From positions 70,160 through 134,159 of the forward strand of contig JBAWWL010000008.1 in assembly GCA_037146775.1 (NCBI GenBank): DNA of 64,000 nt, written 5' to 3'. Each line of letters starts with the position of its first letter. The first letter of the stretch is position 1. This DNA comes from Candidatus Omnitrophota bacterium. GTDB lineage: Bacteria > Omnitrophota > Gorgyraeia > Duberdicusellales > 4484-171. The position numbers and the translations under genes were made by a program. Shown here one piece after another: positions 1-64,000 of this stretch. The notes under the pieces were generated by a model. The model was not told the origin of the DNA. It worked only from the letters and a program-made list of their open reading frames with translations, and searched no databases.

Positions 1-257
1 AAAGGCGCGATGTGTTTGTGAAGGGATTGAGGGAAATAGGATTCAAGGATATTTATGCGCACGCAACGTTTTATGTGTGGGCAAGGTTACCGGCTGAATA
101 TAAATCTTCGATAGATTTTTCAAAATATTTAATCACGCAAAAAAGAATTATTGCTACCCCGGGGGTTGGCTTCGGAAAATACGGAGAAGGGTTTATCAGG
201 TTTGCGCTTACGGTGGATAAGGCTGTACTCGTTCAGGCGATTGAGAGATTAAAGTGA
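1..257 (+). CDS. aminotransferase class I/II, C-terminal fragment (gene starts upstream of window)
   Basis: ORF open to the window edge. C-terminus ...ATPGVGFGKYGEGFIRFAL... resembles DapL/aspartate aminotransferase C-termini. Confidence 0.55.
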   Translation, partial: RRDVFVKGLREIGFKDIYAHATFYVWARLPAEYKSSIDFSKYLITQKRIIATPGVGFGKYGEGFIRFALTVDKAVLVQAIERLK

Positions 258-709
258 AAGATGTTTTTATTGGGGTTGGCTCCAATATTGAAGATAGGCG
301 CACATATATCCATCAGGCAATAGAATACTTACGTAAGACGGCCGGAATAGAAGTAGAAAAGATATCTTCTGTAATCGAAACTAAACCTCAGGGAGGCCCT
401 CCGCAGCCCGATTACTTAAACGCAGTTATAAAAATAAAAACTGGCTTGGAAGCGAAAGCGTTATTAGGGATTTTGCAGGGTATCGAAACATTGTTAGGCA
501 GAAAGCGCGCGGTGCAAAATGGGCCGCGAACTATTGATTTGGATATTCTTTTATATGGCGATGAAATTATTAGGCAAGTCGGTTTGGAAGTTCCGCATCC
601 GAGAATGTTTGAGCGTGAATTTGTAATGCGGTCGCTTTCCGAGATTGCTCCGGAAATAACAGGAAGAGTTAATAATTTAAAATCGGAAGCTGAAAGACTA
701 CGGAAATAA
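254..709 (+). CDS. folK: 2-amino-4-hydroxy-6-hydroxymethyldihydropteridine pyrophosphokinase (HPPK)
   Basis: 151 aa. VFIGVGSN...PRTIDLDILLYGD...HPRMFEREFV motifs are typical of HPPK. Confidence 0.8.
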   Translation: MKDVFIGVGSNIEDRRTYIHQAIEYLRKTAGIEVEKISSVIETKPQGGPPQPDYLNAVIKIKTGLEAKALLGILQGIETLLGRKRAVQNGPRTIDLDILLYGDEIIRQVGLEVPHPRMFEREFVMRSLSEIAPEITGRVNNLKSEAERLRK

Positions 710-710
710 A

Positions 711-1559
711 ATGATTATTACGCGAAGCATATACGCGACAAGGAAGGCTATTGCTCGGGCAAAGGAGAGAAAGGAAAAAATAGGTTTTGTACCAACCATG
801 GGTGCGCTGCATGAAGGTCATCTTTCTCTGGTTCGGCGGGCGGGTAAAGAATGTGATTTTGTGGCAGTAAGTATTTTTGTCAACCCTGCTCAATTTGGCC
901 CGAAAGAAGATTTCAAAAAATACCCCCGTGCGTTCCGTCGCGATAGCGCGTTACTCGGAAAAGAACATGTTGATTTACTTTTTGTTCCATCGGTAAAAGA
1001 AATGTACGATTCGGATTTTTCTACCTATGTTGAGGAGACGTATCTTGGCCGGGTTCTTTGCGGGTTATCCCGCCCGGGGCATTTTAAGGGAGTTTGTACT
1101 GTGGTGACGAAACTTTTTAATATTATTACGCCGGATTTGGCGTATGTCGGCCAAAAAGACTATCAACAGGCGGAAATTATTAGGCGTCTCGTACAAGATC
1201 TGAATTTTCCCGTAACGGTAAGAGTGGCGCCGATTGTCCGGGAAGATGATGGCCTGGCTATAAGTTCACGAAACAAATATTTGAGCGTGTATGAACGTAA
1301 GCAGGCGTTATCGCTTTCTCAGGCATTACGTTTTGCCAAGAATATGATTAGAACTGGAGAGCGTAGCCCCCAGAAGGTAATACGTTGTCTGCGAAATATG
1401 ATTGATGGCTCTAAAGACGCAAAAATTGATTATATTAAAATCATAGATCCCCGTACATTAAGGGACGTTACCCGGATAAAAGGTAAAGTAGCGGTGGTGC
1501 TTGCGGTCTATATTGGGAAAACCAGGCTTATTGATAATGAGGTGATGTATGCGCGATAA
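711..1559 (+). CDS. panC: pantoate--beta-alanine ligase
   Basis: 282 aa. VPTMGALHEGHLSL HIGH-type motif and overall PanC architecture. Confidence 0.85.
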   Translation: MIITRSIYATRKAIARAKERKEKIGFVPTMGALHEGHLSLVRRAGKECDFVAVSIFVNPAQFGPKEDFKKYPRAFRRDSALLGKEHVDLLFVPSVKEMYDSDFSTYVEETYLGRVLCGLSRPGHFKGVCTVVTKLFNIITPDLAYVGQKDYQQAEIIRRLVQDLNFPVTVRVAPIVREDDGLAISSRNKYLSVYERKQALSLSQALRFAKNMIRTGERSPQKVIRCLRNMIDGSKDAKIDYIKIIDPRTLRDVTRIKGKVAVVLAVYIGKTRLIDNEVMYAR

Positions 1560-2364
1560 AAGATTAAAAATCGGTTTAGTCGGTTGCGGAGCCATTGGAG
1601 AAGGGGTCGCTCTTTTCATTGACAGACAATTACGGGAAAAAGCAGTGCTTTGGGCTATAGCGGATAGCGATACCGAAAAAGCCGAGGTTCTCACGGAAAA
1701 GCTTTGCGCGGTTCCTAAGATGCTTAACGTCGATGAGCTGATTAAGGGCGCTGATTTTATTATTGAGGCAGCTTCGGTAAACGCAGCCCGTTATATTTTG
1801 CGTAAGGCAGTCACGCTCAAAAAAAATGTTCTCATTTTGAGCGTTGGTGCCTTGATTGAGGACATGTCAATTCTGGAAAAGGCCAAAAAACGGGGTATCA
1901 ATATCTATGTTCCTTCCGGAGCCATCTGCGGCGTAGACGGCTTGGGTGCGTTGAGTTTGGGGGGTATCAAGCGTATTACCTTGACTACCTCTAAGCCCCC
2001 GAAAGGCCTTTCGGGCATCGATTATTTAAAGAAAAAGGGAATCAGCGTGGCGCACTTAACAAAAGAAAAGGTCATTTTTAGGGGTAATGTTAAAGAGGCT
2101 ATCCGGTATTTTCCGCAGAATATCAATGTCGCCGCCATAATACTTTTAGCTTCTTCATTTCAGAAGGTTGAAGTTTGCATCAAGGCTGATCCCGGAGTAC
2201 AGCGCAACATTCATCGCATCGAGATTGATACGGAAGAGGCAAAGGTAAGTATCGCGATAGAGAACGTTCCGTCAAAAGCAAATCCCAAGACGAGCACTTT
2301 AGCGATTCTTTCTACGCAATATCTACTAAAGAAAATATTTTCGTCTTTTAAAATTGGCAGTTAG
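1549..2364 (+). CDS. nadX: L-aspartate dehydrogenase
   Basis: 271 aa. GLVGCGAIG Rossmann motif; PSGAICGVDGL, KPPKGL, FPQNINVAA, ADPGVQRNIHRIEI and ENVPSKANPKTS match the Thermotoga TM1643-type enzyme. Confidence 0.75.
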   Translation: MRDKRLKIGLVGCGAIGEGVALFIDRQLREKAVLWAIADSDTEKAEVLTEKLCAVPKMLNVDELIKGADFIIEAASVNAARYILRKAVTLKKNVLILSVGALIEDMSILEKAKKRGINIYVPSGAICGVDGLGALSLGGIKRITLTTSKPPKGLSGIDYLKKKGISVAHLTKEKVIFRGNVKEAIRYFPQNINVAAIILLASSFQKVEVCIKADPGVQRNIHRIEIDTEEAKVSIAIENVPSKANPKTSTLAILSTQYLLKKIFSSFKIGS

Positions 2365-2562
2365 TTATATAATATATAAATTCTAAATACGAAACAGCAA
2401 CGGTTCGACTGCGCTCACTATTAATCCTGAGCTAAGTCGAAGGGCTAAATCCTAAACAAATCCGAAACGCAAAATTCCAAACTTGAAATTGATGTTTGTG
2501 GTTTGAGGTTTATGATTTCGAATTTGTTTGAGAGTTTCGGATTTAGGGTTTAGAGTTTAACT

Positions 2563-5385
2563 ATGATAAATGATTATATTATTATTAAGGGCGCAAAAGA
2601 GCACAATTTAAAAAATATAGATCTCAAGATACCCAAGAACAAACTTATCTGTATTACCGGTCTTTCCGGTTCCGGAAAATCATCATTGGCTTTTGATACT
2701 ATCTATGCGGAAGGCCAACGGCGTTATGTCGAAAGTCTTTCCAGTTATGCCCGCCAGTTTCTCGAACAATTACATAAACCCGAAGTGGAACATATCGAGG
2801 GCTTATCTCCGGCGATTGCCATAGAACAGCGTACCGCCGGAGGTTCTCCGCGTTCTATCGTGGCTACTCAGACCGAAGTGTATGATTATCTGCGTTTGCT
2901 TTTTGCGCGTATCGGTAAACCGCATTGCTATAAATGCGGCAAGTCTATCACTCGCCAGACTTCTCAGGAAATCATCGACCAAATACTTGCTTTTCCTCAT
3001 AATGACAAAATCTATATTCTTTCTCCTGTAGTAATGGGTAAAAAGGGGGAATATAGTGCGCTTTTTGCCCGTTTGCTTAAGGAGGGATTTGCACGTGTCC
3101 GCGTGGATGGCTTGGTATATGAACTAACCGAAAAGATTACATTGGAAAAATACAAGATTCATACTATCGAGATTGTTGTTGACCGGATACAGGTTTCGGC
3201 AAATTACAAGAAACGTATCGCCGATTCTGTTGAAACTGCCATTAAGCATTCGCAAGGTTTAGTGCTTGTGTATGACGAAACACGGCAGAAAGATTTTTTA
3301 TTCAATACCCGTTTAAGTTGTTCTTCTTGCGGTGTGTCTATCGGTGATTTAGAGCCGAGGATGTTCAGTTTTAATTCTCCTTACGGAGCGTGTCCGGCTT
3401 GTAACGGTTTAGGCACGAAATTGGAATTTGATATTGATTTTATTATACCGGATAAGCAAAGAACTCTCGGAGAAGGCGCTATCGAGGCTTGGCATAGAGG
3501 AACAAGGGGTTATGTCATGTTTCATCGGGCGCTGTTACGTGAATTTGCCCGCGAAGCGCGTATTTCTTTGGATACTCCTTTTAGCAAGTTAGAGAAAGAG
3601 ATACGCAGCAAACTTCTTTATGGCAGCGATGATCTTTGGGTTTGGAATAAACCGTTTGAAGGAGTCATTCCGCGTCTGGAGCGATTATTCCGGAGTACGG
3701 ATAGTGAATATATAAGAGAAGAAGTGGCCAAATATATGTCAAAGTTACCTTGCCCCGAATGCGGCGGAGCGCGTCTACGAAAAGAAAGCTTGGCGATACG
3801 TATAGGTAATAAATCTATCTGGGATATTATACATATGAGTATCGGCGAATGTTTTGAATTTTTTACAAAGTTGAGCTTAACAGACTACGAAGAAAAGATT
3901 GCGCATTATATCGTGAAGGAAATAAAAAAGCGGTTTATATTTTGCATTGATGTAGGTTTGAACTATTTATCGCTGGATCGCTTGAGCTCAACGTTATCCG
4001 GCGGAGAGGCGCAACGTATCCGGCTCGCAACGCAGGTTGGTTCTTCTCTTTCTGGGGTTATTTACATTTTGGATGAACCAACGATAGGATTGCATCCTCG
4101 CGACGACAAGAAGCTTATTAATACCTTGAAAAATTTGCGCGTACTGGGTAATACCGTCATTGTGGTAGAGCATGACGAACAGATGATCTATGCAAGTGAT
4201 TGGCTGGTCGATCTTGGCCCGGGTGCAGGAGCGGGCGGCGGGCGGATAGTTTATAACGGAGAGCGTCGAGGCGTGCGCACCGCAGATACTCTTACCGCAA
4301 AATATTTGCGCGGCGAAGAGAAAATAGAAGTACCGTTGAGGCGCCGGGCCTATCAAGAAAAGCCGCGCCTTGTTGTCCGTAAAGCCAGAGAGCATAATTT
4401 AAAGAACATTGATATTACGATTCCGCTAGAGTCGTTTGTCTGTGTTACCGGAGTTTCAGGTTCAGGAAAATCAACGCTTGTTGAGGATATTTTATACAAA
4501 GCTTTAGCACATACCCTCTATAAGAGCAGAGAGAAGGCCGGCGCGCACTTAAAAATTGAAGGTCTTAATAATATTGATAAAGTGATTATTGTGGACCAGT
4601 CTCCGATCGGCAGAACCCCGCGTTCTAATCCGGTAACGTATACCGGTGTTTTTACGCATATACGGGAAGTTTTCAGCCAGTTACCTGAGGCAAAAGTCCG
4701 GGGTTATACGCCTTCCCGTTTTAGTTTCAACGTGTCGGGCGGCCGCTGTGAAGGGTGTCAGGGTGATGGCACAAAAAAAATCGAGATGCATTTTCTTCCT
4801 GACGTATATGTGCCTTGTGAAATTTGCGCCGGAAAACGGTTTAATAAGCAAACACTGGAAGTTACCTTCAAAGGGAAAAACATTTATGACGTATTGGAGA
4901 TGAATGTTGACGAGGCGTACGAGTTATTTGAGAATTTTCCTCGGATACGCATTGTTCTGGAGACCATCAAAGATGTGGGCCTGGGGTATATCACTCTTGG
5001 TCAATCTGCCACAACACTTTCCGGAGGCGAAGCGCAACGAATCAAGCTTGCGGCACAGCTACGCAAGAAAGCGACGGGCAAAACGTTATATATTCTTGAT
5101 GAGCCGACGACGGGTTTGCATTTCGATGATGTGAAAAAACTGCTTTCGGTATTGCAGCGTTTGGTTGATAAGAAAAACACTGTTTTAGTTATTGAACACA
5201 ACCTGGATGTGATAAAATGTGCTGACTATATTATTGATCTAGGGCCTGAGGGCGGAGAAGGCGGTGGCTATTTGGTCTCTAGCGGGACTCCCGAGGAGAT
5301 TATAAAGTGCAGCGCTTCGTACACCGGAAAATTCTTAAAGGAAAAGTTAAAAACAAAACACGGAATAGCACTATGCCGAAATTAA
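2563..5385 (+). CDS. uvrA: excinuclease ABC subunit A
   Basis: 940 aa. Two ABC ATPase modules (GLSGSGKSSLAFDT / GVSGSGKSTLV, LSGGEAQRI x2) plus zinc-finger cysteines. Confidence 0.95.
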   Translation: MINDYIIIKGAKEHNLKNIDLKIPKNKLICITGLSGSGKSSLAFDTIYAEGQRRYVESLSSYARQFLEQLHKPEVEHIEGLSPAIAIEQRTAGGSPRSIVATQTEVYDYLRLLFARIGKPHCYKCGKSITRQTSQEIIDQILAFPHNDKIYILSPVVMGKKGEYSALFARLLKEGFARVRVDGLVYELTEKITLEKYKIHTIEIVVDRIQVSANYKKRIADSVETAIKHSQGLVLVYDETRQKDFLFNTRLSCSSCGVSIGDLEPRMFSFNSPYGACPACNGLGTKLEFDIDFIIPDKQRTLGEGAIEAWHRGTRGYVMFHRALLREFAREARISLDTPFSKLEKEIRSKLLYGSDDLWVWNKPFEGVIPRLERLFRSTDSEYIREEVAKYMSKLPCPECGGARLRKESLAIRIGNKSIWDIIHMSIGECFEFFTKLSLTDYEEKIAHYIVKEIKKRFIFCIDVGLNYLSLDRLSSTLSGGEAQRIRLATQVGSSLSGVIYILDEPTIGLHPRDDKKLINTLKNLRVLGNTVIVVEHDEQMIYASDWLVDLGPGAGAGGGRIVYNGERRGVRTADTLTAKYLRGEEKIEVPLRRRAYQEKPRLVVRKAREHNLKNIDITIPLESFVCVTGVSGSGKSTLVEDILYKALAHTLYKSREKAGAHLKIEGLNNIDKVIIVDQSPIGRTPRSNPVTYTGVFTHIREVFSQLPEAKVRGYTPSRFSFNVSGGRCEGCQGDGTKKIEMHFLPDVYVPCEICAGKRFNKQTLEVTFKGKNIYDVLEMNVDEAYELFENFPRIRIVLETIKDVGLGYITLGQSATTLSGGEAQRIKLAAQLRKKATGKTLYILDEPTTGLHFDDVKKLLSVLQRLVDKKNTVLVIEHNLDVIKCADYIIDLGPEGGEGGGYLVSSGTPEEIIKCSASYTGKFLKEKLKTKHGIALCRN

Positions 5386-7841
5386 GACGAATAGTATTGG
5401 TGGTGGCACTTCTTTTTTGCTGTGGTCAGTTATGCTTTCCGGCTGATAAAGATAAGGAAGAAGAAAAGTTTTTTATCTCAGCAAAAGCTTTCTCTGATGG
5501 TTTCTATGATGCGAGTCTCTCCCTTTTTAAGCGTTTTCTTGAAGAATATCCTCAGAGTAAAAATATACTGACCGCAAAACTATATGTGGCGAAGTGTTAT
5601 TATTTCAAGGAAGACTACACGCATTCTTTAGAGGTGCTTACGGAACTTGAAAAAACAACCGCGGCGGAGGTAAATACCGAGGAGGTTTTGTACTGGCTGG
5701 CCGAAGTTTATTTTAAGGGAAAAAATTACGCCAATACGATTCGTTATACAACGAATATTATCGAAAACTATCCTTCTTCGAAATTCATGTGGCGCGTTTA
5801 CTATCTTAAAGCTGCCAGTTTGGCAGAATCGGGAGAGGGGCTAAAGGCGCAAGAGTTGTTTGAGAAGATAGTCGAAAAGTGCAAAGACAAAGATATCGCG
5901 GAAGGTGCGTATGCACAATTGCTTAGCTGGTACTTTCAGCAGAAAGAGTATGTCCAGCTTATTTCGCTGGGAGAAAAATATCTTAAATATGCCCCCAAAG
6001 GCCCTTCAGCTGCGAAGGTATATTTTTATCTTGGTGAAAGTTATTATGCCAGAAAAGACATGGAGAAATCCGTTGCTAATTATCAACGCGCATTGAATAT
6101 CAGTATAGATGCGCACTTGAACGATCTTATCAGGCAGGGGCTTGGGTTTGCGTATCTGGCCAAGGATGACAGTCAGCAGGCAAAACGCATCATTGATTCG
6201 ATTGAAAGCGCTCAGCTACGTCTTTTTTGTCAGGGTGTATATTATTTTAAATTGAAAGACTATACAAAAGCTCTGGAAAACTTTGATGTATTCTTGAAGA
6301 CGTTCGGACAAAGCAATATTGTTGCCAATGTATATCTTAATAAAGCAGATGCGTTGTATGAGATGGGTAGGATCAACGATTCGCTCTACGCCTATCAGTA
6401 TGTGCTGAATAATTTTAAAGGTAGTACCTACTCGGATATCGTCGACAAAACACATTACGGGTTGGCGTGGTGCTTTTTAAAACAGGGAGAATTTAAGAAG
6501 GCGATCGAGGAGTTCAAAAATACGCTCAAATTTACGAATAATGCCATAGTCATGGTAAGTTCGCAGATCCAGATTGCCGACGCATATCAGGAGGCCGAAA
6601 ACTATAATCAGGCATTGGACATGTATAACGAAATATTGAACAATAACCCGAATACAATATATGCAGATTATATTCAGTTTCAGATAGGCATGATTTTCCT
6701 TAAAACGAAAAAGTTAGAAGAGTCGCTTCTTGCGCTTAAGAATTTGCAAACTGGTTTTCCTTCGTCAAAGCTCATTCCTCAAGCGCAATATTATTTAGCA
6801 GTCGGCTATTTCAGCAGCGAAGCATATCAGGAAGCGAGGAGTCTTCTGGAAGATTTCTTTAAAAAGTTTCCGCAAAGCGATTTAATGGCAAAAGCGCAGT
6901 ATCTTTACGGTAAATGTTTCTTTAACGAGAAGAATTATGAAAAGGCTGCCGACATATTTAGGGCGATGATCGGTAAATACAGCGATAAAGAAATGGAAGA
7001 GCTGGTGTATATCGATTTGGGCAATTGCTATTTGAATCTTTCGTTGTACGACAAAGCTAAAGATGTATGGGGCCAGTTTCTCGCTAAATTTAGCCAATCA
7101 TCATATGCGGCTTGCGTATCGTTATATCTGGGTGGTTTGTATGAGCGGGAAAAAAACTATCCGGAGGCCGAACGGTATTATCAACAAGTGGTGACTCAAT
7201 ATGCTTCGTCGAATTGGGCCAAAGAAGCGTATGTTTCTTTGGGGCATCTTTACTGGTCGAGAGGAGACTTGGATAGAGCGGAAACATATTTTAAGAAAGT
7301 GCAGGATAAAGATAGCCCGCTTTCGTCAAAAAGTAAATTGTATCTGGCTAAGATTTATATGCAAAAGGGAGCCGCACAGGATGCGCTCGTGCTTTACGAT
7401 GAGCTTATTTCTTCCGGGGCGGATGTTTCAAGGATAGCAACACTGGAAAAAGCATATGCGCTTAAGGATATTAAAGAATATAGCCGGGCGATACCGTTAT
7501 TCCGGCAAGTGATAGATGCGGGTATGGATTCGCCTAAAATTCGTTTTTCGCTGGGGACGTGCCTGGAGAAGACAAATCAAAATAAAGAGGCGATTGACGA
7601 GTATTTCAAGGCGGCATATATCTTTTCGAAAGATACGCCAGAAGAACCGGTTACGGATAGCGAGGAGTATACTGTCAAAGCATATTTTCGTGTTGCAAAA
7701 ATTTATGAAAAAGAAAATAAAACAGCAGCTGCAATAGAGATTTATAAAAAAATAGTCGGTTCGGACACAGAAGAAGCGAAAATCGCCAAAGAGCGGCTGG
7801 AAGAGTTAGGAAAAAGCCAAAAAACGCATACGGAAAATTAA
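5373..7841 (+). CDS. secreted tetratricopeptide (TPR) repeat protein
   Basis: Signal peptide (MPKLRRIVLVVALLFCC) then ~800 aa of TPR-like repeats (Y/W/A/L periodicity). Start set at the internal ATG after the uvrA stop overlap. Confidence 0.7.
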   Translation: MPKLRRIVLVVALLFCCGQLCFPADKDKEEEKFFISAKAFSDGFYDASLSLFKRFLEEYPQSKNILTAKLYVAKCYYFKEDYTHSLEVLTELEKTTAAEVNTEEVLYWLAEVYFKGKNYANTIRYTTNIIENYPSSKFMWRVYYLKAASLAESGEGLKAQELFEKIVEKCKDKDIAEGAYAQLLSWYFQQKEYVQLISLGEKYLKYAPKGPSAAKVYFYLGESYYARKDMEKSVANYQRALNISIDAHLNDLIRQGLGFAYLAKDDSQQAKRIIDSIESAQLRLFCQGVYYFKLKDYTKALENFDVFLKTFGQSNIVANVYLNKADALYEMGRINDSLYAYQYVLNNFKGSTYSDIVDKTHYGLAWCFLKQGEFKKAIEEFKNTLKFTNNAIVMVSSQIQIADAYQEAENYNQALDMYNEILNNNPNTIYADYIQFQIGMIFLKTKKLEESLLALKNLQTGFPSSKLIPQAQYYLAVGYFSSEAYQEARSLLEDFFKKFPQSDLMAKAQYLYGKCFFNEKNYEKAADIFRAMIGKYSDKEMEELVYIDLGNCYLNLSLYDKAKDVWGQFLAKFSQSSYAACVSLYLGGLYEREKNYPEAERYYQQVVTQYASSNWAKEAYVSLGHLYWSRGDLDRAETYFKKVQDKDSPLSSKSKLYLAKIYMQKGAAQDALVLYDELISSGADVSRIATLEKAYALKDIKEYSRAIPLFRQVIDAGMDSPKIRFSLGTCLEKTNQNKEAIDEYFKAAYIFSKDTPEEPVTDSEEYTVKAYFRVAKIYEKENKTAAAIEIYKKIVGSDTEEAKIAKERLEELGKSQKTHTEN

Positions 7842-7850
7842 GGAGGTACG

Positions 7851-8477
7851 ATGTGGCAGTGGATTGAGAAAGGCGGGCCGGTCATGATACCGATCATTCT
7901 TTGTTCCGTGGTGACTCTTACCATCATTGTGGAGCGATTTATTTTTTATCATAGCCGCATCCGATTTGATACCCAGGCGCTTCTTGAAAAGATTCTTGGC
8001 TATGTACGCAAGAACAGGATCACTGAAGCTATTGATCTTTGCGAAAAGAACCCTTACTATGTTACCAACATTCTGAAAGCCGGCCTGCTTCATCACGAGG
8101 ATTCCAGGGATATTGTTAAGGATGCTATGGAAAATGTTTCGCTCTATGAAATACCGAAATTAGAGCAGAATATAAGTTTTTTGGGCGCAATCGCTTCTCT
8201 CGCGCCTTTACTGGGATTCTTGGGAACCGCGGTAGGATTCTTGCGTTGTTTTTATGTTATTGAAAAAAAACTTGGGATCGCAACGTTCGCCGATCTTTCG
8301 ATGGGAATATGGGAGGCTCTGGTGACTACGGTATTCGGTTTATGTGTGGCAATATTCAGCTACAGCGCATATCGATACTTTTTGCACAGAGTAGGACTTT
8401 ATATGTTAGACGCACAGCGGGCGGAAAGTGAATTATTGGAAGTGCTCGCCCAACGTAAATATGTTAATGAAGTATAA
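7851..8477 (+). CDS. MotA/TolQ/ExbB proton-channel family protein
   Basis: 208 aa with 3 TM segments and the conserved C-terminal TM pair; an ExbD-like gene follows. Confidence 0.75.
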   Translation: MWQWIEKGGPVMIPIILCSVVTLTIIVERFIFYHSRIRFDTQALLEKILGYVRKNRITEAIDLCEKNPYYVTNILKAGLLHHEDSRDIVKDAMENVSLYEIPKLEQNISFLGAIASLAPLLGFLGTAVGFLRCFYVIEKKLGIATFADLSMGIWEALVTTVFGLCVAIFSYSAYRYFLHRVGLYMLDAQRAESELLEVLAQRKYVNEV

Positions 8478-8859
8478 AGGAGTTCACGAGCAGCAGATTA
8501 ACTTTGAACTATTCCATGGTATTGCATTTGCCAATATCGCGCTCTTATTGCTTCTTTTTTTTATGTTATACTCTTCTTTGTCTGGCACGCTCGGCATAAC
8601 GCTTAAATTCCCGCGTTTTTTGACTTCCCAGGATATGCCACAACAGATGTTTACGCTCGCCATTTCGGCTAACGGCAAAATATTTGCGCTCAATAAATTT
8701 GTTGATAGCGATACTCTCGAGCGTATGATAAAAACGGGTCACTATACGGCCGTATTTATCAAGGCTGACAGTAAAACCAGCTTAGCGGCGCTTACGGCTG
8801 TATGGGAGATATGTAAAAAGGCAGGAGTAGAAAGAATAGGGATCGCTACCGGAAAATAA
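8428..8859 (+). CDS. ExbD/TolR biopolymer transport protein
   Basis: Single N-terminal TM (IALLLLLFFMLY) plus periplasmic domain. True start is probably the ATG near 8461-8467, overlapping the upstream stop. Confidence 0.7.
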   Translation: MNYWKCSPNVNMLMKYKGVHEQQINFELFHGIAFANIALLLLLFFMLYSSLSGTLGITLKFPRFLTSQDMPQQMFTLAISANGKIFALNKFVDSDTLERMIKTGHYTAVFIKADSKTSLAALTAVWEICKKAGVERIGIATGK

Positions 8860-8869
8860 TATACTACAT

Positions 8870-9631
8870 ATGTATCCAGTCCTTTTGAAAATAGGTTCAA
8901 TCACCATATATACGTATGGTTTTTTGGTGTTTATAGGGGTATTGTGCGGTTATGTTGTCTGTATGCGGGAAGCCCAAAGGCAGCAGATAAACCGGCAGGT
9001 ATTTTCAGACATATTTTTTTGGACCGTGTTTATCGGTTTTATTGGCGCACGGTTTTCTTATCTCGTTATCGAATACAAAAGTTTTTTTGAAGATCCTCTG
9101 GGCCTGCTTTTTAACCGAGGCGGTTTCGTTTTCTACGGCGGTGTCCTAAGCGGCTTTTTGGCTGCTTTTTTGTTAACCAAGAAATATCGTATTCCTTTTT
9201 TATCATTTTTGGATATCATGGCAGTAGGGATCCCTTTGGGGCATGCTTTTGGGAGGTTGGGGTGTTTCTCGTATGGCTGTTGTTACGGCCGCGCAACCGG
9301 CTCATCCTGGGGAGTAGTTTTCCCCTTAGATTCCCCGGCAGGTTACCACTATCCAACCATGAAACTTATTCCTGCTCAACTCATTGAAGCATTTTTCCTT
9401 CTTGCTGTTTTTGCTATACTGCTTATTTTTAGAAAAAGAAAACGGTTTAATGGACAGCTTTTTCTTATCTATCTGATAAGTTATGGGTTTTTGCGGTTTA
9501 TTGTTGAATTCTTTAGGGGTGATTTAAGGGGCGAATTATTTTCTTTGTCGACTTCCCAAATTATTGCTATCATCTTATTGCTGTGTAGTTTTGTGTGGTG
9601 GCGTCGCTGGAGTTCCGGGAAACATCCGTAA
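8870..9631 (+). CDS. lgt: prolipoprotein diacylglyceryl transferase
   Basis: 253 aa polytopic protein with Lgt signature region (FNRGGFVFYGGVLSG...GRLGCF). Confidence 0.8.
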   Translation: MYPVLLKIGSITIYTYGFLVFIGVLCGYVVCMREAQRQQINRQVFSDIFFWTVFIGFIGARFSYLVIEYKSFFEDPLGLLFNRGGFVFYGGVLSGFLAAFLLTKKYRIPFLSFLDIMAVGIPLGHAFGRLGCFSYGCCYGRATGSSWGVVFPLDSPAGYHYPTMKLIPAQLIEAFFLLAVFAILLIFRKRKRFNGQLFLIYLISYGFLRFIVEFFRGDLRGELFSLSTSQIIAIILLLCSFVWWRRWSSGKHP

Positions 9632-9695
9632 GTATTCTTTAAAATTGGTAGGCGGTTTATCTAGCGGCGGCAAGGACAGATATAAGAGATTATAT

Positions 9696-11300
9696 ATGCT
9701 TACGATTGCATTAGCACAAATTAATTCCTGCGTGGGAGCTATAGAGAAGAATGCTGAAAAAATAATCAGCATTATCCGGCAGGCGAAAGCCAGAAAAGTA
9801 AGTATGGTAATTTTCCCTGAGCTTGCTCTTACCGGATATCCGCCCGAGGATCTGCTTCTTAAGCCACATTTTGTCGAGAAGAATCTGTATTATCTTAAAA
9901 AAATTAAAGAAGAATGCAAAAACATAGTTGCGCTGGTCGGTTTTGTCGATAGAGCCGAGGGCCGCTTGTATAATGCCTGCGCATTTTTGCAGGAAGGGAA
10001 AATTAAGGATATTTACCGCAAGATTTATCTTCCGAATTACGGCGTTTTTGATGAAAAAAGATATTTTCATTCTGGTAATTCGCTCTCGTTTTATACCTTC
10101 AAAGGGTACCAATTCTCGGTAAGTATCTGCGAAGACGTTTGGAAAGAGGCCTTTATAACTGTTTTGAGAAAGCGGCAGCCAGATTTTATCGTTACTTTGT
10201 CGGCGTCTCCTTTCCATTTGGGAAAAATTTCCTTACGGGAAAAAACCATGGCGGCCGTAGTGCAAAAAACCGGAGCTTTTCTCTTTTATTGTAACCTTGT
10301 CGGCGGGCAAGATGAACTGGTGTTTGATGGCACCAGCATGGTTGTTTCACCGTCGGGAGAAGTAATTGCCCGTGGCAAGCGATTTGCCGAGGATATGCTT
10401 GTTTTCAATCTTTCCAGGAAAAAGCAATACCTGTCAAAAGAAATAAAACTTTCGCCAGTCGAGGAAACTTTCGAAGCTTTACGGCTTGGTTTGCACGATT
10501 ATGTATATAAAAACGGATTCAAAGATGTCTTGGTGGGGATTAGCGGAGGCATTGATTCTGCCCTTGTCGCCGCATTGGCGGTTAAGACGCTGGGAAATAA
10601 TCGGGTACACGGCCTGATTATGCCTTCCCGTTATACCTCTGTGGCGACGTTACGTGATGCAAAGAAGATATGCGAGAAGCTCGGGATTGCCTATCAGCTT
10701 GTCGATATTGACGAGTTGTTTGATTGTTATCTTAAGGTGTTGCAGCCGTTTTTTGCCAAACATGGGCAGGATAAAACCGAAGAAAATCTGCAAGCACGGA
10801 TTCGAGGAAATCTCTTGATGGCTTTTTCGAACAAATTTGGTTCACTGGTTTTAAATACCGGCAATAAGAGCGAAGTGTCGGCCGGGTATTGTACGCTTTA
10901 CGGTGACATGGTGGGCGGGTTCGGTCTCCTGAAAGACGTTCCCAAGACGCTTGTCTATGAACTTGCCAGGCATATTAATATGGTAAGCAAGAAAGAGTTA
11001 ATACCTTCTTCTGTCATCAAGCGCGCCCCTTCGGCGGAGCTAAAGCCAAATCAGAAAGATCAGGACACTTTGCCTCCCTATGAGGTTTTAGACGCGCTTA
11101 TAAAACTATATGTGGAAGAGGAATGTAGCTTGGAGGATATTACTGCGAAAGGATTTAATGAACAGTTAGTTAAGCGTGTCATACGTATGATTGATGCAAG
11201 TGAATATAAGCGTAGGCAGGCACCTATCGGTATTAAAATTACGCCGCGAGCTTTCGGTAAAGACCGGCGTATGCCGATTACTAACGAGTTTAGGCAGTAA
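9696..11300 (+). CDS. nadE: glutamine-dependent NAD+ synthetase
   Basis: N-terminal CN-hydrolase domain (MVIFPELALTGY) plus C-terminal NAD synthase PP-loop (GISGGIDSAL). Start placed at MLTIALAQ. Confidence 0.9.
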   Translation: MLTIALAQINSCVGAIEKNAEKIISIIRQAKARKVSMVIFPELALTGYPPEDLLLKPHFVEKNLYYLKKIKEECKNIVALVGFVDRAEGRLYNACAFLQEGKIKDIYRKIYLPNYGVFDEKRYFHSGNSLSFYTFKGYQFSVSICEDVWKEAFITVLRKRQPDFIVTLSASPFHLGKISLREKTMAAVVQKTGAFLFYCNLVGGQDELVFDGTSMVVSPSGEVIARGKRFAEDMLVFNLSRKKQYLSKEIKLSPVEETFEALRLGLHDYVYKNGFKDVLVGISGGIDSALVAALAVKTLGNNRVHGLIMPSRYTSVATLRDAKKICEKLGIAYQLVDIDELFDCYLKVLQPFFAKHGQDKTEENLQARIRGNLLMAFSNKFGSLVLNTGNKSEVSAGYCTLYGDMVGGFGLLKDVPKTLVYELARHINMVSKKELIPSSVIKRAPSAELKPNQKDQDTLPPYEVLDALIKLYVEEECSLEDITAKGFNEQLVKRVIRMIDASEYKRRQAPIGIKITPRAFGKDRRMPITNEFRQ

Positions 11301-11375
11301 TGTGGCAGGTGCATGTGTGCAGGGTCCGTTGGGTTGCTGGAGCAACTCAACGAAAGTAGTATAGTGTAAGGTTGA

Positions 11376-12930
<1,555 letters not shown>

Positions 12931-12976
12931 GTTGTTAGAATCTACTAAGTTTCGTATGAGTCTATCCTGATTTTTA

Positions 12977-13050
12977 CGCGGGGTGGAGCAGACAGGTAGC
13001 TCGCAAGGCTCATAACCTTGAGGTCAGTGGTTCAAATCCACTCCCCGCAA
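12977..13050 (+). tRNA. tRNA-Met (CAU), initiator type (fMet)
   Basis: Cloverleaf CGCGGGG...CTCATAACC...GGTTCAAATCC...CCCCGCAA. The C1/A72 mismatch and 5'-terminal CGCGGGG are hallmarks of bacterial initiator tRNA. CCA is not encoded. Confidence 0.9.
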
Positions 13051-13205
13051 TGTCTTAAATAGAGGGCGTAGATTGAAGAAATTCAACCTACGCCTTTTCT
13101 GTTTATGGACATATAGTATCGTTGGAGGCTGTGTGATATGGTTTATGCTGAGGTTTAAATTGTAAATTTTAGCCTGTAGGATATAATAAAAAAAAGGAGT
13201 AATAA

Positions 13206-13235
13206 ATGAAACCTCAAACAAAGAAAATCATAGCG
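13206..13235 (+). repeat. 5' module copy 1 (ATGAAACCTCAAACAAAGAAAATCATAGCG), encodes 16-aa mini-ORF MKPQTKKIIADEWFGE
   Basis: 30-nt motif present 9x between 13.2 and 22.4 kb. Confidence 0.9.
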
Positions 13236-13262
13236 GATGAGTGGTTTGGTGAATAAGGAGGG

Positions 13263-13706
13263 GTGATGGAAAATATTACAGCACCAAAAGGTGTAATATT
13301 AATAGTAAAAACTTATACTGTGTTAATTGTCTTATTGTTTGGGATATCGCTGCTTTTATTATTTGCAAGCACACTTCCAGTTCCCGTATCAGAAAGTGAT
13401 AGCCTTGAAGCTGGTGTCCGGGTTTCAAAGATGCAATCGTTGTCTTTGCGAGCTTCCGGTATTATTCTATTTTTAGCTATTAATTTTATCCTGTTGCGAA
13501 AAGCACTGCGAAATTTAAAAAAGTTGGCACTATATTACAATTTGTTACTTTTCATAGCATGTAGTATTCCTTTATTATTATTCATTATTGATGTTAAAGA
13601 CGCCCAAGTTATTGGTATTAAGATATTTTTTATTTTAATAATTCTATTATTTCTGTGCAGTAATTTGTATCTTTTCCGTTCCAAGGTTAAAAAGTGTTTT
13701 ATATAG
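13263..13706 (+). CDS. hypothetical polytopic membrane protein
   Basis: 147 aa, 4 predicted TM helices; RBS GGAGGGG upstream; lies between the two tRNA-derived repeats. Confidence 0.5.
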   Translation: MMENITAPKGVILIVKTYTVLIVLLFGISLLLLFASTLPVPVSESDSLEAGVRVSKMQSLSLRASGIILFLAINFILLRKALRNLKKLALYYNLLLFIACSIPLLLFIIDVKDAQVIGIKIFFILIILLFLCSNLYLFRSKVKKCFI

Positions 13707-13743
13707 AAATATTGTAAGCCGATTCTACTATCCATTTTTTTTC

Positions 13744-13805
13744 ATCATCTGGGCGGTAAGGACGTTGAAGCAAAATGATTTAGGTAAAGATATTTAAAAG
13801 GAAGT
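13744..13805 (+). repeat. 3' module copy a (..CATCTGGGCGGTAAGGACGTTGAAGCAAAATGATTTAGGTAAAGATATTTAAAAGGAAG)
   Basis: ~60-nt motif present 7x. It reads as the C-terminal peptide IIWAVRTLKQ.DLGKDI* when in frame. Confidence 0.9.
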
Positions 13806-13949
13806 ATAGAAATGAGGACCGGGTCTACTATTATAAATTGAGCATTTCTATTTACATTACTACTTGAAGTAATACAATCATCTAAAGGAGGTAAAGGCTA
13901 CTGAGGACAGGGTACTAGTCAACAAAGCTCTTTATTAGTTTTTTATCGT

Positions 13950-14140
13950 CTCATAACCTTGAGGTCAGTGGTTCCCCGCCAGCGAAGCTGGCGAGGTCTC
14001 GCCCTCTGCCGAAGGCAGAGAGGCGGAAAATCCACTCCCCGCAATGTCTTAAATAGAGGGCGTAGATTGAAGAAATTCAATCTACGCCTTCTTTGTTTAT
14101 AGGCATGTAATGCTTTCGGAGGCTGTGGGGAGACTCGATA
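13950..14140 (+). repeat. direct repeat of the tRNA-fMet 3' half (anticodon loop onward) plus ~90 nt of its downstream flank, interrupted by a 57-nt insertion
   Basis: 13009-13140 and 13950-14140 share CTCATAACCTTGAGGTCAGTGGTT...TCCACTCCCCGCAATGTCTTAAATAGAGGGCGTAGATTGAAGAAATTCAA. The second copy has a two-hairpin insert CCCCGCCAGCGAAGCTGGCG...GCCGAAGGCAGAG at the T-loop position. Confidence 0.85.
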
Positions 14141-14334
14141 ATGTTTATCCTACCAACGAACCTATATTAATTTGGACCTTATCATGTGTTAGCAGCATTA
14201 CTTTCTGCTAGCATTGTAAGCGATTCCAGCAATTACCGTGCATAGCCTTGTCGGCTAATCTCTTAAAATGTTATACTTAAATACTAGAGCATCATAAAAA
14301 TAAGGAAATATCTGTAGATGATAGGAAGAAAGCT

Positions 14335-15162
14335 ATGAGATCGTTCAAATTCTTATTGTTTTATCTTGTTTTTAATCTGCTATTTGTAGGATTTAGATGT
14401 TTTGCTTCCGATAGCAAGGTGCTATCTACAAAAGTTGTCAGTAATAGAGCCCAGAAGCGTGAACAAGTAAAGGGGCAATTTATGGCCGAGCGTTCTATAG
14501 ATAGAAGGCAAGAACTAGATGCCCGCGCAAAATGGAACAACGCAATTATTCCTGCCGCTGGTACAACATACGAAGTTCGTGCTTTAGTAAAAGGGAAAGA
14601 CCGAGACCAAGTATTTGAACAGACAATTTCCTCGGGGCACACTTCTTTGCAACGCGCAGAAGAGAAACGTGCCGAAGCCCTTGATAGACCTTATTATAAA
14701 GGTTCTCATGTTGCAATTTTTATGGAAGTTAATAATGAATTAAAGCAAGTGCTATATTGGGACCCCGCCATTAAACCTTTATATAGAATTGGTAGTTATG
14801 ATACGCTCTATGAGGTGGCTGATTTGGCCGCACGCTTACGTTTGGATGATTATAAAATGATAGCAGCTAAAGGATGGGATAGAGATCCGAATGTAGCTGG
14901 AATGTTAGCGCCAGAACTAAAAATATACAGTGTTGATGGCGATGGCATGCCCATGAGTGAAGCTGATATCGCCTTCGAAGTATTTCTTAAAACAGAAGGT
15001 ATTCATAGGCCAAAAGCGTTAAATATTTTTCATTATACAAACCAAGAAGCAGAAGATTTTGTTTCAAGAGAACAAAAATTTCTTCCACAAGGACAGAGTT
15101 TACGTATTAGAGAATCAATCTTTTTTAACCCTCTCCCGGAAAATTTCAGTTATCCTGATTGA
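14335..15162 (+). CDS. hypothetical secreted protein
   Basis: 275 aa, N-terminal signal peptide, no recognisable motif. Confidence 0.5.
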   Translation: MRSFKFLLFYLVFNLLFVGFRCFASDSKVLSTKVVSNRAQKREQVKGQFMAERSIDRRQELDARAKWNNAIIPAAGTTYEVRALVKGKDRDQVFEQTISSGHTSLQRAEEKRAEALDRPYYKGSHVAIFMEVNNELKQVLYWDPAIKPLYRIGSYDTLYEVADLAARLRLDDYKMIAAKGWDRDPNVAGMLAPELKIYSVDGDGMPMSEADIAFEVFLKTEGIHRPKALNIFHYTNQEAEDFVSREQKFLPQGQSLRIRESIFFNPLPENFSYPD

Positions 15163-15325
15163 AAGTTATATCTTGTCATTATGAACACAATATGACATTT
15201 GAGTGGGAATTAGTAGTTAACCTGCCTTAGTTTTTATCCCACCAGCCAATCTACATTAGTTTTAACCCCTCGCTAAATCTGTTGTAGTCATAAATTACCG
15301 TGGTATATTGAAAACAAACAGTAAA

Positions 15326-15526
15326 ATGACAGCAGCAAATATAATAGGTGGGATTTTATTTAGCGGAATTGGCTTCGTTGCCTTGATGTATGGGAAAAAG
15401 CAAGTCAATACAAAGGCGATGATAATCGGCGTTCTACTTATGGCCTACCCTTATTTTGTGTCAAACACCATTGCGTTATATCTAATAGGCGTTGTTTTAA
15501 CAGTAGCCTTATTCATCCCCCGCTAA
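15326..15526 (+). CDS. small two-TM membrane protein
   Basis: ~66 aa, two hydrophobic helices. Confidence 0.35.
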   Translation: MTAANIIGGILFSGIGFVALMYGKKQVNTKAMIIGVLLMAYPYFVSNTIALYLIGVVLTVALFIPR

Positions 15527-15712
15527 ATACCTCGCTTTTTTAACCTTGACCAATATTTACTATAGCAGTATCATTTTAGCTACTTGACCACAAAGGGGTG
15601 GTTAATGCATGAGGATAAAATGATATCCAGAAAACACAATCGGGACATTTTTATAGGGTAAGGCAATCATCTATCAGAGGATTGCCTTTTTGGTTTAAGA
15701 AAGGAGATATAT

Positions 15713-16462
15713 ATGAAATGCAGCGTTCATCTTGAAAGAGAAGCTGTAGGAGCTTGCGTAGAATGTGGTCTTGCTTTTTGTGAGGAGTGCAAAGTTACTA
15801 TAAGTAATAAAAATTATTGCAAAAAATGTGTTGAAAGGGTAATCAAAAGAACCAAACTTTCTGAAAGAAATCCTGCCATTGCTGCTTTATTGAGTTTTAT
15901 TATCGCTGGTGCAGGACAAATATATAATGGACAGATAGGAAAAGGTATTTTAATATTTCTAACGGCTTGGCTAGTAATACCTTGGATTTATGGCATTTTC
16001 GATGCCTACAACACAGCCAAAAGAATAAATAATGGAGAAATAGTTACTGAGGAACCATCGGGTTGTTTGCTTGCGCTTTTGTTTGTTATAACGATTCCGG
16101 TGGTTGTTGCTATGATTGCTTTACTTGCTGCTATAGCTATCCCAAATTTCTTGAGAGCTAGATTGGCAGCTAACGAAGCCGGAGCAGAAGCAAAAGTAAT
16201 GACTATATCTACAGCACTTGAGAGCTATGCCTCTGTGCATGAAGGGAATTATCCTTCAGATGAAAAGGACCTTACAAATGCCCAGCCACCCTACTTAGGT
16301 GAATCTTGCAGTAATAAATCAATTAAAGGATATAATTATTCTTTAGAATTAAATTCTGATGGATATACAGTTACTGCAGAACCTTCCAGTTGCGGAACTA
16401 CAGGAAGTAGAATTTTTAAAGTAGAGACGGGTGGGATTAAACGTGAACAACAATGTAAATGA
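15713..16462 (+). CDS. zinc-ribbon / TM2-domain / type IV pilin-like helix fusion protein
   Basis: N-terminal CxxC...CxxC...CxxC ribbon. TM2-like segment (AGAGQIYNGQIGKGILIFLTAWLVIPWIYGIFDA). Then ALLAAIAIPNFLRARLAANEAGAEAK, which resembles the conserved pilin/pseudopilin N-terminal helix. Confidence 0.5.
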   Translation: MKCSVHLEREAVGACVECGLAFCEECKVTISNKNYCKKCVERVIKRTKLSERNPAIAALLSFIIAGAGQIYNGQIGKGILIFLTAWLVIPWIYGIFDAYNTAKRINNGEIVTEEPSGCLLALLFVITIPVVVAMIALLAAIAIPNFLRARLAANEAGAEAKVMTISTALESYASVHEGNYPSDEKDLTNAQPPYLGESCSNKSIKGYNYSLELNSDGYTVTAEPSSCGTTGSRIFKVETGGIKREQQCK

Positions 16463-16731
16463 ATAAAAAACAATTAATAGTTACTTTATTAACACTATTT
16501 TTTGTTTTACCTGTATTCGCCGCCAATATACCTCAAGAGTTACAATTGCTTGGTTTTACTCAAGACAAGTTAGTTGATTACAGACGTGCTAAAGATAATA
16601 TTGAATATTTTACTTTCTCCGATTGGACTACGGAGAGGAAGGGAGATACAATTACCTTCATAGTCGAGAGAGGTCAGATAACAGGAAAGTTTAAAGATGA
16701 GAATAGAAAGGTTTTAGATAAGGATATTTAA
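16459..16731 (+). CDS. small secreted protein (paralog of 22090..22383)
   Basis: 90 aa, signal peptide; the mature part is ~90% identical to the 22090 ORF (IPQELQLLGFTQ.KLVDYRRAK.NIEYFTF.DWTTERKGDTITFIVERGQITGKFKD). Confidence 0.6.
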   Translation: MNKKQLIVTLLTLFFVLPVFAANIPQELQLLGFTQDKLVDYRRAKDNIEYFTFSDWTTERKGDTITFIVERGQITGKFKDENRKVLDKDI

Positions 16732-16744
16732 AAGGAGGAGATAA

Positions 16745-17305
16745 ATGAATAGTAAAATAATTACGTTGATGATAGTGCTATCAGTTTTATATTATAACAA
16801 TGCTGCAGCTAAAACTATAAACGCTTTAGACGTATTATCTTTTGAGGTAAATGATGCTACTCAGGTTACTGTAGGACCATATAAACAAGGCGACTTCCAG
16901 ATATATACAGCAGCCTTGGTCGATCCTGAAGATAGGCTTTTGGGGGAATTTCATATCCAGGATTTTTCCAAACAATATACAAATTGGAAAGAAGTCTTAG
17001 TGTCGCCAACATATGATTTGGATGGATACAAAAGTGCGATTACTACACTTTTTCCTAATACTTTAATTTCTACCTTAACTTGGGTTTCGGCTGAAAAAAA
17101 TAACATAAATGATAAGCAAGTTTATACGTATATTTTTGATTATACTAACTCTAAACTTTCGATAACTCATAGATTCAAATGCTACATATTAATACAAAAT
17201 AGTTATCTCATTAGATGTTATGCTGGAACACCGCAGGCAGAATTTGAAAAAAATTCTAAAATAATAGATAGCATTATAGAAAGTGTAAGATTTGTTCAGA
17301 ATTAG
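16745..17305 (+). CDS. hypothetical secreted protein
   Basis: 186 aa, signal peptide; RBS AAGGAGG 8 nt upstream. Confidence 0.5.
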   Translation: MNSKIITLMIVLSVLYYNNAAAKTINALDVLSFEVNDATQVTVGPYKQGDFQIYTAALVDPEDRLLGEFHIQDFSKQYTNWKEVLVSPTYDLDGYKSAITTLFPNTLISTLTWVSAEKNNINDKQVYTYIFDYTNSKLSITHRFKCYILIQNSYLIRCYAGTPQAEFEKNSKIIDSIIESVRFVQN

Positions 17306-17349
17306 CAAAATTCTTTAGAACAAAAGAACAGTTTAAATAAGGAGACTTA

Positions 17350-17583
17350 ATGAAACCTCAAACAAGGAAAATCATAGCGAGAGAAGTAAGGATTCTGTTG
17401 CTTTGTTATGTCTTAGGTCTTATAGCTGGTTATCTCGTGACGTGCAATAAGAATGCCCCTTGGTACTCTTCCTTTGTGGGAGCGTTCAGTGTTTGTATAA
17501 TTTATTACATCGCTATTTTAATTGTGCGTTTGTTATTCAAATGTATCATCTGGGCGGTAAGGACGTTGAAACAAAGGATTTAG
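17350..17583 (+). CDS. small membrane protein, intact member of the module-bounded family (MKPQTKKIIAR...IIWAVRTLKQRI)
   Basis: 77 aa, 2 TM. N-terminus is the 5' module and C-terminus is the 3' module, in one frame. Confidence 0.6.
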   Translation: MKPQTRKIIAREVRILLLCYVLGLIAGYLVTCNKNAPWYSSFVGAFSVCIIYYIAILIVRLLFKCIIWAVRTLKQRI

Positions 17584-17609
17584 GTAAAGATATTTAAAGA
17601 GGCGATATG
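17545..17609 (+). repeat. 3' module copy b
   Basis: CATCTGGGCGGTAAGGACGTTGAAACAAAGGATTTAGGTAAAGATATTTAAAGAGGCGATATG. It supplies the RBS and start context of the 17607 ORF. Confidence 0.9.
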
Positions 17610-17948
17610 AATGAGGTCGTTACAAAGAAGAAAAGACCAAACATGGTTTCGATGTTCGTTCTCTGTTATGGTTTATTGGGTGGCTATTATCTTTTTGAAC
17701 GTTTTTTGGGTTCAAGCGGAGTAAGAATGATAAAGCCATACGATGTAGCAGAAGTTAGTATTGTCTTAATTTTTGGTTTATTATTTTTTCTTTCTTCGAT
17801 TCTACTGTTTAGAATGAAGTACTCTGGATTTTGGGTTGTTATTATACCGCTATTTTTATTTGCTTACGGTTTACCCCCATTATCTTTATTGCTATTATTA
17901 CATATTGTTTATTTTAATCTACCCAAAGTAAAAGAACAGTTTAAATGA
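17607..17948 (+). CDS. small membrane protein (C-terminal LPKVKEQFK)
   Basis: 113 aa, 3 TM. Shares its C-terminal motif with the 17989 ORF. Confidence 0.5.
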   Translation: MNEVVTKKKRPNMVSMFVLCYGLLGGYYLFERFLGSSGVRMIKPYDVAEVSIVLIFGLLFFLSSILLFRMKYSGFWVVIIPLFLFAYGLPPLSLLLLLHIVYFNLPKVKEQFK

Positions 17949-17974
17949 AACTTCAAACAAAGAAAATCATAGCG
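17945..17974 (+). repeat. 5' module copy 3 (mini-ORF MKLQTKKIIARRRE)
   Basis: Its ATG overlaps the TGA of the upstream gene (TAAATGA); the internal AGGAGGG serves as RBS for the 17989 ORF. Confidence 0.9.
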
Positions 17975-17988
17975 AGAAGGAGGGAATA

Positions 17989-18417
17989 ATGGAGAAGAAA
18001 AGGTCGGTTGGGGTTACGATACTCTCACTGATTTATATCGTTATAGGCTTAGGCATATTAACAACTACCATAACCGAACCCAGAAATACAGAACCAAGCA
18101 TTTTCTATTCGCATTGGGGGAGGGAAATTTTTGAGCCAATGACACCCTTAGAGCATTTGCGTTTCCAGGCAATTTTAGCGTTTTGCTTATCCACACCTTT
18201 TCTTATTAGTGGATTTGGTACTTTGAAATTGAAAAAATGGGGAAGGATACTTATTGTAATACTAAATATGTTTTTTGTATTTTTATTACCCCCAACAATT
18301 ATAACAGTAGTTATCTATAAGCATCACGATTTTTTATTTCTCCTTATTATGGAAATTTTTGCACTCATTTTTTCGGTTTATCTCGCCCGTCCCAAAGTAA
18401 AAGAGCAGTTTAAGTAA
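17989..18417 (+). CDS. small membrane protein (C-terminal RPKVKEQFK)
   Basis: 142 aa, 4 TM. Confidence 0.5.
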   Translation: MEKKRSVGVTILSLIYIVIGLGILTTTITEPRNTEPSIFYSHWGREIFEPMTPLEHLRFQAILAFCLSTPFLISGFGTLKLKKWGRILIVILNMFFVFLLPPTIITVVIYKHHDFLFLLIMEIFALIFSVYLARPKVKEQFK

Positions 18418-18424
18418 TCCGCTT

Positions 18425-18490
18425 TATCCTCTGGGCGGTAAGGACGTTGAAGCAAAAGGATTTAAGGAAAGATATTTAAGGAGATATATG
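18425..18490 (+). repeat. 3' module copy c
   Basis: CCTCTGGGCGGTAAGGACGTTGAAGCAAAAGGATTTAAGGAAAGATATTTAAGGAGATATATG; ends in the ATG of the 18488 ORF. Confidence 0.9.
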
Positions 18491-18760
18491 AATAAACAAA
18501 AGACGAAATTTTTCTGGATAGTTATGGTGTTGGTTCTTGTCGGCATTGCTGTATTATTTTTGTTAATTTATGCTCAATGCTATGTACTTAAGCCTCAACA
18601 CGGAATGGGTCGGATGAGTCCAGGTAAAGATGCAGCATATTACGATTCAGATAAGAAAAAATGGGTAAGCGAGGCGGAATGGCTTAGGAAGTACACAGAA
18701 TTGCCAATAGGTTATCTTTCGAAAGAGGAGTGGGATAAGAAAAAACGGAATAATCAATGA
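18488..18760 (+). CDS. small single-TM protein
   Basis: 90 aa, N-terminal TM, charged C-terminal domain. Confidence 0.45.
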   Translation: MNKQKTKFFWIVMVLVLVGIAVLFLLIYAQCYVLKPQHGMGRMSPGKDAAYYDSDKKKWVSEAEWLRKYTELPIGYLSKEEWDKKKRNNQ

Positions 18761-19374
18761 AACCTCGAACAAAGAAAATCATAGCGATAGCAATAATAGG
18801 AATTATCATTTTTGGGGTTATATTTTTTGGAGGACATTTATTTAAGGGGAATGTATCTGGCAATGCAAGAATAAATAGGTCTTTCAAAGATTTAACTCTT
18901 GGAATGAGCCTCGAAGAATTTAAGTCAAAATTAATATATGAAGAAGGAAGCATGACAAAAGGTACATCATACAGAAGCTATGCGATATATAATACTTTTT
19001 ATAACTCTTTGTATCATTACTCCGGTCAAGGCAAACGAATGAAGGAAATTAAAAATGTTTATAGCGTCTGGTGTTATTTCCTTGAAAACAAACTATTTAA
19101 GATCCACATAAGTTACCTTAATAGCTATCATCCGACTTGGGATAATGTTATCCATAACGCAAAAGGAAAGTATGGTGAGGGTATAATAGAAGCAGGAAAT
19201 GTTATTCGTTGGGATGATGGAAAAACTACTCTAACGATAGCCAAATTATACGGGGAGCAAGGCTTAAATATAAGTGATAGTTATAGTGGAGACCATTACA
19301 CAGTAACTTATAAAGATAACGAGCTGAGCTCATTAATTGACAAGAAAGAAAAGAAGGAAACCCCTGAAATCTAA
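18757..19374 (+). CDS. hypothetical N-terminally anchored protein (N-terminus derived from the 5' module)
   Basis: 205 aa; starts MKPRTKKIIAIAIIGIIIF, which is 5' module copy 4. Confidence 0.5.
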   Translation: MKPRTKKIIAIAIIGIIIFGVIFFGGHLFKGNVSGNARINRSFKDLTLGMSLEEFKSKLIYEEGSMTKGTSYRSYAIYNTFYNSLYHYSGQGKRMKEIKNVYSVWCYFLENKLFKIHISYLNSYHPTWDNVIHNAKGKYGEGIIEAGNVIRWDDGKTTLTIAKLYGEQGLNISDSYSGDHYTVTYKDNELSSLIDKKEKKETPEI

Positions 19375-19394
19375 ACGAGTAAAGGTAGAGAAAG

Positions 19395-19673
19395 ATGTTT
19401 AAAAGGGAATATATGAAACTAAAGAAAATCATAGCGAGAGAAGGGTTGGCATTGTTGGTGGCGATTTTTATTGCTTGGCATATGGCACAAACTAACGGTC
19501 TGAAAAGTTTTATGATGGATATTAGAATTGTAACCCCACGCCCAAATCAAGCAGATGCTGTTTTGCAAGAAGCAACTACAGCTGGTTTTTGGTTTATTTT
19601 GATTGTGGGTTATGGCGTTGTCCGCTTCATCCCCCTAAAGGGACGGCGTTGGACGCCAGCATCTGGGCGGTAA
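19395..19673 (+). CDS. small membrane protein, module family member with frame-shifted 3' end (possible pseudogene)
   Basis: Contains the 5' module deletion variant (MKLKKIIAREG). The 3' module follows out of frame (ends PASGR* instead of IWAVRTLKQ). Confidence 0.35.
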   Translation: MFKREYMKLKKIIAREGLALLVAIFIAWHMAQTNGLKSFMMDIRIVTPRPNQADAVLQEATTAGFWFILIVGYGVVRFIPLKGRRWTPASGR

Positions 19674-19724
19674 GGACGTTAAAGCAGAAGGATCCAAGGA
19701 AAGATATTTAAAGGAGGCGATATG
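19659..19724 (+). repeat. 3' module copy d
   Basis: CATCTGGGCGGTAAGGACGTTAAAGCAGAAGGATCCAAGGAAAGATATTTAAAGGAGGCGATATG; feeds the 19722 ORF. Confidence 0.9.
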
Positions 19725-20039
19725 AAACTATCCAGTAAAGTAATCTGGTTTATTTTTGGTGTAATACTTTATCCGCTTTGTTTTATGCTTATTTTTATAC
19801 TTACGATTCCCCTTTCAGCTCTACCAAAAAATAATGCGGTGCAAATTTTTTCTATATCGGTAATATTTTTAATACCTATTTTTATTATCGTACTGACTTG
19901 GAAACGTAATATTAGTTTTGCTGTAGGATTAATTTTATCCTTTTGCTTAGTTTTCATTTCGTTGAATAGAAGTTACAGAAGGGTGGTGAAGAATGAGAAA
20001 GCAAAAGTACTAGAAAATTCATTACCCGCCCCAAAGTAA
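19722..20039 (+). CDS. small membrane protein
   Basis: 105 aa, 3 TM. The 3' end runs into the PKVKEQFK-type motif out of frame. Confidence 0.45.
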   Translation: MKLSSKVIWFIFGVILYPLCFMLIFILTIPLSALPKNNAVQIFSISVIFLIPIFIIVLTWKRNISFAVGLILSFCLVFISLNRSYRRVVKNEKAKVLENSLPAPK

Positions 20040-20052
20040 AGGAGCAGTTTAA

Positions 20053-20082
20053 ATGAAACTTCAAACAAAGAAAATCATAGCG
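20053..20082 (+). repeat. 5' module copy 6 (mini-ORF MKLQTKKIIARGDENVFI)
   Basis: Preceded by GGAGCAGTTTAA; overlaps the start of the 20090 ORF. Confidence 0.9.
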
Positions 20083-20089
20083 AGAGGGG

Positions 20090-20488
20090 ATGAGAATGTA
20101 TTTATTTAAAAGGATAATGTGGTTTCTCGGAGGGATTATTACGGGGTTCATATCATCTTTTTATATTCTTGTACCTATATTTTGTTCACTCCAAATACCC
20201 GTCTATTTACAATGTAGTATTATCATTATCATTGTGACAATTGTGCTTTTGCTATTTTCTAAGAAAAATAGAATATTCTTTTATAGTTTCCTTATTTCAT
20301 TTATTATTGGGACGATTCCATGTATTGTGTTTTATTATGTGTTTGGAGGTGGCAGTTTTCCTAACCCCGATGGCGGTTCTGGCAGGATGAGTCGGGAAGA
20401 ACAGTTAGAATTAGAAAGAAATCAACAAGAATACAAACCAGACCCAAGCAGAATTAAAATAATACAACTGAAATCAAAAAATGATTAA
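20090..20488 (+). CDS. small membrane protein
   Basis: 132 aa, 3-4 TM, Gly-rich C-terminal tail. Confidence 0.45.
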   Translation: MRMYLFKRIMWFLGGIITGFISSFYILVPIFCSLQIPVYLQCSIIIIIVTIVLLLFSKKNRIFFYSFLISFIIGTIPCIVFYYVFGGGSFPNPDGGSGRMSREEQLELERNQQEYKPDPSRIKIIQLKSKND

Positions 20489-20519
20489 GGAAATGGTAAT
20501 GTTTTTTTTCTTTAATGGT

Positions 20520-20549
20520 ATGAAATCCCAAACAAAGAAAATCATAGCG
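20520..20549 (+). repeat. 5' module copy 7 (mini-ORF MKSQTKKIIAREAKLAYIGKKEETYELVFPSA)
   Basis: The leader ORF overlaps the RBS and start of the DUF805 gene. Confidence 0.85.
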
Positions 20550-20592
20550 AGAGAGGCAAAGCTAGCATATATCGGAAAAAAGGAGGAGACCT

Positions 20593-20937
20593 ATGAATTG
20601 GTATTTCCAAGTGCTTAAGAAGTACGCAGTATTTAGCGGTCGTGCTAGACGGAAAGAGTACTGGATGTTCTTAATTTTTAACTTGAGTGTCTGCTTTGTA
20701 TTAGGTTTCATAGAAGGGTTTTCCGGTATTACGCCAAAGGGAAACCACAGTGTTTTGGGCAGGATTTATGTATTGGCTGTCTTGATTCCGATCATTGCCG
20801 TTGCTATCCGCAGAATGCACGACACTGACCATCGCGGATGGTGGATACTCGTTCCGATTGTCAGCTGGGTTTTCCTCTGTTTAGATAGTACCCCCGGAAA
20901 CAATAGATTCGGACCTAACCCCAAGGCTATCTCTTAA
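20593..20937 (+). CDS. DUF805-family inner membrane protein
   Basis: MNWYFQVLKKYAVFSGRARRKEYW motif and 3 TM typical of DUF805 (YhaH-like). Confidence 0.65.
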   Translation: MNWYFQVLKKYAVFSGRARRKEYWMFLIFNLSVCFVLGFIEGFSGITPKGNHSVLGRIYVLAVLIPIIAVAIRRMHDTDHRGWWILVPIVSWVFLCLDSTPGNNRFGPNPKAIS

Positions 20938-20945
20938 CTTGTTTT

Positions 20946-21012
20946 CATCATTTGGGCGGTAAGGACGATAAGATAAAAGGATTTAGGTAAAGATATTTAG
21001 GGGGGATATACG
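20946..21012 (+). repeat. 3' module copy e, followed by a degenerate 5' module
   Basis: CATCATTTGGGCGGTAAGGACGATAAGATAAAAGGATTTAGGTAAAGATATTTAGGGGGGATATACGAAACCTCCAATACAG. Confidence 0.85.
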
Positions 21013-21073
21013 AAACCTCCAATACAGATTCCGTATATTAATTGTTAGATTTAATAAATAAGATAAAAAAATA

Positions 21074-21436
21074 ATGGCGAAATGTTTTAACTGTGGCAAA
21101 GAAATTGGTTTATCTTGGATTTGGAAAAAGCGGATGGTCCACGCGCCTCTTACTCTCCGACGATATACTCATAAGATAGTAGGCTTACCATTTTTTTATT
21201 GCCCCGATTGCGGAACAGAAATTCAACCTTCCGCAATCACAATGTGTGTTTATAGCGTTATAGTAATGGGTGGAACGTTGGGAACCTCGTGGCTGATTGT
21301 TCTGTTTGGCGATAAAAAACAGGTTAACATTATTAGCATAACAGTGATTTTTATATTTTTTGCTGTACTTGGTAACTTATGGTGGAAATTTTTCGGCAAA
21401 TTAAAAGAACCATATCAATTTCCTTGGGAAAAGTAG
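21074..21436 (+). CDS. zinc-ribbon membrane protein
   Basis: CFNCGKEI...YCPDCGTEI ribbon then 2 TM. Confidence 0.5.
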   Translation: MAKCFNCGKEIGLSWIWKKRMVHAPLTLRRYTHKIVGLPFFYCPDCGTEIQPSAITMCVYSVIVMGGTLGTSWLIVLFGDKKQVNIISITVIFIFFAVLGNLWWKFFGKLKEPYQFPWEK

Positions 21437-21494
21437 TAATTAAATAAAAATCTAACAAGGCAATCCAGCGGACTAAAATAAGGGAGCAGTTTAA

Positions 21495-21524
21495 ATGAAA
21501 CTTCAAACAAAGAAAATCATAGCG
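21495..21524 (+). repeat. 5' module copy 8 (mini-ORF MKLQTKKIIARRRG)
   Basis: Preceded by GGGAGCAGTTTAA; AGGAGGGG RBS for the 21536 ORF. Confidence 0.9.
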
Positions 21525-21535
21525 AGAAGGAGGGG

Positions 21536-21805
21536 ATGATGGAGAAGAAATGCTCGGTTGGGATAAGAATATTTAGCATAATAGGATTACTTTATGTGTC
21601 CTTTTTTCATTTAATACCTTTATTTTACTATGCTCGGATGAATAATTTTATTCATTTAATTTTCTTAGCTTTCTCCATAATTCTAATAATTAGCTTAATA
21701 TTTATGTTAAAAATGAAAAACTGGGCAAGAATAGTATTTGTTTCCCTTATGATTATCCAATGTTTATCTGTGTTTCCAACTATAATCGAGGATTTTAGAA
21801 AATAA
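21536..21805 (+). CDS. small membrane protein
   Basis: 89 aa, 3 TM; its 3' end is tagged by the GGGGTCAGACC... repeat. Confidence 0.45.
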   Translation: MMEKKCSVGIRIFSIIGLLYVSFFHLIPLFYYARMNNFIHLIFLAFSIILIISLIFMLKMKNWARIVFVSLMIIQCLSVFPTIIEDFRK

Positions 21806-21811
21806 GATAGA

Positions 21812-21836
21812 GGGGTCAGACCTTCAGATGTCAGAT
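21812..21836 (+). repeat. GGGGTCAGACCTTCAGATGTCAGAT repeat copy 1
   Basis: Identical 25-26-mer at 21812, 23456 and 26039, each at a gene 3' end. Confidence 0.9.
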
Positions 21837-22089
21837 AGATCGCAAAAATGAATTATTTATCAACCAAAGCCCACCTCCGGGGTGGGATTTGGTTGAGGTT
21901 TATAGATTAAACAAAATTAAAAATTATCCATGCCCGACGATCCACTTGATGAATTTCTAGGATATGATTTTGCAGTGGGCGCGGATAACATAAAATGTTC
22001 CCATTGTGGTTACAACATATCGCGTAGCTTATTCTTCGAAGACGATGACGAAGAAATCAAATGTCCTAAGTGCGGCGGAAAAATAGAAA

Positions 22090-22383
22090 ATGATGGATAA
22101 AAGACACGTAATATCTTTTTTGCTGGTATTAATTTATTTTGTTTCCCTGTCTTATAGTAAAGAGCTGCCAAAAAAGAATATTCCCCAAGAGCTGCAATTG
22201 CTCGGTTTTACTCAAGAAAAGTTGGTTGATTACAGACGTGCTAAAGGAAATATCGAATACTTCACTTTCTTTGATTGGACTACAGAGAGGAAGGGAGATA
22301 CCATTACTTTCATAGTCGAGAGAGGTCAGATAACAGGAAAGTTTAAGGATAAAGATAGGAAAGATTCAGGTAGGGATATTTAA
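22090..22383 (+). CDS. small secreted protein (paralog of 16459..16731)
   Basis: 97 aa. Different signal peptide from its paralog but a near-identical mature region. Confidence 0.6.
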   Translation: MMDKRHVISFLLVLIYFVSLSYSKELPKKNIPQELQLLGFTQEKLVDYRRAKGNIEYFTFFDWTTERKGDTITFIVERGQITGKFKDKDRKDSGRDI

Positions 22384-22394
22384 AAGGAGGATAT

Positions 22395-22625
22395 ATGAAA
22401 CTCGAAACAAAGAAAATCATAGCAAGCGAATGGTTGATTTTGTTATGTTTAATAATTACTTTTTATTCATCTTTGGCATTGTACAGGGAAATAACCTTAC
22501 GGTATGACCAAATTTTAACTCCTATTTATTTCTGGAGGCATTTTGGTTTAATGTACACAGCTTATTTTATCATTCGCTTTACAATCTGGGCGGTGAGGAC
22601 GCTAAGGCAGAAGGATGTAAAATGA
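22395..22625 (+). CDS. small membrane protein, second intact member of the module-bounded family (MKLETKKIIA...FTIWAVRTLRQKDVK)
   Basis: 76 aa. 5' module copy 9 forms the N-terminus and 3' module copy f the C-terminus. Confidence 0.6.
   Translation: MKLETKKIIASEWLILLCLIITFYSSLALYREITLRYDQILTPIYFWRHFGLMYTAYFIIRFTIWAVRTLRQKDVK
22583..22624 (+). repeat. 3' module copy f (coding, in frame)
   Basis: CAATCTGGGCGGTGAGGACGCTAAGGCAGAAGGATG. Confidence 0.85.
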
Positions 22626-22918
22626 GATTGGGCAATAAAATTGGATTGTTGATTATAATTATAATTCCAGTATGGATATTTATAAGAGCCCAGTTAATTT
22701 ATACAGAAGGTCCAAAAATAGTTAAGAGGATAGAAGAATATAAGGTTAGATATAAAACATACCCAGAAACATTAGGGCAGATGAATATAAGGAGTATACT
22801 TTCTCCGATATATATGTATTCTAAAAACGATGACAAATTTAGCTTAATGTATTCTATATTTATATTTTCAAGATGGTATTATGATTCCAATGATAAAAAA
22901 TGGAAGACCATGGATTAA
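22622..22918 (+). CDS. small N-terminally anchored protein
   Basis: 98 aa, one TM. Confidence 0.4.
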   Translation: MRLGNKIGLLIIIIIPVWIFIRAQLIYTEGPKIVKRIEEYKVRYKTYPETLGQMNIRSILSPIYMYSKNDDKFSLMYSIFIFSRWYYDSNDKKWKTMD

Positions 22919-22984
22919 ATGTTAACTAAAAAATTATTGGATATTTATAAAACTGCGAAAGAATATTTTACTCGTCCGTTTCAT

Positions 22985-23015
22985 CGCCTGGGCGGTGAGG
23001 GCGAAAGATAAAATG
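22985..23015 (+). repeat. 3' module copy g (truncated)
   Basis: CGCCTGGGCGGTGAGGGCGAAAGATAAAATG; runs into the start of the 22995 ORF. Confidence 0.75.
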
Positions 23016-23432
23016 AAAAAACTAATCGGTTTATTGATATTAGTTGTATTGATTGATGGGTATACTGCAAGAATTGATGCTGCGAGCAATGGAAGTGAAG
23101 CATCTAATTATGAGTACAGCGATAATGATATTCCGGCTGTTTGTTTTTTCCCGGTAGAAAAGGCAAGATGGAGTGGCTACGGCGTTACCAACAATGATTG
23201 GGGAAAGCTGACTGATTATCAAAAAACTATGTTTATCTCAGAAGGGATAGAAGAAATTAAACGAATCGAAACGGGTAAAGTTACGGTAAATATTCAGGAA
23301 GAAGGGGCAGCTTTGCTTATTGCCACGAACGAAAGGGTTTTCCGTCTTCAGGAAGAATACCCCGGCCTTGATGTAGGAATGATAAAGTTTCTACGCGATA
23401 TGTTGCAAGATATGGGAAAAATAAAAGAATAA
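22995..23432 (+). CDS. hypothetical secreted protein
   Basis: 145 aa with signal peptide; 3' end tagged by the GTCAGA repeat. Confidence 0.45.
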   Translation: MRAKDKMKKLIGLLILVVLIDGYTARIDAASNGSEASNYEYSDNDIPAVCFFPVEKARWSGYGVTNNDWGKLTDYQKTMFISEGIEEIKRIETGKVTVNIQEEGAALLIATNERVFRLQEEYPGLDVGMIKFLRDMLQDMGKIKE

Positions 23433-23455
23433 ATAAGTCATATAGTGGGGTCAGA

Positions 23456-23480
23456 CCTTCAGATGTCAGATGAATAAAAA
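23456..23480 (+). repeat. GGGGTCAGACCTTCAGATGTCAGAT repeat copy 2
   Basis: Exact copy. Confidence 0.9.
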
Positions 23481-23625
23481 AATACATGATCCCAGCCTAC
23501 GAAGATACTGCGAAATTCTTTTCGATCATTTCACGATGTTTAGCGGGGTTAATGCCAGTGAGACTGTCTTTTTTTTAGACAAAGCGAAAAACATATAGTC
23601 AGATTACCATTAAGGAGGCAAAAGA

Positions 23626-24285
23626 ATGAAGTACTTTGAAGTTCCTCGGCCGGCAGGAAACGGACTCTGTTCGGACAAGAACTGTCCTTGTTCGGAAACG
23701 GTAATCTTGCGAGGCAGCGGTTATTTGTATATTAGCCAGGAGCTCGTGGATTTTCGCCAGGATTGTCTTAGTTATGAGCAACTTCAGGCTAAGTTAGAGG
23801 CGATGGCTAAATCCGACCCGTTAAACAATCATGGCTCTTCCGGATTCGTGCGTTTCTTACCCCCCGGCACTACCAGTCCGATTATGATGTGTAAGCAAGG
23901 CGCTACGCTTAGGGGGTTAGACCTCGGGGTGGCTGCCGCTGATGCAAAATATTGGTGGAAAACCGGTCTGGTGCCGCTTCGAGTGACTCCGATTGCTACT
24001 GGCGGTATGGCGAATCCTGAAAATATACAGTCTACTATTAGCCAACTAAACGAATCAGCTTCTCGCGAAAGATTTCAGGGTAAAAAGGTTTGCGTAGTAT
24101 GCAATAGCGATATTTCTACAGGAGTTATTCAATGTGCTAACTGCGGCAGTTCACGCTTTAATTACATCTCGGATAAAATAGAAACTATACCAACAGATTC
24201 CGAACGACAATCGAAACTGCCAGAGGAAAAACAAAAAAAGTGGTGGCAGTTCTGGAAAACATCCAAAATCTTATCCGCAAAATAA
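23626..24285 (+). CDS. hypothetical protein with Cys-rich N- and C-terminal segments
   Basis: 219 aa; CxxC pairs (CSDKNCPC...CVVCNSD...CANCGS); RBS AAGGAGG upstream. Confidence 0.45.
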   Translation: MKYFEVPRPAGNGLCSDKNCPCSETVILRGSGYLYISQELVDFRQDCLSYEQLQAKLEAMAKSDPLNNHGSSGFVRFLPPGTTSPIMMCKQGATLRGLDLGVAAADAKYWWKTGLVPLRVTPIATGGMANPENIQSTISQLNESASRERFQGKKVCVVCNSDISTGVIQCANCGSSRFNYISDKIETIPTDSERQSKLPEEKQKKWWQFWKTSKILSAK

Positions 24286-24445
24286 TAACGGGGTTAGATC
24301 GTAAAATGCGAAGTGTATCGCGGCGAGCATATAGCAAAATTAAAAAATATGAGTTATGTGCATGTAATTTTCAAAACAAAAAAACTAATTTCTTTAGATC
24401 TTAAGGTTTCTCTATTGCTCCACCGCCATATAATTTATAAATTGA

Positions 24446-26065
24446 ATGGTTAGAAAAGAACATAAAATCTTATTATTGTCTTTATTTTTTACTACAGGCA
24501 TTTTGTTATATTCCTTCGGTGTCCAGATAGGGAATCTTTGCGGCAATGGTGTCTGTCAGGTAGGTGAGAATTCCGGAAATTGTCAGGCAGATTGCAGGCC
24601 CAGAAAAATAACACAGGATCCTTTCGGCATTTTTGTGCCTTATCTTACAAAAAACTCGATAAGTATGATCAACGAACTTGCTGTTGACGCAAGAACCATC
24701 GTTATGTGGGATTGGATTACACCGAGGAAAATTACGGCTTTTGATGATTTTATTTCTCAAGTTAAAACGAATGTGGTGCTTACCTTAGGTGGGGCTAAGA
24801 AATTTTCTTCCGGCGGGGGTTTTCCGCTTCCGCGAGGAAAAGATCTCGAAGAATGGAAAACGATGGTTGCAAGATTAGTCGAAAGATACGATGGGGATAA
24901 CGATTGGGGATGTGCTTTAAATCAGCCGGACTGCTATAATCCCGGAGACGGACTTTACCCAAATAATGATTTTCAAGAAGCAATCAAGAAAAGGCCAATT
25001 AAATATTGGCAGATAGAAAATGAATGGCTTTGGGAGATCAAAGATCCCGACAACCCGCAACGTCGGGCTTCCAATGAGAGCATGTTGGACTATTTTCTAC
25101 AAATCAGAAAAGTTATCAAGGATAGAGACTCCCGGGCTAAGATAGTTTTGGGTGCTTCTACTACTTCCCATTTTTCCGCAGGTGCGGATGGCTATAGTCC
25201 CGACAATTGCATTGAGTGGGGGGATTTAGATTGTAAATATGAAAAACTTTCTTTGGATGCGCTGCGGCCAAAAGCACGCTTGAAATTAAAGGAGATGCGG
25301 GAAAGGGATATTTTCTTTATGAAAAAAGCTGCGCCGTATTATGATGTTTTTGATTTCCATATCTATGGAAATAATCTTTTGGATATTGCTTATGTGGTTG
25401 GCTGGTTTAACAAAATAATGCATGAAAATAATATTGCAGGTAAGGCAATCTGGAGTACAGAAATAGCTAAGCCATATTTTTTCTTTCCTTTAATGGGCCT
25501 GCCTAGACCGGATTGTGCCACGGATGACAAATTATTTTATCCCAACGGGCCGCGGCCGATTAAAACAGCATATGATAGTAGTATACATTCGAGTTACCTG
25601 GTTAAGCTTTTTGTCATTGGGATAGACAGCGGTGTAGAGAAAATGTTTTATGCCGGCTTGCACCCGATTTTTAACCTCAATGATAATTTTTGTAAACTAT
25701 CCCTCACTAATGAAAGAGATGAGAAAAAACCGGCATATTACACTTATAAATTAATGCGGGAAAAGCTAGCTGGATGCACAGACGTAGAAAAATTAGCCGA
25801 CCATACCTATAAGTTTTCTTTTGGGAATAAGAAACCAGTCTTTGTTGTATGGGGCGACTCCGGAAATAAAACTATCGACTTATCGCGTTATATTGGCGCA
25901 AAAAAAATAAAAGTTACACGTATTATTACCGAGAACGGTAAGACTGACCAAGATGCGTTGGTAGAGACTTTACCTGTGAGCCAGATAGAAATTTCGGTGA
26001 CGCCTGTTTTTATCGAAGAGGCAGATAAGGAAAATGACGGGGTCAGACCTTCAGATGTCAGATAA
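24446..26065 (+). CDS. secreted glycoside-hydrolase-like (TIM-barrel) protein
   Basis: 539 aa, signal anchor, Cys-rich linker. WQIENEW resembles the GH5/GH39-type catalytic NE(P/W) strand. C-terminus VRPSDVR is encoded by GTCAGA repeat copy 3. Confidence 0.4.
   Translation: MVRKEHKILLLSLFFTTGILLYSFGVQIGNLCGNGVCQVGENSGNCQADCRPRKITQDPFGIFVPYLTKNSISMINELAVDARTIVMWDWITPRKITAFDDFISQVKTNVVLTLGGAKKFSSGGGFPLPRGKDLEEWKTMVARLVERYDGDNDWGCALNQPDCYNPGDGLYPNNDFQEAIKKRPIKYWQIENEWLWEIKDPDNPQRRASNESMLDYFLQIRKVIKDRDSRAKIVLGASTTSHFSAGADGYSPDNCIEWGDLDCKYEKLSLDALRPKARLKLKEMRERDIFFMKKAAPYYDVFDFHIYGNNLLDIAYVVGWFNKIMHENNIAGKAIWSTEIAKPYFFFPLMGLPRPDCATDDKLFYPNGPRPIKTAYDSSIHSSYLVKLFVIGIDSGVEKMFYAGLHPIFNLNDNFCKLSLTNERDEKKPAYYTYKLMREKLAGCTDVEKLADHTYKFSFGNKKPVFVVWGDSGNKTIDLSRYIGAKKIKVTRIITENGKTDQDALVETLPVSQIEISVTPVFIEEADKENDGVRPSDVR
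26039..26063 (+). repeat. GGGGTCAGACCTTCAGATGTCAGAT repeat copy 3
   Basis: Exact copy, forming the last codons of the 24446 ORF. Confidence 0.9.
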
Positions 26066-26303
26066 ATAGGAAAAAGTGTTTTATATTCAAGATCCGGTTA
26101 GACGAAATTGACAATTTTTTCAAGGAGTTAATGATCCAATCATTTTTTGCGAACAGCACATATAAATCCATTTCCCGAAATTAGATAATTCCGATAACCC
26201 TACGATTTTGCGAGTCGTAGGGTTCTCTCTTTTTATGGGGATTTGTACCAATCCATGCATTTTTGGTATATAATAGAAAGATAAAAGACATTCAAGCAAA
26301 AAC

Positions 26304-27497
26304 ATGGACATATTTAAAGACAGATTATTATTGATTACTTGCGGTCGAGGCGTAGTTCCTTATCTGCGCCAGGAAGTAGAGCAACTCGGATATAAGGTGT
26401 TGTCTACTCATGATACCGGTTTAGAAGTGGATGCCTCGTTTGAGGATGCAGCCAAACTGAATCTTTGTTTACGTACCGCCCTGCGCGTGCAATATTTACT
26501 CAAAAAGTTTCTCTGTCGTAACCCGGATCAACTTTATCGGGAGGTGGTCTCAATACCATGGGAAGAGGTAATGGCTGTTTCCGAATACTTGAGTGTGGTA
26601 TCGGTCACTAAAACCGTGAATGTTAACAATTCTATGTTTGCAAGCCAAAAAGTTAAAGATGCGATTGTCGATCGGATGGTTGAGAAGTGTGGAGATCGGC
26701 CATGTTCCGGCCCGAAACGCGATAATGTGGTTGTTCATCTTTACTGGAAGGACGATTACTGTTGGCTGTATCTGGATACTTCCGGTAACAAACTTTCCGA
26801 CCGTACCTACCGAAAAATTCCGCATACAGCACCGTTACAGGAAACGCTTGCTGCGGCATTATTGCTTGCCGCCGGCTACAAAGGTTCGGTTCCTTTAGTT
26901 AACCCCATGTGCGGAAGCGGTACCCTTGCTATTGAAGCAGCACTTATTGCTTTGCGTTACGCACCAGGGCTGCTGCGGAATAATTTTGGCTTAATGCATG
27001 TGAAGAATTTTAACGCTACTAAATGGGTTGCTTTGCGCAAAGAATTACAGGCAGATATGCTCACGCGTATGCCGGTTCGTATTATTGCTTCGGACATTGA
27101 TAAACACGCAATTGAAATAGCGAAGGCAAATGCTCGGGCGGCCGGAGTCGATAAAATGATCGAGTTCTATGTGTGCGATTTTACCGACACACCGTTACCC
27201 CCGGAAAAAGGCATTGTTATTCTTAATCCGGAATATGGCCTTAGGATGGGGCAAGATAAAGAGTTGGGGCAAATCTACGAAAGTATAGGAGACTTTTTTA
27301 AGCAGAAATGCGCAGGGTTTACCGGCTATATTATTACCGGCAATCTCCTCGGCGCAAAACAGGTTGGATTGAGGACTAGCCGTAAACTTATATTTTTTAA
27401 CGCTCAGATAGAGTGCCGGCTTCTGGAATATCCGTTATATGCAAGTGATAAAAAAACTGTGCAGGAAAATAGTACGTTGGACAATGATAAGGTGTGA
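26304..27497 (+). CDS. THUMP-domain class I SAM-dependent RNA methyltransferase (RlmL/RlmK N-terminal-domain-like, COG0116)
   Basis: VNPMCGSGTLAIEAA (SAM motif I) and NPEYGLR (NPPY-type motif IV) with THUMP-like N-terminal domain. Confidence 0.7.
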   Translation: MDIFKDRLLLITCGRGVVPYLRQEVEQLGYKVLSTHDTGLEVDASFEDAAKLNLCLRTALRVQYLLKKFLCRNPDQLYREVVSIPWEEVMAVSEYLSVVSVTKTVNVNNSMFASQKVKDAIVDRMVEKCGDRPCSGPKRDNVVVHLYWKDDYCWLYLDTSGNKLSDRTYRKIPHTAPLQETLAAALLLAAGYKGSVPLVNPMCGSGTLAIEAALIALRYAPGLLRNNFGLMHVKNFNATKWVALRKELQADMLTRMPVRIIASDIDKHAIEIAKANARAAGVDKMIEFYVCDFTDTPLPPEKGIVILNPEYGLRMGQDKELGQIYESIGDFFKQKCAGFTGYIITGNLLGAKQVGLRTSRKLIFFNAQIECRLLEYPLYASDKKTVQENSTLDNDKV

Positions 27498-27591
27498 TAG
27501 GGGATAAGCCGCAAATTTTTTTCAGTGTTTTTTATTTACAGAAAATGTTGTAAGCGAGGTATGACAGGGAGATACGGGGGGTGGATAACGG

Positions 27592-28710
27592 ATGATTTTC
27601 GATACATTCCTGTTTTTTAATGAAATTGATTTACTGAAGATTCGATTAGAGGAATTAAAAAATAAGGTAGACAAGTTTGTCGTAGTCGAAGCAACTCGGA
27701 CTTTTGCTTTCAGGGAAAAACCGCTCTATTTTCAGGAATATAAGCATGAGTTTAAGGAGTATCTTGACAGGATAGTTTATTACTTAATCGATGATACGCC
27801 GCCGATAAAACTTTACAATCGATGGAGTATCGATAGGTATCAGCGAGATTGCATTTCGAAAGCGCTGGTACGGTGTGGTTGCCACGATAACGATGTTATA
27901 TTGATATCCGACGCTGATGAGATTCCGCGTGCCAGTAAAATAAGTGAAGCAGAAAAGCTATTGCAGGATCATGATTTTGTTGTTTTTGACCAAAAGTTTT
28001 ATGTGTATTATCTAAACTATATTCATAGGGATTATTTTTGTGGTACGGTTGCGTGTAAATACGGCACTTTAAAAAAACTTCCAAGTATTGATGCGGTGAG
28101 ATGGGGAAGGGGCGCTGCAAGGGGGCTAAGTATTGAACAGAGAGCCGGGGTTGTAAAAAAGTACGCCGACACCCGCTACCCGCATATTTCTGATGGCGGT
28201 TGGCATTTTACATCATTTGGAGGCCCGGATTCAACCTTATACAAGGTTCAGAATTTCGCCCATAAAGAATTAGATAAAAGTGCGCTCAAAGGATTACCTT
28301 ATATTAGACATACTATCGGCAGATCTAATCTACAGAATAGCCGTGTATTAGCGCAGAAGTATAGAAAACTTCAAGCGCAAACTTACCCGCATTACCGTGA
28401 TTTTGTCGAAATCCCATTATCTTCGGACAAAGATTTTCCCGTGGACGACGACCTTCCTGATTATTTGAAAAGCAACAAAGAAAAATATAAACATTTTTTT
28501 AAATTTATTGAACCATATTGCGATTCCGAGGCAGACATCAAATATTTTGGGACATTGCAGACCATAAAAATGTGGCTTCTGGAGGCTCCCATGAGTCTAG
28601 TATATTTCTTTGCGAAGATATTGAGAAATGCATTTCCTAAGGCGTATGCTGCGTTACGAAACTCAAGAGATGTGCACGCAAGACGCGGCAAGAAATCACC
28701 CCCTTGTTGA
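27592..28710 (+). CDS. glycosyltransferase family 17-like protein
   Basis: N-terminus MIFDTFLFFNEIDLLKIRLEEL...KFVVVEATRTF matches the conserved start of GT17 (MGAT3-like) bacterial homologs. Confidence 0.55.
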   Translation: MIFDTFLFFNEIDLLKIRLEELKNKVDKFVVVEATRTFAFREKPLYFQEYKHEFKEYLDRIVYYLIDDTPPIKLYNRWSIDRYQRDCISKALVRCGCHDNDVILISDADEIPRASKISEAEKLLQDHDFVVFDQKFYVYYLNYIHRDYFCGTVACKYGTLKKLPSIDAVRWGRGAARGLSIEQRAGVVKKYADTRYPHISDGGWHFTSFGGPDSTLYKVQNFAHKELDKSALKGLPYIRHTIGRSNLQNSRVLAQKYRKLQAQTYPHYRDFVEIPLSSDKDFPVDDDLPDYLKSNKEKYKHFFKFIEPYCDSEADIKYFGTLQTIKMWLLEAPMSLVYFFAKILRNAFPKAYAALRNSRDVHARRGKKSPPC

Positions 28711-28854
28711 ACCAACAGTAGATTTTTGTACCTTTTATATTTCAAACTTGCCGGAAAACCGCTGCGTATGGAAATATATGTGGTTTGGCGTTTAGGCATA
28801 AAATTTTACTATTATGGAGAGAGGGTGGTATAATAGTAAAACCACAATAAAAAC

Positions 28855-29019
28855 ATGGCAAAGAAAATTAAATCATATAAAAAAGGTAGAATTTGTAAAT
28901 TTGCTGGTTGCAAAAACATTTTAAGTATGTACAATGCAGAAATTTTTTGTCATATTCATCGGCGTGCAGCAACTCCGACAAGTTCTTCTAAGATATCCAG
29001 TCGTCCGCATTATGCATGA
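28855..29019 (+). CDS. small Cys/His-rich protein (54 aa), not in ORF track
   Basis: Extended -10 TGGTATAAT at 28826-28834, then ATG; encodes MAKKIKSYKKGRICKFAGCKNIL...CHIH. Confidence 0.3.
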   Translation: MAKKIKSYKKGRICKFAGCKNILSMYNAEIFCHIHRRAATPTSSSKISSRPHYA

Positions 29020-29211
29020 ATGCAGCCTATCCTGTAATCAGCTTATTACAATATGTTAGTTTTTCCACCTCGACGCGTTTTTAATGCGGCAGTATTATTT
29101 TTTTCAATTAGGCATATAGCAGCGCAAAAGCGAGCTTAAAGACTTGGTTGTGTCCTGGATAAATTTCCAATAAAGAAGGCATATTTAAACGAAGGTAGCC
29201 TGCAAGGAGGC

Positions 29212-30186
29212 GTGAGGATGTGGCCGAGAATTCCCCTGATACGTTTATGGCGCGTTTCTGATGTTGTCTTGTCTGTCACACTTTTGTTGTGCAATGCCAT
29301 CAAGGTTTTTAAAAAACTCAAGACGCGTGGCCAGAGTCTGGCGGTCAGCAGGCAGGTAATCTTGAGATGCTTCATGTTGCTATCGTTGAGCGTTTCTTCC
29401 TTATTTGTGACACCGCATGCTTTTTCTCAAGAGAAATATTCAACCGCAGAGAAAAAGTATATGTTGGCCTTGGCAAGGGAAACGCTGGTATGGTATTTGA
29501 AATATCATAAACTACCGCAACCGGACACAGCAACGCTTTCCGGTAATCTGAAAGAAAAGAGGCCTTGTTTTGTGACTTTGATGAAGAAAGGGAATTTACG
29601 AGGGTGTGTAGGATTGTTTGAATTCGAAAAGCCTTTATATGAGAATATCATTGATAGAACGATAGTCGCCGCCGTACACGATGACAGGTTTTTTCCTGTC
29701 TCATACGATGAGTTAAGAGATATTACGCTTGAGATAAGCATTTTGACCGAACCAAAAGAATTAACTTTTACTACTGCCGAAGATCTGCTGAATAAATTAA
29801 TTCCCTTCGAAGACGGGGTCATTTTGTATACCCCCTATGGCAGTTCCACGTATTTACCTCAAGTGTGGGAACAATTACCGGACAAAGAAGCATTCCTGTC
29901 TCAGCTATGCGCCAAACACGGTGCTCCTGGAAATTATTGGAAAACTAATTATAAAAAGATTAGAGTTGAGATATATAAGGCAATTCACTTTAAGGAAGAA
30001 TCTTCCGCGGCAGGAAAGATTGTCGGGCCTGGTGGTGCGCTGGCAGGTAAGGGTGGAGCTAAAGTTATCGGCATAGTAGCTTTGACTAAAGAAGGTTCTC
30101 CTGCGCCATATGTTGTCAATGAGGGCGTCCCGTTACAGCCGGGGACGATTGTTGCCGAAGATTCAATTATTGTAGACAGGCAATGA
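29212..30186 (+). CDS. AMMECR1-domain protein with Gly/Ala-rich C-terminal extension
   Basis: KRPCFVTLMKKGNLRGCVG is the AMMECR1 core motif. The true start may be an internal Met (MLLSLSV...). Confidence 0.6.
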   Translation: MRMWPRIPLIRLWRVSDVVLSVTLLLCNAIKVFKKLKTRGQSLAVSRQVILRCFMLLSLSVSSLFVTPHAFSQEKYSTAEKKYMLALARETLVWYLKYHKLPQPDTATLSGNLKEKRPCFVTLMKKGNLRGCVGLFEFEKPLYENIIDRTIVAAVHDDRFFPVSYDELRDITLEISILTEPKELTFTTAEDLLNKLIPFEDGVILYTPYGSSTYLPQVWEQLPDKEAFLSQLCAKHGAPGNYWKTNYKKIRVEIYKAIHFKEESSAAGKIVGPGGALAGKGGAKVIGIVALTKEGSPAPYVVNEGVPLQPGTIVAEDSIIVDRQ

Positions 30187-30626
30187 ACATATTGTTGTAT
30201 TTTAAGTCGCTTTTTTTAAAGCTGATCGATAAGCTGTTTGGTCGGACAGGTATTTTTATCACTTTTTTAGGTTGGTTTTTATTGCTTACCGGCCTTTGGA
30301 TGTTAGCAAACCCGGAAAGAGCCAGGAGGAGCTTGTCCGGCCAAAGTTTTGTACTTGCTAAAGGATATGTGTTGATATCGGTATTATTTTTGGGAACACT
30401 TTTGTTTTCGCTCAATGGTAAATTAAGCGGCGTTATATCCTTTAATATACTGCTTGTGGCAATCGTATTGTTGGTACAGGTTTATTTTGTATTAAAGAAA
30501 AGAATTGCTCAAAAAATCAATGCGTGGACAGGAAAAGTGCCAATAAAATTTCTAAGAATATATGCGATAATCCAAATCTTTATCGCTGTGGCCATGTTAT
30601 TCCTACATAAGCGAATCTGGTATTAA
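30183..30626 (+). CDS. polytopic membrane protein
   Basis: 147 aa, 4 TM. Confidence 0.45.
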   Translation: MNILLYFKSLFLKLIDKLFGRTGIFITFLGWFLLLTGLWMLANPERARRSLSGQSFVLAKGYVLISVLFLGTLLFSLNGKLSGVISFNILLVAIVLLVQVYFVLKKRIAQKINAWTGKVPIKFLRIYAIIQIFIAVAMLFLHKRIWY

Positions 30627-30725
30627 CTGTTTTTGTGTATAGCAAGGTATTTGTGACGTAATATTAAGCCTTTCCGTTGTAAAATGTTTAAACTTATTTC
30701 ATGTAGTGGTATAATCAAAAATACA

Positions 30726-31724
30726 ATGAACAACGTTAAAAAAGTATTGTTTCTTGGGATTGTCTTGAGTATATTTTTATTCATACCGCAGAAGGCTGTC
30801 TGTGGAGCAAAAAATTATCGTGGTAAGAAAATACTCTATATAAACTCGTATCACCAAGGTTATTACTGGAGTGACGGCGAACAGAATGCCGCTCAAAAGT
30901 CCTTGAGCGATACGGGTGTACAGTTTACGATCGCATACATGGATACCAAGAATAATCCTTCCGCTGAATTTAGCAGGCGAGCCGGCCTAAAAATAAAAAA
31001 GTTAATTCAAGAGTTTAAGCCCGACGTAGTGATCGCCGCGGATGATACCGCATTTAGGTATGTGATTATGCCTTATTACCGCAATAAGCCGTTGCCGGTT
31101 GTATTGTGCGGTATTAACTGGGATTTATCGCCCTACGGCGCACCGTACAAAAATACTACCGGTATGTTAGAAATAGGATTGGTCGAGTCGATTTATAAAC
31201 ATTTAAGGAAAATTGCAAAGGGTAACAGGGTCGGGCTTATCAGCTTTGATTCGTTCGGCGAGCGCAAAAACGCAGGATATTATCGTCAATATATCGACGG
31301 AGAATTCATCCGGGTTGAGTTTGTGAAAGACTTTGCGTCCTGGAAGCAGAAATTTATTGAAATGCAGGATAAGGTTGATATGCTTATTGTCGCCGACCCC
31401 TCCGGAATTAGAAACTGGAATATAACCCAAGCGGAGCAGTTTGTCTTAGAGCACATACGTATTCCTGTCGGGACAGAAACGATATCGATGATTCCGATCG
31501 CTTTGGTCGGAGTGACAAAAGTTCCCGAAGAACAAGGGGAATATGCTGCTCGAACGGCCTTGCGCATTCTTGACGGAGAAAAGCCTTCGGATATTCCGAT
31601 TGTCAGCAATAAAAAAGGGAATCTATATGTAAATTTGAAAATTGCTAACAAGCTGGGTGTTATATTTAATCCGGCGACACTTAGGAGCGCAAAAGCTGTT
31701 ATCGGCAGCGGAGAAAAGAACTAA
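30726..31724 (+). CDS. periplasmic substrate-binding protein (ABC-transporter SBP-like, COG2984-type) associated with the sensor kinase
   Basis: Signal peptide; KILYINSYHQGYYWSD...VVIAADDTAF pattern of PBP-like sensor-accessory proteins; lies immediately upstream of the histidine kinase. Confidence 0.5.
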   Translation: MNNVKKVLFLGIVLSIFLFIPQKAVCGAKNYRGKKILYINSYHQGYYWSDGEQNAAQKSLSDTGVQFTIAYMDTKNNPSAEFSRRAGLKIKKLIQEFKPDVVIAADDTAFRYVIMPYYRNKPLPVVLCGINWDLSPYGAPYKNTTGMLEIGLVESIYKHLRKIAKGNRVGLISFDSFGERKNAGYYRQYIDGEFIRVEFVKDFASWKQKFIEMQDKVDMLIVADPSGIRNWNITQAEQFVLEHIRIPVGTETISMIPIALVGVTKVPEEQGEYAARTALRILDGEKPSDIPIVSNKKGNLYVNLKIANKLGVIFNPATLRSAKAVIGSGEKN

Positions 31725-31726
31725 CG

Positions 31727-33553
31727 ATGCTGAAACTTTCTATAAGAACCAAAATTATCATAGCTTTCTTTATCCTCATTATGCTTTCCGTATCTTTTCT
31801 ACTTATCAGTTTTCCTTCTTTGTCTAAAATCAACGCCTTATCTTTCGCGGCGATTCCTTTAAGCAGGGAAATTAATATTTTGCAAGATTATGATGAAGGC
31901 GTGAAGTATTTGGCAAATAAAATTGAATTATATTTTAATATACGAAGCGAAGAGACGAAAGGGGAGGTGCTTGCGGCCGTAAAGCAGGTAAACGTGTTAG
32001 CAACGCAGCATAAACAGGAAAAGGCCTTGAGCCCGCTTGCGGGCATGTTTGATTTGGTTTTAGAATTAAACAACGCCGTCGTAGAGCTCATGAGTTATAT
32101 GGACAAGAGTGAATCCGCCTATAAAATCAATCTGCAGATTGTTACCGTTAATAAACTCTTTGAAGCTTTCGACCAGATGCAAAATAATCTGCAGGAAGCA
32201 AGGTTGGTGCAGCTGCAGAAAAATGTACATTCACAAACGGAAATTACTCGCGTGCTTTTAGACAAGTTTTTGATGATAGAAATATTTATTATTGTCGTTG
32301 GTTTACTGTCATCGATAATTTTATCTAGAATAATTACCAGAAATTTATTGAAATTACGTAAAGGAACCCAGGAAATCGCCGAGGGTAATTTTTTGGCGCG
32401 CATTGATATATCTTCAGGCGACGAAATAGAAGAATTAGCCCGGTCTTTTAATATGATGGCAGATCACCTGCGAAAAACAACCGTTTCCAAAGATTATATG
32501 GATAATGTCATTCATACCATGGCGGAAACGTTGATTGTTGTCAACCCGGATCTCACGATTAGCAGCGTGAACCAGGCGACATGCGGGCTCTTGGGGTATT
32601 CCGAAAGTGAACTTATCGGCAAGTCCGTTATGATGTTATTTTCTGTCGAAGGAGCGCTCATGGAGAATGTTGAGTTTGATCATCTTATTAAGGATGCAAA
32701 ACTCATGAATTGCGAGATAAACTATCGAGCGAAAAATGGCAGAAAGATCCCTATTATTCTTAGTACGTCGGCCATGAAGGATAAAGATAATAACACCATA
32801 CGTATTATTTGTACGGCAACAGATATTATTGAGCGTAAAATAGCGGAGGAGAAATTAAAAGAGGTGGCGGAGCTGAAGTCGAAATTAACCTCTATGGTTT
32901 CCCATGAGCTGCGAACGCCGCTAGCGGCAATTAAGACCGGAATTAGTATTGTTTTGGACGGCTTGACCGGTGGGATCAATGTTGAACAGAAAGAAGTCTT
33001 GGATATCGTAAAAACAAACGTTGATAGATTAGCCCGTCTGATCAATGATGTCTTAGATTTTCATAAACTTGAATCAAAAAAGATGCAATTGAAAATGGAT
33101 GAAAATGATATTGCCGAGGTTATCAGGGAAATTTATGATACGATGAATCCCATGGTTGAGCAGAAGGGATTGACGTTTATATTGAACTTGTCGGCGCCGT
33201 TGCCGAAAGTCATCTTTGACAGGGATAGGATGATTCAGGTGCTTAGTAACCTAGTTAATAACGCCATTAAATTTACGCAAAAGGGCTCAATTACAATAAC
33301 CGCGGAAAAAGAATCACAGGGATTACATGTAGCAGTTATTGATACTGGCATAGGTATCAAACAGGAAGATATTGCCAGGTTATTTCATTCGTTCGAACAA
33401 TTAGAAACTCCGGATAACGCCAAAATAGAGGGAACAGGGCTGGGCCTTGCTATTTGCAATGAGATCATTGAGCAGCACGGCGGCGAAATTTGGGTAGAAT
33501 CAGAAATTGGCAAAGGATCTTTTTTTCATTTCATTATACCGTTCCAACGATAG
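31727..33553 (+). CDS. sensor histidine kinase (TM-HAMP-PAS-HisKA-HATPase_c)
   Basis: H-box SHELRTPL; N/G1/G2 boxes (LVNNAIKFT, DTGIGI, GTGLGLAI); PAS segment. Confidence 0.9.
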   Translation: MLKLSIRTKIIIAFFILIMLSVSFLLISFPSLSKINALSFAAIPLSREINILQDYDEGVKYLANKIELYFNIRSEETKGEVLAAVKQVNVLATQHKQEKALSPLAGMFDLVLELNNAVVELMSYMDKSESAYKINLQIVTVNKLFEAFDQMQNNLQEARLVQLQKNVHSQTEITRVLLDKFLMIEIFIIVVGLLSSIILSRIITRNLLKLRKGTQEIAEGNFLARIDISSGDEIEELARSFNMMADHLRKTTVSKDYMDNVIHTMAETLIVVNPDLTISSVNQATCGLLGYSESELIGKSVMMLFSVEGALMENVEFDHLIKDAKLMNCEINYRAKNGRKIPIILSTSAMKDKDNNTIRIICTATDIIERKIAEEKLKEVAELKSKLTSMVSHELRTPLAAIKTGISIVLDGLTGGINVEQKEVLDIVKTNVDRLARLINDVLDFHKLESKKMQLKMDENDIAEVIREIYDTMNPMVEQKGLTFILNLSAPLPKVIFDRDRMIQVLSNLVNNAIKFTQKGSITITAEKESQGLHVAVIDTGIGIKQEDIARLFHSFEQLETPDNAKIEGTGLGLAICNEIIEQHGGEIWVESEIGKGSFFHFIIPFQR

Positions 33554-33563
33554 GTGGCTTGAT

Positions 33564-33935
33564 ATGGCAAGAAAAATTTTAGTCATAGAAGATGAGTTAA
33601 GCGTCCGCAGGCTTGTTGAATTTATATTCAGTAAGAATGGTTTCGAGGTCGTAGGTGCAGGAAATGGTCAGGAAGGATTAGATTTGGCCCGTCAACATAA
33701 TCCCGATCTTATCATACTTGATTTACGTCTACCTATTATGGATGGAGTCGCGGTCGGCAAGGAGCTTAAAGGCGATGAAAAATTACGAAAGATCCCGGTA
33801 ATTTTGGTAACTGCGAGTACTGATAACATAGAGGAAAAAGTTAGAGAAAGCCTGGTAGATAGTTATTTTTTGAAGCCGTTTGATTACCAGGAATTATTAA
33901 AAAAAGTCGAAGAGCTTTTGAGGCGAGAATTGTAA
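33564..33935 (+). CDS. single-domain response regulator (CheY-like receiver)
   Basis: ILVIEDE...DLIILDLRLP...K receiver motifs. Confidence 0.85.
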   Translation: MARKILVIEDELSVRRLVEFIFSKNGFEVVGAGNGQEGLDLARQHNPDLIILDLRLPIMDGVAVGKELKGDEKLRKIPVILVTASTDNIEEKVRESLVDSYFLKPFDYQELLKKVEELLRREL

Positions 33936-33991
33936 ATTCTGTGCGTGGTTGCGTCGCGACGGAAAAATTTGTGTAAGCCAAGGAGGAGGCT

Positions 33992-34375
33992 ATGGGCAAG
34001 AAAAAAATATTATTAGTAGATGACGAGGTTGATTTTTTGATCCTGATGAAAAAAATAATTATATCGTGGGGATACGATATAATAACTGCATCAAACAGTC
34101 AAGAGGCGCTAGCGGCGTTTCAGAAAGAGAAGCCGAATATTCTTATAGTAGACTATGCAATGCCGGAGGTCAATGGGATTGAGCTTTTAGAGAAAATACG
34201 TTCTTTAGTTGGCGGTGGGGTCCCGGCTATAATGTTTGCGGCAGAGCCGAGCATGAAGGCGATGGAGAAGGCAAAAGATCTGCGCATTTCAGCGTTTATT
34301 CCCAAGATAAGCCCGCGCATGCATACGCACGAAGATTTAAAAATGGCTCTGGATTTGATAGCTAAAGGAATATAA
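33992..34375 (+). CDS. single-domain response regulator (CheY-like receiver)
   Basis: ILLVDDE...ILIVDYAMP receiver motifs. Confidence 0.8.
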   Translation: MGKKKILLVDDEVDFLILMKKIIISWGYDIITASNSQEALAAFQKEKPNILIVDYAMPEVNGIELLEKIRSLVGGGVPAIMFAAEPSMKAMEKAKDLRISAFIPKISPRMHTHEDLKMALDLIAKGI

Positions 34376-34485
34376 TTTTGTGGTTGTAGATCATTTTTCT
34401 TTGTTTTCTCGCCAGAACTTGATGTTGACACCGTAGATAAAAATGTTATAGTACTTTTAATCAAACCAATAAAGGAGGGTGTTTT

Positions 34486-34944
34486 ATGAAACAATTTCTT
34501 GGGACAGTTCTTGTCTTGCTTATGGCAGCAGGGTTTAGTGTTGCGGCTGGTTTGTATTTTACCAAGGATTATCAAACACGATTGCATGCTCTTGAGCAGC
34601 AGGGTAAGCTTGCCGATCAGGATATAGATAGTATACAGGAGATTGTGAGTAATTTAAAAACAAATATCGAAGCAATAAACACTCAGTTTAAAATGTACGC
34701 CGATAGCGCGACAGCTGTTGAAGGAAAAATAAAGATTAGCCAGGAAAAGATAGAAGCTATTTCTTTCAAGATTGACGAAATCAATAAAAATATTCAAAGT
34801 TTACAAAAAAGTTATAACACAATGGCTGTCGAACCAAAACAGCAAACTCAAGCTTCGCAAGGCTCTACTACGATCGTTAAGGTCGAAGACGTAAAAAAAG
34901 TTGATTTAGGTGAGATTGCTGTTCAAAAAGCCGAACCAAGATAA
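34486..34944 (+). CDS. secreted coiled-coil protein
   Basis: Signal peptide plus heptad-rich sequence. Confidence 0.45.
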   Translation: MKQFLGTVLVLLMAAGFSVAAGLYFTKDYQTRLHALEQQGKLADQDIDSIQEIVSNLKTNIEAINTQFKMYADSATAVEGKIKISQEKIEAISFKIDEINKNIQSLQKSYNTMAVEPKQQTQASQGSTTIVKVEDVKKVDLGEIAVQKAEPR

Positions 34945-34958
34945 TTTACTACCCCTAC

Positions 34959-35882
34959 ATGCAGAATCTTTTTATTAACGTGACAGGAATATATTTAATT
35001 ACCACAGGAACTATTCTTGTTGCCGTATCGTTTTTTGTCGGCTTACTGAGTAAGAATCCTGGGGCATATAAGTTTTCTCACGAATTTCCATTTTTTTTAG
35101 CCCCAATTGTCTATATTCTTTTGCTAGGATGTTGGCCGATTTTCACCGGAATGGCGCTGATGGCAAAGAAAAACTGGGCGCGCTATTCGCTCTTTGTCAT
35201 GTCTATTTTTGCCATTGCGATCGGTCTTTCTTCCGGCTTCTCCCTGCTTTTTTTATCACGATCGCAAGCGACAGTAGACGCCACCGCCCGTTCTCTCTAT
35301 GCGTTTTTTATCTCTCTTGTTAATTTCATTTTTTTTATCGGCATACCTACTTATTTTCTCATATTTTTCAATAAAAAGGCCGTAAGGCAGCTGTTTTCTC
35401 CCCGAGATGTGCTCTCGAGGGGGGAGCGTAGAACTTTTGGCATTACATTGATTGCTTTTATTGCTTTTGTCAACGCCATATTCTTGTGTATATTTACTTT
35501 TTCCTCGGTGCACAATAAGATCCCGCTTTTCGGAACTTTTTCTTTATCGGGACACTCTGCAAAGGCGTACTTTTTTATTTGCGCGCTTATCAATATTTAT
35601 ATTGCTTTTGGTTTCTTCTATAGAAGGAAATTGGCGTGGTTTACGTATATTATCTTTACTCTTATCAGCGTGGTAATAGGTATTATCAATAGTTTTTCCG
35701 TAACAAGCATACGCCTGCGCGAGAGCGTTCCAAATGTAACAACCAGCTACAATGATATTCCGAAAATAGTATATAATGTTTCTGGAGGTGTCGGGATATT
35801 AATTACCCTCGTATTCCTATGCTACGTTATCTCAAAAAAACAATTCTTTAGCAAACGTTCAGCTAAAACTATCGGGACATAA
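34959..35882 (+). CDS. polytopic membrane protein
   Basis: 307 aa, ~8 TM. Confidence 0.5.
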   Translation: MQNLFINVTGIYLITTGTILVAVSFFVGLLSKNPGAYKFSHEFPFFLAPIVYILLLGCWPIFTGMALMAKKNWARYSLFVMSIFAIAIGLSSGFSLLFLSRSQATVDATARSLYAFFISLVNFIFFIGIPTYFLIFFNKKAVRQLFSPRDVLSRGERRTFGITLIAFIAFVNAIFLCIFTFSSVHNKIPLFGTFSLSGHSAKAYFFICALINIYIAFGFFYRRKLAWFTYIIFTLISVVIGIINSFSVTSIRLRESVPNVTTSYNDIPKIVYNVSGGVGILITLVFLCYVISKKQFFSKRSAKTIGT

Positions 35883-35905
35883 TACATAAGATATTTTAAA
35901 CAGTT

Positions 35906-36694
35906 ATGAGTGACGCGACACATAAAGATCCGAAAGTGTTAGAAGAGGAAGCGTATGTGTATCTTTATCACGAAAAATACCACGAAGCTTTCGGTTTGTT
36001 CAAAAAAGCGGGCGATCTCTATAGAGTAATAGGAAACCATAAGCAGGCCGCAATTTGCTTAGCAGCCGCCGGCAGTAGCTGGAGCATTAAATCCGGAGAG
36101 AAAACTTTTTATAACGCGGCAGTATCATATGAAGAGGCCGCGAAAGAAGCGCGGTCGGCAGGAGATTATGAATATGCTTCTATGCTTTATAGATATGCGG
36201 CAGTCAATTATGAAAAAGATATGGAGTTTTATAATTTTTCTGAATGTTTTTATCGTTCAAAGCAGTGCCGCAGGAAATTTATAACTTATCTTTTGATAAA
36301 TCCGAAAAAAATTCGTCCGATTGCCAAAATCGAAGAAGAGCATGGGATAAAGAACTTTATCAAACTGCTTTTCTCTTGGTTTGCTTTGAGCATTGCTTCT
36401 CTTGTCTGGGGGTACGGAGAGCGTCCTTGGCGGGCAGCCTATGCGGCATTATCGGTGATTTGTGTTTCAGCCGGACTCTATACGTGTGGAACCCTCGCAA
36501 GAGGCGCGGTACCGTTTCAGCCAAATTTTATCGAGGCAATGTATTTTAGCATTGTAACTTTTTCAACGGTCGGCTATGGCGATATTGTGCCGGTTGGGTT
36601 CAGTAAGGTCGTCGCCGCCGGAGAAGTGTTATCGGGAATGCTTACGACGTCAATCTTCATCGTTTCACTTTCCAGAAAATATCTGCGTATTTAG
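35906..36694 (+). CDS. two-TM potassium channel family protein with N-terminal helical (TPR-like) domain
   Basis: Pore helix plus selectivity filter TVGYGD between two TM helices. Confidence 0.75.
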   Translation: MSDATHKDPKVLEEEAYVYLYHEKYHEAFGLFKKAGDLYRVIGNHKQAAICLAAAGSSWSIKSGEKTFYNAAVSYEEAAKEARSAGDYEYASMLYRYAAVNYEKDMEFYNFSECFYRSKQCRRKFITYLLINPKKIRPIAKIEEEHGIKNFIKLLFSWFALSIASLVWGYGERPWRAAYAALSVICVSAGLYTCGTLARGAVPFQPNFIEAMYFSIVTFSTVGYGDIVPVGFSKVVAAGEVLSGMLTTSIFIVSLSRKYLRI

Positions 36695-36873
36695 GTAATC
36701 CAAGGCTTTTTTCCTTCATTACAAATCTTTAAAATTTAATTTGACAATTTCTCTAAGACTATTATAATTCCTTTTTCGTGATTAATTTGGCTTGTAGTGT
36801 CCCGGTATGCTTTTTAAAAAAGCATATTCTCGTTCGCTTAGCGAGCGATAAAATTTTTTTAAGGAGGATCGTT

Positions 36874-37059
36874 ATGGTAGAAAGAATCTTTCGTGTGATG
36901 AGCAACTCAGGTGAACACTTGACTGCCGAAGCTATCGCGATGGCGCTTTTAAAACAAATTACCCTTTCTTCGGATGGCCGCAAGGAGACTTTTGCGGTAA
37001 AGGAAATAGCTGGAGAAAACAATTTGCCAAATAACTGTCAAAAAACTTGTTGTTCCTAA
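36874..37059 (+). CDS. small hypothetical protein (61 aa)
   Basis: RBS AAGGAGG 6 nt upstream; preceded by two palindromes (ATGCTTTTTAAAAAAGCAT, TCGTTCGCTTAGCGAGCGA). Confidence 0.35.
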   Translation: MVERIFRVMSNSGEHLTAEAIAMALLKQITLSSDGRKETFAVKEIAGENNLPNNCQKTCCS

Positions 37060-37365
37060 TCTCGTAAAAGACCGCCAGTCTTTAGCTATACCCCTAAACG
37101 TTTGAGTGTGTGCGTCTACACCAAGGGTGGTTCTTTTCCAAAGGGGTAAACGCTATCATTCGATAACTCTTCAGTAGCTCTAATTCTTTGCTTTAGACGA
37201 TTTCATAAAATAGGATAGCCATTGCAGGCGTTTCTTGGCGATGCGGCTGATATTTTTATGCGTTTTTGCCGAATATCGCAATGTGCGGGTGAAATACCCC
37301 ATCATTTTTCAATATTTCTCATATTTATATTGCTATGTGTTAACCGCATGGTATAATCAAAACAT

Positions 37366-37545
37366 ATGAAGAATCGCCGTGAATTACTATTTTTATCACT
37401 AGCGATGTGTGCGTGTATATCTTTAACGGGATGTGAGCTTTTGACTCTTCCCTTGCAGGCTGCCGGAATGGCGGTCGGCCTTGCATCTGATGCTTTTGAA
37501 TTGTATCAATCCTTGCCTTTACCTCCGCCGTGGATGTTCATATAA
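37366..37545 (+). CDS. small lipoprotein (59 aa), not in ORF track
   Basis: MKNRRELLFLSLAMCACISLTGC lipobox. Confidence 0.35.
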   Translation: MKNRRELLFLSLAMCACISLTGCELLTLPLQAAGMAVGLASDAFELYQSLPLPPPWMFI

Positions 37546-37645
37546 GAGCCTTCCATTACCTATATTTTCATTGTATTATTAGCGGGTATTTTAAAAGAAG
37601 AAGAATATAGTTTTTTATCGTGACATTCTGCTTTGTGTAAAGTGT

Positions 37646-38515
37646 ATGGCGCAGAAAAATCATAAAATTCATCTTGAATCATTATCAAAATCAAAAGATA
37701 CTTTTCCAAGTGCGGCGATACGAGAAGCATTGCGTGTTTACTATAAAACTTCCGCCCCGTATCTTAAACAGCCAGCCCTCGACAAAGCTTATTTTAGCGG
37801 ATACGTTGCTTGGTTGTCTCAATATGCGCCAAAAGGCGCGCGAATTCTAGACGTAGGCTGTGGTACTGGTTTGTCTTCCTGCCTTTTAAAGCAGAATGGC
37901 TTTGAGGTGATAGGAATGGATATTTCGTTTTGTCTTTTAGAGAAGACTTGTCGTCAAGGACTCGAGAGTGCAGAGTATGTTGTGGCTGACGCGGTTGACT
38001 TGCCTTTTCGTGATGCATCTTTTGACGTTATTGGTTCAATGTCTTGCCTGGAGCATATTCCTGACACAGAGCAGTTGCTTGAGGAGATGATGCGGGTGCT
38101 TAAGCGCAGAGGTTTCATGCTTATCATGGCGCCAAATTTACTGAGTCCATTTCTGGCATTATCCGTTTTTTTTCGCATATGTTTTAAAAAGAAAGGTATG
38201 CCGGGTTTTGCTTCGACTCCCCGAGAAGCGCTTCGGTTATTTTTTAGAAACTTGTTCGTTTCGTTGAGAAAAAAAATAAATAAAAGTGCGCAGTTTTTGT
38301 ATCGGCGCCCGGACCTATCGTGTGCCTATGGCGGAGACGTGGACGGTGTTTATTTGGCTTGTCAGATTGATTTGAAAAATTTCTTCACGAACAACAAATG
38401 GGAAATTATTGAGTATGCGACCAATAAAGGAATCCGTTCTTGCTGGGCAAAAATCATTACAAAGGTTTTTCCTGATTTCTGTGGTGCGTGTAGTATTGTG
38501 GTGAGAAAACCTTAA
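37646..38515 (+). CDS. class I SAM-dependent methyltransferase
   Basis: ILDVGCGTGLSS motif I; Methyltransf_11-like. Confidence 0.75.
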   Translation: MAQKNHKIHLESLSKSKDTFPSAAIREALRVYYKTSAPYLKQPALDKAYFSGYVAWLSQYAPKGARILDVGCGTGLSSCLLKQNGFEVIGMDISFCLLEKTCRQGLESAEYVVADAVDLPFRDASFDVIGSMSCLEHIPDTEQLLEEMMRVLKRRGFMLIMAPNLLSPFLALSVFFRICFKKKGMPGFASTPREALRLFFRNLFVSLRKKINKSAQFLYRRPDLSCAYGGDVDGVYLACQIDLKNFFTNNKWEIIEYATNKGIRSCWAKIITKVFPDFCGACSIVVRKP

Positions 38516-38528
38516 AGTGAGATAAGAT

Positions 38529-39269
38529 ATGCCAATACTTTCGGTTACCGGATTAACAAAGACGTACGCAGATACTGTTGCGGTGGATGATATCTCTTTC
38601 AGTGTGCATCGCAATGAAATTGTGGGCTTGCTTGGCCCAAACGGAGCAGGCAAGACCACCACTATTGATATGATTCTTAGCATTCTTGAACCAAATGCCG
38701 GAGTTATCGCTATTGATGGTTTGGATATTTCTTTACATCGTTCCCAGGCTATCGCACGCACAAATTTTTCTGCCGTCTATACTCCTTTGCCCGGCAATTT
38801 AACTGTTGCGCAGAATTTACGTATTTTTGGCCGTCTCTACAGCGTTAAGGATCTTCCGAGTCGAATCGAAGAAATGCTTGCTCGTTTTGATCTTGTAAAG
38901 TTTCGCGACAAAAAATGCGGCGTACTTTCTTCGGGTGAGCAGACACGTGTGAGTCTGGCTAAATCCATGCTTAATAATCCCCAATTGCTTTTACTTGATG
39001 AGCCAACGGCGTCGCTTGATCCGGCTACTGCACGGGATATACGCGTAAAAATGCGTGAATTCGCGACACAAGGAGGGGGTGGGGTGCTTTGGACATCACA
39101 TAATATGTATGAAGTGGAAGAGATATGTGATCGCGTGCTTTTTCTTTCGCACGGCAAAATTATTCTTGAAGGTAATCCAAAAACTTTGCCCGCACAACAT
39201 CGTAAAAAAACACTCGAAGAGCTTTTTATCGCCGTGGCGCGCGAACCGCTTACTTTACGGGAGAATTAA
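38529..39269 (+). CDS. ABC transporter ATP-binding protein (ABC-2 type)
   Basis: Walker A GPNGAGKTT, signature LSSGEQTRVSLA, Walker B LLLLDEP. Confidence 0.9.
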   Translation: MPILSVTGLTKTYADTVAVDDISFSVHRNEIVGLLGPNGAGKTTTIDMILSILEPNAGVIAIDGLDISLHRSQAIARTNFSAVYTPLPGNLTVAQNLRIFGRLYSVKDLPSRIEEMLARFDLVKFRDKKCGVLSSGEQTRVSLAKSMLNNPQLLLLDEPTASLDPATARDIRVKMREFATQGGGGVLWTSHNMYEVEEICDRVLFLSHGKIILEGNPKTLPAQHRKKTLEELFIAVAREPLTLREN

Positions 39270-39272
39270 TCC

Positions 39273-40076
39273 ATGTCTTTTTACAGAATTTTTACCATTG
39301 TGCTTCGCCAGCTTTATCTTATCCGCGGCAGCTTCTCGCGAGTATTTCCGCTTTTTGCCTGGATCGGAGTCGATATGATTCTGTGGGGATTTCTTACGAG
39401 ATATCTTAATACTGTAGCTCTTCCCGGTTTTAATTTTGTTCCTGCACTTCTCGGTGCGGTTCTGTTGTGGGATTTTTTTGGACGTATCATGCAAGGTGTT
39501 ACCATCGCATTTTTTGAAGATGTCTGGTCGCGTAATTTCCTTAATATATTTGCGACGCCGCTTTTGATATCCGAATATGTCAGCGGTCTTGTCTTAACGA
39601 GCATCCTGACGAGTTTAGTAGGGTTGGTTGTGATGTGTGTGATAGCAACTATTTTTTTTAAGTTATCATTTTTTGCCTATGGCCTCATGGTGATGCCGTT
39701 TCTTTTGGTGCTTTTTTTATTTGGTATCGCACTCGGTATTTTCGGGAGCGCACTCGTGTTTCGTCTTGGCCCGGCATCGGAATGGTTTATTTGGCCGATC
39801 CCTGCATTTATTTCGCCGTTTGCCGGAGTATTGTATCCTATTTCAACGCTGCCGCATTGGATGCAGTTTATTTCGAAAATATTGCCGCCAGCGTATGTCT
39901 TTGAAGAGTTAAGAGCAATTATTCAAGGCAGAACGGTTTCGTGGATGCCGCTTGTTATTGCTACAGTTCTTTCGCTCCTATATATATTGTTGGCATATTG
40001 GCTTTTTACGAGAATTTACCGCAGTGCGTTGCGCAGTGGCCTTATAGCTCGCTATAGTGCAGAAAGCGTCAGCTAA
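39273..40076 (+). CDS. ABC-2 type transporter permease
   Basis: 267 aa, 6 TM; immediately downstream of the ATPase. Confidence 0.8.
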   Translation: MSFYRIFTIVLRQLYLIRGSFSRVFPLFAWIGVDMILWGFLTRYLNTVALPGFNFVPALLGAVLLWDFFGRIMQGVTIAFFEDVWSRNFLNIFATPLLISEYVSGLVLTSILTSLVGLVVMCVIATIFFKLSFFAYGLMVMPFLLVLFLFGIALGIFGSALVFRLGPASEWFIWPIPAFISPFAGVLYPISTLPHWMQFISKILPPAYVFEELRAIIQGRTVSWMPLVIATVLSLLYILLAYWLFTRIYRSALRSGLIARYSAESVS

Positions 40077-40579
40077 TTATATAGGACAGCCCCCCCAGAT
40101 GCCAAATATAGCGCAAAAACCATGAAGAATAATAATTCATATTGAAAGATTAATATGATGTCTGCCAGAAGCAGCCTCAACACATCAATCTAATAACCTA
40201 CCAACGTATCAACTTGTCACCTATTTGGACACCAGTTGCTAAAAATGAAAATAGTGATATACTATATTTTCCTAAAGACATTGAAAACAAAAGCGAATTG
40301 ACTATTGCGCCCGTAGATCAATTGGATAGATCGTCTGGCTACGGAGAAGATTTAAACCTCAGTAATCACCAATAGAAATAAGGGTTTGTTAATAGTGATG
40401 TTGCTAAAACGTAAGCGATTAGCTAAAAAAGTGCTTAAATAGTTGGATAAAAAATACTTGACAAAAATAGGTAAAAAAAGGTATACTTTAAGCGAACCAA
40501 GGAACCTTCCGAAAGGAAGAACATTGATCAGAGAGAGGGGTAACACCCTCTCTTTCTTACTTTGTAAGGAGGTGTTTTA

Positions 40580-41305
40580 ATGCTGCAAGTACGTAAAGAT
40601 AAGGTAATGATTTTTGTTGACGGTAATTATGTATATAAATGCTTAGAGGATATTAAAAAAGGGCTTGATGCTAAGCATCTTTCATTGTTATTGGAAGCGG
40701 TTTTTAAAAAATTGAATGGAGACAATGACTTACGCAGAATTTATTATTATAACTCATATCCACCGCTTGAATCAGATAAATCTCGCGCCGAAGGTGTTGC
40801 CAAACTTATTTGGCAAATAGAAAACAAAACAAAGAAATCACTTTCAGATATACAAAACGAAATCAAAAATATGTTTACACAGCATTTGCCGCGCGAAGAA
40901 GTATTAAAAAAGCTAGGTTTGACTGCACAGGAGTTTGAAGCCCAAGCATTACATAAGAAATCCAAACAACAAATGAAATTCTATGAAGTTTTAGAGTATC
41001 ATGGATTTAAGGTAATTTTGAATAAACTTAAAAAAGATAAATATGGTCATTATTACCAAAAAGGTGTAGACATTTATATTGCTTCAGATATGTTAAGTTT
41101 AGCTTTTGAGCATGGCTATGATACATCGGTGCTTGTAAGTGGCGATGCTGATTTTATCGAGGTTGTCAACAAAATCCAGGAAAAAGGTAAAAGAGTGATA
41201 TTGTCTTGCTTTGAATGCGGAAAATCTTGGGAGTTACAAAGAATTTGTGATGATTTTATTTGTTTAGATAGTATTCACGAAGAGATGGTTTCTTCTAATA
41301 GATGA
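40580..41305 (+). CDS. NYN/LabA-like (PIN-like) domain protein
   Basis: IFVDGNY...GVDIYIASDM...VLVSGDADF motifs of NYN domain proteins. Confidence 0.65.
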   Translation: MLQVRKDKVMIFVDGNYVYKCLEDIKKGLDAKHLSLLLEAVFKKLNGDNDLRRIYYYNSYPPLESDKSRAEGVAKLIWQIENKTKKSLSDIQNEIKNMFTQHLPREEVLKKLGLTAQEFEAQALHKKSKQQMKFYEVLEYHGFKVILNKLKKDKYGHYYQKGVDIYIASDMLSLAFEHGYDTSVLVSGDADFIEVVNKIQEKGKRVILSCFECGKSWELQRICDDFICLDSIHEEMVSSNR

Positions 41306-41309
41306 ATAT

Positions 41310-42305
41310 TTAAAACTTCAACGTCTCAACCGCTTTCTTTAAATGCTCCGGACTTAGGTGAGCGTATATCTGCGTAGTAGCAAAGTCAGCATGGCCCAAT
41401 ATTTTACCTACTGTATATAAATCCACCCCACTCATGACTAACCATGAGGCGCAGGAATGACGAAGTACATGGAAGAGCCTGCCTTTACCCAAGTTTATCT
41501 TCGCGGCCACCAATAAAGTCTTAAATGCCCTCTTGGGCTCGTCTGTGTATTTTTTACCGTTATAAACGAACACAAACGGCGTAGAATGGGGTATCTTGTG
41601 TAGGGTAGAGGAAACCATCGGATGTATGGGAATTGTGCGAAAAATACGGCTTTTTGCCTTACTACCACGTATTGTAATAGTATTGTTCGATAAATCTATG
41701 TCTTTCCATTCAAGATTAAGGATTTCACCTATTCTCATGCCGGTATAGAGTGCAGTTATGATTATAGGATATAAATGCGATTCTTTGGAAACTTCAAGCA
41801 GCTTGGATATTTCGTCTTTGGATAAATAGCGCGGAGGTTCTTTCGGTACTTTGAGTTTTTTAATCTGGTCTATCGGATTATCAAAGATGTAGTTATTTCG
41901 TTTAGCGTAATTTAAGAAAGTGCGGATATTGCCGATATAGTTATTTATGCTTTTAGGTTTTAGTTTTTTCAGCGATTGAAGATATAGTTGTATCGTATGT
42001 GGCTTAACATCCCTTAACGTGTTTGCTCCGCTAAACTTAATAAATTTCTCTAACTGTGGTATATCTGTCTTGAGTGATTTTTCTGCTTTCTTGAGTTTCG
42101 AGTATTCCTTATATTCTTCAACAATTTCTGAAAGTTTTTTGCTTGTAGGTAATTTGGCGCGGCCTTCCTCAAGCTCTATTTCTTTTTGCCGTTTTAGATG
42201 AAGCGCTAGCCTGCGGTCCTTTACCTTGAGGGAATACTGGATCCTTTTTCCGTTAAGATAGAACGAAAGCCAGTAGGTGTTGTTTCTTAGGAAGATTGAG
42301 GCCAT
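41310..42305 (-). CDS. tyrosine-type site-specific integrase (phage integrase family)
   Basis: C-terminal R...HVLRHS...TTQIYAHL catalytic motif set. Confidence 0.9.
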   Translation of the reverse strand: MASIFLRNNTYWLSFYLNGKRIQYSLKVKDRRLALHLKRQKEIELEEGRAKLPTSKKLSEIVEEYKEYSKLKKAEKSLKTDIPQLEKFIKFSGANTLRDVKPHTIQLYLQSLKKLKPKSINNYIGNIRTFLNYAKRNNYIFDNPIDQIKKLKVPKEPPRYLSKDEISKLLEVSKESHLYPIIITALYTGMRIGEILNLEWKDIDLSNNTITIRGSKAKSRIFRTIPIHPMVSSTLHKIPHSTPFVFVYNGKKYTDEPKRAFKTLLVAAKINLGKGRLFHVLRHSCASWLVMSGVDLYTVGKILGHADFATTQIYAHLSPEHLKKAVETLKF

Positions 42306-42306
42306 C

Positions 42307-42669
42307 TTAAGGCACTATGCCATATTTCATTGGTTTGTCGGAATTGATAGATGAATATTCTTCAACAATCCCATCTTTAGAAAACATTATGACCAGCATT
42401 TGATTTTTCATTTCCATTTCGCTGTGGATAATATTGACTACCGGTATAAAGTTCCAGGCGGTATTTCTTACCTTACTGGCAAAGTAAGAATAAACTAATC
42501 TTCCGTCTTTATCGAAGTAGGTTGTGTCGGGTTGGCCGAAAACCTTTACCACTTCTTCTTTGGTAGTTTTGCCTTTTTGAAGCTTATCAACATTAGTTTG
42601 TTTAATTTCTGTTCCAACAGTGGCGCAGCCGGAGAAAAGAACCAAGATACAAAATATAATTATTCTCAT
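42307..42669 (-). CDS. BamE/SmpA-OmlA-like lipoprotein
   Basis: Lipobox LFSGC; LQKGKTTKEEVVKVFGQPD motif. Confidence 0.55.
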   Translation of the reverse strand: MRIIIFCILVLFSGCATVGTEIKQTNVDKLQKGKTTKEEVVKVFGQPDTTYFDKDGRLVYSYFASKVRNTAWNFIPVVNIIHSEMEMKNQMLVIMFSKDGIVEEYSSINSDKPMKYGIVP

Positions 42670-42678
42670 AGTCTAATT

Positions 42679-43317
42679 TTAATTGAAACTTTTCAAAGCC
42701 TTTATAACCTTGCCAATAATTTCTATGGTAGTATTTTTTGGATCAATTACTATCGGTGCATAATCGTGATTACACGGCTCTAAAATAATTTTTTCGCTTT
42801 TCCCGTCTTCTGTTTTTGTTCTATAAAATTTTTTCATTGTGCATTCATCTCCTATCCGCGCCACAATAATATCGCCATTATTTATATGATTATTAGGCGA
42901 AACGATGACGAGGTCACCGTTAAAAATACCAGCTTCTTTCAAGCAGTCACCCTTTACGCGCAAGGCAAAGCAGTCTTTGTTTTTTACAAAATCATAATTT
43001 AAAATAATGGTATCAAGAATATCTTCGAATGCAAAATTAAATCTATCTGCCGGGCATTCACCGCGAACAGGTATTTCTACTGTTTTTGATATTGTAGTTT
43101 CTTTAACTGGTAACGCACCATAAAGTTCGGCCTCTGATATATTTAAAGTTTTGCAAAGTTTTTTCCTAGTTTCGGGATTAGGCTCATTAATGCCCTGTTC
43201 GATTGCTCGGATAGTAGCCAATTTTACCTTAGACTTTTCAGAAAGTTCTTCTTGAGTTAGTCCGGCCTGATCGCGATAAAATTTTAATTTTATAGTCATG
43301 GTAGATAGTATTATCAT
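42679..43317 (-). CDS. CI/LexA-like phage repressor (XRE HTH + S24 peptidase)
   Basis: N-terminal HTH (LTQEELSEKSKVKLATIRAIEQG); C-terminal S24 domain (FALRVKGDCL...). Confidence 0.85.
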   Translation of the reverse strand: MIILSTMTIKLKFYRDQAGLTQEELSEKSKVKLATIRAIEQGINEPNPETRKKLCKTLNISEAELYGALPVKETTISKTVEIPVRGECPADRFNFAFEDILDTIILNYDFVKNKDCFALRVKGDCLKEAGIFNGDLVIVSPNNHINNGDIIVARIGDECTMKKFYRTKTEDGKSEKIILEPCNHDYAPIVIDPKNTTIEIIGKVIKALKSFN

Positions 43318-43475
43318 AACAGCTTTTAAGATATTTACTTGTAAAAATTATAATATTTATATTTTTTTAGTCAATCAAAAACACTCAAAAGCTATTGATT
43401 TTAAAGGGTTTCTAACATAAAATATAATACTTGCAACGATTTAGTTGTATTTTTTACTTGACAGGTAATATAAAA

Positions 43476-43505
43476 AATGGTATAAATCAACTGAATCTCC
43501 AAATT
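43476..43505 (+). promoter_or_regulatory. sigma70-like promoter for the Cro-like gene in the divergent repressor/cro intergenic region
   Basis: TTGACA - 17 nt - (TG)GTATAAAT; perfect palindrome TAATAT-AAAAAA-ATATTA lies ~20 nt downstream as a candidate operator. Confidence 0.5.
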
Positions 43506-43558
43506 CTATTTTTTTTGTCCTGTTACTAATATAAAAAATATTACTTGAGAGGAAAAAG

Positions 43559-43819
43559 ATGAGAGGAAAAATAAGACTAAGAAAGACAGTCGTTGAAACT
43601 TGGGTAAAGGGTGCAGGCCCTGATATGAATATAACCAGGTTAGCTGAGGAAGAGGGTATAGATCCTGGTAATTTTTCACGAATGATGAGTGGTGACCTCG
43701 AGCCGTCAAAGCCGGTGATGAAAAAATTATTGATGCGCACCGGTTATAGTTTTGATGCATTGTTTGAATTTGATAGAAATGCCACATCAGATGAAAACGA
43801 TAAAACAAATGATAATTAG
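43559..43819 (+). CDS. Cro/HTH-type regulator
   Basis: 86 aa; divergent from the repressor; HTH-like ITRLAEEEGIDPGNFSRMMSG. Confidence 0.5.
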   Translation: MRGKIRLRKTVVETWVKGAGPDMNITRLAEEEGIDPGNFSRMMSGDLEPSKPVMKKLLMRTGYSFDALFEFDRNATSDENDKTNDN

Positions 43820-43891
43820 TCATCAATATTATGCTAACACGGTTTTTAAGTTTTGCGGAAGATAAAAATAAAAATTCTTAGGAGGTAGAAA

Positions 43892-44281
43892 ATGGCCGGC
43901 AAGCCCCAAATAAAAAACGAATTAACCGAAGAACTAATGGAAGCGAAAGCTTTTTACGCTAATTTTACCGGTGATATTGAAAAGATACTTGAGTCTATCG
44001 ATAGGAACGAAAAACTTGACCGGCAGAATGATGATATCCGTAGCAAAACATTTTGGTTTCTACTTAAGGCGCTTGAAGCATATAGCGCTAAAAATTATGA
44101 GGAAATGGATAAGTTTGTCCATTGCGCGGTACAAAAGTTGCATGAGCAGGAACGCCTGGACTTTGCTGATGATAAGCCAAGGGGAGAAGCAAAGATTAAA
44201 ATATCCTTGGCCCGGCAAAAAGCAATCCATAACGAAAAAATATTAACCAATTTATTGGAAAAATTAAGTAAGAAAGGATAA
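43892..44281 (+). CDS. phage hypothetical protein
   Basis: 129 aa, helical, RBS GGAGG. Confidence 0.45.
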   Translation: MAGKPQIKNELTEELMEAKAFYANFTGDIEKILESIDRNEKLDRQNDDIRSKTFWFLLKALEAYSAKNYEEMDKFVHCAVQKLHEQERLDFADDKPRGEAKIKISLARQKAIHNEKILTNLLEKLSKKG

Positions 44282-44283
44282 CC

Positions 44284-44499
44284 ATGAAAGTCTTACCTGT
44301 TGAAAAACGTTGCCTTTCGGTTACTGAATTAGCTAACTATCTTAGTATTTCCCGGGCCTTTATCCACCAGGAATATCCGAAATGGTGTCTTAACTACGGA
44401 ATAAGGATTTATAAGGTCGGCGCCAGCGCCCGTAAAAAGGTTTTATTTGAGAAGCAAGATATCGATCAGAAATTATTACCCAATCTACAGGTAGTATGA
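44284..44499 (+). CDS. excisionase/AlpA-like HTH DNA-binding protein
   Basis: 71 aa; LSVTELANYLSISRAFIHQ HTH; small size and position typical of Xis. Confidence 0.5.
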   Translation: MKVLPVEKRCLSVTELANYLSISRAFIHQEYPKWCLNYGIRIYKVGASARKKVLFEKQDIDQKLLPNLQVV

Positions 44500-44514
44500 A
44501 TTATTTCGCTGGCC

Positions 44515-44712
44515 GTGAAAATAAAAAGGGAGGTAACGATGAATAAAATTGAGTTTACCAGCCTTATGCGGCACAAGCAGCGTATTGTTGAAGCCTTGGA
44601 AATAATTGAAATGTATAAGTACACCGTATTAGTTGCGGACTTGCAGGGAGAACTTAGGGGAGAATTTGAGGATATTGAAAGAAGAACTAAAGCAGAAGCA
44701 GTTGTGGGTTGA
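44515..44712 (+). CDS. phage hypothetical protein
   Basis: 65 aa; RBS AGGGAGG. Confidence 0.35.
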   Translation: MKIKREVTMNKIEFTSLMRHKQRIVEALEIIEMYKYTVLVADLQGELRGEFEDIERRTKAEAVVG

Positions 44713-44762
44713 AAGTGACAATGTTGTGGTGTCAGTGTCCTTTTGATGAGGTTGGTTGAAAT

Positions 44763-45120
44763 ATGATTTCTGATTTGAGTTCTAAAATACATCAATTTCT
44801 TGAAGAACATTGTGTAGGCAAAAAGTATGCCATAAAAGCCCAGATTATCGCCGATACTTTTGAGGTTAGCTTACGAGAGGTAAACGCGGCGGCAAGGAAA
44901 ACTTATCGGATCGTCAAAAGAAAATCCCTGCGGTTATTATCTTCCGGCTACCGAAGAAGAGGTAAAAGACTATCTCGACACGTTTAAGCGCGAACTCTTC
45001 GATATGTTAAAGACGTTCAACCGTCAAAAAAGAGCAAAGGCTGTTTACCTAGAAAACCAAAAAATAGGCAGTTTGTTTGATTTTAAGTGTAACCAAGCGG
45101 GCCAACTAGTTTTTATTTAA
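44763..45120 (+). CDS. phage hypothetical protein, apparently frame-shifted near 44925-44940
   Basis: Frame 1 (44763..44987) continues in another frame as ...LPATEEEVKDYLDTFKRELFDMLKTFNRQKRAKAVYLENQKIGSLFDFK... to 45120; A-rich run CAAAAGAAAAT at the junction. Confidence 0.3.
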
Positions 45121-45126
45121 TTATAT

Positions 45127-46125
45127 TTGATGGAAAGAATATATATCAATCCCTATAAGTTATTTATAGGCGCCTTTCTTCCTAATTGGCTGCTTTCCCG
45201 GCCGGAAAAAGAAATAAGTCTTGGCGCTAAGGTTTGTTACGCAAAATTATGCCAGTATGCCGGAAAAAATGGCGAGTGTTTTCCCAACCAAACATCCATA
45301 GCTAACGATATCGGTTGTGGCCGAAGACAGGTTATCCGCTATATCCAGGAGCTTGTTGGGTTCCAGCTAATAATTTCTGTTAAGGTTGGCTTCCCGGGCA
45401 GAAACGTATATAGATTTTTATATCATGATTGGATGAAGTCTTACCCGGTAAGGTCAAAAATAACTCCCATGGATGGCCGCTCAGTTGTGACATCTGTGTC
45501 ACAACTAGACACAACCAGTTGTGACATCCCTGACACTCCAGTTGTGACACAGATGGTAAGCCCTATATATGAAGAGAATCAACTAAGAGAATCAATAGAG
45601 AGTATATATAAGCACTGGAACTCTTTAAATCTACTAACCCACCGTAATTTCGAGAAATTCAAGCCGGTAATAACATCAGCACTAAAGATTTATAAGCTCG
45701 AAGAGGTTAAGGCCGCCATGAGCAATTACGCTATGGTGGTTAATGGCGACAAATACTTCTGGAAATACAAGTGGACATTAGATCAGTTTTTGGACCGTAA
45801 GAACGGAATAGATAGGTTTTTGCCGGGAAATTTCAAAGAGAAGGATTATTTAAAGAACATCGGCAAGACTAACCAGGATAACTCATCGGCTATTAATGAA
45901 GAATATCTAAGCAAGAAATTAGGAAGAATCGCCACAAAAGAAATGATTAAAGAAGTTTTAAGGCAAATACCGCAAACTCAATGGTGGGTAGTTGGTAAAT
46001 TCTTACGCCGGAGATATCCGGCAAGTAACGGCATCGATGAGGTAGAGCGCGAACTTATAGCTGAGTCGCGTGTAGGGCAAGCTCGTATAGCTGAATTAAC
46101 CAGCGGGATAGCAAAGGCGGCATGA
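45127..46125 (+). CDS. phage replication initiator / replisome-organiser-like protein with internal iterons
   Basis: N-terminal wHTH (CFPNQTSIANDIGCGRRQVIRYIQEL); three CAGTTGTGACA direct repeats plus inverted copies at 45482-45555 inside the gene. Confidence 0.5.
   Translation: MMERIYINPYKLFIGAFLPNWLLSRPEKEISLGAKVCYAKLCQYAGKNGECFPNQTSIANDIGCGRRQVIRYIQELVGFQLIISVKVGFPGRNVYRFLYHDWMKSYPVRSKITPMDGRSVVTSVSQLDTTSCDIPDTPVVTQMVSPIYEENQLRESIESIYKHWNSLNLLTHRNFEKFKPVITSALKIYKLEEVKAAMSNYAMVVNGDKYFWKYKWTLDQFLDRKNGIDRFLPGNFKEKDYLKNIGKTNQDNSSAINEEYLSKKLGRIATKEMIKEVLRQIPQTQWWVVGKFLRRRYPASNGIDEVERELIAESRVGQARIAELTSGIAKAA
45482..45555 (+). repeat. iteron cluster (putative phage origin)
   Basis: CAGTTGTGACA at 45482, 45516 and 45539; 12-nt inverted pair CATCTGTGTCAC / GTGACACAGATG. 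Confidence 0.65.
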
Positions 46126-46598
46126 AACGATTTTATTATTTTATCTTAATTGGGATGTTTGTATTAAGTTTTTCCGAAAATATTTACGCAAACAATCTTT
46201 GTGCCAGCTGGTATAGTCGCGAAAGTTTGATTAAAGAAGGGACTTGGAAGAACGGAAAAGAAAGGAGAATGGCAAATGGCAAAAAATTTAATGAGAACAA
46301 TCATACTTGCGCCACTAGGTTATATCCTATTGGGAGTATCCTGGTTATTACTAATATTGCAACGGGGGATAGATGTGTTGTTGAGGTTACTGATAGAATT
46401 GGGAGAAGGTTCGCTAAAAAAAGAATAGATTTAAGCAGAATGGCTTTTTCTTGTTTGGCCGATTTAGATACCGGCATTATCAAGGTTAAAGTCGAACCGA
46501 TAATAATAACCAAGCGGAAAAACGTTACTGCTTCCCGGGTAAGCGGAAAGCAGTACGTTCCGCCAAAGGTTAAGGATAAAAGATCAATAAAAAAATAA
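46122..46598 (+). CDS. RlpA-like double-psi beta-barrel (DPBB) protein, secreted
   Basis: CASWYS...CATRLYPIGSILVITNIATGDRCVVEVTDRIGRRFAKKRIDLSRMAF matches the RlpA/3D motif order. Confidence 0.6.
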   Translation: MKRFYYFILIGMFVLSFSENIYANNLCASWYSRESLIKEGTWKNGKERRMANGKKFNENNHTCATRLYPIGSILVITNIATGDRCVVEVTDRIGRRFAKKRIDLSRMAFSCLADLDTGIIKVKVEPIIITKRKNVTASRVSGKQYVPPKVKDKRSIKK

Positions 46599-46650
46599 TA
46601 ACAGGCCGGTCCGCACTTACCTGCGGCCGGTCACCAATAAGGAGGGTGAC

Positions 46651-47937
46651 GTGGTAGATATCAAATTATCTCAAATCTCATTAAGCGGAACTAATCCGCG
46701 TAAACGATTTAACGCCGAAATGTTCAAGGAGCTGGTTGATTCTGTACGTAAACACGGAATAATCGAGCCGTTAATTGTCCGGGAAAGAAAAAATATACCC
46801 AATCGCTTTGAGCTCGTATCCGGAGAGCGCCGCCTTAAGGCAGCTCAGGAGCTTAAGTTTGATGTAGTGCCGGCAATTAAAAAGGAATTAAACGATGTCG
46901 AGGTCCTTGAAATCCAGTTAATCGAGAACATCCAGCGCCAGGACCTTTCGCCGGTTGAAGAGGGAAGAGCGTTCAAGGCGCTCATGGCAGCATCTAAATG
47001 CACACAGGAAGACGTGGCGCAGAAGATCGGTAAAAGCCAGGGGTATGTAGCCGCCCGCGTAAGCCTTTTAGATCTACCGGAAGATTTTTTAAAATTACTT
47101 GAAGAAGATAAACTCCAAGCCGGGCATATAAAGTTCATGATGAATTTTAAGGCATCACCAAAAATATTAGACAACTTAAAGAAGAGATTAAAGGATCATT
47201 GGAAAAACGCAGATACTATTACCGTCAGAGAATTTCAAGATTTATGTTTAGATGTCACCTCAAGACAAACTAAACCGCTTTATAAAGAAAGCTATGGTGG
47301 CGATATGTGGCCGGTGTTTGATCTTAAGGTTTGCGAAAAGTGTGAACACAACAAAACCGTTGATCTTAAATGGGATAAAAACAAAAAACGTTGTTTCAAC
47401 CCGGAATGTTGGTCACAAAAACAAACAACATTTAAACGCGCCGAAGCCGAACGTGTCAGGGAAAAGGTAAAGTCCGGCAAGGTGGTAAAAGAAGCAGATT
47501 TACCCAAAAACCTACAAACTCTTGAAAATTGTAGGTTTGATAAGAAAACTTGCGCTAAATGTGAAAACCGGAAGATAGGAATTGTAAAAGATTGGAATAA
47601 TAAATCAGTAAAAAAAGAAATATGTCTCGATAAAGAATGTTACGCCCGGAAAGAAAAAGAAGCCCTGGAAGCGGCAGAAAATGCTAAGCAAGAAGCTTTT
47701 AAGAAGCAAGTAGAAAAATGTAAAGAAAAAGCCGCTAAAGGTGCTATGGATCGAGAGTTTGTTATTGAGCTTTTAGTTTCCAAGATGGGATGGGATAACC
47801 ATGAAGCGGTAACGCTTGCTTATGGTATCAAGCGCGAGATTTTGAATAATCACAAAAAAGCTATGGAATATTTCACAAGAAATACCAAGGTTAACGTAGA
47901 GGAGATACTGCGTTTCGTAACCTATTGGAAAGATTGA
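46651..47937 (+). CDS. ParB/Sulfiredoxin N-domain protein with C-terminal Cys-rich repeats
   Basis: GIIEPLIVRER...LVSGERRLKAAQEL ParB N-terminal motif; multiple CxxC pairs later. Confidence 0.7.
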   Translation: MVDIKLSQISLSGTNPRKRFNAEMFKELVDSVRKHGIIEPLIVRERKNIPNRFELVSGERRLKAAQELKFDVVPAIKKELNDVEVLEIQLIENIQRQDLSPVEEGRAFKALMAASKCTQEDVAQKIGKSQGYVAARVSLLDLPEDFLKLLEEDKLQAGHIKFMMNFKASPKILDNLKKRLKDHWKNADTITVREFQDLCLDVTSRQTKPLYKESYGGDMWPVFDLKVCEKCEHNKTVDLKWDKNKKRCFNPECWSQKQTTFKRAEAERVREKVKSGKVVKEADLPKNLQTLENCRFDKKTCAKCENRKIGIVKDWNNKSVKKEICLDKECYARKEKEALEAAENAKQEAFKKQVEKCKEKAAKGAMDREFVIELLVSKMGWDNHEAVTLAYGIKREILNNHKKAMEYFTRNTKVNVEEILRFVTYWKD

Positions 47938-48015
47938 GCTTTTTGACCTATTTTGTAGGCATGGCGAGGTAAAAGTATTGTATCAACCGGAATAGGCCAG
48001 ATTGAGGAGGTTCAG

Positions 48016-48627
48016 ATGGGATCAGAAAGGTGGGCGATCTGTTGTCCCGGGCCATCGTTATCTAAATATAATTTTTCCAAAAGAATCCAAGTATACAACC
48101 CGGACTGCATCATAGCGGTAAACGGAGCAATCTGCGCTGACCTTGTTTTTGATTATTGGGCTTTAGGAGACATCGAAGTCTTTTCATCAGTATCCGCGAA
48201 GCTGGACTTACCGGGGATAGCTAAACGCACAATCCTATGGATACCTGATTTTTGGTTAAACCACATAAACAAATATACTGATCTTTCGCCAATATTTTAC
48301 AAATTCAGAAGAGAAACCTGGCATAACTTAACTTACGAAATGCATATTGGCATGGGATATCCTTGGAGAGAATACACGATGTTTGCGGCTATAGCCTTGG
48401 CAATAAAGAAAGAGGCCACATTTATTAAAATATATGGCGCTGACATGGATGGAAAGGGTTACTTCCAGCAAGGTTTTGAAAATGTCCGCACCAGGCACAA
48501 TCAGAAGCGCTGGGAAGACGAGCGTTTCTGGTTTAACGAGATAGTACACGTATGTAAGAAATATGGAATAGAAATTGTCCGCGACGAGGTTAAGAATGAA
48601 AGTATTGATAGTAGCGCCAAGGTATAA
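48016..48627 (+). CDS. phage hypothetical protein
   Basis: 203 aa, no recognisable motif. Confidence 0.4.
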   Translation: MGSERWAICCPGPSLSKYNFSKRIQVYNPDCIIAVNGAICADLVFDYWALGDIEVFSSVSAKLDLPGIAKRTILWIPDFWLNHINKYTDLSPIFYKFRRETWHNLTYEMHIGMGYPWREYTMFAAIALAIKKEATFIKIYGADMDGKGYFQQGFENVRTRHNQKRWEDERFWFNEIVHVCKKYGIEIVRDEVKNESIDSSAKV

Positions 48628-50092
48628 ACCTTTTGGCCAATTCTATGAGTTGCCGTTGGGCCTGGCGTATTTGTCAGCATATTTAAAGACAAAAGGTGTG
48701 CATGTTGATTTTTTAAATCTTAATCAGTGCCCTTTTGACGAGGTATTGATCAAGATGTTATCCGAAGCAGATATCGTTTGCACCGGGGGGCTTTCAGTGC
48801 ATTATCATCAAGTTAAAACTATTATCGATATGGCTAAATGCATCAATCCAGCTATAAAAACTATTGTCGGCGGCGGTTTGATAAGTGCAACCGCAGGCAT
48901 AGTGATGCGCGCTCTAAACGCTGACGTTGGGATCATAGGAGAAGGAGAAATAACATTATTTGAAGTCATAAAGGCCATAGAGGAAAAAAGAAAAATAAGC
49001 ACGATTCCAAACGTAATAGCCAATGAAGATGGCGTTTATGTTATTGATACTACTTCCTACCGGACAGAAATAGATAATATAGATACCCTGCCATTCCCGG
49101 ATTATGAAGGATTAGGCATAGAACAATATCTTGATAAACAATTATGCGGTGATGAACATTACCTTTATCCTTTTGATAACCCCCGCGGTATGCCTATCAT
49201 TTCCAGCCGGTCCTGCCCCTTCAACTGCACATTTTGTTTTCATCCTATCGGTCAAAAATACCGGCAAAGGTCGCTGGATAATTTATTCACTGAGATAGAT
49301 TATCTTGTAGAAAGATACCGGATTAATATTCTCTCTATACTTGATGAGCTTTTCTCTTTGGATCACGCGCGCATAAAAGAATTTTGCCGGCGTATCAAAA
49401 AATATAACCTTAGGTGGATGACGCAAATGCGTGTTGACAGCGTTACAGAAGAAATAATCGGCTTACTTAAAGAATCAGGCTGTTTTCAAATCAGCTTCGG
49501 CGTTGAAAGCGCAAGTAATAAGGTTTTAGAAAGCATGAATAAGAAAATCTCTATTGAACAAATAGGCCAGGCTCTTGAATGGTCCTATAACGCAGGGATA
49601 GGAATACAGGGAAACTTTATATTCGGGGATAAGGCCGAAACCCCGGCAACGGCAAAAGAAACACTGGATTGGTGGTTGGCGCATAAAAAATACGCGCTCA
49701 ATTTAACTTATATAATCCCTTACCCGGGAAGCGGGCTTTACAATTACGCAGTGATTAAGGGGATTATCAAGGATGAAACAAAATATCTTACAAATAATTG
49801 TCCTTTCGTAAAGATCACACCAAGCTTTCCGGAAGTTTCTTCTATGCTGGAATCATATAGAAACCAACACAATCACCTACCGGCAATAAACCAGGTATCT
49901 CAAAAGGTTGGATATGATCCAATCAGGGGCGAACTTTATCAGGTTACAGCCGTTTGCCCGCATTGCAAGAAACAGGAAACATATAAAAACTTATATTGGG
50001 GCAGTACCGGGATATCGTTTTTATCTGGGAGAGGTTACCGGATCGGCTGCCGGGATTGTAACCAGAGGTTTGATTTAACAAAGTTTAATTGA
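48596..50092 (+). CDS. B12-binding-domain radical SAM protein
   Basis: N-terminal B12-binding-like Rossmann fold then SRSCPFNCTFC (CxxxCxxC). Start set at MKVLIVAP. Confidence 0.7.
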   Translation: MKVLIVAPRYKPFGQFYELPLGLAYLSAYLKTKGVHVDFLNLNQCPFDEVLIKMLSEADIVCTGGLSVHYHQVKTIIDMAKCINPAIKTIVGGGLISATAGIVMRALNADVGIIGEGEITLFEVIKAIEEKRKISTIPNVIANEDGVYVIDTTSYRTEIDNIDTLPFPDYEGLGIEQYLDKQLCGDEHYLYPFDNPRGMPIISSRSCPFNCTFCFHPIGQKYRQRSLDNLFTEIDYLVERYRINILSILDELFSLDHARIKEFCRRIKKYNLRWMTQMRVDSVTEEIIGLLKESGCFQISFGVESASNKVLESMNKKISIEQIGQALEWSYNAGIGIQGNFIFGDKAETPATAKETLDWWLAHKKYALNLTYIIPYPGSGLYNYAVIKGIIKDETKYLTNNCPFVKITPSFPEVSSMLESYRNQHNHLPAINQVSQKVGYDPIRGELYQVTAVCPHCKKQETYKNLYWGSTGISFLSGRGYRIGCRDCNQRFDLTKFN

Positions 50093-50778
50093 TAATGAGA
50101 ATAGCAATAGCGATAGCAACGAGAGGAAACGATATCTATGCAAAGTTACTGCATTTTTGCTGTGAAGCTGTAAAGAAATATAATTGTGACATAGTTACTT
50201 CTGAAGCTGGTTTTTCTGCTGAACAAGCGCAGACAAATTTATTTCATTACATACTCAGCTGTGATTTTGATTATGTTCTTTTAATAGATAGCGATGTGGC
50301 GGTGCCCTTTGATACGCTGGATAAATTATTAGCCTGTAAAACCGACATTGTTAGCGCCCCGGTACTACATTATGATCCAATGACAAACGACATTCATTGG
50401 AATATATCTTTAGAAATGATTAACCCAACTGAATTTAAAAGATTATATGAGCGTAAAGATTCCGGGGTCGAAGAACTTATGTCATCATCATTTGCATGTC
50501 TTTTACTCAGCAAGAAAGTTTTTCAAATTTTTAAAGACGCCGGAGAAAGTTTTTTTACATGGTCGCCTTTGGTTGATGAAAGATGGAACAGGCGAAATTC
50601 GGACAACATTTTTTTCTTAAAAGCCAAAGCCTTGGGGTTACGATCGTTTGTTTGTTGGGAAATAAAAGGCGCTGTCCACAATAGAACAATTAAATTAACA
50701 GATCAGCTAATAACACACTTTTATGCGCATTGTCCGCAAAAATGTAAATCTGAAATAATAGAGATAAAAAAACCATAA
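50089..50778 (+). CDS. glycosyltransferase-like protein (putative, DSD motif)
   Basis: 229 aa; LLIDSDVAVPFD D-x-D-like motif in nucleotide-sugar-transferase-like context. Confidence 0.35.
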   Translation: MIMRIAIAIATRGNDIYAKLLHFCCEAVKKYNCDIVTSEAGFSAEQAQTNLFHYILSCDFDYVLLIDSDVAVPFDTLDKLLACKTDIVSAPVLHYDPMTNDIHWNISLEMINPTEFKRLYERKDSGVEELMSSSFACLLLSKKVFQIFKDAGESFFTWSPLVDERWNRRNSDNIFFLKAKALGLRSFVCWEIKGAVHNRTIKLTDQLITHFYAHCPQKCKSEIIEIKKP

Positions 50779-50784
50779 TTAGAT

Positions 50785-51498
50785 ATGAATAACGATACAA
50801 AATTATTAGTTATCTGCCCTAGCCGGATACGTCCGGTCCGGCTAAAAGAAATGCTTCAAAGCTTTGATGCCACGAAAAGCGAAGGTACAGATATCGTTGT
50901 TTATGTAGCTGATGATGATCCCACGATAGAAGAATACAAGTCTTTGTTGCAAGGTAGAAATCTTGTTATCGGGCGCCGCCGGCATCTTGTAGAGGTATTG
51001 AATTATATATCCTGCGAGCTTTACCCATGGCTGGCTTATTATGGCGAGATTAACGATGATCATATATATCGCACTCCTGGGTGGGACAAGGTGCTTATAA
51101 ACGCTTTAGAGGCACGTGGAGGAGGTTGGGGAATAGCTTGCGGAACTGATCATATAAATGATAACTGGTATAAGTTCAGACATCCAAGCGCTTGTGTAAT
51201 ATCCGGAAAGATGGTTAGAACACTTGGGTTTTTTGTTTTACCGCTTTTACAGCACATGTGGACCGATGTTTTTTTAAGGGATATTTCCGAAGGCATAGGA
51301 AGATTATACTTTTGTCCGGAAGTGGTAACAGAGCACATGCATATAAGTACCGGCAAAGCCAGAAACGATGCTAACTATAAGTGGGTATATTCACCGGAAC
51401 AAATGAAGTTTGGCCAAGAAAACTACGAAAAATGGAAACGGGAACATTATATACAAACCATCGATAAATTAAAAAAGGCCATAGAAAATGACCGTTGA
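50785..51498 (+). CDS. glycosyltransferase-like protein (putative GT2-like)
   Basis: LLVICPSRIRP...VVYVADDDP pattern. Confidence 0.35.
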   Translation: MNNDTKLLVICPSRIRPVRLKEMLQSFDATKSEGTDIVVYVADDDPTIEEYKSLLQGRNLVIGRRRHLVEVLNYISCELYPWLAYYGEINDDHIYRTPGWDKVLINALEARGGGWGIACGTDHINDNWYKFRHPSACVISGKMVRTLGFFVLPLLQHMWTDVFLRDISEGIGRLYFCPEVVTEHMHISTGKARNDANYKWVYSPEQMKFGQENYEKWKREHYIQTIDKLKKAIENDR

Positions 51499-52120
51499 CA
51501 TAGCTATACCTACTTATTGCAGGCCTCAAAAACTTTCTTGGCTTATTAAATCTATTCTTGTGAATGATTACCCGGGATATCGAATAATCATTATCCCTGA
51601 TTACGAGAGAAAACATGTATTCAGGTTGATCAATGAAGCATCTCAAAAGAGCGATGCAGATATATTTTTGGGTATATCCGATGATACAGAATTTGAACGT
51701 GACGTTATTATTTCGGCAGTTTCTTCTATGAAAGAACATTTTCCTGATACCGATGGAATTATCTATATGAATTGGTTAAATCTTCCCAATGTATGCAAGG
51801 GGGCTATCGCTTTTACCGGTAAAAAATTCCGTGAAAGGTTTCCTGATAAGTTTATATATTGTCCGGACTATATAAGTCTTTATGCTGATGATGAGCTTGG
51901 AAGGTATGCAGAGTCAATAAATAAGTTAGCTTTTTGTTCCGATACAGGATTGCATCATTACCATCCATCAGCTTATCCGGATCAGGTTGATATAACTCAT
52001 AAACTTGGAAGAGTAAATCAGCCGCACGACTTGGATGTTAGATCGTTAAGGAAAGCCAAGGGTTATCTTTGGGGAAAAGATTTCAATTTGGTAACAACAG
52101 ATTTAGAAAGAATTTTATAG
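51488..52120 (+). CDS. glycosyltransferase family 2 protein
   Basis: IAIPTYCRPQKL (IPTYNR-type) N-terminal motif and DxD region. Confidence 0.6.
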   Translation: MTVDIAIPTYCRPQKLSWLIKSILVNDYPGYRIIIIPDYERKHVFRLINEASQKSDADIFLGISDDTEFERDVIISAVSSMKEHFPDTDGIIYMNWLNLPNVCKGAIAFTGKKFRERFPDKFIYCPDYISLYADDELGRYAESINKLAFCSDTGLHHYHPSAYPDQVDITHKLGRVNQPHDLDVRSLRKAKGYLWGKDFNLVTTDLERIL

Positions 52121-52137
52121 AATCAAGAGTTTTCGAG

Positions 52138-53298
52138 ATGAATAAATTTATCGTAGTCAGTTACTATACAAAAAACACAAGTTATCAAAATAGCGTAGAG
52201 AGGTTAAGGCAGTCTTTGGATAAACTTAATATTAATTATCACATCCAGCCAATCGACAACCTGGGCAGCTGGGATAAAAACACCCACTATAAAGCAAGCT
52301 TTATTTTAGAAATGCTAGATAAGTATCCGGACAAGAACATAGTTTTTATAGACGCCGATGCGATAGTACATAGTTACCCTGATCTCTTTGACGTCCTGGA
52401 TGTTGATTTTGCTGTTCATTACTTCCGCGGCCGGCAACTGGCTTCCGGTACGCTGTTCTTTAAGAATAACACTATATCCAGGGAGCTATTAAAAGCATGG
52501 ATAGAGAGAAACAATCAAGACAAAACAAACCTGGATCAGCAAAATCTACAGAATATCATTGAAGAGGTTTGGAAATACAAGATAACAATTTTCGATTTAC
52601 CACCGGAATATTGCACTATCTTTGATATGAGAGAACGAATCCCACGCCCAATTATTGAGCATTTTCAGCTTTCCCGGGAAGGCCGCATAGAAGTTAATTT
52701 ATATCATAGGGAACACGAGAAATACTCAAAACAATGGAAAGATGGATATCAACGTTCTGCCTGCGCTGTGCCTTTAGGCTATTATATTGCAGCAAAAGCA
52801 CAGAAACATTGGAAGCTGCTTGACATCGGCTGTGGAGACGGAACAACTATTAATATTTTAAATAGATTAGGATTCTGCTGCTACGGTACGGATATAACCT
52901 TGAATGGATTAATAGGCAAGCCAATTTATACTTATAAAAACACACCAATTCCAGAAAATCTGATTACAGAGGCTCCTATATGGAATATTCCATGCAAAGA
53001 CGATGAATTTGATTTTACTTTTTCAACGGATATGCTTGAGCATTTACCACCGGAACTTATAAACAAATCAATCAAAGAAATATACCGTATATCAAAATTA
53101 AAGACATATCATTGCATTGCAAATTTCAGCCATATTTTATCTAATCAAGAAATGCACTTGACTATCCGCCCGTTCGAATGGTGGCAAAAGCATTTTGAAG
53201 CGCTTAACTTTAAAAAGATAGATACCAGGATAGATGATCGCAAGGATTTTATGCTTAGCCCACTGACACGGATAGGGGGTAATGAAAATGGCATTTAA
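52138..53298 (+). CDS. nucleotide-sugar-transferase-like domain fused to class I SAM methyltransferase
   Basis: C-terminal LLDIGCGDGTTINIL motif I; N-terminal GT8/DUF-like transferase fold features (IVFIDADAIV). Confidence 0.5.
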   Translation: MNKFIVVSYYTKNTSYQNSVERLRQSLDKLNINYHIQPIDNLGSWDKNTHYKASFILEMLDKYPDKNIVFIDADAIVHSYPDLFDVLDVDFAVHYFRGRQLASGTLFFKNNTISRELLKAWIERNNQDKTNLDQQNLQNIIEEVWKYKITIFDLPPEYCTIFDMRERIPRPIIEHFQLSREGRIEVNLYHREHEKYSKQWKDGYQRSACAVPLGYYIAAKAQKHWKLLDIGCGDGTTINILNRLGFCCYGTDITLNGLIGKPIYTYKNTPIPENLITEAPIWNIPCKDDEFDFTFSTDMLEHLPPELINKSIKEIYRISKLKTYHCIANFSHILSNQEMHLTIRPFEWWQKHFEALNFKKIDTRIDDRKDFMLSPLTRIGGNENGI

Positions 53299-53473
53299 TT
53301 TAAGATGTATGATCTGCGGCAATGAGCATAAAGCTAGAAAGGATAAATTCCCTGTAGTTTATGCTATCCAAGATAAAGATGCTAAGACCGGAGCAGTCAT
53401 CGAAAAAATATTAGGTCATGTCTGTAAAAAATGCGTTCGGAAGGCACGTAAGCACGGAGGAAGGATACAATGA
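53282..53473 (+). CDS. small zinc-ribbon protein
   Basis: CMICGNEH...CKKCVRK. Confidence 0.35.
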   Translation: MKMAFNLRCMICGNEHKARKDKFPVVYAIQDKDAKTGAVIEKILGHVCKKCVRKARKHGGRIQ

Positions 53474-53670
53474 TGTGGCTGCTTACGGCTTTGTCGATTG
53501 TTGGGGTAGTGCTTAATATACAAAAGAACAGGTCCTGTTTTAAGATCTGGGTTTTTACTAATGCATCCTGGTGCGTGTATGATTTTCTTATAAAAGCTTA
53601 CGCCCAAAGTTTTTTATTTCTTGTGTACACGGCTTTAGCGGTATGGGGTTTCGTTAAATGGAAAAAGTAA
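53470..53670 (+). CDS. small two-TM membrane protein
   Basis: 66 aa. Confidence 0.35.
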   Translation: MMWLLTALSIVGVVLNIQKNRSCFKIWVFTNASWCVYDFLIKAYAQSFLFLVYTALAVWGFVKWKK

Positions 53671-53691
53671 TAATCAAAAAGGAGGGAGAAG

Positions 53692-54135
53692 ATGAAGCAG
53701 GTTACTCGAAAACAAAAGACAAGTTCGCCAAGGTTTCTTGACAACGAGAATGGCACAATCACCGATACGAAGACCGGGCTTATCTGGGTTAAAAATCCGC
53801 ATACTGATTTGCCGGAAGAGTTTAAGAATTACATGACCTGGAAGCAAGCTGTAGACGCTTGTAAGAAGCTTAACTATGCCGGCAATAAAGACTGGCGGTT
53901 GCCTACGGTAGAGGAGTTAAGAGAGCTTGTAGATTACGCACGCGGCAGTAAGTCCGAAGAGCCAGCAATAGATACATCAGTCTTTCCGGATACTAAATGC
54001 AACTGGTACTGGACATCTACTTCCTGTGCCTGGGATCCGAGCAGCGCTTGGGTAGTGGATTTCTATGGCGGCGACGTGGGCAACGGCGGTAAGGGCAACA
54101 GTAACTATGTACGTCCGGTTCGTTCCAGCCAGTGA
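53692..54135 (+). CDS. DGR target protein, DUF1566 (C-type-lectin-fold) family, variable region at C-terminus
   Basis: WRLPTVEELRELV and NWYWTSTS motifs of DUF1566. The last 106 nt (54027-54132) are a mutated copy of the TR. Confidence 0.75.
   Translation: MKQVTRKQKTSSPRFLDNENGTITDTKTGLIWVKNPHTDLPEEFKNYMTWKQAVDACKKLNYAGNKDWRLPTVEELRELVDYARGSKSEEPAIDTSVFPDTKCNWYWTSTSCAWDPSSAWVVDFYGGDVGNGGKGNSNYVRPVRSSQ
54027..54132 (+). repeat. DGR variable region (VR)
   Basis: 106-nt match to TR 54657-54762; 15 differences, all at TR adenine positions. Confidence 0.85.
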
Positions 54136-54169
54136 GTTGAAGTTTTGACTTTTTTGACGAGGTTAAAAA

Positions 54170-54544
54170 ATGAGTTTATATGAACAACTTCCGGTTTATA
54201 AATCAGCCTTAGATTTAGCGGTGTATTTTGAAAAGATAGTTAGTAATTTTGAGCGTTCTCACAAGTTCACGATTGGAGCTGATTTAAAAAACCTCTCTCG
54301 CCGGATTCTTGTTTTGGTTGCTAAAGCCAACACTAAGCAATCAAGAAAAGAATGTCTTGTCGAGGTATTAGATAAACTGGAAGAGCTTAAAATTATCATT
54401 CATCTTTGCAAGGAGATAAAAGCATTCCGTTCTTTAAACAGTTTTGAATTTGCAACAAAGTCAGTAATCGAAGTATCGAAACAATGCGAAGGGTGGTTAA
54501 GAAGCCAGAATTTCTCAGGTGTAAAACTTGAGGAAGCGAGCTAA
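54170..54544 (+). CDS. avd: Avd-like accessory variability determinant (four-helix-bundle protein)
   Basis: 124 aa, all-helical, basic; matches the four-helix-bundle/Avd family pattern; positioned between target and TR as in BPP-1. Confidence 0.65.
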   Translation: MSLYEQLPVYKSALDLAVYFEKIVSNFERSHKFTIGADLKNLSRRILVLVAKANTKQSRKECLVEVLDKLEELKIIIHLCKEIKAFRSLNSFEFATKSVIEVSKQCEGWLRSQNFSGVKLEEAS

Positions 54545-54656
54545 AGAAGTCACTGGGCGCTTATTCCACCAGGATTGGTATAAGAATGCAGGAAGTAGTA
54601 CTGAAGGGATCTGCTTTCGGAGGCCTTAAAACGGCAAGAAGTGAATAAGCAAAAGT

Positions 54657-54762
54657 TGCCTGGAATCCGAGCAGCGCTTGGATAGTGAATTTCAATAACG
54701 GCAACGTGAACAACAACAATAAGGACAACAATAACTATGTACGTCCGGTTCGTTCCAGCCAG
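54657..54762 (+). other. DGR template region (TR)
   Basis: Non-coding copy of the target gene 3' end, rich in AAC/AAT triplets; its 3' end overlaps the RT start. Confidence 0.85.
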
Positions 54763-55834
54763 CGGCTCAAAAAGTGGAATATTCTCTTACAGGAATATCT
54801 ACCGGAGTTATCTTGATTGCCGGCGCAAAAAACGCAATACTTATAATGCGCTAAAGTTTGAGATTAACGCCGAAGAGAATATTCTTAAGTTAGAGCAATC
54901 ATTAAAGAACAAAACTTACCACCCTTCGCGTTCTATTCTTTTTGCCGCCAAGAAACCTAAATTACGAGAAATATTCGCCGCTGATTTTAAAGATAGGGTA
55001 GTTCACCATATCCTGGTTAATGAACTTGAAAAGATATGGGAGCCTATCTTTATTTACGATTCCTACGCCTGCCGCGATGGGAAAGGAACACACAGGGCAG
55101 TAGCTAGATTGCAGAAATTTTTGCGTAGCGCGACAACAAACGGTAAAGTCCGGGCATATTATTTGCAGCTGGATATTAAAGACTTTTTTACAAGCATAGA
55201 CAAGAAAACACTCTTTTCTTTGATCAGCCGGAAAGTATCGAATCCGGACGTTCTCTGGCTTGTGGATGTGATCCTTTTCTGGGATTGCACTAAGTCATAT
55301 ACACCTAAAGGGCCTAAACAAATATTGCTTAATATCCCACCTAACAAAAGCCTTTTTGATAAAGATAATTTACGCGGTTTGCCTATAGGTAATCTTACCA
55401 GTCAATTCTTTGCAAATATTTACTTGAACACCCTAGATCAATTCGTGAAGCATAATCTCAAAGCAAAATATTATCTGCGTTACGTAGATGACTTTGTATT
55501 GTTAAGTAGGGATAAAGACGAGCTCCTGCGATGGAAAGAAGAAATCAAAAACTTCCTGGCTAATACCCTAAGTCTACAACTACACCCTAAACGTCAAAAG
55601 CTTCAACCGGTATCCAATGGCATAGATTTCTTGGGTTATATTACTCGGCACAACTATATCTTGGTTAGGCGTAGGGTAGTCAATAATCTTAAGGCGCTAA
55701 TTGAAGCTTTTACAAAGTCAAAAGTTAAAGATTTCAAAAAGTTTAACGATTCAATAGCTTCATACCTAGGACATTTCAAGTGGGCAAATACTTTTAGGTT
55801 GAAGAATAAACTAGGGTTATCTTATGCAAATTAG
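54737..55834 (+). CDS. DGR reverse transcriptase (bRT-like)
   Basis: Motif-by-motif similarity to Bordetella phage bRT: DFKDRVVHHIL, DSYACRDGKGTHRAV, LQLDIKDFFTSID, LPIGNLTSQFFANIY, YLRYVDDFVLL (YxDD), IDFLGYI. Confidence 0.85.
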   Translation: MYVRFVPASGSKSGIFSYRNIYRSYLDCRRKKRNTYNALKFEINAEENILKLEQSLKNKTYHPSRSILFAAKKPKLREIFAADFKDRVVHHILVNELEKIWEPIFIYDSYACRDGKGTHRAVARLQKFLRSATTNGKVRAYYLQLDIKDFFTSIDKKTLFSLISRKVSNPDVLWLVDVILFWDCTKSYTPKGPKQILLNIPPNKSLFDKDNLRGLPIGNLTSQFFANIYLNTLDQFVKHNLKAKYYLRYVDDFVLLSRDKDELLRWKEEIKNFLANTLSLQLHPKRQKLQPVSNGIDFLGYITRHNYILVRRRVVNNLKALIEAFTKSKVKDFKKFNDSIASYLGHFKWANTFRLKNKLGLSYAN

Positions 55835-56204
55835 TTTTTTTATAGATGTATCGCCATCATCTTTAAACACCACGCAGTGCCAACACTGGACAGCGCGATA
55901 CAAAGATCGTAATAGATGGAGAGAATTAATATTCGAACACTGGATGTTAAACAAACGGTACGTATTTACTAAGCCGGTAAAGGTGTTATATATTTTAAGT
56001 TTTCCAGATAGACGCCAGCGCGATAAAGATAACTATATCGGCGGCATGAAAAATATCACTGACGCATTAAAGAAAACATTTATAACTCGGGACGACGCAA
56101 GTTGGCTTAGGAACGTCGATGTAGCCTTCATAAAAGGCCCTCAAGGATTAAGAGTTCTCATTGACGAGGTAACCGAAGCGGAAAACAGAGGAAATGTAAG
56201 TTAA
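55824..56204 (+). CDS. rusA: RusA-like Holliday junction resolvase
   Basis: 126 aa; PDRRQRDKDNYIGGMKNITDAL matches the RusA catalytic D-x-D-N region. Confidence 0.55.
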   Translation: MQISFFIDVSPSSLNTTQCQHWTARYKDRNRWRELIFEHWMLNKRYVFTKPVKVLYILSFPDRRQRDKDNYIGGMKNITDALKKTFITRDDASWLRNVDVAFIKGPQGLRVLIDEVTEAENRGNVS

Positions 56205-56205
56205 A

Positions 56206-57273
56206 ATGACTAAGTATCTTTTTGACGGACACAAATTAATTTGGCACATGGATAGAGTTCATAAGCATTACAAGCTTGGTAAACGTATCCCACCTATTCA
56301 TATAGATATTGGAGTTACAAAGCTATGCAATGCACGGTGTGTTTATTGCTACGGTATCTTTCAAAAGTTAAGTGGTGATATTATCCCTAAGTCTACGCTA
56401 ATGAGGCTCTTTAAGGACGCTCCCACTTGTGGGGTTAAGTCTTTAGCTATTATTGGCGACGGCGATCCTACATTAAACTCCGGAATCTATGATGCAATAA
56501 CCGTTGGCAAGGATAGCGGGCTTGACATAGCTTTTGGAACTAACGGTATTCTGCTTGATGATGATAAGTTGTTATGCCTTTTATCTTCCTGCGCGTGGTT
56601 AAGGTTTAATCTTTCGGCAGTAGATAAGCAAAGATATTTAGATATTCACGGCGTAGACAAGTGGGGGCAAGTTAAAGGGAATATCATAAGAGCGGCAGAG
56701 CTTAAAAGTAGGTACGGCCTTAAATGCACGATTGGTTTGCAAATGGTGTTGATACCTGATTGCGTTGAGCAAGTCATACCGGAAGCGCAATTTGCTTTAG
56801 ACACCGGAGTTGACTATTTCGTTATTAAGCAATTCAGCGACCCGCAATGTGATGAAATGTCAAGGTTTTCTCTGACTTGGTATGATAACCCCGAGGTGTT
56901 AGATATCCTTAAACGCGCCGAGGCAATGTCAACGGATAAGACAGCGATTATTCCAAAATGGAACACAATATCATCTAAAGGTGTGAGGCCCTACGACCAT
57001 TGCGTTGACTGCCCGCTTATTTTCCAGATTAGCGGAAACGGAAAAGCCTACCCTTGCGGCTATCTGTTTGGCGATGATAGGTATTGCTATGGCGATTTAA
57101 ATAAACAATCGCTGGGCGAGATTTTATACAGCGAGCATTATTGGGGAGTAATTAAATATATGCGCGAGAGGTTTGATGTGCATAAGGATTGCGCGGGGTG
57201 CTGTCGTCATGACCACAGTAACAAGTTTATTTGGGGATACTTACATCCACCGGTACACTTAAATTTCATTTAG
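56206..57273 (+). CDS. radical SAM protein with C-terminal Cys-rich (SPASM/twitch-like) region
   Basis: CNARCVYC CxxxCxxC; C-terminal CVDC...PCGY...CAGCC. Confidence 0.7.
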   Translation: MTKYLFDGHKLIWHMDRVHKHYKLGKRIPPIHIDIGVTKLCNARCVYCYGIFQKLSGDIIPKSTLMRLFKDAPTCGVKSLAIIGDGDPTLNSGIYDAITVGKDSGLDIAFGTNGILLDDDKLLCLLSSCAWLRFNLSAVDKQRYLDIHGVDKWGQVKGNIIRAAELKSRYGLKCTIGLQMVLIPDCVEQVIPEAQFALDTGVDYFVIKQFSDPQCDEMSRFSLTWYDNPEVLDILKRAEAMSTDKTAIIPKWNTISSKGVRPYDHCVDCPLIFQISGNGKAYPCGYLFGDDRYCYGDLNKQSLGEILYSEHYWGVIKYMRERFDVHKDCAGCCRHDHSNKFIWGYLHPPVHLNFI

Positions 57274-57280
57274 GAGGCTT

Positions 57281-57664
57281 ATGAAACATAAAACAAATAT
57301 TGATATGAGCTTAGGTGATGTGATTGACAGGTTGACTATTCTTTCAAGAAAGATATTTTTCGGCGCCGAGGGGGCATATAAAGAGCATACTTATCTTACC
57401 GAGGGTATAGATAGGCTTGGGATTAAGCTATCCGGCGCTCTCCTTGCCGTAATTATCCGCATAAACCAGATGAATATAGAAATATGGAACTTGGAAAATT
57501 CTATCCGTAACGACACCGAAGACAAAATGGACAATGCCGAGGTTGGCAGACGCGCCAAGCTGATACGCGATTACAACAAGAAGCGGATCGAATACAAAAA
57601 CGAAATTAACCGTCTTACTGAAATGGGGTTTCGTGAGTTCAAAACAAAACACAGAAGCCAATGA
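57281..57664 (+). CDS. phage hypothetical protein
   Basis: 127 aa helical. Confidence 0.4.
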   Translation: MKHKTNIDMSLGDVIDRLTILSRKIFFGAEGAYKEHTYLTEGIDRLGIKLSGALLAVIIRINQMNIEIWNLENSIRNDTEDKMDNAEVGRRAKLIRDYNKKRIEYKNEINRLTEMGFREFKTKHRSQ

Positions 57665-58233
57665 TAAAACAAGAACTTATTGATTTTGAAGACGAAATAG
57701 CCGAGTTGTTCAAGGCTAAAAAAATAAAATGCCCTATTCACTTAAGCGGGGGTAATGAAGACGAACTTATAAGTATTTTTAAGAACATATCGCCAAAGGA
57801 TTATGTATTTTCTACTCACAGGAACCATTACCATTATCTACTTCATACCGGGGCAGCGGAAAGATTGAAGAAACAGATACTATCTGGTGACAGTATGCAC
57901 ACCTGCGACCCAGAGCATAATTTCTATTCTTCATCTATTGTGTCTGGGTGCGTGGCAATTGCCTGTGGGGTGGCGTTGGCGTTGAAGATGAAGAAAAGCA
58001 AACAAAAGGTTTGGTGCTTTGTCGGTGATGCCGGTACTGATGAGGGTTGGTTTTGGGAGGCATTAAGGTATTCGGCAGGCTTGCCGATAACTTTTGTGGT
58101 AGAAGATAACAATAGATCAGTTTTTGCCACCAACAAGCAACGTTGGGGGGGTATGAAGAAAGTTAATATTATTGCTTATAAATATAAATGCGGTTGGCCG
58201 CACGTCGGTTGTGGTGAATGGGTAACATTTTGA
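57661..58233 (+). CDS. TPP-dependent enzyme, E1-alpha/transketolase-N-like subunit
   Basis: GDAGTDEGWFWEAL resembles the TPP-binding GDG...E...N motif region. Confidence 0.5.
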   Translation: MIKQELIDFEDEIAELFKAKKIKCPIHLSGGNEDELISIFKNISPKDYVFSTHRNHYHYLLHTGAAERLKKQILSGDSMHTCDPEHNFYSSSIVSGCVAIACGVALALKMKKSKQKVWCFVGDAGTDEGWFWEALRYSAGLPITFVVEDNNRSVFATNKQRWGGMKKVNIIAYKYKCGWPHVGCGEWVTF

Positions 58234-58733
58234 AATATAAAGATTATCTTCACAATACTATGTTGCGGTTAGCCAAAGACTATAGGGTTCGTTTCTTAGG
58301 GTACAACACAAGATATGGGCATAAATTTAACGGAACGCTGGAAGGGTGCGAGGGATCTTGCTTGGAAATGCCAGTAGCGGAGAACCTTATTTTAGGCGTA
58401 GCCATGGGTATGGCTCTTGAGGGCTACAGGCTGATTGTTTGTATAGAACGAATGGACTTTCTCTGGGCTTGCGCGGATGCTCTGATTAACCACTTAGATA
58501 AAACTATAGAGTTGGGTTGGCCTGCGTTAGACATAATCATCCGGACGTGCGTGGGTGGGATTAGCCCGCTGGATCCAGGTTGCCAGCATAAGGGCGATTA
58601 TTATGATGTTTTCAAGGGATTGATGAAAGAAGTTTTTGTTACTACCTCTTGGAGTAAAGCGTTAAAACATAAAGGCGCGGTCATGGTTGTTGAGTGGAGA
58701 AATGATTATGAAAAAGATTATACTCCCCGATAG
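58218..58733 (+). CDS. TPP-dependent enzyme, E1-beta/transketolase pyrimidine-binding-like subunit
   Basis: Overlaps and follows the alpha-like subunit; Pyr-domain-like fold motifs (EMPVAENLILGVAMGMALEG). Confidence 0.45.
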   Translation: MGNILKYKDYLHNTMLRLAKDYRVRFLGYNTRYGHKFNGTLEGCEGSCLEMPVAENLILGVAMGMALEGYRLIVCIERMDFLWACADALINHLDKTIELGWPALDIIIRTCVGGISPLDPGCQHKGDYYDVFKGLMKEVFVTTSWSKALKHKGAVMVVEWRNDYEKDYTPR

Positions 58734-59532
58734 TTATAGCTATATCGGTGCTTTCTTAACTCTTAGGTGCGGATTGGGTTGTTCTTATTGCCTTAATCAT
58801 TATGACGTTTCGGGAAAGTTTGACGAGATGAGTACCGAGGATTGGATTACCGGACTTTCTCGGATAGAAACAAGGGAAGATTTTCCTATAACTCTGCAGG
58901 GCGGCGAGCCTACGGTTCATAAAGGATTTTATGATATAGCCAGTAGTCTTCATTCATTGAATCAATGCATGGATTTGCTTACCAACGGAATGTTCGATGT
59001 AAAAGAATTTCAGCAACGGTTAAGGGCTACAACTTTTTTCAGAGAAGCCAAGTATGCCTCTATAAGATTCTCTTTCCACGAATCAACGGTTGGTATTGCC
59101 TTGGCTATGAAAGTTTGGACGTTAAAAAATAACGGCTATCAGGTGGGAATATGGGGGTTGGGTGATACGGAAAGAAATAAAATCATGGCTGTGTTATGCA
59201 AACAACTTAACATTGATTTCAGGTTAAAAGAATTTTTGTCTGAGGACCTTGGAACATATAAATATCCCGAAGCCCATACTAAGAAATTCAAGAAGACGGT
59301 GATGTGCAAGCCAAGAGAGTTTCTTGTCGGGCCTTCCGGGCATATCTTCCGTTGTCATGCTGACCTATACGCTAACCGTAACCCTATAGCGCATATTCTT
59401 GATGAGAGTATTGAGTTTAAAGATTCATTCCCCTGTGATAATTACGGGCATTGTAACCCTTGTGATGTGAAGTTAAAGACCAATAGATTCCAGGAGTTTG
59501 GATATTGTTCTGTGTTAATCAAAGAACTATAA
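58708..59532 (+). CDS. radical SAM protein
   Basis: CGLGCSYC CxxxCxxC near the N-terminus; C-terminal CHAD...C...CNPC cluster. Confidence 0.65.
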   Translation: MKKIILPDSYSYIGAFLTLRCGLGCSYCLNHYDVSGKFDEMSTEDWITGLSRIETREDFPITLQGGEPTVHKGFYDIASSLHSLNQCMDLLTNGMFDVKEFQQRLRATTFFREAKYASIRFSFHESTVGIALAMKVWTLKNNGYQVGIWGLGDTERNKIMAVLCKQLNIDFRLKEFLSEDLGTYKYPEAHTKKFKKTVMCKPREFLVGPSGHIFRCHADLYANRNPIAHILDESIEFKDSFPCDNYGHCNPCDVKLKTNRFQEFGYCSVLIKEL

Positions 59533-59547
59533 GGTCGGAGGTAAAAC

Positions 59548-59802
59548 ATGAATAAGGATAACGAAAAAAATGATACAGATAAAGACAATAAAGAACAACA
59601 ACAACAAATGCAACAAATGTTTAACGAAATAACTTCTTATGCTATTAGACTTTACGATTTGATGCAACACGGTATGACTATTGAGTTAACTTTTCCTGAT
59701 CCAAACGGTATTGTAATACCTAACCAGCCACCTAAGTTACGCCGTCTTCTTATTACTAAACCTAAACTACACGTAAGTATTCAGGTGCCAAATAAATGTT
59801 AA
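59548..59802 (+). CDS. phage hypothetical protein
   Basis: 84 aa; RBS GGAGG. Confidence 0.35.
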   Translation: MNKDNEKNDTDKDNKEQQQQMQQMFNEITSYAIRLYDLMQHGMTIELTFPDPNGIVIPNQPPKLRRLLITKPKLHVSIQVPNKC

Positions 59803-60130
59803 ACATATTTAAACAAATAAAAAGAAAAAGAAGTATTAATAAGATAAAGAATGCAGTTGAGATATTGGGTACGTTAGATCAAACATTAAAGAGTATTGGA
59901 TATAGTAGACAAGTTCTCCGGCGGATGTTCTTAGCAATGAGCAAGAACACAAATGAAGTATAAAAATATTACAAGATATTTTATGCGCGGGTCCTTCCTA
60001 GGGGGTATGCCGTGCGCGGGTCGGGCGACGCGCGGACGAAGTTTGCATTTGATTTTGTTTTTTGGGTTTTCCTGTTCCTAAAATGAGAAATAGTAAAAAT
60101 CTAATTATGCCCTATAGATAAGCGTTTTTT

Positions 60131-61429
60131 ATGATTAACATTAATATAAAACCGGAAATAAAGGAAATCTATTTAAAGAATATTTTTCCTAATCCTGCCA
60201 ATCCGCGTGATATCACCGAAGAAGCCATGGCGGGACTACAAAAAAGCCTTGAGCAATTTGGTTACGTGGATTTACTTATTGTCAATAAACGTAATATGCA
60301 ACTTATTGCTGGCCACCAACGTTTAAAAATATTCAAAGAAAATGGTATCAAGCGCGTTCCTTGTATTTTGGTTGATATTAACGATATGCGTCAGCAGACA
60401 ATGGCTATAACTTTGAATAATCAGCAAATTGTAGGTTTTTGGACAGCGGCATTAATTCCCATTTTAGAAAAAATACGTCAAGAAATACCAGACGATTATA
60501 TTAACTTAAGGATAGAAGCTCTCCGCGAAGAAGTTGAAGAACTTGAGAAAGAAAGTTTAGGTACTGGAAAAACATTACCAGATGATATACCGCCTATTCC
60601 TAAGAAGGCTGTCACTAAGGCAGGGGATCTATGGATATTAGGACAGCATCGGATTTTGTGCGGGAGTAGCACTAATAAAGATCACGTTGCGCATTTGATG
60701 GATGGACGTAAGGCGCGATTGTTGGCTACAGATCCACCATATCTGGTTGATTATACTGGTGACGATAGACCCAAATCCGGAAAAGACTGGTCTGATGTAT
60801 ATCACGAAATCGATATCCCCGATGCGTATATATTTTATAAAGACTTCCTGTCGATTGCGCTTAAACATATTAATAATAATTCAGCAATTTATATGTGGCA
60901 TGCATCTAAACGCATTGACGTAATCCAAAAAGTATTTATTGAATTAAAAATTTTAATCCATCAGATAATTATTTGGGTTAAACCTTGTGCAATATTGACA
61001 TTCTCAATATATCCATGGAGACATGAGCCATGCATATTTGGCTGGTTGCAAGGCAATAAGCCAAAAATTAAAGCTACAGCAAACAAAACCGGAACAGTAT
61101 GGACAATAGGATTAATGCGCACAGGAGATCCAGCAAGCCCGGAATATTATACTGACATCTGGGAAATTGATTGGGAGGGAAAGAAGAGAAGCCCGGGTAA
61201 AGATCATCCCACAATCAAGCCTACCGAAGTCTTTGCAATTCCTATGCGCGTTCATACAAACCCGGGAGATATCTGCTATGAGCCTTTTAGTGGGTCCGGA
61301 TCGCAAATAATAGCAGCTGAACGATTAAACCGTAGATGCTTTGCTATGGAGATAGAACCGATCTTTGTAGATGTGGCGGTAAAGCGCTGGGAAGAGTTCA
61401 CAGGTAAAAAAGCTAAATTAGAAAAATAA
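60131..61429 (+). CDS. ParB-like nuclease domain / DNA methyltransferase fusion (N6-adenine or N4-cytosine)
   Basis: N-terminal ParB-N motif (LIAGHQRLKIF); MTase motifs LLATDPPYL (DPPY) and CYEPFSGSGSQIIAAE (FxGxG). Confidence 0.8.
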   Translation: MININIKPEIKEIYLKNIFPNPANPRDITEEAMAGLQKSLEQFGYVDLLIVNKRNMQLIAGHQRLKIFKENGIKRVPCILVDINDMRQQTMAITLNNQQIVGFWTAALIPILEKIRQEIPDDYINLRIEALREEVEELEKESLGTGKTLPDDIPPIPKKAVTKAGDLWILGQHRILCGSSTNKDHVAHLMDGRKARLLATDPPYLVDYTGDDRPKSGKDWSDVYHEIDIPDAYIFYKDFLSIALKHINNNSAIYMWHASKRIDVIQKVFIELKILIHQIIIWVKPCAILTFSIYPWRHEPCIFGWLQGNKPKIKATANKTGTVWTIGLMRTGDPASPEYYTDIWEIDWEGKKRSPGKDHPTIKPTEVFAIPMRVHTNPGDICYEPFSGSGSQIIAAERLNRRCFAMEIEPIFVDVAVKRWEEFTGKKAKLEK

Positions 61430-61605
61430 TATTAATAAATAGGAAAAATTAAAAGAACCAGTATGAAAGTAATTACGGCCGGGATCGCCGCGTAAACGGC
61501 GACCCAACCCACATGATATCAGCATGTAGGCTTTATGCGACCGAGGGAAGCTAAATGAATGATATTCTACCGAATAGTTAGCATATTTGTCAACATCGAT
61601 ACTAT

Positions 61606-62232
61606 GTGGGTACTATGTCTGAGGGAAATAGCAAAATACCGGGGATACTGGAAGTGGCAAATAAAAAACGTCATCTTTTCTTATTGCAAAAACTTCATGA
61701 AGGAAAATCTCTGTCTAGATCAGAAATAAAAGAATTAGAAAAGTTTGAAGGAAAAAATCCTAAACCGGGAATAATCACTACCCAAGAAAAGCTCGCCCAA
61801 ATTTTCGGGGTATCCAACCGAACTATCCGCTACTGGGAAAAAGAAGGTTTGCCGAAGACATCTGAAGGTTTCTACAATATCGCTGATGTTCAGGAATGGA
61901 GATTTTGTAATGATAAACGCCGCAAAAATATCCCCAAGAAAAAAGAAGATGAGTATGAATCACAGTTTAGGAAATTCAAAGCTTTATTAGCCGAGATAGA
62001 ATGGAAAGAAAAAACAAAACAACTTATTCCCATAGGTGATGTAGAAAAAGATAATGTTCAAAAAATCATAGCGATTAAAACAAAATTTTTATCTTTACCC
62101 CGCACAATAGCCCCTCAGCTAGTAGGTTTAGAAGTACAGAAGATAGAAAGTATTTTAAGGATAAGAATAGAGGAGATTGTAAATGATTTTGCAAGCGGAA
62201 AGATTACCCACACTAAGAAAAAGACAAAATAA
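61606..62232 (+). CDS. terminase small subunit (putative)
   Basis: MerR-like HTH (IFGVSNRTIRYWEKEGLP); directly upstream of and overlapping the large terminase. Confidence 0.45.
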   Translation: MGTMSEGNSKIPGILEVANKKRHLFLLQKLHEGKSLSRSEIKELEKFEGKNPKPGIITTQEKLAQIFGVSNRTIRYWEKEGLPKTSEGFYNIADVQEWRFCNDKRRKNIPKKKEDEYESQFRKFKALLAEIEWKEKTKQLIPIGDVEKDNVQKIIAIKTKFLSLPRTIAPQLVGLEVQKIESILRIRIEEIVNDFASGKITHTKKKTK

Positions 62233-64000
62233 AATTAATTGGACAGCTGCTGAGTTAAGAGCCTGGCAACTCCCAAAGAAGATAAACGTATCTCAATGGG
62301 CGGATGAAAACCGTATTCTTGATTCACGTACGTCTTCCGAGCCCGGCCGGTGGCGGACAGAGCGCACACCCTACCTACAAGGCATTATGGATGCATTTAC
62401 CGATCCCTTGATTGAATCTATCACGATTAAAGCGAGTACGCAGGTAGGTAAAACCGAAACAATATTAAACATGCTTGGCTATACTATCGATCAGGATCCG
62501 GCCCCAACGCTTTTCGTTGGCCCGCGCAAAGATGATGCCAAGATGATTTCGAGCGACAGGATAAAGCCTATGATTGAATTATCACAGGCCCTTTCGAATC
62601 ATTTAACCGATTACGATGATGATGTAACTCAATTTGTTGTAAATCTCGATAAGATGATTTTGTATTTAGCCTGGGCAAATTCGCCGGCTGCGTTATCAAG
62701 TAAACCTATCAGGTATCTTTTTCTTGATGAGGTAAATAAATATCCACCGTTTTCCGGTAAGGAAGCCGATCCGATTAAGTTAGCTACTGAAAGAACGAGA
62801 ACATTTTGGAATCGCAAGATAGTAAAAGTATCTACACCGACAACGGAAGACGGGTATATTTCGCGCGAATACGAACAGTCAGACAAAAGTAAGTTCTACG
62901 TTCCCTGTCCTCATTGCGGTAAATATCAAATTATGACCTGGGCCCAGGTTAAATTTCCTCCTGAAGAAAGAAATCCGGAAATCATAAAATTAAAAAGGCT
63001 TGCATGGTACGAATGCGAAGAATGCCGGGGAGTTATCACCGATACCATGAAACAAAAAATAATGTTAAAGGGTAAATGGCTTCCTGAAGGTTGCAGTATC
63101 GATAAAGAAGGAAATACCAAAGGCAATTTGAACAGTTCTTCTCATAGAGGGTTTTGGATTAATGCCTTGTATTCGCCATGGCTTACTTTTGCCGAAATAG
63201 TCGCAGAATGGTTAGATTCGCAAGATCGCCCGGAGCTTTTAATGAATTTTATCAATTCGTGGTTAGCTGAGGAATGGAAGGAAAAAATAGAAGAACGCAA
63301 ACCAGAGATGTTAAAAAAACTTGCTCTTGAGTATGAAGCCGGAAAAGTTCCTGAAGGTGCAATAGTGTTAGTTGCTGGCGTAGATGTACAGAAAGATCAT
63401 TTTATTTATACCATACGCGGCTTTGGGGTTGGGTATGAAAACTGGCTGATTAAGGCTGCCTATGTAGAAACTTGGGAAGAAATCATCGCACAAATAATTA
63501 ATGGTTTCTTTCCGTCAGAAATAAAAGGTTTACCGGATTTTCAGGTAAGTTTAGCAAATATAGATACCGGGCATAGGACTGATGAAGTTTATCAAATGTG
63601 CAGAGAGTTTGGGGGCATATTGCGCCCGATAAAAGGCAGCGATAATTTACGCGGATTGTTGTATAAACTTTCAACGATAGATAAATACCCTAACGGAAGA
63701 GTAATCCCGGGTGGGCTTAAACTATACCATATCGATACAAATATGTTTAAGGACAAGCTGGCCAGGCTTATCAACATCGAAGGAGAAAATAAAAAATGGC
63801 ATTTACATCGCGAGCCTTCTGAAACATATCTTAAGCAGATGTGTTCTGAAGGAAAGATATTAGAAAGAGGAAAAAATCCGAGGCAACGCAGGGAAGTTTG
63901 GAAAACTCTTTCTTTGCATACGCCTAACCATTTTTGGGATGCAGAAGTATACGCCCTTGCCGCCGCGGAAATGCTTAGGGTATATGCGTTACGCGCAGAA
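62183..64000 (+). CDS. terminase large subunit, GpA family (3' end beyond window)
   Basis: Walker A STQVGKT; lambda gpA-like N-terminal ATPase; open to the window end. Confidence 0.8.
   Translation, partial: MILQAERLPTLRKRQNKINWTAAELRAWQLPKKINVSQWADENRILDSRTSSEPGRWRTERTPYLQGIMDAFTDPLIESITIKASTQVGKTETILNMLGYTIDQDPAPTLFVGPRKDDAKMISSDRIKPMIELSQALSNHLTDYDDDVTQFVVNLDKMILYLAWANSPAALSSKPIRYLFLDEVNKYPPFSGKEADPIKLATERTRTFWNRKIVKVSTPTTEDGYISREYEQSDKSKFYVPCPHCGKYQIMTWAQVKFPPEERNPEIIKLKRLAWYECEECRGVITDTMKQKIMLKGKWLPEGCSIDKEGNTKGNLNSSSHRGFWINALYSPWLTFAEIVAEWLDSQDRPELLMNFINSWLAEEWKEKIEERKPEMLKKLALEYEAGKVPEGAIVLVAGVDVQKDHFIYTIRGFGVGYENWLIKAAYVETWEEIIAQIINGFFPSEIKGLPDFQVSLANIDTGHRTDEVYQMCREFGGILRPIKGSDNLRGLLYKLSTIDKYPNGRVIPGGLKLYHIDTNMFKDKLARLINIEGENKKWHLHREPSETYLKQMCSEGKILERGKNPRQRREVWKTLSLHTPNHFWDAEVYALAAAEMLRVYALRAE

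Follow-up and report, generated by a model that had tools for sequence, protein, structure and literature searches.

What has placed a second copy of the 3' half of an initiator tRNA gene, interrupted by a structured insertion, a short distance downstream of the intact gene in an Omnitrophota genome? The locus lies in a metagenome-assembled genome (MAG) of Candidatus Omnitrophota bacterium (GCA_037146775.1) and was analysed within a window of 64,000 nt, by which we mean the whole stretch from 70,160 to 134,159 of the forward strand of contig JBAWWL010000008.1. Coordinates are those of the window, and the features mapped in and around the repeat are all on its + strand. A first-pass annotation had taken the arrangement for the footprint of site-specific integration into a tRNA gene, and that layout stands: a regenerated gene is followed, in direct orientation, by a displaced 3' fragment, the configuration by which tRNA-gene islands are recognized.

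ARAGORN and Rfam (tRNA, 61.1 bits) agree on one intact initiator tRNA-Met(CAT) gene at 12977–13050. It lacks an intron, does not encode CCA and, on direct reading of the sequence, has the initiator C1xA72 mismatch; upstream lies a promoter-like site at 12914–12941 (TTGACA-16-TAGAAT with a TG extension; 11/12 consensus positions, a consensus match only). From the first anticodon-loop base (13009/13950) onward, the repeat takes in the tRNA 3' half and ∼100 nt of trailer and terminator, the second copy occupying 13950–14151. From the anticodon loop to the TTC of the T-loop, 13009–13033 is identical to 13950–13974 at 25/25 positions. The remainder of copy 1 (13034–13149) contains the T-loop AAAT, the 3' strands of the T-stem and acceptor stem, the trailer and a terminator-like hairpin at 13061–13100. 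Its counterpart (14028–14151) contains the remaining tRNA 3' end, the trailer, a terminator-like hairpin at 14055–14092 and a region with a vestigial RBS and ATG. Here identity is 88% (13034–13133 against 14028–14127), complete over the first 53 nt (13034–13086 and 14028–14080), and homology extends past an 8-nt indel to ∼13149/14151. Local alignment of the copies scores 131–264, whereas the window background is 17.5 ± 12 and peaks at 41, which leaves the reported repeat in no doubt. A candidate third copy at the island end (26164–26179) was rejected, as it differs at 3/16 positions and its local score of 21 does not rise above background.

The proximal copy (13009–13149) completes the working tRNA gene and supplies its trailer and terminator; this trailer is homologous to the tRNA-fMet trailers of relatives L111 and L087. 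The distal copy lacks tRNA positions 1–31 and is therefore not a gene; ARAGORN finds none there, and no GCGGGG partner is seen upstream on reading the sequence. An intron-containing or split tRNA was also considered and rejected, as removal of the insert yields no complete tRNA. The distal copy does not function as a tRNA: it is a displaced 3' half, and the trailer and terminator behind it are the lineage's own. Across its initial 62 nt this trailer is 88.5% and 91.2% identical to those of relatives, compared with 82.0% and 87.5% for the trailer of copy 1.

The insertion in the distal copy is a double-hairpin module of 53 nt (13975–14027), not 57 nt as first described, and it splits the T-loop as TTC|AAAT rather than replacing it. 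The predicted fold into two hairpins held (hp1, 13975–13996; hp2, 14000–14025), but their loops proved to be GAA triloops closed by a C-G pair, not GNRA loops. The fold has a z-score of −5.3 for the module and −8.3 for 13950–14100. A leave-one-out covariance model, R1, built from other genomes without the window, matches 13967–14044 with 32.4 bits (E=2e-5); the plain T-arm at 13026–13050 reaches only 23.1 bits. No Rfam 15 family other than tRNA reaches its gathering threshold in the window, and permissive matches on the unit, to the bZIP/Hac1 intron (E=2.2) and SSRC10 (E=0.04), lie far under gathering scores and were discarded as noise.

Between the two copies is a segment of 941 or 994 bp, according to where the crossover is placed. 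It holds one promoter-driven cassette for a small membrane protein: a promoter-like site (13160–13187; TTGTAA-16-TATAAT, 10/12 consensus positions), a 5' module with a 16-codon leader ORF (MKPQTKKIIADEWFGE, then a stop codon; 13206–13256), an ORF of 146 aa with four hydrophobic segments (13266–13706; 147 aa from a GTG at 13263) and a 3' module, ATCATCTGGGCGGTAAGGACG...GATATTTAA (13744–13797). The 5' module has 8–9 related copies at 17.3–22.4 kb of the window, and the 3' module is common to six cassettes of a downstream array. A further promoter-like site precedes copy 2 (13851–13878). The ORF belongs to no Pfam family and has no tblastn match in any relative compared, all of which are other species. 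As the first-pass annotation had stated of this single cassette, no integrase accompanies it: we found no recombinase domain in 13051–13949 or in the ORFs scanned up to 34 kb, the small ORFs of 17–23 kb excepted. The only integrase in the window is of the tyrosine type (41310–42305), 27 kb from the element. The feature consists of the two junctions of a small, recombinase-less DNA segment lodged in the 3' half of the initiator tRNA gene.

The gene order panC...lgt-nadE-eno-ftsB-tRNA-fMet is kept in ∼50 Omnitrophota loci, and across these the DNA 3' of the eno-ftsB-tRNA-fMet core is hypervariable, differing in each lineage. In the window, synteny with relatives ends at 13.05 kb and returns only at ∼34.4 kb, and G+C is low across 13–23 kb, so that the repeat does stand at the start of accessory DNA, as first proposed. 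GTDB species representatives (enolase ≤75% identical) are too distant for synteny past the tRNA. In two closer relatives, L111 and L112 (enolase 82% identical), tRNA-fMet and the same trailer are followed by 1.9 kb with a HEPN gene and then by a hairpin-bearing copy and the same trailer again, the junction reading gagaatt|CTCATAACCTTGAGATCGCAGGTTC-(two hairpins)-AAAATCCATGCCCCGCAA. This arrangement agrees with the window in its left boundary and in where the hairpins sit, but not in its cargo. The DNA bracketed in the window is missing from the same site in related genomes, all of other species, and L107, L144 and L145 have a plain tRNA-fMet. An invariant arrangement among relatives would, on the first-pass argument, have indicated an old, inert duplication; the arrangement does recur, but the difference in cargo and the plain tRNA-fMet genes argue against that view and for a reused insertion site.

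The 53-nt insert belongs to an apparently undescribed family of double-hairpin modules that mark displaced tRNA ends in many Omnitrophota genomes; our literature searches, which covered Omnitrophota initiator tRNA and T-loop miniature elements, found nothing like it. The first-pass suggestion of a mini-element with further copies holds for other Omnitrophota genomes, where the module is a repeated family, and fails for the 64-kb window, where it is single-copy. At least six other genomes have the module in displaced 3' ends of tRNA-fMet, tRNA-Thr or tRNA-Arg, again at this T-loop position. The window and nine other units carry it between TTC and AAAT, and T-arm copies that follow tRNA-fMet (L027, L045, L090, L105), tRNA-Thr (L027) and tRNA-Arg (L107) carry it between TTC and A(A)AAT. 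The hit is not random: all tRNA-linked copies share this one position, and their acceptor strand is in each case that of the resident tRNA. The consensus, (T/C)CC(C)GC(C)-loop-(G)GCGGG(A), occurs twice per module, and 14/14 copies adopt the two-hairpin fold. Hp1 is 87% paired, with double changes at three pairs, and 0/500 shuffles reached the observed value.

Some relatives have 2–5 copies per 12–21-kb locus, and many units carry no cargo. In alignment A5, modules from one genome or clade resemble each other more than they do those of other clades, even when they sit at different tRNAs, which indicates movement. Free-standing intergenic modules lacking a tRNA part occur in L014, L036 and L105, with clear flanking direct repeats in L014 only (16 nt, p ∼0.01) and weak ones elsewhere. 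The 33 non-Omnitrophota loci yielded no module match. Exact and structured searches of IMG/VR and JGI metagenome contigs with the window's insert also gave none, and IMG/VR scans for module variants returned chance matches only. A looser pattern retrieved 13 loci from metagenome contigs, of which one (L105) is a clear family member. Four near-identical contigs (L094, L099, L101, L106) have unit-like sequence; the remaining loci were set aside as type I-E-like CRISPR repeats or coincidences in coding sequence. No free circular, viral or plasmid (attP) copy was found in IMG/VR or the metagenome contigs.

We favour the view that the locus holds a recombinase-less, attL/attR-like cassette, one of a group of mini-elements that would mimic tRNA 3' ends and have the double hairpin as their hallmark. 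We put its probability at about 0.45, somewhat short of even, with the mechanism deduced from sequence comparison. The segment would have arrived as a DNA circle on which the tRNA 3' half was mimicked by a T-arm with the double hairpin in its loop. The circle may then have recombined with the chromosomal tRNA gene by a crossover in the shared segment 3' of the hairpins, which would have restored an intact tRNA and left the hairpin-bearing mimic at the far, attR-like junction. In L111 the displaced copy is a hybrid, with a T-stem 5' strand, GCAGG, that is also found in the tRNA-Arg unit of L107, and a 3' strand, CCATG, that is the resident one; this is the outcome expected of a crossover beside the hairpins. 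The double hairpin would most likely be the recombination site or boundary on the element side, in a role like that of attC or of the P arm of attP. The enzyme presumably works in trans, and the foremost candidate is a serine recombinase of the small type, given the vestiges that follow the tRNA trailer in two relatives: L090 has a Resolvase-domain pseudogene immediately 3' of this trailer (Pfam E=2e-5), and the tail of the pseudogene is found there also in L111/L112. No relative locus examined has an intact serine recombinase gene, and a search with the remnant gave one 60-aa fragment only. Since the distal trailer in the window carries a vestigial RBS and ATG, the DNA that follows, from 14.1 to ∼34 kb, is probably an older element of the same kind, which would imply tandem accretion.

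Several observations sit less easily with integration. There is no recombinase in or beside the window's element, the searches above found the module neither as a free circle nor in a virus, and modules standing free of any tRNA part exist in L014, L036 and L105. The link to serine recombinases is drawn from the remnants of two pseudogenes, both in relatives. The window's repeat has its start in the anticodon loop, a good distance upstream of the hairpins, and a single crossover can account for both boundaries only on the assumption that a tRNA-half mimic was already part of the element. The module of the window, like those of L105 U2 and L027 u2, is flanked on either side by T-stem strands of the resident type, and simple insertion into a local tRNA copy fits these equally well.

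That last observation leads to the most probable of the alternatives, which we nevertheless regard as unlikely: two unrelated events, in which a dead tRNA 3' half remained after ordinary integration of an island or a duplication in place, and a non-autonomous mini-transposon of two direct hairpins, IS200/IS605-derived or REP-like, later entered its T-loop, with TTC^AAAT as preferred target and only dead copies tolerant of the insertion. Bases like TTC and AA(A/G)T do flank the free-standing copies in L014, L036 and L105, the stems of the two hairpins are near-identical and directly oriented, and module variants are genome-specific across different tRNAs; resident-type T-stem strands on either side, as in the window, L105 U2 and L027 u2, are also seen in L027 Thr-U2. 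However, all displaced tRNA ends of the type-B units have the module at one exact position, which would require a very hot target, and displaced ends lie only 10–40 nt from tRNA-Thr, tRNA-Arg and tRNA-fMet with nothing between, unlike ordinary islands. The L111 hybrid, and the GCAGG-TTC-hairpin block common to a tRNA-fMet and a tRNA-Arg site, show that the T-stem strand travels with the module. Moreover, the ∼50 window ORFs scanned include no Y1/HUH transposase, and a single module copy in 64 kb is not what a mini-transposon would lead one to expect.

The conserved pairing invites another explanation, that the units are genes or parts of transcripts whose RNA would fold into a three-way junction (T-stem and two hairpins) and end in a free CCCCGCAA(CCA) tail; this RNA would either be co-transcribed with the tRNA or make up the 3' end of the cargo mRNA, and would serve in processing, stability or as a decoy. 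Units do lie between the tRNA and its terminator in L105, L027 and L045, loops vary where paired regions are conserved, and the units keep T-stems that are self-complementary in forms unlike those of the resident tRNA (GCATG/CATGC, GGCAG/CTGCC, GCAGG/CCTGC). In the window the unit is bracketed by the promoter-like site at 13851–13878 and the terminator at 14055–14092. We nevertheless think such a role improbable. No Rfam family matches, the acceptor strand lacks a partner, the T-stem of the L111 unit does not pair, and wobble pairs against mismatches show no strand bias. One and the same module is found behind three different tRNAs as well as on its own; the unit is missing at most tRNA-fMet loci, and its copy number and position differ among close relatives.

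The boundary at the anticodon loop might alternatively reflect faulty repair of a double-strand break, an intron-encoded PD-(D/E)XK homing endonuclease having cut an intron-less anticodon loop, after which copying from foreign DNA and end joining duplicated the 3' half. Relatives L087, L090 and L105 have a group I intron in tRNA-fMet (Rfam Intron_gpI above threshold), with a PDDEXK_5 ORF annotated inside the intron in L087 and L088. The window, L111 and an island in L025 that also lacks an integrase all have the repeat start at the first base of the anticodon loop, 2 nt 5' of the intron site of L087, L090 and L105, and 0/3 bracketed segments encode an integrase. Yet the anticodon loop is also the classic crossover place of tyrosine integrases, the window has no endonuclease gene, and neither the hairpin module nor the units that start at the T-loop are accounted for; we consider this explanation very unlikely.

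Finally, an assembly artefact, in which strain variants, or an empty site and a separate circle, were fused through the 53-nt exact repeat, is scarcely credible: the window comes from a MAG, every short-k contig ends at the repeat, and the graph would also permit a path from the tRNA to trailer 2 plus a 994-bp circle, but the same path occurs in two assemblies (the 114-kb NCBI MAG contig and the longer source of the window), Logan contig L084 joins the cargo to the hairpin copy, and L111 and L112, from other samples and assemblers, have the same architecture. Logan contigs of SRR12676968, an independent assembly of the same sample, match the window exactly over 13057–14018 and 14051–16686 and are broken only at the 53-nt repeat. 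They confirm the junctions and show that the arrangement does not depend on a single assembler; the join across that repeat is provided by the MAG assembly alone.

Repeated tRNA halves are a standard signature for mapping genomic islands. Here it is accompanied by a conserved structured module, lacks an integrase and encloses a cargo of zero to one gene, and the pattern recurs at three tRNAs in an uncultured phylum of which little is known. Should the module be a recombination site, it would define a new family of minimal mobile cassettes together with a recombinase that recognizes the T-loop, and T-loop recombination would explain the hypervariable region beside tRNA-fMet. A larger, hitherto undescribed system by which Omnitrophota would capture gene cassettes can be imagined, although we hold it to be unlikely. 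In it, T-arms of tRNA-fMet, tRNA-Thr and tRNA-Arg would dock small circular cassettes, with or without an ORF, through an attC-like double hairpin in a tRNA-3'-end mimic. A small serine recombinase would act in trans, and serial insertion downstream would leave the tRNA undamaged, a parallel to integrons in function built from unrelated parts. Integrase-based island finders would overlook such insertions, and tRNA finders miss or miscall the hairpin-bearing fragments; the covariance model of the module offers a simple searchable marker for them in metagenomes.

Parts of this organization have precedents. Like Islander-type islands at tRNA and tmRNA genes, among them those of tyrosine integrases with a crossover in the anticodon loop or T-loop, the window has a regenerated tRNA and a direct, displaced 3' fragment around foreign DNA, a boundary at the anticodon loop and a hot spot that varies among relatives. 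It differs in its size (<1 kb), in a repeat that takes in ∼100 nt of trailer and terminator, in the conserved structured module in the T-loop of the displaced fragment, and in lacking the internal integrase, usually beside the tRNA, of such islands, vestiges occurring only in relatives. CIMEs likewise have att-like sites around cargo that lacks recombination and transfer genes, and a tandem with an older element is likely here; CIMEs are mobilized by a related element, and the helper for the window's element is putative.

With integron cassettes and their attC sites the element shares a short cassette, promoter-less or with a small ORF, that ends in a structured imperfect palindrome with conserved ends and a variable centre, and with CALINs the occurrence of arrays without an adjacent integrase. 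In contrast to integrons, it has no IntI, attI or Pc, has two tandem hairpins rather than one and uses a tRNA T-arm as docking site; on reading 13950–14045 we found no R''/L''-L'/R' boxes or GTTRRRY core. IS200/IS605-derived palindromes and REP/BIME elements resemble the module as small GC-rich hairpins with conserved stems and the same orientation, in dispersed, lineage-specific copies in an AT-rich genome, but we saw no TnpA/RAYT, and the abutment of the hairpins on their flanks, the low copy number and the tight link to repeated tRNA 3' ends set the module apart. Downstream of E. coli tyrT, tandem 178-bp units each end with the tRNA-Tyr 3' end; they resemble the Omnitrophota units in lying 3' of a tRNA gene and ending in its terminal sequence, and they arose by local duplication, without a T-loop hairpin module or cargo.

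There is also a likeness to the ssrA-specific islands of Dehalococcoides, which have CcrB-like DsiB and small DsiA serine recombinases, insert at mid-T-loop with a direct repeat of the RNA gene 3' end, carry a conserved non-target motif of 15 nt just upstream of each repeat, and occur in tandem, many lacking integration genes and the recombinase gene, where present, lying beside attL (PMC3146451). The Omnitrophota elements differ in their targets, tRNA-fMet and also tRNA-Thr and tRNA-Arg rather than tmRNA, in a motif that is a 40–75-nt double hairpin rather than a 15-nt sequence, and in loci that have no intact recombinase and many units without cargo. No serine recombinase gene lies beside the attL-like junction in the window; the Resolvase pseudogene of L090, and its tail in L111/L112, are found in just the position of the attL-side recombinase gene of Dehalococcoides (PMC3146451). 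The two families are alike in T-loop insertion, a repeat of the RNA 3' end with a motif upstream of it, tandem arrangement and frequent freedom from integration genes.

ARAGORN and Rfam (61 bits) agree on a single tRNA gene in the window, a plus-strand tRNA-Met(CAT) at 12977-13050. It opens with CGCGGGG and closes with CCCCGCAA, and so carries the C1xA72 mismatch that characterises initiator tRNAs of bacteria. Its 3' half recurs downstream in two blocks. Positions 13009-13033, starting at the first anticodon-loop base, are repeated exactly at 13950-13974, and 13034-13133, starting at the T-loop AAAT, are repeated at 14028-14127 with 88% identity, the initial 53 nt being free of differences. 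Homology between copy 1, which completes the tRNA, and copy 2, the displaced 3' half, extends to approximately 13149 and 14151 across an 8-nt indel, and their alignment scores lie far beyond the window background. In copy 2 an insert, also of 53 nt (13975-14027), lies between GGTTC and AAATCC and folds as two hairpins, both with GAA triloops; folding predicts that the T-stem can close around it to give a three-way junction (z = -8.3). The first-pass annotation had the coordinates and sequence of the repeat right and had anticipated the two stems, but it put the insert at 57 nt, described the loops as GNRA-type, and took the T-loop to be replaced when it is in fact split.

The DNA bracketed by the copies holds a promoter-like site (13160-13187), a leader ORF of 16 codons (13206-13256), a cargo ORF encoding 146 aa with four hydrophobic segments (13266-13706), and a '3' module' (13744-13797). 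No recombinase was found between them, as the annotation had said of an integrase. The 5' modules of the window (13195-13255, 17339-22444) read MKPQTKKIIARE..., and the 3' modules (13736-13796, 17537-22633) end ...IWAVRTLKQK and a stop codon. Together they resemble the two ends of a single ~76-aa small membrane-protein gene, of which apparently complete copies are present at 17350-17583 and 22395-22625; other pairs, including that around the cargo described here, hold unrelated ORFs between the ends, as if the gene were a repeated docking place.

The double hairpin belongs to a family. One to three extra units, that is, T-arm copies bearing the module, lie 3' of tRNA-fMet in four compared loci (L027, L045, L090 and L105), laid out as T-stem 5' strand, TTC, two hairpins, A(A)AAT, T-stem 3' strand and CCCCGCAA(CCA). 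A covariance model built on five units from other loci, with the window left out, detects window 13967-14044 with a score of 32.4 bits (E=2e-5), compared with 23.1 bits for the plain T-arm of the intact tRNA. Further hits are two units 3' of tRNA-Thr(CGT) in L027 and one 3' of tRNA-Arg(ACG) in L107, each terminating in the acceptor strand of its resident tRNA, free-standing intergenic modules in L014, L036 and L105, and a minimal version in L047; the model has no match among 33 non-Omnitrophota loci. All 14 modules fold into two adjacent hairpins, with conserved stems, (T/C)CC(C)GC(C) paired with (G)GCGGG(A), and variable loops and stem tips. The first hairpin is 87% paired, a value unmatched by any shuffle, and three pairs are changed on both sides. 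Module variants are genome- or clade-specific, even between different tRNAs, a sign of movement and not of long-standing vertical descent. The module matches no family in Rfam. Four near-identical metagenome contigs (L094, L099, L101 and L106) carry a GC-rich, unit-like GTTCCCCTGTG...CACAGGGAAAATCCATGCCCCCGCAA, near which no tRNA was seen; this could be a remote family member or a coincidental resemblance.

Another type of module takes the same position, ahead of repeated tRNA-fMet 3' ends, in L013 (7195-7275), L087 (12385-12460), L090 (12395-12590) and L113 (11775-11850). Its 12-bp closing stem, TTTGGATGxxxx/xxxxCATACAAA, shows compensating changes and surrounds one or two TTC-looped hairpins.

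Upstream of tRNA-fMet lie the core genes lgt, nadE, eno and an ftsB-like gene, and the order eno-ftsB-tRNA-fMet is kept in ~50 Omnitrophota loci. Every one of the nearest genomes belongs to Candidatus Omnitrophota, and their enolases are at most 84% identical to that of the window, so the comparison set holds no same-species genome. In five genus-level relatives (L087, L107, L111, L113 and L147) upstream synteny spans 10 kb, and downstream synteny returns, after just 0.7-4.3 kb of variable DNA, at orthologues of window 34.4-37.5 kb; ~21 kb of DNA 3' of the window tRNA is therefore lineage-specific. G+C is low at 13-23 kb. One relative, recovered from two samples (L111/L112; enolase 82% identical), carries, in order, tRNA-fMet with its trailer, a resolvase pseudogene tail, a 398-aa HEPN-family gene, and a hairpin-bearing copy. 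That distal copy reads gagaatt, the boundary, CTCATAACCTTGAGATCGCAGGTTC, the two hairpins and AAAATCCATGCCCCGCAA, and then the same trailer; its left boundary is the first anticodon-loop base and its hairpins sit between TTC and AAAT, both as in the window. In L107, L144 and L145 tRNA-fMet is plain. The same architecture with different cargo in one relative, and a plain tRNA in others, means that the arrangement is not universal and is no one-off of a single genome, and the locus appears to be a reused site with exchangeable content.

The trailer and terminator (consensus TGTYTTAAAT.GA.GGCGTAGATTGAAGAAATTCA..CTACGCC) also follow tRNA-fMet or the displaced end in L087 and L111/L112, and are native to the lineage. 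Across their first 62 nt the trailers of those relatives are 88.5% and 91.2% identical to that of copy 2, and 82.0% and 87.5% to that of copy 1; in a long alignment to L111 the values are 83% and 75%. This is expected if copy 2 is older and in place, and copy 1 came with the inserted DNA. Both window trailers seem to terminate in a vestigial RBS and ATG, where resolvase remnants lie in L090, L111 and L112.

Elsewhere in the window, a 50-nt repeat (21798-21847, 23433-23482 and 26025-26074) ends three otherwise unrelated ORFs with a common C-terminal ...GVRPSDVR and stop codon, which may be a common sorting or processing signal. The product of a 365-aa ORF (54737-55834, plus strand) matches the reverse transcriptase family RVT_1 of Pfam (E=3e-22). 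The genes at 41310-47937 point to a further, separately integrated element: a tyrosine integrase (41310-42305) and an HTH/S24 repressor (42679-43317), both on the minus strand, are followed by an HTH_36 protein (45127-46125) and then by ParB (46651-47937).

The anatomy, the module family and the comparative pattern are direct observations, and a common plan recurs in them: resident tRNA, a spacer from 12 nt to 1.9 kb long that may or may not hold a gene, module in a T-arm mimic, and tRNA 3'-end repeat. In the likeliest reading, one mechanism would yield all unit variants. A small circular DNA bearing a mimic of the tRNA 3' end would recombine with a chromosomal tRNA gene at some point 3' of the module, and every crossover would restore the tRNA. 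The circular intermediate is inferred; such a scheme would account for units whose T-stems are foreign and self-pairing as well as for those with resident T-stems, for the hybrid of L111, which has GCAGG on its left side and the resident CCATG on its right, and for the GCAGG-TTC-hairpin block common to the tRNA-fMet site of L111 and the tRNA-Arg site of L107. The hairpins would act as the recombination site, and a recombinase was presumably involved: L090 has a Resolvase-domain pseudogene just 3' of the tRNA-fMet trailer, at the position expected for an integrase, and L111/L112 retain the tail of an L090-type pseudogene. These small serine recombinase remnants lie directly after the trailer (L090 12863-13077; L111 11825-11881; L112 9509-9565).

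Alternatively, a mini-transposon may later have struck the T-loop of an already dead tRNA fragment. The free-standing modules and the units flanked on both sides by resident T-stem strands agree with this, but the hybrid, the shared T-stem strands and the near absence of spacer at tRNA-Thr and tRNA-Arg do not, and no transposase was found among the ORFs scanned. Were the units to encode a structured RNA, their position ahead of the tRNA terminator and their maintained stems would be explained, although not their patchy, mobile distribution. Break repair at a homing-endonuclease site could have made the left boundary, given that a group I intron of relatives, some with a PDDEXK_5 ORF, occupies the same anticodon loop (L087 11620-12283; L090 11609-12283; L105 4247-3986, minus strand, Rfam Intron_gpI 78.6 bits; L147 1706-1989); this leaves the module unexplained. 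The tRNA-fMet gene of the window is intronless. Intron carriers include both close and distant Omnitrophota relatives; the ORF (I-Ssp6803I-like) is annotated within the intron in L087 and L088, the L090 intron aligns to the same region, and intron-bearing tRNA-fMet escapes ARAGORN. Assembly error is unlikely, as an NCBI MAG contig (GCA_964613555.1) shows no difference from the window in the 21 kb compared, and Logan contigs, from a separate assembly of run SRR12676968, reproduce 13057-14018 and 14051-16686 without a mismatch, breaking only at the start or end of the 53-nt exact repeat (13034-13086 and 14028-14080); the cargo-to-hairpin junction thus has independent support, and the path through that repeat is the only part resting on the MAG assembler.

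Repetition of a tRNA half is as such textbook. What goes beyond this is the conserved double-hairpin module, of which we found no description in Rfam or the searchable literature, at a fixed T-loop position in the displaced ends of three tRNAs, together with the minimal size of the elements, all of them devoid of a recombinase, and their spread over an uncultured phylum. That they form an integron-like cassette system assembled from different parts seems to us rather improbable. For integration in the proposed way, the ssrA islands of Dehalococcoides (PMC3146451) provide a documented precedent.

Follow-up and report, generated by a model that had tools for sequence, protein, structure and literature searches.

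The locus analysed here, in the genome of an uncultivated Omnitrophota bacterium, adjoins a tRNA gene and is a patchwork of about 10 kb of small membrane-protein genes. It lies within a stretch of 64 kb, hereafter the window (Table 1). The GC content is 0.34-0.35 in this array and 0.40-0.44 in its flanks, and 22 ORFs were counted in it, fewer than the approximately 25 genes first estimated. The array contains two intact copies, one frameshifted copy and one N-terminal fusion of a small gene family, F1, together with five 5' stubs and four 3' stubs, and its joints are leftovers of the first ~11 and the last ~20 codons of F1. The direct repeat of tRNA-Met is split by a 53-nt hairpin-rich insert at 13975-14027. 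No recombinase was found within the array or within 18 kb of it; the closest integrase, at 41310, is part of a separate prophage. As originally stated, the array is not CRISPR and has neither an attC-like palindrome nor IS features. The mobile-element and tRNA-island context is absent from the original prediction.

Table 1. Features of the island and its left border, all on the + strand, in window positions.
Positions	Feature	Match or label
12977..13050	tRNA-Met (CAT), left border of island	ARAGORN; Rfam RF00005, 61 bits
13206..13256	5' stub 1, mini-ORF MKPQTKKIIADEWFGE-stop, end 10 nt ahead of next gene's ATG	
13263..13706	Polytopic membrane gene of 146-147 aa, divergent F2-like, flanked by 5' stub 1 and 3' stub 1	P0122/P0123
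13712..13797	3' stub 1, remnant of ..YP..FFIIWAVRTLKQNDLGKDI-stop; no gene after	
13950..14127	Direct repeat: tRNA-Met 3' part plus 85 nt downstream	
14335..17305	Group of five genes on the same strand, lacking F1 modules	
17316..17338	Non-coding F2 3'-end remnant (..KEQFK), directly 5' of intact F1	D7
17350..17583	Intact F1, 77 aa, 5' and 3' modules in frame	
17607..17948	F2 gene, 113 aa, ends PKVKEQFK-stop; stop overlaps next 5' stub's ATG (ATGA)	
17945..17989	5' stub 3, mini-ORF MKLQTKKIIARRRE-stop	
17989..18417	Canonical F2, 142 aa, MEKKRSVGVT...ARPKVKEQFK-stop, between 5' and 3' stub	
18418..18479	3' stub 3 (IRFILWAVRTLKQKDLRKDI-stop)	
18488..18760	90-aa membrane protein; stop overlaps next 5' module (ATGA)	
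18757..19374	205-aa gene, N-terminus = 5' module plus TM helix	
19413..19711	Frameshifted F1 copy	
19722..20052	105-aa membrane gene, frameshifted F2 tail, abuts next 5' stub	
20053..20109	5' stub 6, mini-ORF overlapping start of gene 20090	
20090..20488	132-aa polytopic membrane gene; L007 orthologue behind same stub	
20520..20618	5' stub 7, 32-codon mini-ORF, 26-nt overlap with DUF805 start	
20593..20937	DUF805 gene, 114 aa, between 5' and 3' stub	PF05656, E = 5e-29
20938..21030	3' stub 5 (LVFIIWAVRTIR-stop..KDLGKDI-stop), 1 nt past DUF805 stop, then degenerate 5' module	
21074..21436	120-aa zinc-ribbon membrane gene	
21463..21539	F2-tail remnant, then 5' stub 8 (MKLQTKKIIARRRG-stop) overlapping start of gene 21536	D5
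21536..21805	Truncated F2 paralogue, 89 aa	P0125
21812..21836	Exact 25-nt motif GGGGTCAGACCTTCAGATGTCAGAT	
21930..22383	56-aa zinc-ribbon gene and 97-aa paralogue of 16459-16731	
22395..22625	Intact F1, 76 aa, both modules in frame	P0003
22622..22918	98-aa membrane gene; start overlaps F1 stop (ATGA)	
22968..23003	3' stub 7 (LLVRFIAWAVR), directly 5' of gene 23013-23432	

The joints are built from two modules, which correspond to the N- and C-termini of F1. The 15-nt core of the 5' module, AARGAAAATCATAGC, has nine matches, the number originally counted (positions 13220, 17364, 17959, 18771, 19421, 20067, 20534, 21509 and 22409), against 0-0.05 in shuffles, and the 30-mer has eight at ≤3 mismatches. 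A tenth copy at 21008-21030 (ATACGAAACCTCCAATACAGA) is degenerate and its start codon is gone. The core of the 3' module, TGGGCGGTRAGGRCG, is found seven times (13750, 17551, 18432, 19664, 20953, 22587 and 22989) where 0.01 is expected, and five of the seven can be aligned over 56-74 nt, with 82-91% identity. The predicted number of seven 3' modules holds for this core but not for the literal 55-mer, which has no match at ≤3 mismatches. Every copy of either module is on the + strand and inside 13.2-23.0 kb, and there are none elsewhere in the 64-kb window, so that within this window the modules are not scattered in the manner of REP elements. The two modules have no core in common, and neither conserved RNA structure, palindrome, dyad symmetry nor attC-like fold was found in them.

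F1 proteins are 2-TM hairpins with invariant ends, (K/R)KIIAREG.. and ..IRFIIWA(I/V)RTLK, and a variable middle (20-300 aa). F1 is a genuine family, undescribed so far. One search gave 1201 clusters and another 428 matches; the named members are from Omnitrophota without exception, and no match was found in Pfam, NCBIfam, PHROG or PDB. In the termini, the codons GCG, ATA, AGA, CGY and ACG, each a minority synonymous codon, are retained across 6-8 genomes. It was rightly predicted that the modules are the in-frame ends of the genes at 17350 and 22395. These are the two intact copies. In addition, the gene at 18757 has the 5' module fused in as its N-terminus, and that at 19413 is a third, frameshifted copy, of which P0007 is an intact orthologue and which appears as the same frameshifted ORF in a second assembly and in a Logan contig.

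The 5' stubs consist of 10-16 F1-derived codons, and all five still have their ATG, with a frame that stays open as far as the following start codon. A stretch of 33 nt is the same in those at 17945, 20053 and 21495, and the intact F1 copies are 1-3 positions off the consensus. Foreign genes abut the stubs at 0-11 nt. According to prediction the A-rich 5' module is unstructured, and a promoter-like site lies at 13160-13187, ahead of 5' stub 1. The end of 5' stub 3 forms a Shine-Dalgarno (SD) sequence, AGAAGGAGG, and its stop and the start codon of the following gene overlap (TAATG). The 3' stubs comprise 11-28 codons; 3' stub 3 begins at the stop of the gene before it and gives SD and ATATG to the gene at 18488, and 3' stub 5 holds an in-frame stop. 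The proposal that 3' remnants donate an RBS and start context to the following gene fits five of the seven copies, in which a real gene lies downstream and the module gives its predicted RBS and start context, and fails for those at 13750 and 20953, behind which there is no gene.

A second family, F2, consists of polytopic membrane proteins with a conserved 3' end (..RPKVKEQFK-stop). Its members between the modules are the genes at 13263, 17607, 17989 and 21536, and probably 19722, so that the intervening ORFs, once taken as unrelated, are so only in part. The F2 tail at 20018-20053 is frameshifted, with FITRPKVKEQFK-stop in an alternative frame. On another mobile element (L026), an F2-F1 pair shows an ATGA overlap of F2 stop and F1 start. 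An ORF was also expected between each 5' module and the next 3' module; only three units, 13206-13797, 17945-18479 and 20520-21000, hold exactly one foreign gene between a 5' stub and a 3' stub. The stub anatomy fits insertion into one gene as well as two separate truncations that hit adjacent F1 copies of an (F2-F1)n array. The genes of 14335..17305 encode a secreted 275-aa, a 72-aa membrane, a 249-aa zinc-ribbon/TM2/pilin-like, a 90-aa and a secreted 186-aa protein. Further gene-end modules recur, namely the ..KDLGKDI-stop tail with SD and the 25-nt motif. The 90-aa protein of this group ends in ..KVLDKDI-stop and the 97-aa protein of 21930..22383 in ..KDSGRDI-stop with SD, tails in common with the 3' module. 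The 25-nt motif is found three times, also at 23447-23471 and at 26039-26063, the latter being the 3' end of a 539-aa ORF.

Exchange of gene blocks at the F1 leftovers is supported by related metagenome contigs, two of which, L007 and L020, both short fragments, gave the informative breakpoints. The block 13206-13776 (5' stub, gene and 3' stub core) matches L020 with 92.7% identity over 572 columns, and its flanks are at the random level of 33-35% on both sides. The block 20053-20333 (5' stub and next gene) is 94% identical to L007 over 282 columns, with 22% in the flank; identity begins at about the ATG of the 5' module (from 20046), and the gene upstream is unrelated. A third block in common with a relative stops ~20 nt inside a 5' module. 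Of the five homology boundaries between genomes, four lie in modules, and the modules make up ~7% of the array. The idea that gene ends act as block boundaries through recombination is thus in agreement with all three blocks, and gene order among relatives is not static, since the blocks in L020 and L007 are bounded at module edges or a few nt away from them. The L007 orthologue of 18757..19374 shows an anchor swap, with a lipoprotein signal peptide in place of the 5' module and TM N-terminus. Junction modules are 95% identical over 56-59 nt, and the genes on either side are unrelated or 27-34% identical. In 5' stub 1, four differences from L020 fall within 12 nt, and the rest of the block differs by ~7%; this cluster suggests a conversion patch.

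In other genomes, F1 genes are intact and reside on integrative elements by serine/tyrosine recombinases, comM or tRNA genes, and in five of seven contexts the mobile element with F1 also has a serine or tyrosine recombinase. It adjoins serine recombinases and a truncated comM in L010-13, and is accompanied by a large serine recombinase in L001, by a small terminase subunit and truncated comM in L006, and by an excisionase, a tyrosine integrase and tRNA-Lys in L014. In L026 it lies on a ~10-kb element inside comM, and in L016 directly after a tRNA-Gln that has a partial duplicate. On recombinase-bearing elements, F1 is located away from the element ends abutting comM or tRNA. 3' stubs are found before other genes in further genomes (L001, L006, and L010 at 7092). 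Because F1 is mostly intact at other Omnitrophota loci, the occurrence of stubs may be peculiar to a single lineage. The region is most likely a hypervariable, mobile-element-derived island beside tRNA-Met.

On balance, we consider it probable, with some reserve, that homologous or microhomology recombination has scrambled this island at its conserved gene ends, and that the ends were kept for their translation start and coupling signals. The raw material would be the F2-F1 pair of Omnitrophota integrative elements, which further small envelope-protein genes would have joined. Because similarity between F1 copies is confined to their ends, these would be the sole places for recombination, either within the array or with incoming DNA. 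By homologous recombination and gene conversion within the 5' end (~33 nt) and the 3' end (~40-60 nt), the intervening DNA could be moved, duplicated, deleted or replaced, and microhomology joins may contribute, such as those of the AREG codons, which resemble an SD (GCGAGAGAAGG), with genuine SD sequences. Expression signals in the stubs would explain why these have persisted instead of eroding. The 5' stub may be an unstructured, A-rich start site, whose mini-ORF from the upstream stop to at or near the next start would couple translation of neighbouring genes, and the 3' stub may supply SD and ATG context to the gene downstream. With 30-60 nt, the modules are close to the minimum length for RecA-dependent exchange, which counts against recombination.

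The stubs could instead be remains of pseudogenes that take no part in recombination or expression, left when ordinary deletions gutted several F1 copies after F2-F1 tandem duplication and integration of other genes; they would then be noticed because the conserved ends are the sole recognisable parts of F1. The frameshifts in F1 and in the F2 tail, 3' stub 5 with its in-frame stop, the tenth 5' module with its lost start codon and the two 3' stubs that no gene follows do look like plain decay without an expression role, and count against retention. Variable stub lengths, a possible collapsed 5'+3' remnant in L020 at ~1130-1205 and the absence of recombination machinery from the array point the same way. 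However, the stubs are at least as conserved as the same parts of intact F1 genes, junctions are near-identical beside unrelated genes, homology boundaries concentrate in the modules, every 5' stub keeps its ATG and open frame, and foreign genes sit tightly against the stubs, so that passive decay is rather unlikely.

A dedicated site-specific system, in which the F1 ends are attachment sites for integron-like capture into F1 by a recombinase encoded elsewhere, such as the serine recombinases of F1-bearing elements, is clearly improbable. The company of F1 with recombinases in other mobile contexts, the three single-gene units, one of them intact in a different neighbourhood in L020, and the nucleotide-level conservation of the termini across genomes would suit it. 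However, the inner breakpoints vary by unit, so there is no fixed core, the modules have neither symmetry, an attC-like fold nor a common core, recombinases are distant from the array, and F1 on recombinase-bearing elements is intact and not at the ends. Even more doubtful is a purely RNA- or translation-level element, with the modules independently recruited as leader mini-ORFs or translational enhancers and no recombination. The A-rich, presumably unstructured 5' module, the mini-ORFs from upstream stops to near downstream starts, and the SD and ATG in 3' stubs accord with it, but near-identical sequences of 33-60 nt must be copied and cannot arise independently, exchange is demonstrated by the between-genome block boundaries, and two 3' stubs precede no gene. 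Rather than an alternative, this reading is more aptly taken as the part of the favoured recombination reading that deals with retention. That chimeric joins at short repeats produced a false mosaic is hardly credible: the source is a metagenome-assembled genome, Logan (k-mer graph) contigs break at repeats (L008 has both ends inside 5' modules) and L019 ends just past the gene upstream of the tRNA, but two public assemblies (WCI77_07680-07725 on a 153,777-bp contig, and GCA_964613555.1) have identical gene lengths and offsets through the array, L008 independently covers 17.96-20.07 kb with a 3' stub, the fusion gene and the frameshifted F1, stub-gene junctions recur in contigs of other samples, and the repeats, ≤60 nt at high identity (longest 97 nt, 88%), are shorter than typical short reads, assumed to be ~150 nt.

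The genes of the island possibly form a repertoire of envelope, immunity or exclusion proteins. Under recombination at the F1 ends, the system would be an unusual kind of gene shuffling, in which genes recombine at ends that are short and conserved.

Every copy of the 5' and 3' modules, which are the nucleotide ends of genes for F1, an undescribed family of two-TM hairpin proteins, lies on the + strand between 13.2 and 23.0 kb. No module was found in the rest of the 64-kb window, and shuffled sequence gives 0-0.05 matches. The nine copies of the 5' module claimed in the original prediction are present: its 15-nt core occurs nine times and the 30-mer described for it eight times at <=3 mismatches, the ninth copy (at 19413) being two codons short (MKLKKIIAR). 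For the 3' module, the seven copies stand when the core TGGGCGGTRAGGRCG is searched, but the 55-mer written out for it has no match at <=3 mismatches; five of the seven can be aligned across 56-74 nt, with 82-91% identity. A tenth 5' module, which lacks the start codon, was found by reading, directly 3' of a 3' stub (a stub is an orphan F1 end without the rest of the gene), and tblastn with the consensus termini gave no additional significant copy across the window. Among viral contigs the 3' module has no match, and three matches to the 5' core were discarded as chance, being inside unrelated ORFs. REP or MITE elements were also rejected, as the copies are one-stranded, non-palindromic, derived from coding sequence and confined to 10 kb of the 64 kb. 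The module spacings (467-4144 nt, with ORFs in between) are not those of a CRISPR, as had been stated, and the predicted lack of attC-like palindromes is borne out: none is present at the junctions, and the only strong palindromes are three terminators. No conserved fold or covariation was detected in either module, no promoter consensus overlaps them, and a tRNA is the sole match in an Rfam scan.

The array has 22 ORFs, all of them on the + strand, without enrichment of promoter-like sites (51 vs. 47 expected). Its F1 material consists of two intact genes, one frameshifted gene, one N-terminal fusion, five 5' stubs and four 3' stubs, and the F1 copies can be aligned at their ends only. In both intact genes, the 5' and 3' modules are in frame, as first read. 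The frameshifted gene has an intact orthologue, P0007. The gene at 18757-19374 has the 5' module and a TM helix as its own N-terminus, where the orthologue on L007, a related metagenome contig, has a lipoprotein signal peptide. All five 5' stubs keep their ATG. Their mini-ORFs, 14-32 codons long, open either at an SD or on the stop codon (ATGA) of the gene upstream; relative to the start of the following gene, they close anywhere from 10 nt short of it to 26 nt past it. The 3' stubs start 0-11 nt past the stop of the preceding gene, and five of the seven 3' modules close with the SD and ATG used by a real gene. In three units, a single foreign gene is enclosed by a 5' and a 3' stub. Two smaller observations concern single genes. 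The intact 77-aa F1 ends early (..RTLKQRI*, 17551-17583) because one A is lost from the A-run of the 3' module, and in the next frame the usual tail, KDLGKDI*, can still be read. The 249-aa product of 15713-16462 has an N-terminal zinc ribbon, a TM2 domain and a type IV pilin/pseudopilin-like segment (AIAIPNF...), every one of these domain matches being under curated thresholds.

A single-sequence homology search with the 77-aa F1 returns only itself, and a five-sequence profile was required to reach its relatives. This profile retrieves 428 proteins, and one of 25 sequences retrieves 1201 clusters (E <= 1e-3). The few named members are all from Candidatus Omnitrophota, and no matching entry was found in Pfam, NCBIfam, PHROG or PDB. 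From the N-terminus, F1 comprises the motif x(K/R)KIIAREGL, TM1, a middle not alignable among members (20-300 aa), TM2 and the C-terminus GYPxYLLIRFIIWA(I/V)(R/K)TLK(E/Q)K; W68, A69, T72 and L73 vary little or not at all among the 25 sequences, and in some members two to four units are fused in tandem. Both intact genes of the window belong here: in alignments they have the (K/R)KIIA(R)E(G) motif followed by TM1, then TM2 followed by ..(R)F(I)IWA(I/V)RTL(K/R), and they score 87-88 bits in the profile search. From the positive-inside rule, both termini are predicted to be cytoplasmic, with the variable loop outward. In the termini, synonymous codons are common to six to eight genomes, i.e., ATA-GCG-AGA (IIAR), CGY (IRF) and GCG plus ACG (WA.RT), each of which represents only ~10-45% of its synonymous set; synonymous change in the termini is tolerated in L025, a contig from another genome. 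Because minority codons are shared and the middles cannot be aligned, the termini would be either of more recent ancestry than the middles or under nucleotide-level constraint, and the codons point to termini that were copied or constrained as nucleotides.

In all other genomes examined, F1 belongs to a short series of small unknown genes, all on one strand and accompanied by mobile-element hallmarks, and the F1 genes are intact throughout the loci listed in the table. Shorter and more degenerate 3' remnants are located upstream of other genes on L001, L006 and L010. Several of these elements sit in comM (Mg-chelatase-like) together with large serine recombinases, which defines a comM-targeting integrative element family of Omnitrophota.

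Positions of features in the window, and settings of F1 genes on contigs from other genomes and metagenomes
Sequence	Position	Strand	Feature
Window	12977-13050		tRNA-Met
Window	13065-13094		terminator
Window	13206-13797	+	5' stub, one foreign gene, 3' stub
Window	13950-14127		repeat of tRNA-Met 3' part + 85 nt
Window	13975-14027		insert in the repeated tRNA-Met 3' part
Window	14055-14092		terminator
Window	17350-17583	+	intact F1 gene
Window	17945-18479	+	5' stub, one foreign gene, 3' stub
Window	19413-19711	+	frameshifted F1 gene
Window	20520-21000	+	5' stub, one foreign gene, 3' stub
Window	21008-21030	+	tenth 5' module
Window	21812-21836		25-nt motif
Window	21860-21896		terminator
Window	22395-22625	+	intact F1 gene
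Window	23447-23471		25-nt motif
Window	26039-26063		25-nt motif
Window	~41300-64000		prophage-like region, separate from array
Window	41310-42305	-	tyrosine integrase (Phage_integrase), prophage-like region
Window	42307-42669	-	BamE-like gene, prophage-like region
Window	42679-43317	-	CI/LexA-like S24 repressor, prophage-like region
Window	45127-46125	+	HTH_36 protein, among + strand genes of prophage-like region
L001			F1 context: large serine recombinase
L006			F1 context: small terminase subunit, truncated comM
L006	3013-3552		comM
L010-13			F1 context: large + small serine recombinases, truncated comM
L010	14839-15210		comM
L014			F1 context: excisionase-like genes, tyrosine integrase, tRNA-Lys
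L016			F1 context: directly after tRNA-Gln (partly duplicated), then Fic, HepT genes
L016	~9750-9885		partial 5' tRNA-Gln copy
L025			F1 context: PIN, Bro-N, DUF1016 neighbours
L026			F1 context: ~10-kb element inserted in comM, large serine recombinase
L026	1-146, 10405-10623		comM

The array begins 155 nt past tRNA-Met, part of which is repeated ~1 kb downstream. GC content at 16-22 kb is 0.34-0.35, deviating from the 0.40-0.44 of the flanks. The tRNA adjacency, the tRNA repeat and the drop in GC are island hallmarks. Unlike the F1-bearing elements of other genomes, no integrase was found by Pfam scans in 13-26.3 kb, and the same scans found no recombinase among the array proteins. The integrase at 41.3 kb was considered and rejected as serving the array: it lies with a CI-like repressor on the border of a separate prophage, 18 kb from the array. 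In the duplicate of the tRNA-Met 3' part, a 53-nt GC-rich insert occupies the T-loop position and folds as two GAA-triloop hairpins (z = -4.45). On L016, from another Omnitrophota MAG, the partial tRNA-Gln just upstream of the real tRNA and the F1 gene has a ~62-nt hairpin-rich insert in the anticodon loop. These inserts in tRNA copies may represent either small mobile inserts or scars of att sites.

The reading of the modules as seams of block exchange is supported by comparison with relatives, since boundaries against L007 and L020, two metagenome contigs that share blocks with the array, fall at modules. On L020 (4 kb, another metagenome), 13206-13776 is matched with 92.7% identity over 572 columns. 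The identity begins at the ATG of the 5' stub and stops inside the 3' stub, and both flanks are at the random level (33-35%). There the shared unit is preceded by a different gene, again with an ATGA overlap, and followed by a different gene, and no tRNA is located beside it. On L007, 20053-20333 is matched with 94% identity that sets in a few nt before this, at TAAATGAAAC (20046), and the upstream gene is unrelated; for the block at 22090, the similarity spans the ..KDI* plus SD tail and ends ~20 nt into the 5' module. Four of the five homology boundaries observed are inside modules, which make up ~7% of the array. In the window itself, a junction of a 5' stub with the tail of F2, the second, polytopic membrane family of the array, occurs at three sites with 95% identity over 56-59 nt, and the genes flanking the three junctions are unrelated or just 27-34% identical. 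The first 5' stub has four differences from L020 within 12 nt, at which the window is like the 22395 copy and L020 like the consensus; this patch looks like a conversion tract. Elsewhere on L020 (~1060-1205), there is a weak similarity to the 3' end of 18488-18760, followed by an apparent collapsed F1, i.e., a degenerate 5' module joined to a 3' tail plus SD, before an unrelated 129-aa gene.

The ORFs between modules had been described as unrelated. This is right for some, e.g., DUF805, but those at 13263, 17607, 17989, 21536 and probably 19722 belong to F2 (MEKKRSVGVT...GILKLKNWARI...YFLTRPKVKEQFK), which is remotely DUF2127-like. With the gene at 17989-18417 and its relatives (P0126-P0175), F2 is a widespread family of small polytopic membrane proteins with a highly conserved N-terminus, MEKKRSVGVT. 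The 3' end of F2 (KVKEQFK*) abuts the 5' module four times in the window, twice as a non-coding remnant only. On L026, a serine-recombinase element from another Omnitrophota, the F2 gene overlaps the F1 start by ATGA, and the F2-F1 pair is therefore an older mobile-element module. A universal adjacency of F2 and F1 was rejected, as the pair is present on L026 and single-copy F2 genes are beside housekeeping genes on L021-L024, in other Omnitrophota. Two further gene ends recur. The tail ..KDLGKDI* plus SD ends the local F1 genes, the unrelated paralogues 16459-16731 and 22090-22383, and their L007 orthologue. The exact 25-nt motif GGGGTCAGACCTTCAGATGTCAGAT occurs three times in the window (0 expected): the copy at 26039 encodes the last codons (..GVRPSDVR*) of a 539-aa ORF, and the other two are just past the stops of 21536-21805 and 23013-23432. 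Neither L007 nor L020 has this motif. From the recurring F2, KDI* and 25-nt ends, reuse of gene ends at junctions is a general property of the island.

With moderate confidence, we take the array to be cargo derived from mobile elements that was shuffled at conserved gene ends, with stubs retained for functions in translation. F1 ends and, to a lesser extent, the F2 end and two other gene ends would be the sole homology left between copies. Homologous recombination and gene conversion in these ends would shuffle the intervening blocks, and microhomology joins at SD-like AREG codons may contribute. In the tightly packed operon, the stubs would supply translation start, coupling and RBS, and we propose that they are retained because of these functions. 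The recombination, the coupling and the role of the genes are what we infer. In a stub-gene-stub unit, insertion into one F1 copy and truncation of two neighbouring copies look alike; pure decay of an (F2-F1)n array, set beside the homology boundaries that fall inside modules, is an unlikely account. A dedicated site-specific cassette system is still less probable: the 5' and 3' modules have no common core and the inner breakpoints vary from unit to unit, which argues against a precise site-specific reaction. An equally low probability is given to F1 as a dedicated docking platform of a gene-within-gene cassette system. Its termini would then be nucleotide-constant across Omnitrophota mobile elements as homology or att arms, what is swapped in its middle would be periplasmic loop domains in frame or, as in the window, complete foreign genes that bring their own RBS, and the stubs would double as translational coupling devices. 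If true, this would be a new integron analogue, recombinase-independent or with a new recombinase, in an uncultivated phylum. Conservation of the modules at the level of translation only seems slightly more doubtful again. An assembly artefact is very improbable, given that two public assemblies are concordant through the array, one Logan contig covers 17.96-20.07 kb and the stub-gene junctions recur on contigs from other samples; breaks of Logan contigs inside 5' modules do occur, as expected from 33-nt repeats in a k-mer graph. Exact-protein look-up for strain variants (77-aa, 205-aa, frameshifted-F1 and DivIC-like proteins) yielded nothing beyond the same MAG and fragmented Logan contigs of SRR12676968.

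Recombination at short conserved boundary sequences is already known, and the case described here is from an uncultivated phylum. The closest analogues of the array in mode of working are esaG of S. aureus and tipC of Streptococcus, tandem immunity paralogues of type VII secretion (Garrett et al. 2022, PMC9484751). tipC has blocks of high similarity at the 5' and 3' ends of the genes, and homologous recombination between blocks explains gain, loss and chimeras in both arrays (PMC9484751). Like them, the array is a same-strand string of small non-identical paralogues with conserved 5' and 3' blocks. However, those blocks are within intact paralogues, whereas here they are also orphan stubs around F2 and DUF805 genes and seem to be reused as start, coupling and RBS signals. 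The array also has no linked toxin or secretion system: no such domain was found in or beside it (Pfam, NCBIfam, PADLOC, PHROGs), and F1 and the array proteins gave nothing meaningful against PHROGs, PADLOC, NCBIfam and PDB. From its resemblance to immunity-gene arrays, our guess is that its genes may be a repertoire of envelope, exclusion or immunity proteins. Also close is the modular shuffling of PeSL (promoter-early stem-loop) cassettes in hyperplastic regions of T4-type phages (Arbiol et al. 2010, PMC2839356; PMC4122927). Short conserved motifs with expression signals lie between small ORFs, which are non-essential in the PeSL case. PeSLs recombine with one another and so give rise to insertions, deletions and replacements between close relatives; here too, such changes are bounded by the repeats against L020 and L007. 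PeSLs are, however, non-coding hairpins of promoter plus terminator in lytic phages, whereas the modules are coding ends of a membrane-protein gene in a bacterial chromosome island, without stem-loop, sigma-70 promoter consensus or terminator. Orphan immunity arrays downstream of T6SS clusters of V. cholerae arise by sequential displacement and homologous recombination (Kirchberger et al. 2017, PMC5361080). They share with the array a mosaic grown by replacement at conserved flanks, with earlier genes left and no dedicated integration site, but the array has no effector genes, and its homology is a small gene split into stubs instead of large flanking genes.

Integrons have an adjacent IntI recombinase and attC sites, imperfect palindromes that fold as hairpins at the cassette boundaries. 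The array is similar in its co-oriented, mostly promoterless small cassettes, and it shares with integrons and the rAID-1 clusters the many small co-oriented genes, the low GC, the repeats at junctions and the links to mobile elements. The rAID-1 clusters of Bacteroidales are integron-like (Ross et al., bioRxiv 10.1101/471110). An integron reading was rejected, since the array has no adjacent IntI or XerD-like recombinase and no attC palindromes; its junction repeats are gene fragments with variable breakpoints. Without recombinase, attC sites, promoter-terminator hairpins and toxin system, the array belongs to none of the esaG/tipC, PeSL, V. cholerae and rAID-1/integron systems. In the modular theory of Susskind and Botstein, conserved boundary 'linker' sequences were reportedly proposed for modular exchange in lambdoid phages. 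Those are likewise short conserved gene-boundary sequences as crossover points between unrelated modules, but they are in phages and mostly intergenic, and here they are defined gene termini of one protein family. The distinctive point is the nature of the seams: they are the two ends of a split gene for a small membrane protein, surviving as orphan stubs around other families, and these stubs appear to be co-opted as expression signals.

For annotation, the locus is a warning, as stubs yield spurious small ORFs, break k-mer assemblies and can mask island content in MAGs. As by-products, the analysis yielded a new and large family of proteins and a defined family of elements that integrate at comM and tRNA genes. 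Conserved gene ends of 30-60 nt can serve as shuffling seams of a bacterial accessory island, and unrelated genes apparently draw their start, coupling and RBS signals from leftover gene fragments. F1, with ~1200 clusters and undescribed so far, is a marker of integrative elements in Omnitrophota, a phylum that has no cultured, genetically tractable members, and the locus allows tests of integrase-free cassette exchange in metagenomic populations.

Follow-up and report, generated by a model that had tools for sequence, protein, structure and literature searches.

Short open reading frames (ORFs) that precede several small genes in a cassette array of a Candidatus Omnitrophota bacterium are probably stumps of truncated genes that kept an inherited gene junction, were not selected as regulators and act at best as a passive ribosome relay. 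A preliminary description of the window, the 64,000-nucleotide stretch of DNA analysed here, had read these mini-ORFs as dedicated leaders, chained by stop/start overlaps, likely to couple or regulate the translation of successive cassettes. We find instead that they are the first 11–15 codons of a family of 65–160-amino-acid membrane proteins, here called fam1, and that no evidence points to their construction or retention as a regulator.

Repeat modules and mini-ORFs in the array

The repeat described at 17945, 20053 and 21495 is real: CAGTTTAAATGAAAC occurs in three exact + strand copies (17937, 20045 and 21487; 0 mismatches), against a chance expectation of 0.42 at up to 2 mismatches and with at least three matches in 0 of 100 shuffles. 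These copies are only part of a larger set, comprising nine + strand 5′ modules (ATGs at 13206, 17350, 17945, 18757, 19413, 20053, 20520, 21495 and 22395), all of which encode KKIIA, and seven copies of a 3′ module. Long ORFs of 77, 205, 86 and 76 amino acids begin with the 5′ module in four of the nine copies. The five mini-ORFs retain the N-terminal motif up to R11 and have the lengths first proposed: 14, 18 and 14 codons at 17945, 20053 and 21495, 16 at 13206 and 32 at 20520.

It is very improbable that the exact repeats gave chimeric joins and that the stub–gene junctions are absent from the cell. Exact 41–48-nt repeats do break the k = 31 Logan assembly, in which contig L004 is interrupted within stubs 17945 and 20053 (at 17955 and 20070), as expected because the exact repeats lie there. 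Against an artefact, a contig of assembly GCA_964613555.1, which terminates near window position 47849, so that the window appears to derive from a different assembly, is 100% identical to window positions 7350–32625 and so agrees over 25 kb; two Logan contigs are likewise 100% identical to the window sequence, and orthologous stub-plus-ORF units are present in independent JGI metagenomes (L079 and L082).

Two membrane-protein families and the stub units

The unannotated family fam1 consists of small two-helix membrane proteins, modelled by AlphaFold as a helical hairpin (pLDDT 81). One search returned 82 matches, and at E ≤ 1e-3 the family has 1,517 cluster representatives, for the most part from Omnitrophota; it is without a match in Pfam, NCBIfam, PHROGs and PADLOC, and a viral-contig scan with its profile found no relative. 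Its alignment shows a conserved N-terminus (M..K.KKIIAREGL) and C-terminus (RFIIWAVRTLKQK) around a hypervariable middle. We assigned proteins to fam1 by K[KR]IIARE[GW]L about 5–25 residues from the start together with two helices and RFIIWAVRTLKQK in the same frame. Helices and in-frame C-terminal motif are present in two genes of the window: P0002 (17350..17597, +; 77 amino acids), for which the 5′ module is the true N-terminus and upstream of which lies a partial fam2 C-terminal remnant (17316–17338), and P0001 (22395..22625, +; 76 amino acids), identified from the ORF list and family search. A further fam1 gene, P0003 (19413..19711, +), is disrupted close to the 3′ end by a GC-rich insert of about 30 nt relative to its intact relative P0004. 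By contrast with these genes, the five mini-ORFs end after 14–32 codons, and any C-terminal motif behind them is out of frame and start-less; they are fragments of fam1, not family members. The preliminary description had named synonymous-site conservation as the mark of an RNA-level role. Across 26 genomes picked by peptide pattern, the fam1 amino acids are fixed and synonymous codons vary (Ile: ATC 10, ATA 11, ATT 5; Ala: GCG 12, GCA 10, GCC 2, GCT 2), which places the constraint on the protein.

A second unannotated membrane-protein family, fam2 (N-terminus MEKKRSVGV; C-terminus FTRPKVKEQFK), is without a model match in Pfam, NCBIfam and PADLOC, and in PHROGs one protein gave one marginal holin match (E = 0.002). 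On the PHROGs results and the viral-contig scan we rejected a phage origin. The fam2 ending, ..AAG GAG CAG TTT AAA TGA, provides a Shine–Dalgarno (SD) site in its Lys-Glu codons (AAGGAG), an 8-nt spacer and an ATGA stop/start overlap. Because these conserved C-terminal codons double as the ribosome-binding site of the next gene, the tail outlives the gene. The same KEQFK-stop/ATGA junction also stands ahead of full-length fam1 genes in other genomes (L008, L014, L021, L024, L052 and L088), and the leaders are therefore truncated fam1 genes.

At stub 1, the upstream partner is an intact fam2 gene of 113 amino acids (17607..17948, +; ORF list and family alignment), the last nine codons of which, PKVKEQFK and stop, form the junction module (17922–17948, +) and the TGA of which overlaps the stub ATG as ATGA at 17945. 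Stub 1 itself, MKLQTKKIIARRRE (17945..17989, +), is the fam1 5′ module cut after codon 11, MKLQTKKIIAR followed by RRE; it holds the SD of the next gene, AAGGAGGG (17977–17984), and its TAA overlaps the ATG of that gene. This gene, fam2 member P0196 (locus tag WCI77_07710; 17989..18417, +; 142 amino acids), sits at the expected place of the fam1 body, and directly after its stop comes an out-of-frame, start-less fam1 3′ remnant ending in IRFILWAVRTLKQKDLRKDI (18418..18479, +). Stub 2, MKLQTKKIIARGDENVFI (20053..20109, +; 18 codons, MKLQTKKIIAR then GDENVFI), follows a start-less fam2 remnant, PKVKEQFK (20030..20056, +), in which AAGGAG precedes the stub ATG by 8 nt and which the real upstream ORF (19722–20039) crosses in another frame, stopping at 20037–20039. 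Stub 2 overlaps the start of an unrelated membrane-protein ORF of 130–132 amino acids (20090..20488, +; start at 20090 or 20096; ORF list), the SD of which, GAGAGGGGA, is derived from the fam1 A-R-E-G codons. Stub 3, MKLQTKKIIARRRG (21495..21539, +; 14 codons, MKLQTKKIIAR then RRG), likewise follows a start-less fam2 remnant, KIREQFK (21475..21498, +), with GGGAG 8 nt before the ATG, and its TGA overlaps the ATGATG start of P0200, a C-terminally short fam2 paralogue of 88–89 amino acids (21536..21805, +; ORF list and family search).

Stub 4, MKPQTKKIIADEWFGE (13206..13256, +; 16 codons), is a fam1 5′ module fragment with its own SD, followed by a fam2 gene of 146–147 amino acids (P0197/P0198; 13263..13706, +) and an out-of-frame fam1 3′ remnant ending in YYPFFFIIWAVRTLKQNDLGKDI (13736..13797, +). 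Stub 5 (20520..20618, +) runs for 32 codons from ATG 20520, in a frame already open from ATG 20481, and overlaps the start of a DUF805 gene (20593..20937, +; PF05656, E = 5e-29), behind which lies a decayed fam1 3′ remnant with an internal stop (20939–20999, +). The order of stub, foreign ORF and out-of-frame fam1 3′ remnant is thus found at 13206–13797, 17945–18479 and 20520–20999, and independently in L079, L085 and L049. Elsewhere in the array, a 205-amino-acid protein (18757..19374, +; ORF list) carries the 5′ module in frame as its N-terminus, and its ATG overlaps the stop of 18488–18760 (ATGA). Across the array cassettes, Pfam gave only DUF805, a weak TM2 match and zinc-ribbon matches, and PADLOC and NCBIfam searches gave nothing for most cassettes.

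Descent from a truncated gene explains the stumps better than a purpose-built leader. Several fam1 genes of the array have lost their body after codon 11–15; its place is now taken by an unrelated ORF with its own SD, and the old fam1 3′ end persists out of frame behind the foreign ORF in three of the five units. The residue is the inherited fam2–fam1 junction and an open frame of 14–32 codons running into the ribosome-binding site of the next gene, presumably under no selection for peptide or length.

Translation signals and spacing at the stumps

The stop/start overlaps invoked for coupling exist (ATGA at 17945, TAATG at 17989 and TGA over ATGATG at 21536), as does an SD inside a leader that overlaps the next gene, seen in stub 1. 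The chain holds at 17945 only: at 20053 and 21495 the upstream pieces are start-less remnants, and the real upstream ORFs stop 14 nt and 59 nt before the overlap and so do not reach it. Coupled-pair geometry is found where ORF 17607–17948 runs into stub 17945 and where stubs 17945 and 21495 run into the next gene. The SD duplexes of stubs 13206, 20053 and 21495 reach −8.4, −8.0 and −7.7 kcal/mol (5th percentile at random positions, −7.0 kcal/mol), and stub 1, with no upstream SD (−1.1 kcal/mol), has the ATGA overlap instead. The ATG is intact in all five window stubs, four of which have a usable initiation signal (SD or ATGA overlap); both points count against the relic interpretation. Because start signals survive, most of the stumps are probably translated, with ribosomes expected to terminate on or near the next start; on these signals passive coupling is possible as a consequence of the stub layout, and passive termination–reinitiation is the most that we would expect.

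Maintained upstream ORFs that pass ribosomes between cassettes by termination–reinitiation, coupling or tuning a promoter-poor polycistronic array, would draw support from the ATGA and TAATG overlaps and from the SD signals at stubs 13206, 20053 and 21495. They would also fit an array in which the stretch from about 14.1 to 21.87 kb has no + strand terminator-like site, promoter-like sites reach no higher a frequency than shuffled sequence gives, and three unrelated upstream ORFs (in the 17945, L079 and L082 contexts) end exactly in the module TGA; a differently built mini-ORF before a fam2 gene in L088 points the same way. We nonetheless consider such maintenance unlikely. A complete chain exists in one place. 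The SDs of the downstream genes are strong in four of five cases (−11.6 to −12.7 kcal/mol; the fifth, at 20096, −8.2) and lie in unstructured RNA, making coupling unnecessary at those four genes. Two stubs elsewhere (L065 and L059/L081) have no in-frame ATG, GTG or TTG. In six independent events, the stub frame stops nearer the next start than the other out-of-frame reading in three, farther in one or two and equally near in one or two, so that the spacing is no tighter than an alternative frame gives; TAAATGA by itself closes two of the three frames, and tight overlaps therefore come free. The stop-to-next-start distances of all window stubs, −10 to +26 nt, do resemble those of a maintained relay.

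What had been called a conserved upstream-ORF architecture is conserved across genomes at the junction, and the peptide and its length vary between orthologues, a further point against maintenance. Three residues differ between stub 13206 and its L079 orthologue, MKPHTKKIIAREGFGE, and the nucleotide changes within the stub read as nonsynonymous; stub 20053 has 18 codons and its L082 orthologue 13, owing to a 1-nt indel. Tails differ also among the window copies (RRE, GDENVFI, RRG, DEWFGE and others). Change between orthologues amounts to 7/51 in the stub versus about 6% in the enclosed ORF, with most changes in codons 11–13; we dropped the idea that the stub evolves faster, as the changes cluster in these codons and two orthologous pairs only make rate arguments weak. 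A scan of genome contigs with K[KR]IIARE[GW]L cannot find stubs cut at R11, and an unbiased stub count therefore comes only from an exact 18-mer scan of metagenomes, itself blind to stubs shorter than codon 11. Its family-type matches comprise 8 distinct stubs versus 13 full-length genes, and a share of about one third is high for neutral debris. Fam1 mini-ORFs ahead of fam2 genes recur in separate lineages (the window, L079 and L088, the last with a differently built collapse product, MTIWALKTLREG), and this recurrence of collapsed genes also sits uneasily with a relic origin.

Regulation by the peptide or the RNA is highly improbable. A leader peptide or attenuator (an arginine sensor built on the AGA-AGG-AGG run, for example) or a module-borne RNA element would accord with three successive Arg codons in two stubs and with nucleotide-level conservation of the module within the window. 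The Arg codons are, however, absent from the three other stubs and from orthologues; no terminator-like site or alternative hairpin was found at the stubs, where folds are weaker than those of shuffles (z = +2.1, +0.15 and +1.4), and an Rfam search matched only tRNA-Met. The RNA-structure role considered in the preliminary description finds no footing either, as seven module regions fold no more stably than shuffles. We rejected the arginine attenuator because the downstream SD, read in frame, yields its Arg codons. A programmed frameshift that joins the downstream protein to an N-terminal anchor from fam1 can be set aside with still more confidence. The downstream frame is open back into the stub at 17945 and 21495, as a fusion would need, but the module has no slippery heptamer (X XXY YYZ), the frame relation is not constant between copies, and stops inside the stub close the downstream frame at 20053, 13206 and 20520, three of the five copies, for which reason we rejected it.

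Cassette exchange and comparison with known systems

We tentatively entertain, as an addition compatible with descent of the stumps from truncated genes, that the fam1 5′, fam1 3′ and fam2 3′ coding ends serve as portable homology arms of 30–60 nt, at which homologous recombination or gene conversion exchanges whole cassettes both within the array and between genomes; the stubs would then be footprints of swaps, each supplying a ready translation start region, and a mechanism would be added. Nucleotide similarity within the array is limited to modules of 30–70 nt, except for one 219-nt repeat, and paralogue ends are 74–91% identical whereas the interiors of full-length paralogues are at the level of shuffled sequence. 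Stub cores are identical over 41–48 nt with diverged flanks (0/48 versus 12/49 mismatches, Fisher p = 2e-4), stub 3 sharing a 48-nt identical run with stub 1; three identical cores with differing flanks suggest gene conversion. Gene conversion or recombination among short modules could account for this identity, and the same process may shuffle the cassettes. The segment homologous to L079 opens with the stub ATG (13206), stops midway through the 3′ module at about 13775 and has unrelated flanks; homology to L082 begins at 20050 and continues at 94% identity, and three window cassettes have homologues in L082, where their order is different. Within the window, codon use across the nine modules is almost uniform; between genomes it varies. 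Against this, neither recombination intermediates nor population variants were seen, the cross-genome unit comparisons number two, breakpoints at gene boundaries are also expected from selection after random rearrangement, and purifying selection on the motifs together with codon bias can partly mimic nucleotide conservation. Nor is a dedicated recombinase nearby: the genes called between 7.3 and 32.6 kb include none, and the sole Phage_integrase match (41310–42305) lies beside a CI-like repressor in a prophage-like block 18 kb from the array.

Translational coupling through overlapping stops and starts (ATGA, TAATG; termination–reinitiation) is familiar from operon junctions such as those of the trp operon. 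The array resembles coupled operons in its four- and one-base overlaps, in the SD inside the upstream coding sequence (the fam2 Lys-Glu AAGGAG) and in its tightly packed genes on one strand. It differs in that its middle link is a gene stump of 14–18 codons with an intact upstream partner in one of three copies, and in that the downstream gene would seem not to need the stump, judging from the strong SD and unstructured RNA.

A second likeness is to PeSLs, regulatory mobile cassettes made of a promoter and a stem-loop, which in the hyperplastic regions of T4-type phages lie on either side of small ORFs (PMC2839356, PMC4122927). As outlined in those reports, PeSLs share with the array a short repeat that bounds small, mostly unknown ORFs and carries expression signals, and a motif at replacement boundaries between relatives, as where L079 and L082 homology starts at the module ATG. 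Unlike the non-coding phage PeSLs outlined there, the modules here are coding ends of two families, carry translation signals and lie in a bacterial chromosome; they are also without a stem-loop, with promoter-like sites at shuffle level and no viral-contig match. With integron arrays and rAID-1, a class of recombinase-associated immunity-gene arrays (bioRxiv 10.1101/471110), the array shares one-directional, small, mostly promoter-less unrelated genes between short repeats; unlike integrons, it is without an adjacent integrase and its repeats are direct and coding. We rejected an integron, finding no attC-like or recurrent inverted repeats at the junctions and no adjacent integrase. Domain searches detected no toxin or immunity domains in the array proteins. 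In polymorphic toxin loci (CDI, Rhs), displaced variable ends, known as orphan modules, keep a short conserved piece that enables recombination. Short conserved coding homology beside variable bodies and truncated, start-less or stump fragments in tandem are common to both; unlike in orphan modules, conservation here covers the first 11 codons, which have their own ATG, and a separate 3′ end, and the proteins are tiny membrane hairpins.

Stop/start overlaps and gene stumps are ordinary, and in its original form the finding is a modest one; more interesting than the mini-ORFs is the cassette array with its module boundaries. Both fam1 and fam2 are widespread small-membrane-protein families with sharply conserved ends and no known database model, and the array is a patchwork whose only common DNA is end-modules of 30–70 nt and which bears signs of units passing between genomes as well as of gene conversion. 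More speculatively, and with considerable doubt, Omnitrophota may carry recombinase-free, integron-like arrays in which the fam1 and fam2 ends are both homology arms for capturing and exchanging cassettes and portable translation-start adaptors, bringing an SD, a start and an overlapping stop, and the mini-ORFs are the working interface and not debris; any ORF placed behind fam1 codon 11 would then be expressed at once. Many hypervariable loci have been reported in complete Omnitrophota genomes (bioRxiv 10.64898/2026.06.07.730766). If the modules drive exchange, gene content in this uncultured, host-dependent phylum would have a simple way to vary through homology.

Mini-ORFs and the fam1 gene family

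Translation confirms that the five mini-ORFs of the preliminary description exist exactly as it gave them, at 13206, 17945, 20053, 20520 and 21495 (16, 14, 18, 32 and 14 codons; hereafter stubs). The 15-mer CAGTTTAAATGAAAC recurs on the + strand at 17937, 20045 and 21487, and no shuffled window contained three matches. At 17945, the ATGA contains the TGA that closes ORF 17607-17948, which is intact, the last A of the stub TAA is the first base of the ATG of 17989-18417, and AAGGAGGG lies within the stub (17977-17984, + strand). The window is 100% identical over 25 kb to a contig of GCA_964613555.1, and also to two Logan contigs, and the same proteins recur on an Omnitrophota contig at NCBI whose locus tags begin WCI77; if the window comes from that other assembly, as it appears to, two assemblies agree on the array.

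Only three to five module copies had been described; the repeat is real, and the full set comprises nine + strand 5′ modules (13.2-22.4 kb) and seven 3′ modules (..TCTGGGCGGTAAGGACGTTGAAGCAAAAGGA..). They form the two ends of a single 76-77-aa ORF at 17350-17583 and 22395-22625 and of one gene interrupted by a short insert at 19413-19711, and a 205-aa protein (18757-19374) has the 5′ module in frame as its N terminus. A profile of these ORFs recovered 82 relatives in a word-indexed search and 1,517 cluster representatives (E <= 1e-3) in an exhaustive search; genome hits came mostly from Candidatus Omnitrophota MAGs. The family (fam1) matched none of the models of Pfam, NCBIfam, PHROGs and PADLOC. 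Its proteins (62-160 aa) begin M..K.KKIIAREGLIL and end YPxYLLIRFIIWAVRTLKQK around an unalignable middle, which in some members includes an extra soluble stretch; AlphaFold predicts a helical hairpin (pLDDT 81). We ran the comparison of protein- and nucleotide-level constraint that the preliminary description proposed, using 26 family genes selected by peptide pattern, and the result favours protein. The residues K-K/R-I-I-A-R-E never change, whereas the choice among synonymous codons is free (Ile: ATC 10, ATA 11, ATT 5; Ala: GCG 12, GCA 10, GCC 2, GCT 2), indicating that the 5′ module is kept because it encodes a protein N terminus.

Longer proteins (89-504 aa) that are unrelated and have no fam1 C terminus also begin with the N-terminal motif (..KKIIAREGLI..), at 18757-19374 and on contigs L026, L029, L032, L040, L061 and L075 from other genomes or metagenomes; the motif may act as a portable anchor to the membrane or as a sorting signal. 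Outside the window, proteins P0083, P0084, P0085 and P0087 carry two to four fam1 units head to tail in a single ORF. In fam1 copy 19413, a GC-rich hairpin of about 30 nt (GGCGT-TGG-ACGCC core; 19631-19660) lies between ..VVRFI and IWAVRTLK and causes a frameshift; the window, GCA_964613555.1 and Logan contig L004 all carry this insert, and the intact relative P0004 does not.

In the stubs, fam1 sequence ends at codon 11 (17945, 20053 and 21495), 13 (20520) or 15 (13206), beyond which an unrelated ORF begins that has an SD of its own, and the fam1 3′ end persists out of frame and start-less at 13736-13797, 18418-18479 and 20939-20999. Directly 3′ of this last remnant is a probable decayed tenth 5′ module (21003-21035, GATATACGAAACCTCCAATACAGATTCCG). 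From their sequence, the stubs are evidently fam1 genes whose body has been replaced or deleted. A metagenome scan with an exact 18-mer returned 55 matches, among which we classified 13 full-length fam1 genes, 8 distinct stubs, 3 genes cut at contig ends and 3 cases of the module heading another protein; the stub pattern is not restricted to this genome. Contigs L079 and L082 carry orthologues of the 13206 and 20053 units (92.8% and 94% identity), and in L085 a lipoprotein ORF sits between stub and remnant. At about 3930-4000 in L088, a decayed fam2 tail (..KIKE, stop, F, stop) precedes a 12-codon ORF, ATGACC+ATCTGGGCACTAAAGACATTGAGGGAGGGATAA, that joins MT in frame to IWALKTLREG and a stop immediately ahead of a fam2 gene; unlike the window stubs, this collapse product reads as a fam1 gene reduced to both ends.

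The fam2-fam1 junction and the leader proposal

The ORFs 13266-13706, 17607-17948, 17989-18417 and 21539-21805 are members of a second unannotated family, fam2, with N terminus MEKKRSVGV, mid motif ILKLKNWARI and C terminus FTRPKVKEQFK, whose terminal nucleotides (..AAG GAG CAG TTT AAA TGA) supply an SD, an 8-nt spacer and the ATGA overlap. Because a fam2 tail directly precedes full-length fam1 genes in other genomes, as part of a complete fam2 gene in L021 and as a start-less remnant of 16-31 codons in L008, L014, L024, L052 and L088, and a partial tail (17316-17338) lies upstream of fam1 17350, the stub junction is an inherited fam2-fam1 junction. Its role as the next gene's ribosome-binding site is probably what lets the tail outlast its own gene. 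On the 7-kb contig L090 (GCA_964462435.1, CAYWWN010000018.1), a fam2 gene is found beside Phage_integrase and RepA_C genes, which shows that fam2 is able to move with mobile elements.

The junction would operate much as ordinary translational coupling does. Several observations speak for functional leaders: SD duplexes at 13206, 20053 and 21495 reach -8.4, -8.0 and -7.7 kcal/mol (random positions: -7.0 at the 5th percentile), stub 17945 lacks an SD yet overlaps a translated ORF, every stub stop lies -10 to +26 nt from the next start, and no terminator-like site was found on the + strand at about 14.1-21.87 kb. However, that the stubs are functional leaders with a maintained role is unlikely. 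The overlaps of the proposed coupling chain are real, but the chain is complete at 17945 only. Orthologous stub peptides differ (MKPQTKKIIADEWFGE versus MKPHTKKIIAREGFGE), a 1-nt indel changes stub length from 18 to 13 codons between orthologues, and in L065 and L059/L081 neither ATG nor GTG nor TTG stands in frame, although module and downstream ORF are kept. Downstream SDs are strong in four of five cases (-11.6 to -12.7), stub RNA folds less than shuffles (z = +2.1, +0.15, +1.4), and in just 3 of 6 independent events is the stop of the stub frame nearer the start than that of the alternative out-of-frame reading, with TAAATGA alone closing two of three frames. We favour stubs as relics, probably translated, that may relay ribosomes passively.

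Possible cassette exchange and the array setting

Nearly uniform codons across the nine module copies, combined with full-length fam1 paralogues whose ends are 74-91% identical and whose interiors show only shuffled-sequence likeness, point to recombination or gene conversion limited to module ends. Three stub cores are identical over 41-48 nt, against 12 mismatches in 49 positions of homologous flanks (Fisher p = 2e-4), and nucleotide similarity in the array is confined to 30-70-nt modules except for one 219-nt repeat. The stretch shared with L079 extends from the stub ATG into the middle of the 3′ module and has unrelated flanks; homology to L082 begins 3 nt upstream of the ATG, and three window cassettes have homologues there in a different order. 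These patterns are suggestive of cassette shuffling by homologous exchange at conserved ends. The 219-nt repeat (87% identical) belongs to paralogous secreted-protein genes at 16459-16731 and 22090-22383 (90 and 97 aa) and terminates exactly at the next gene's ATG; a homologue is present in L082, and the ends of the two window genes (..KDI, stop) resemble the window-specific fam1 tail DLGKDI.

The array is similar to PeSL-flanked hyperplastic regions of T4-type phages and to integron or rAID-1 arrays, but does not show what defines them: we found no stem-loop or promoter unit, no attC-like repeats, no integrase adjoining the array and, in a scan of viral contigs with the family profile, no viral relatives. 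Low G+C at 14000-24000 (0.34-0.38, versus 0.40-0.44 on either side) would fit a genomic island.

The 3′ half of tRNA-Met (12977-13050) and about 85 nt downstream with a terminator hairpin (13009-13133) recur at 13950-14127, where a GC-rich double palindrome of 54 nt (13975-14028), found once in the window, interrupts the copy in its T-loop. Stub 13206, a fam2 gene and a fam1 3′ remnant lie in the roughly 0.8 kb between the repeats, together with a promoter-like site, and 12977-14127 looks like an att-type duplication flanking one cassette unit. A 249-aa protein (15713-16462) gave weak matches only, to a zinc-ribbon/B-box-like motif at its N terminus, to a TM2 domain and to a segment resembling type IV pilin/pseudopilin. 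At 41310-43317 (- strand), 18 kb from the array, lies a separate block of prophage-like or integrative type, in which a tyrosine recombinase (Phage_integrase) adjoins small ORFs and a repressor with HTH and Peptidase_S24; the end of the GCA_964613555.1 contig, at about 47849, falls within this block.

In total, the preliminary observation is confirmed and its interpretation partly supported. The stubs themselves are ordinary, being stumps of genes at coupled junctions that were inherited; of moderate interest is their setting, a module-bounded cassette array with two unannotated protein families.
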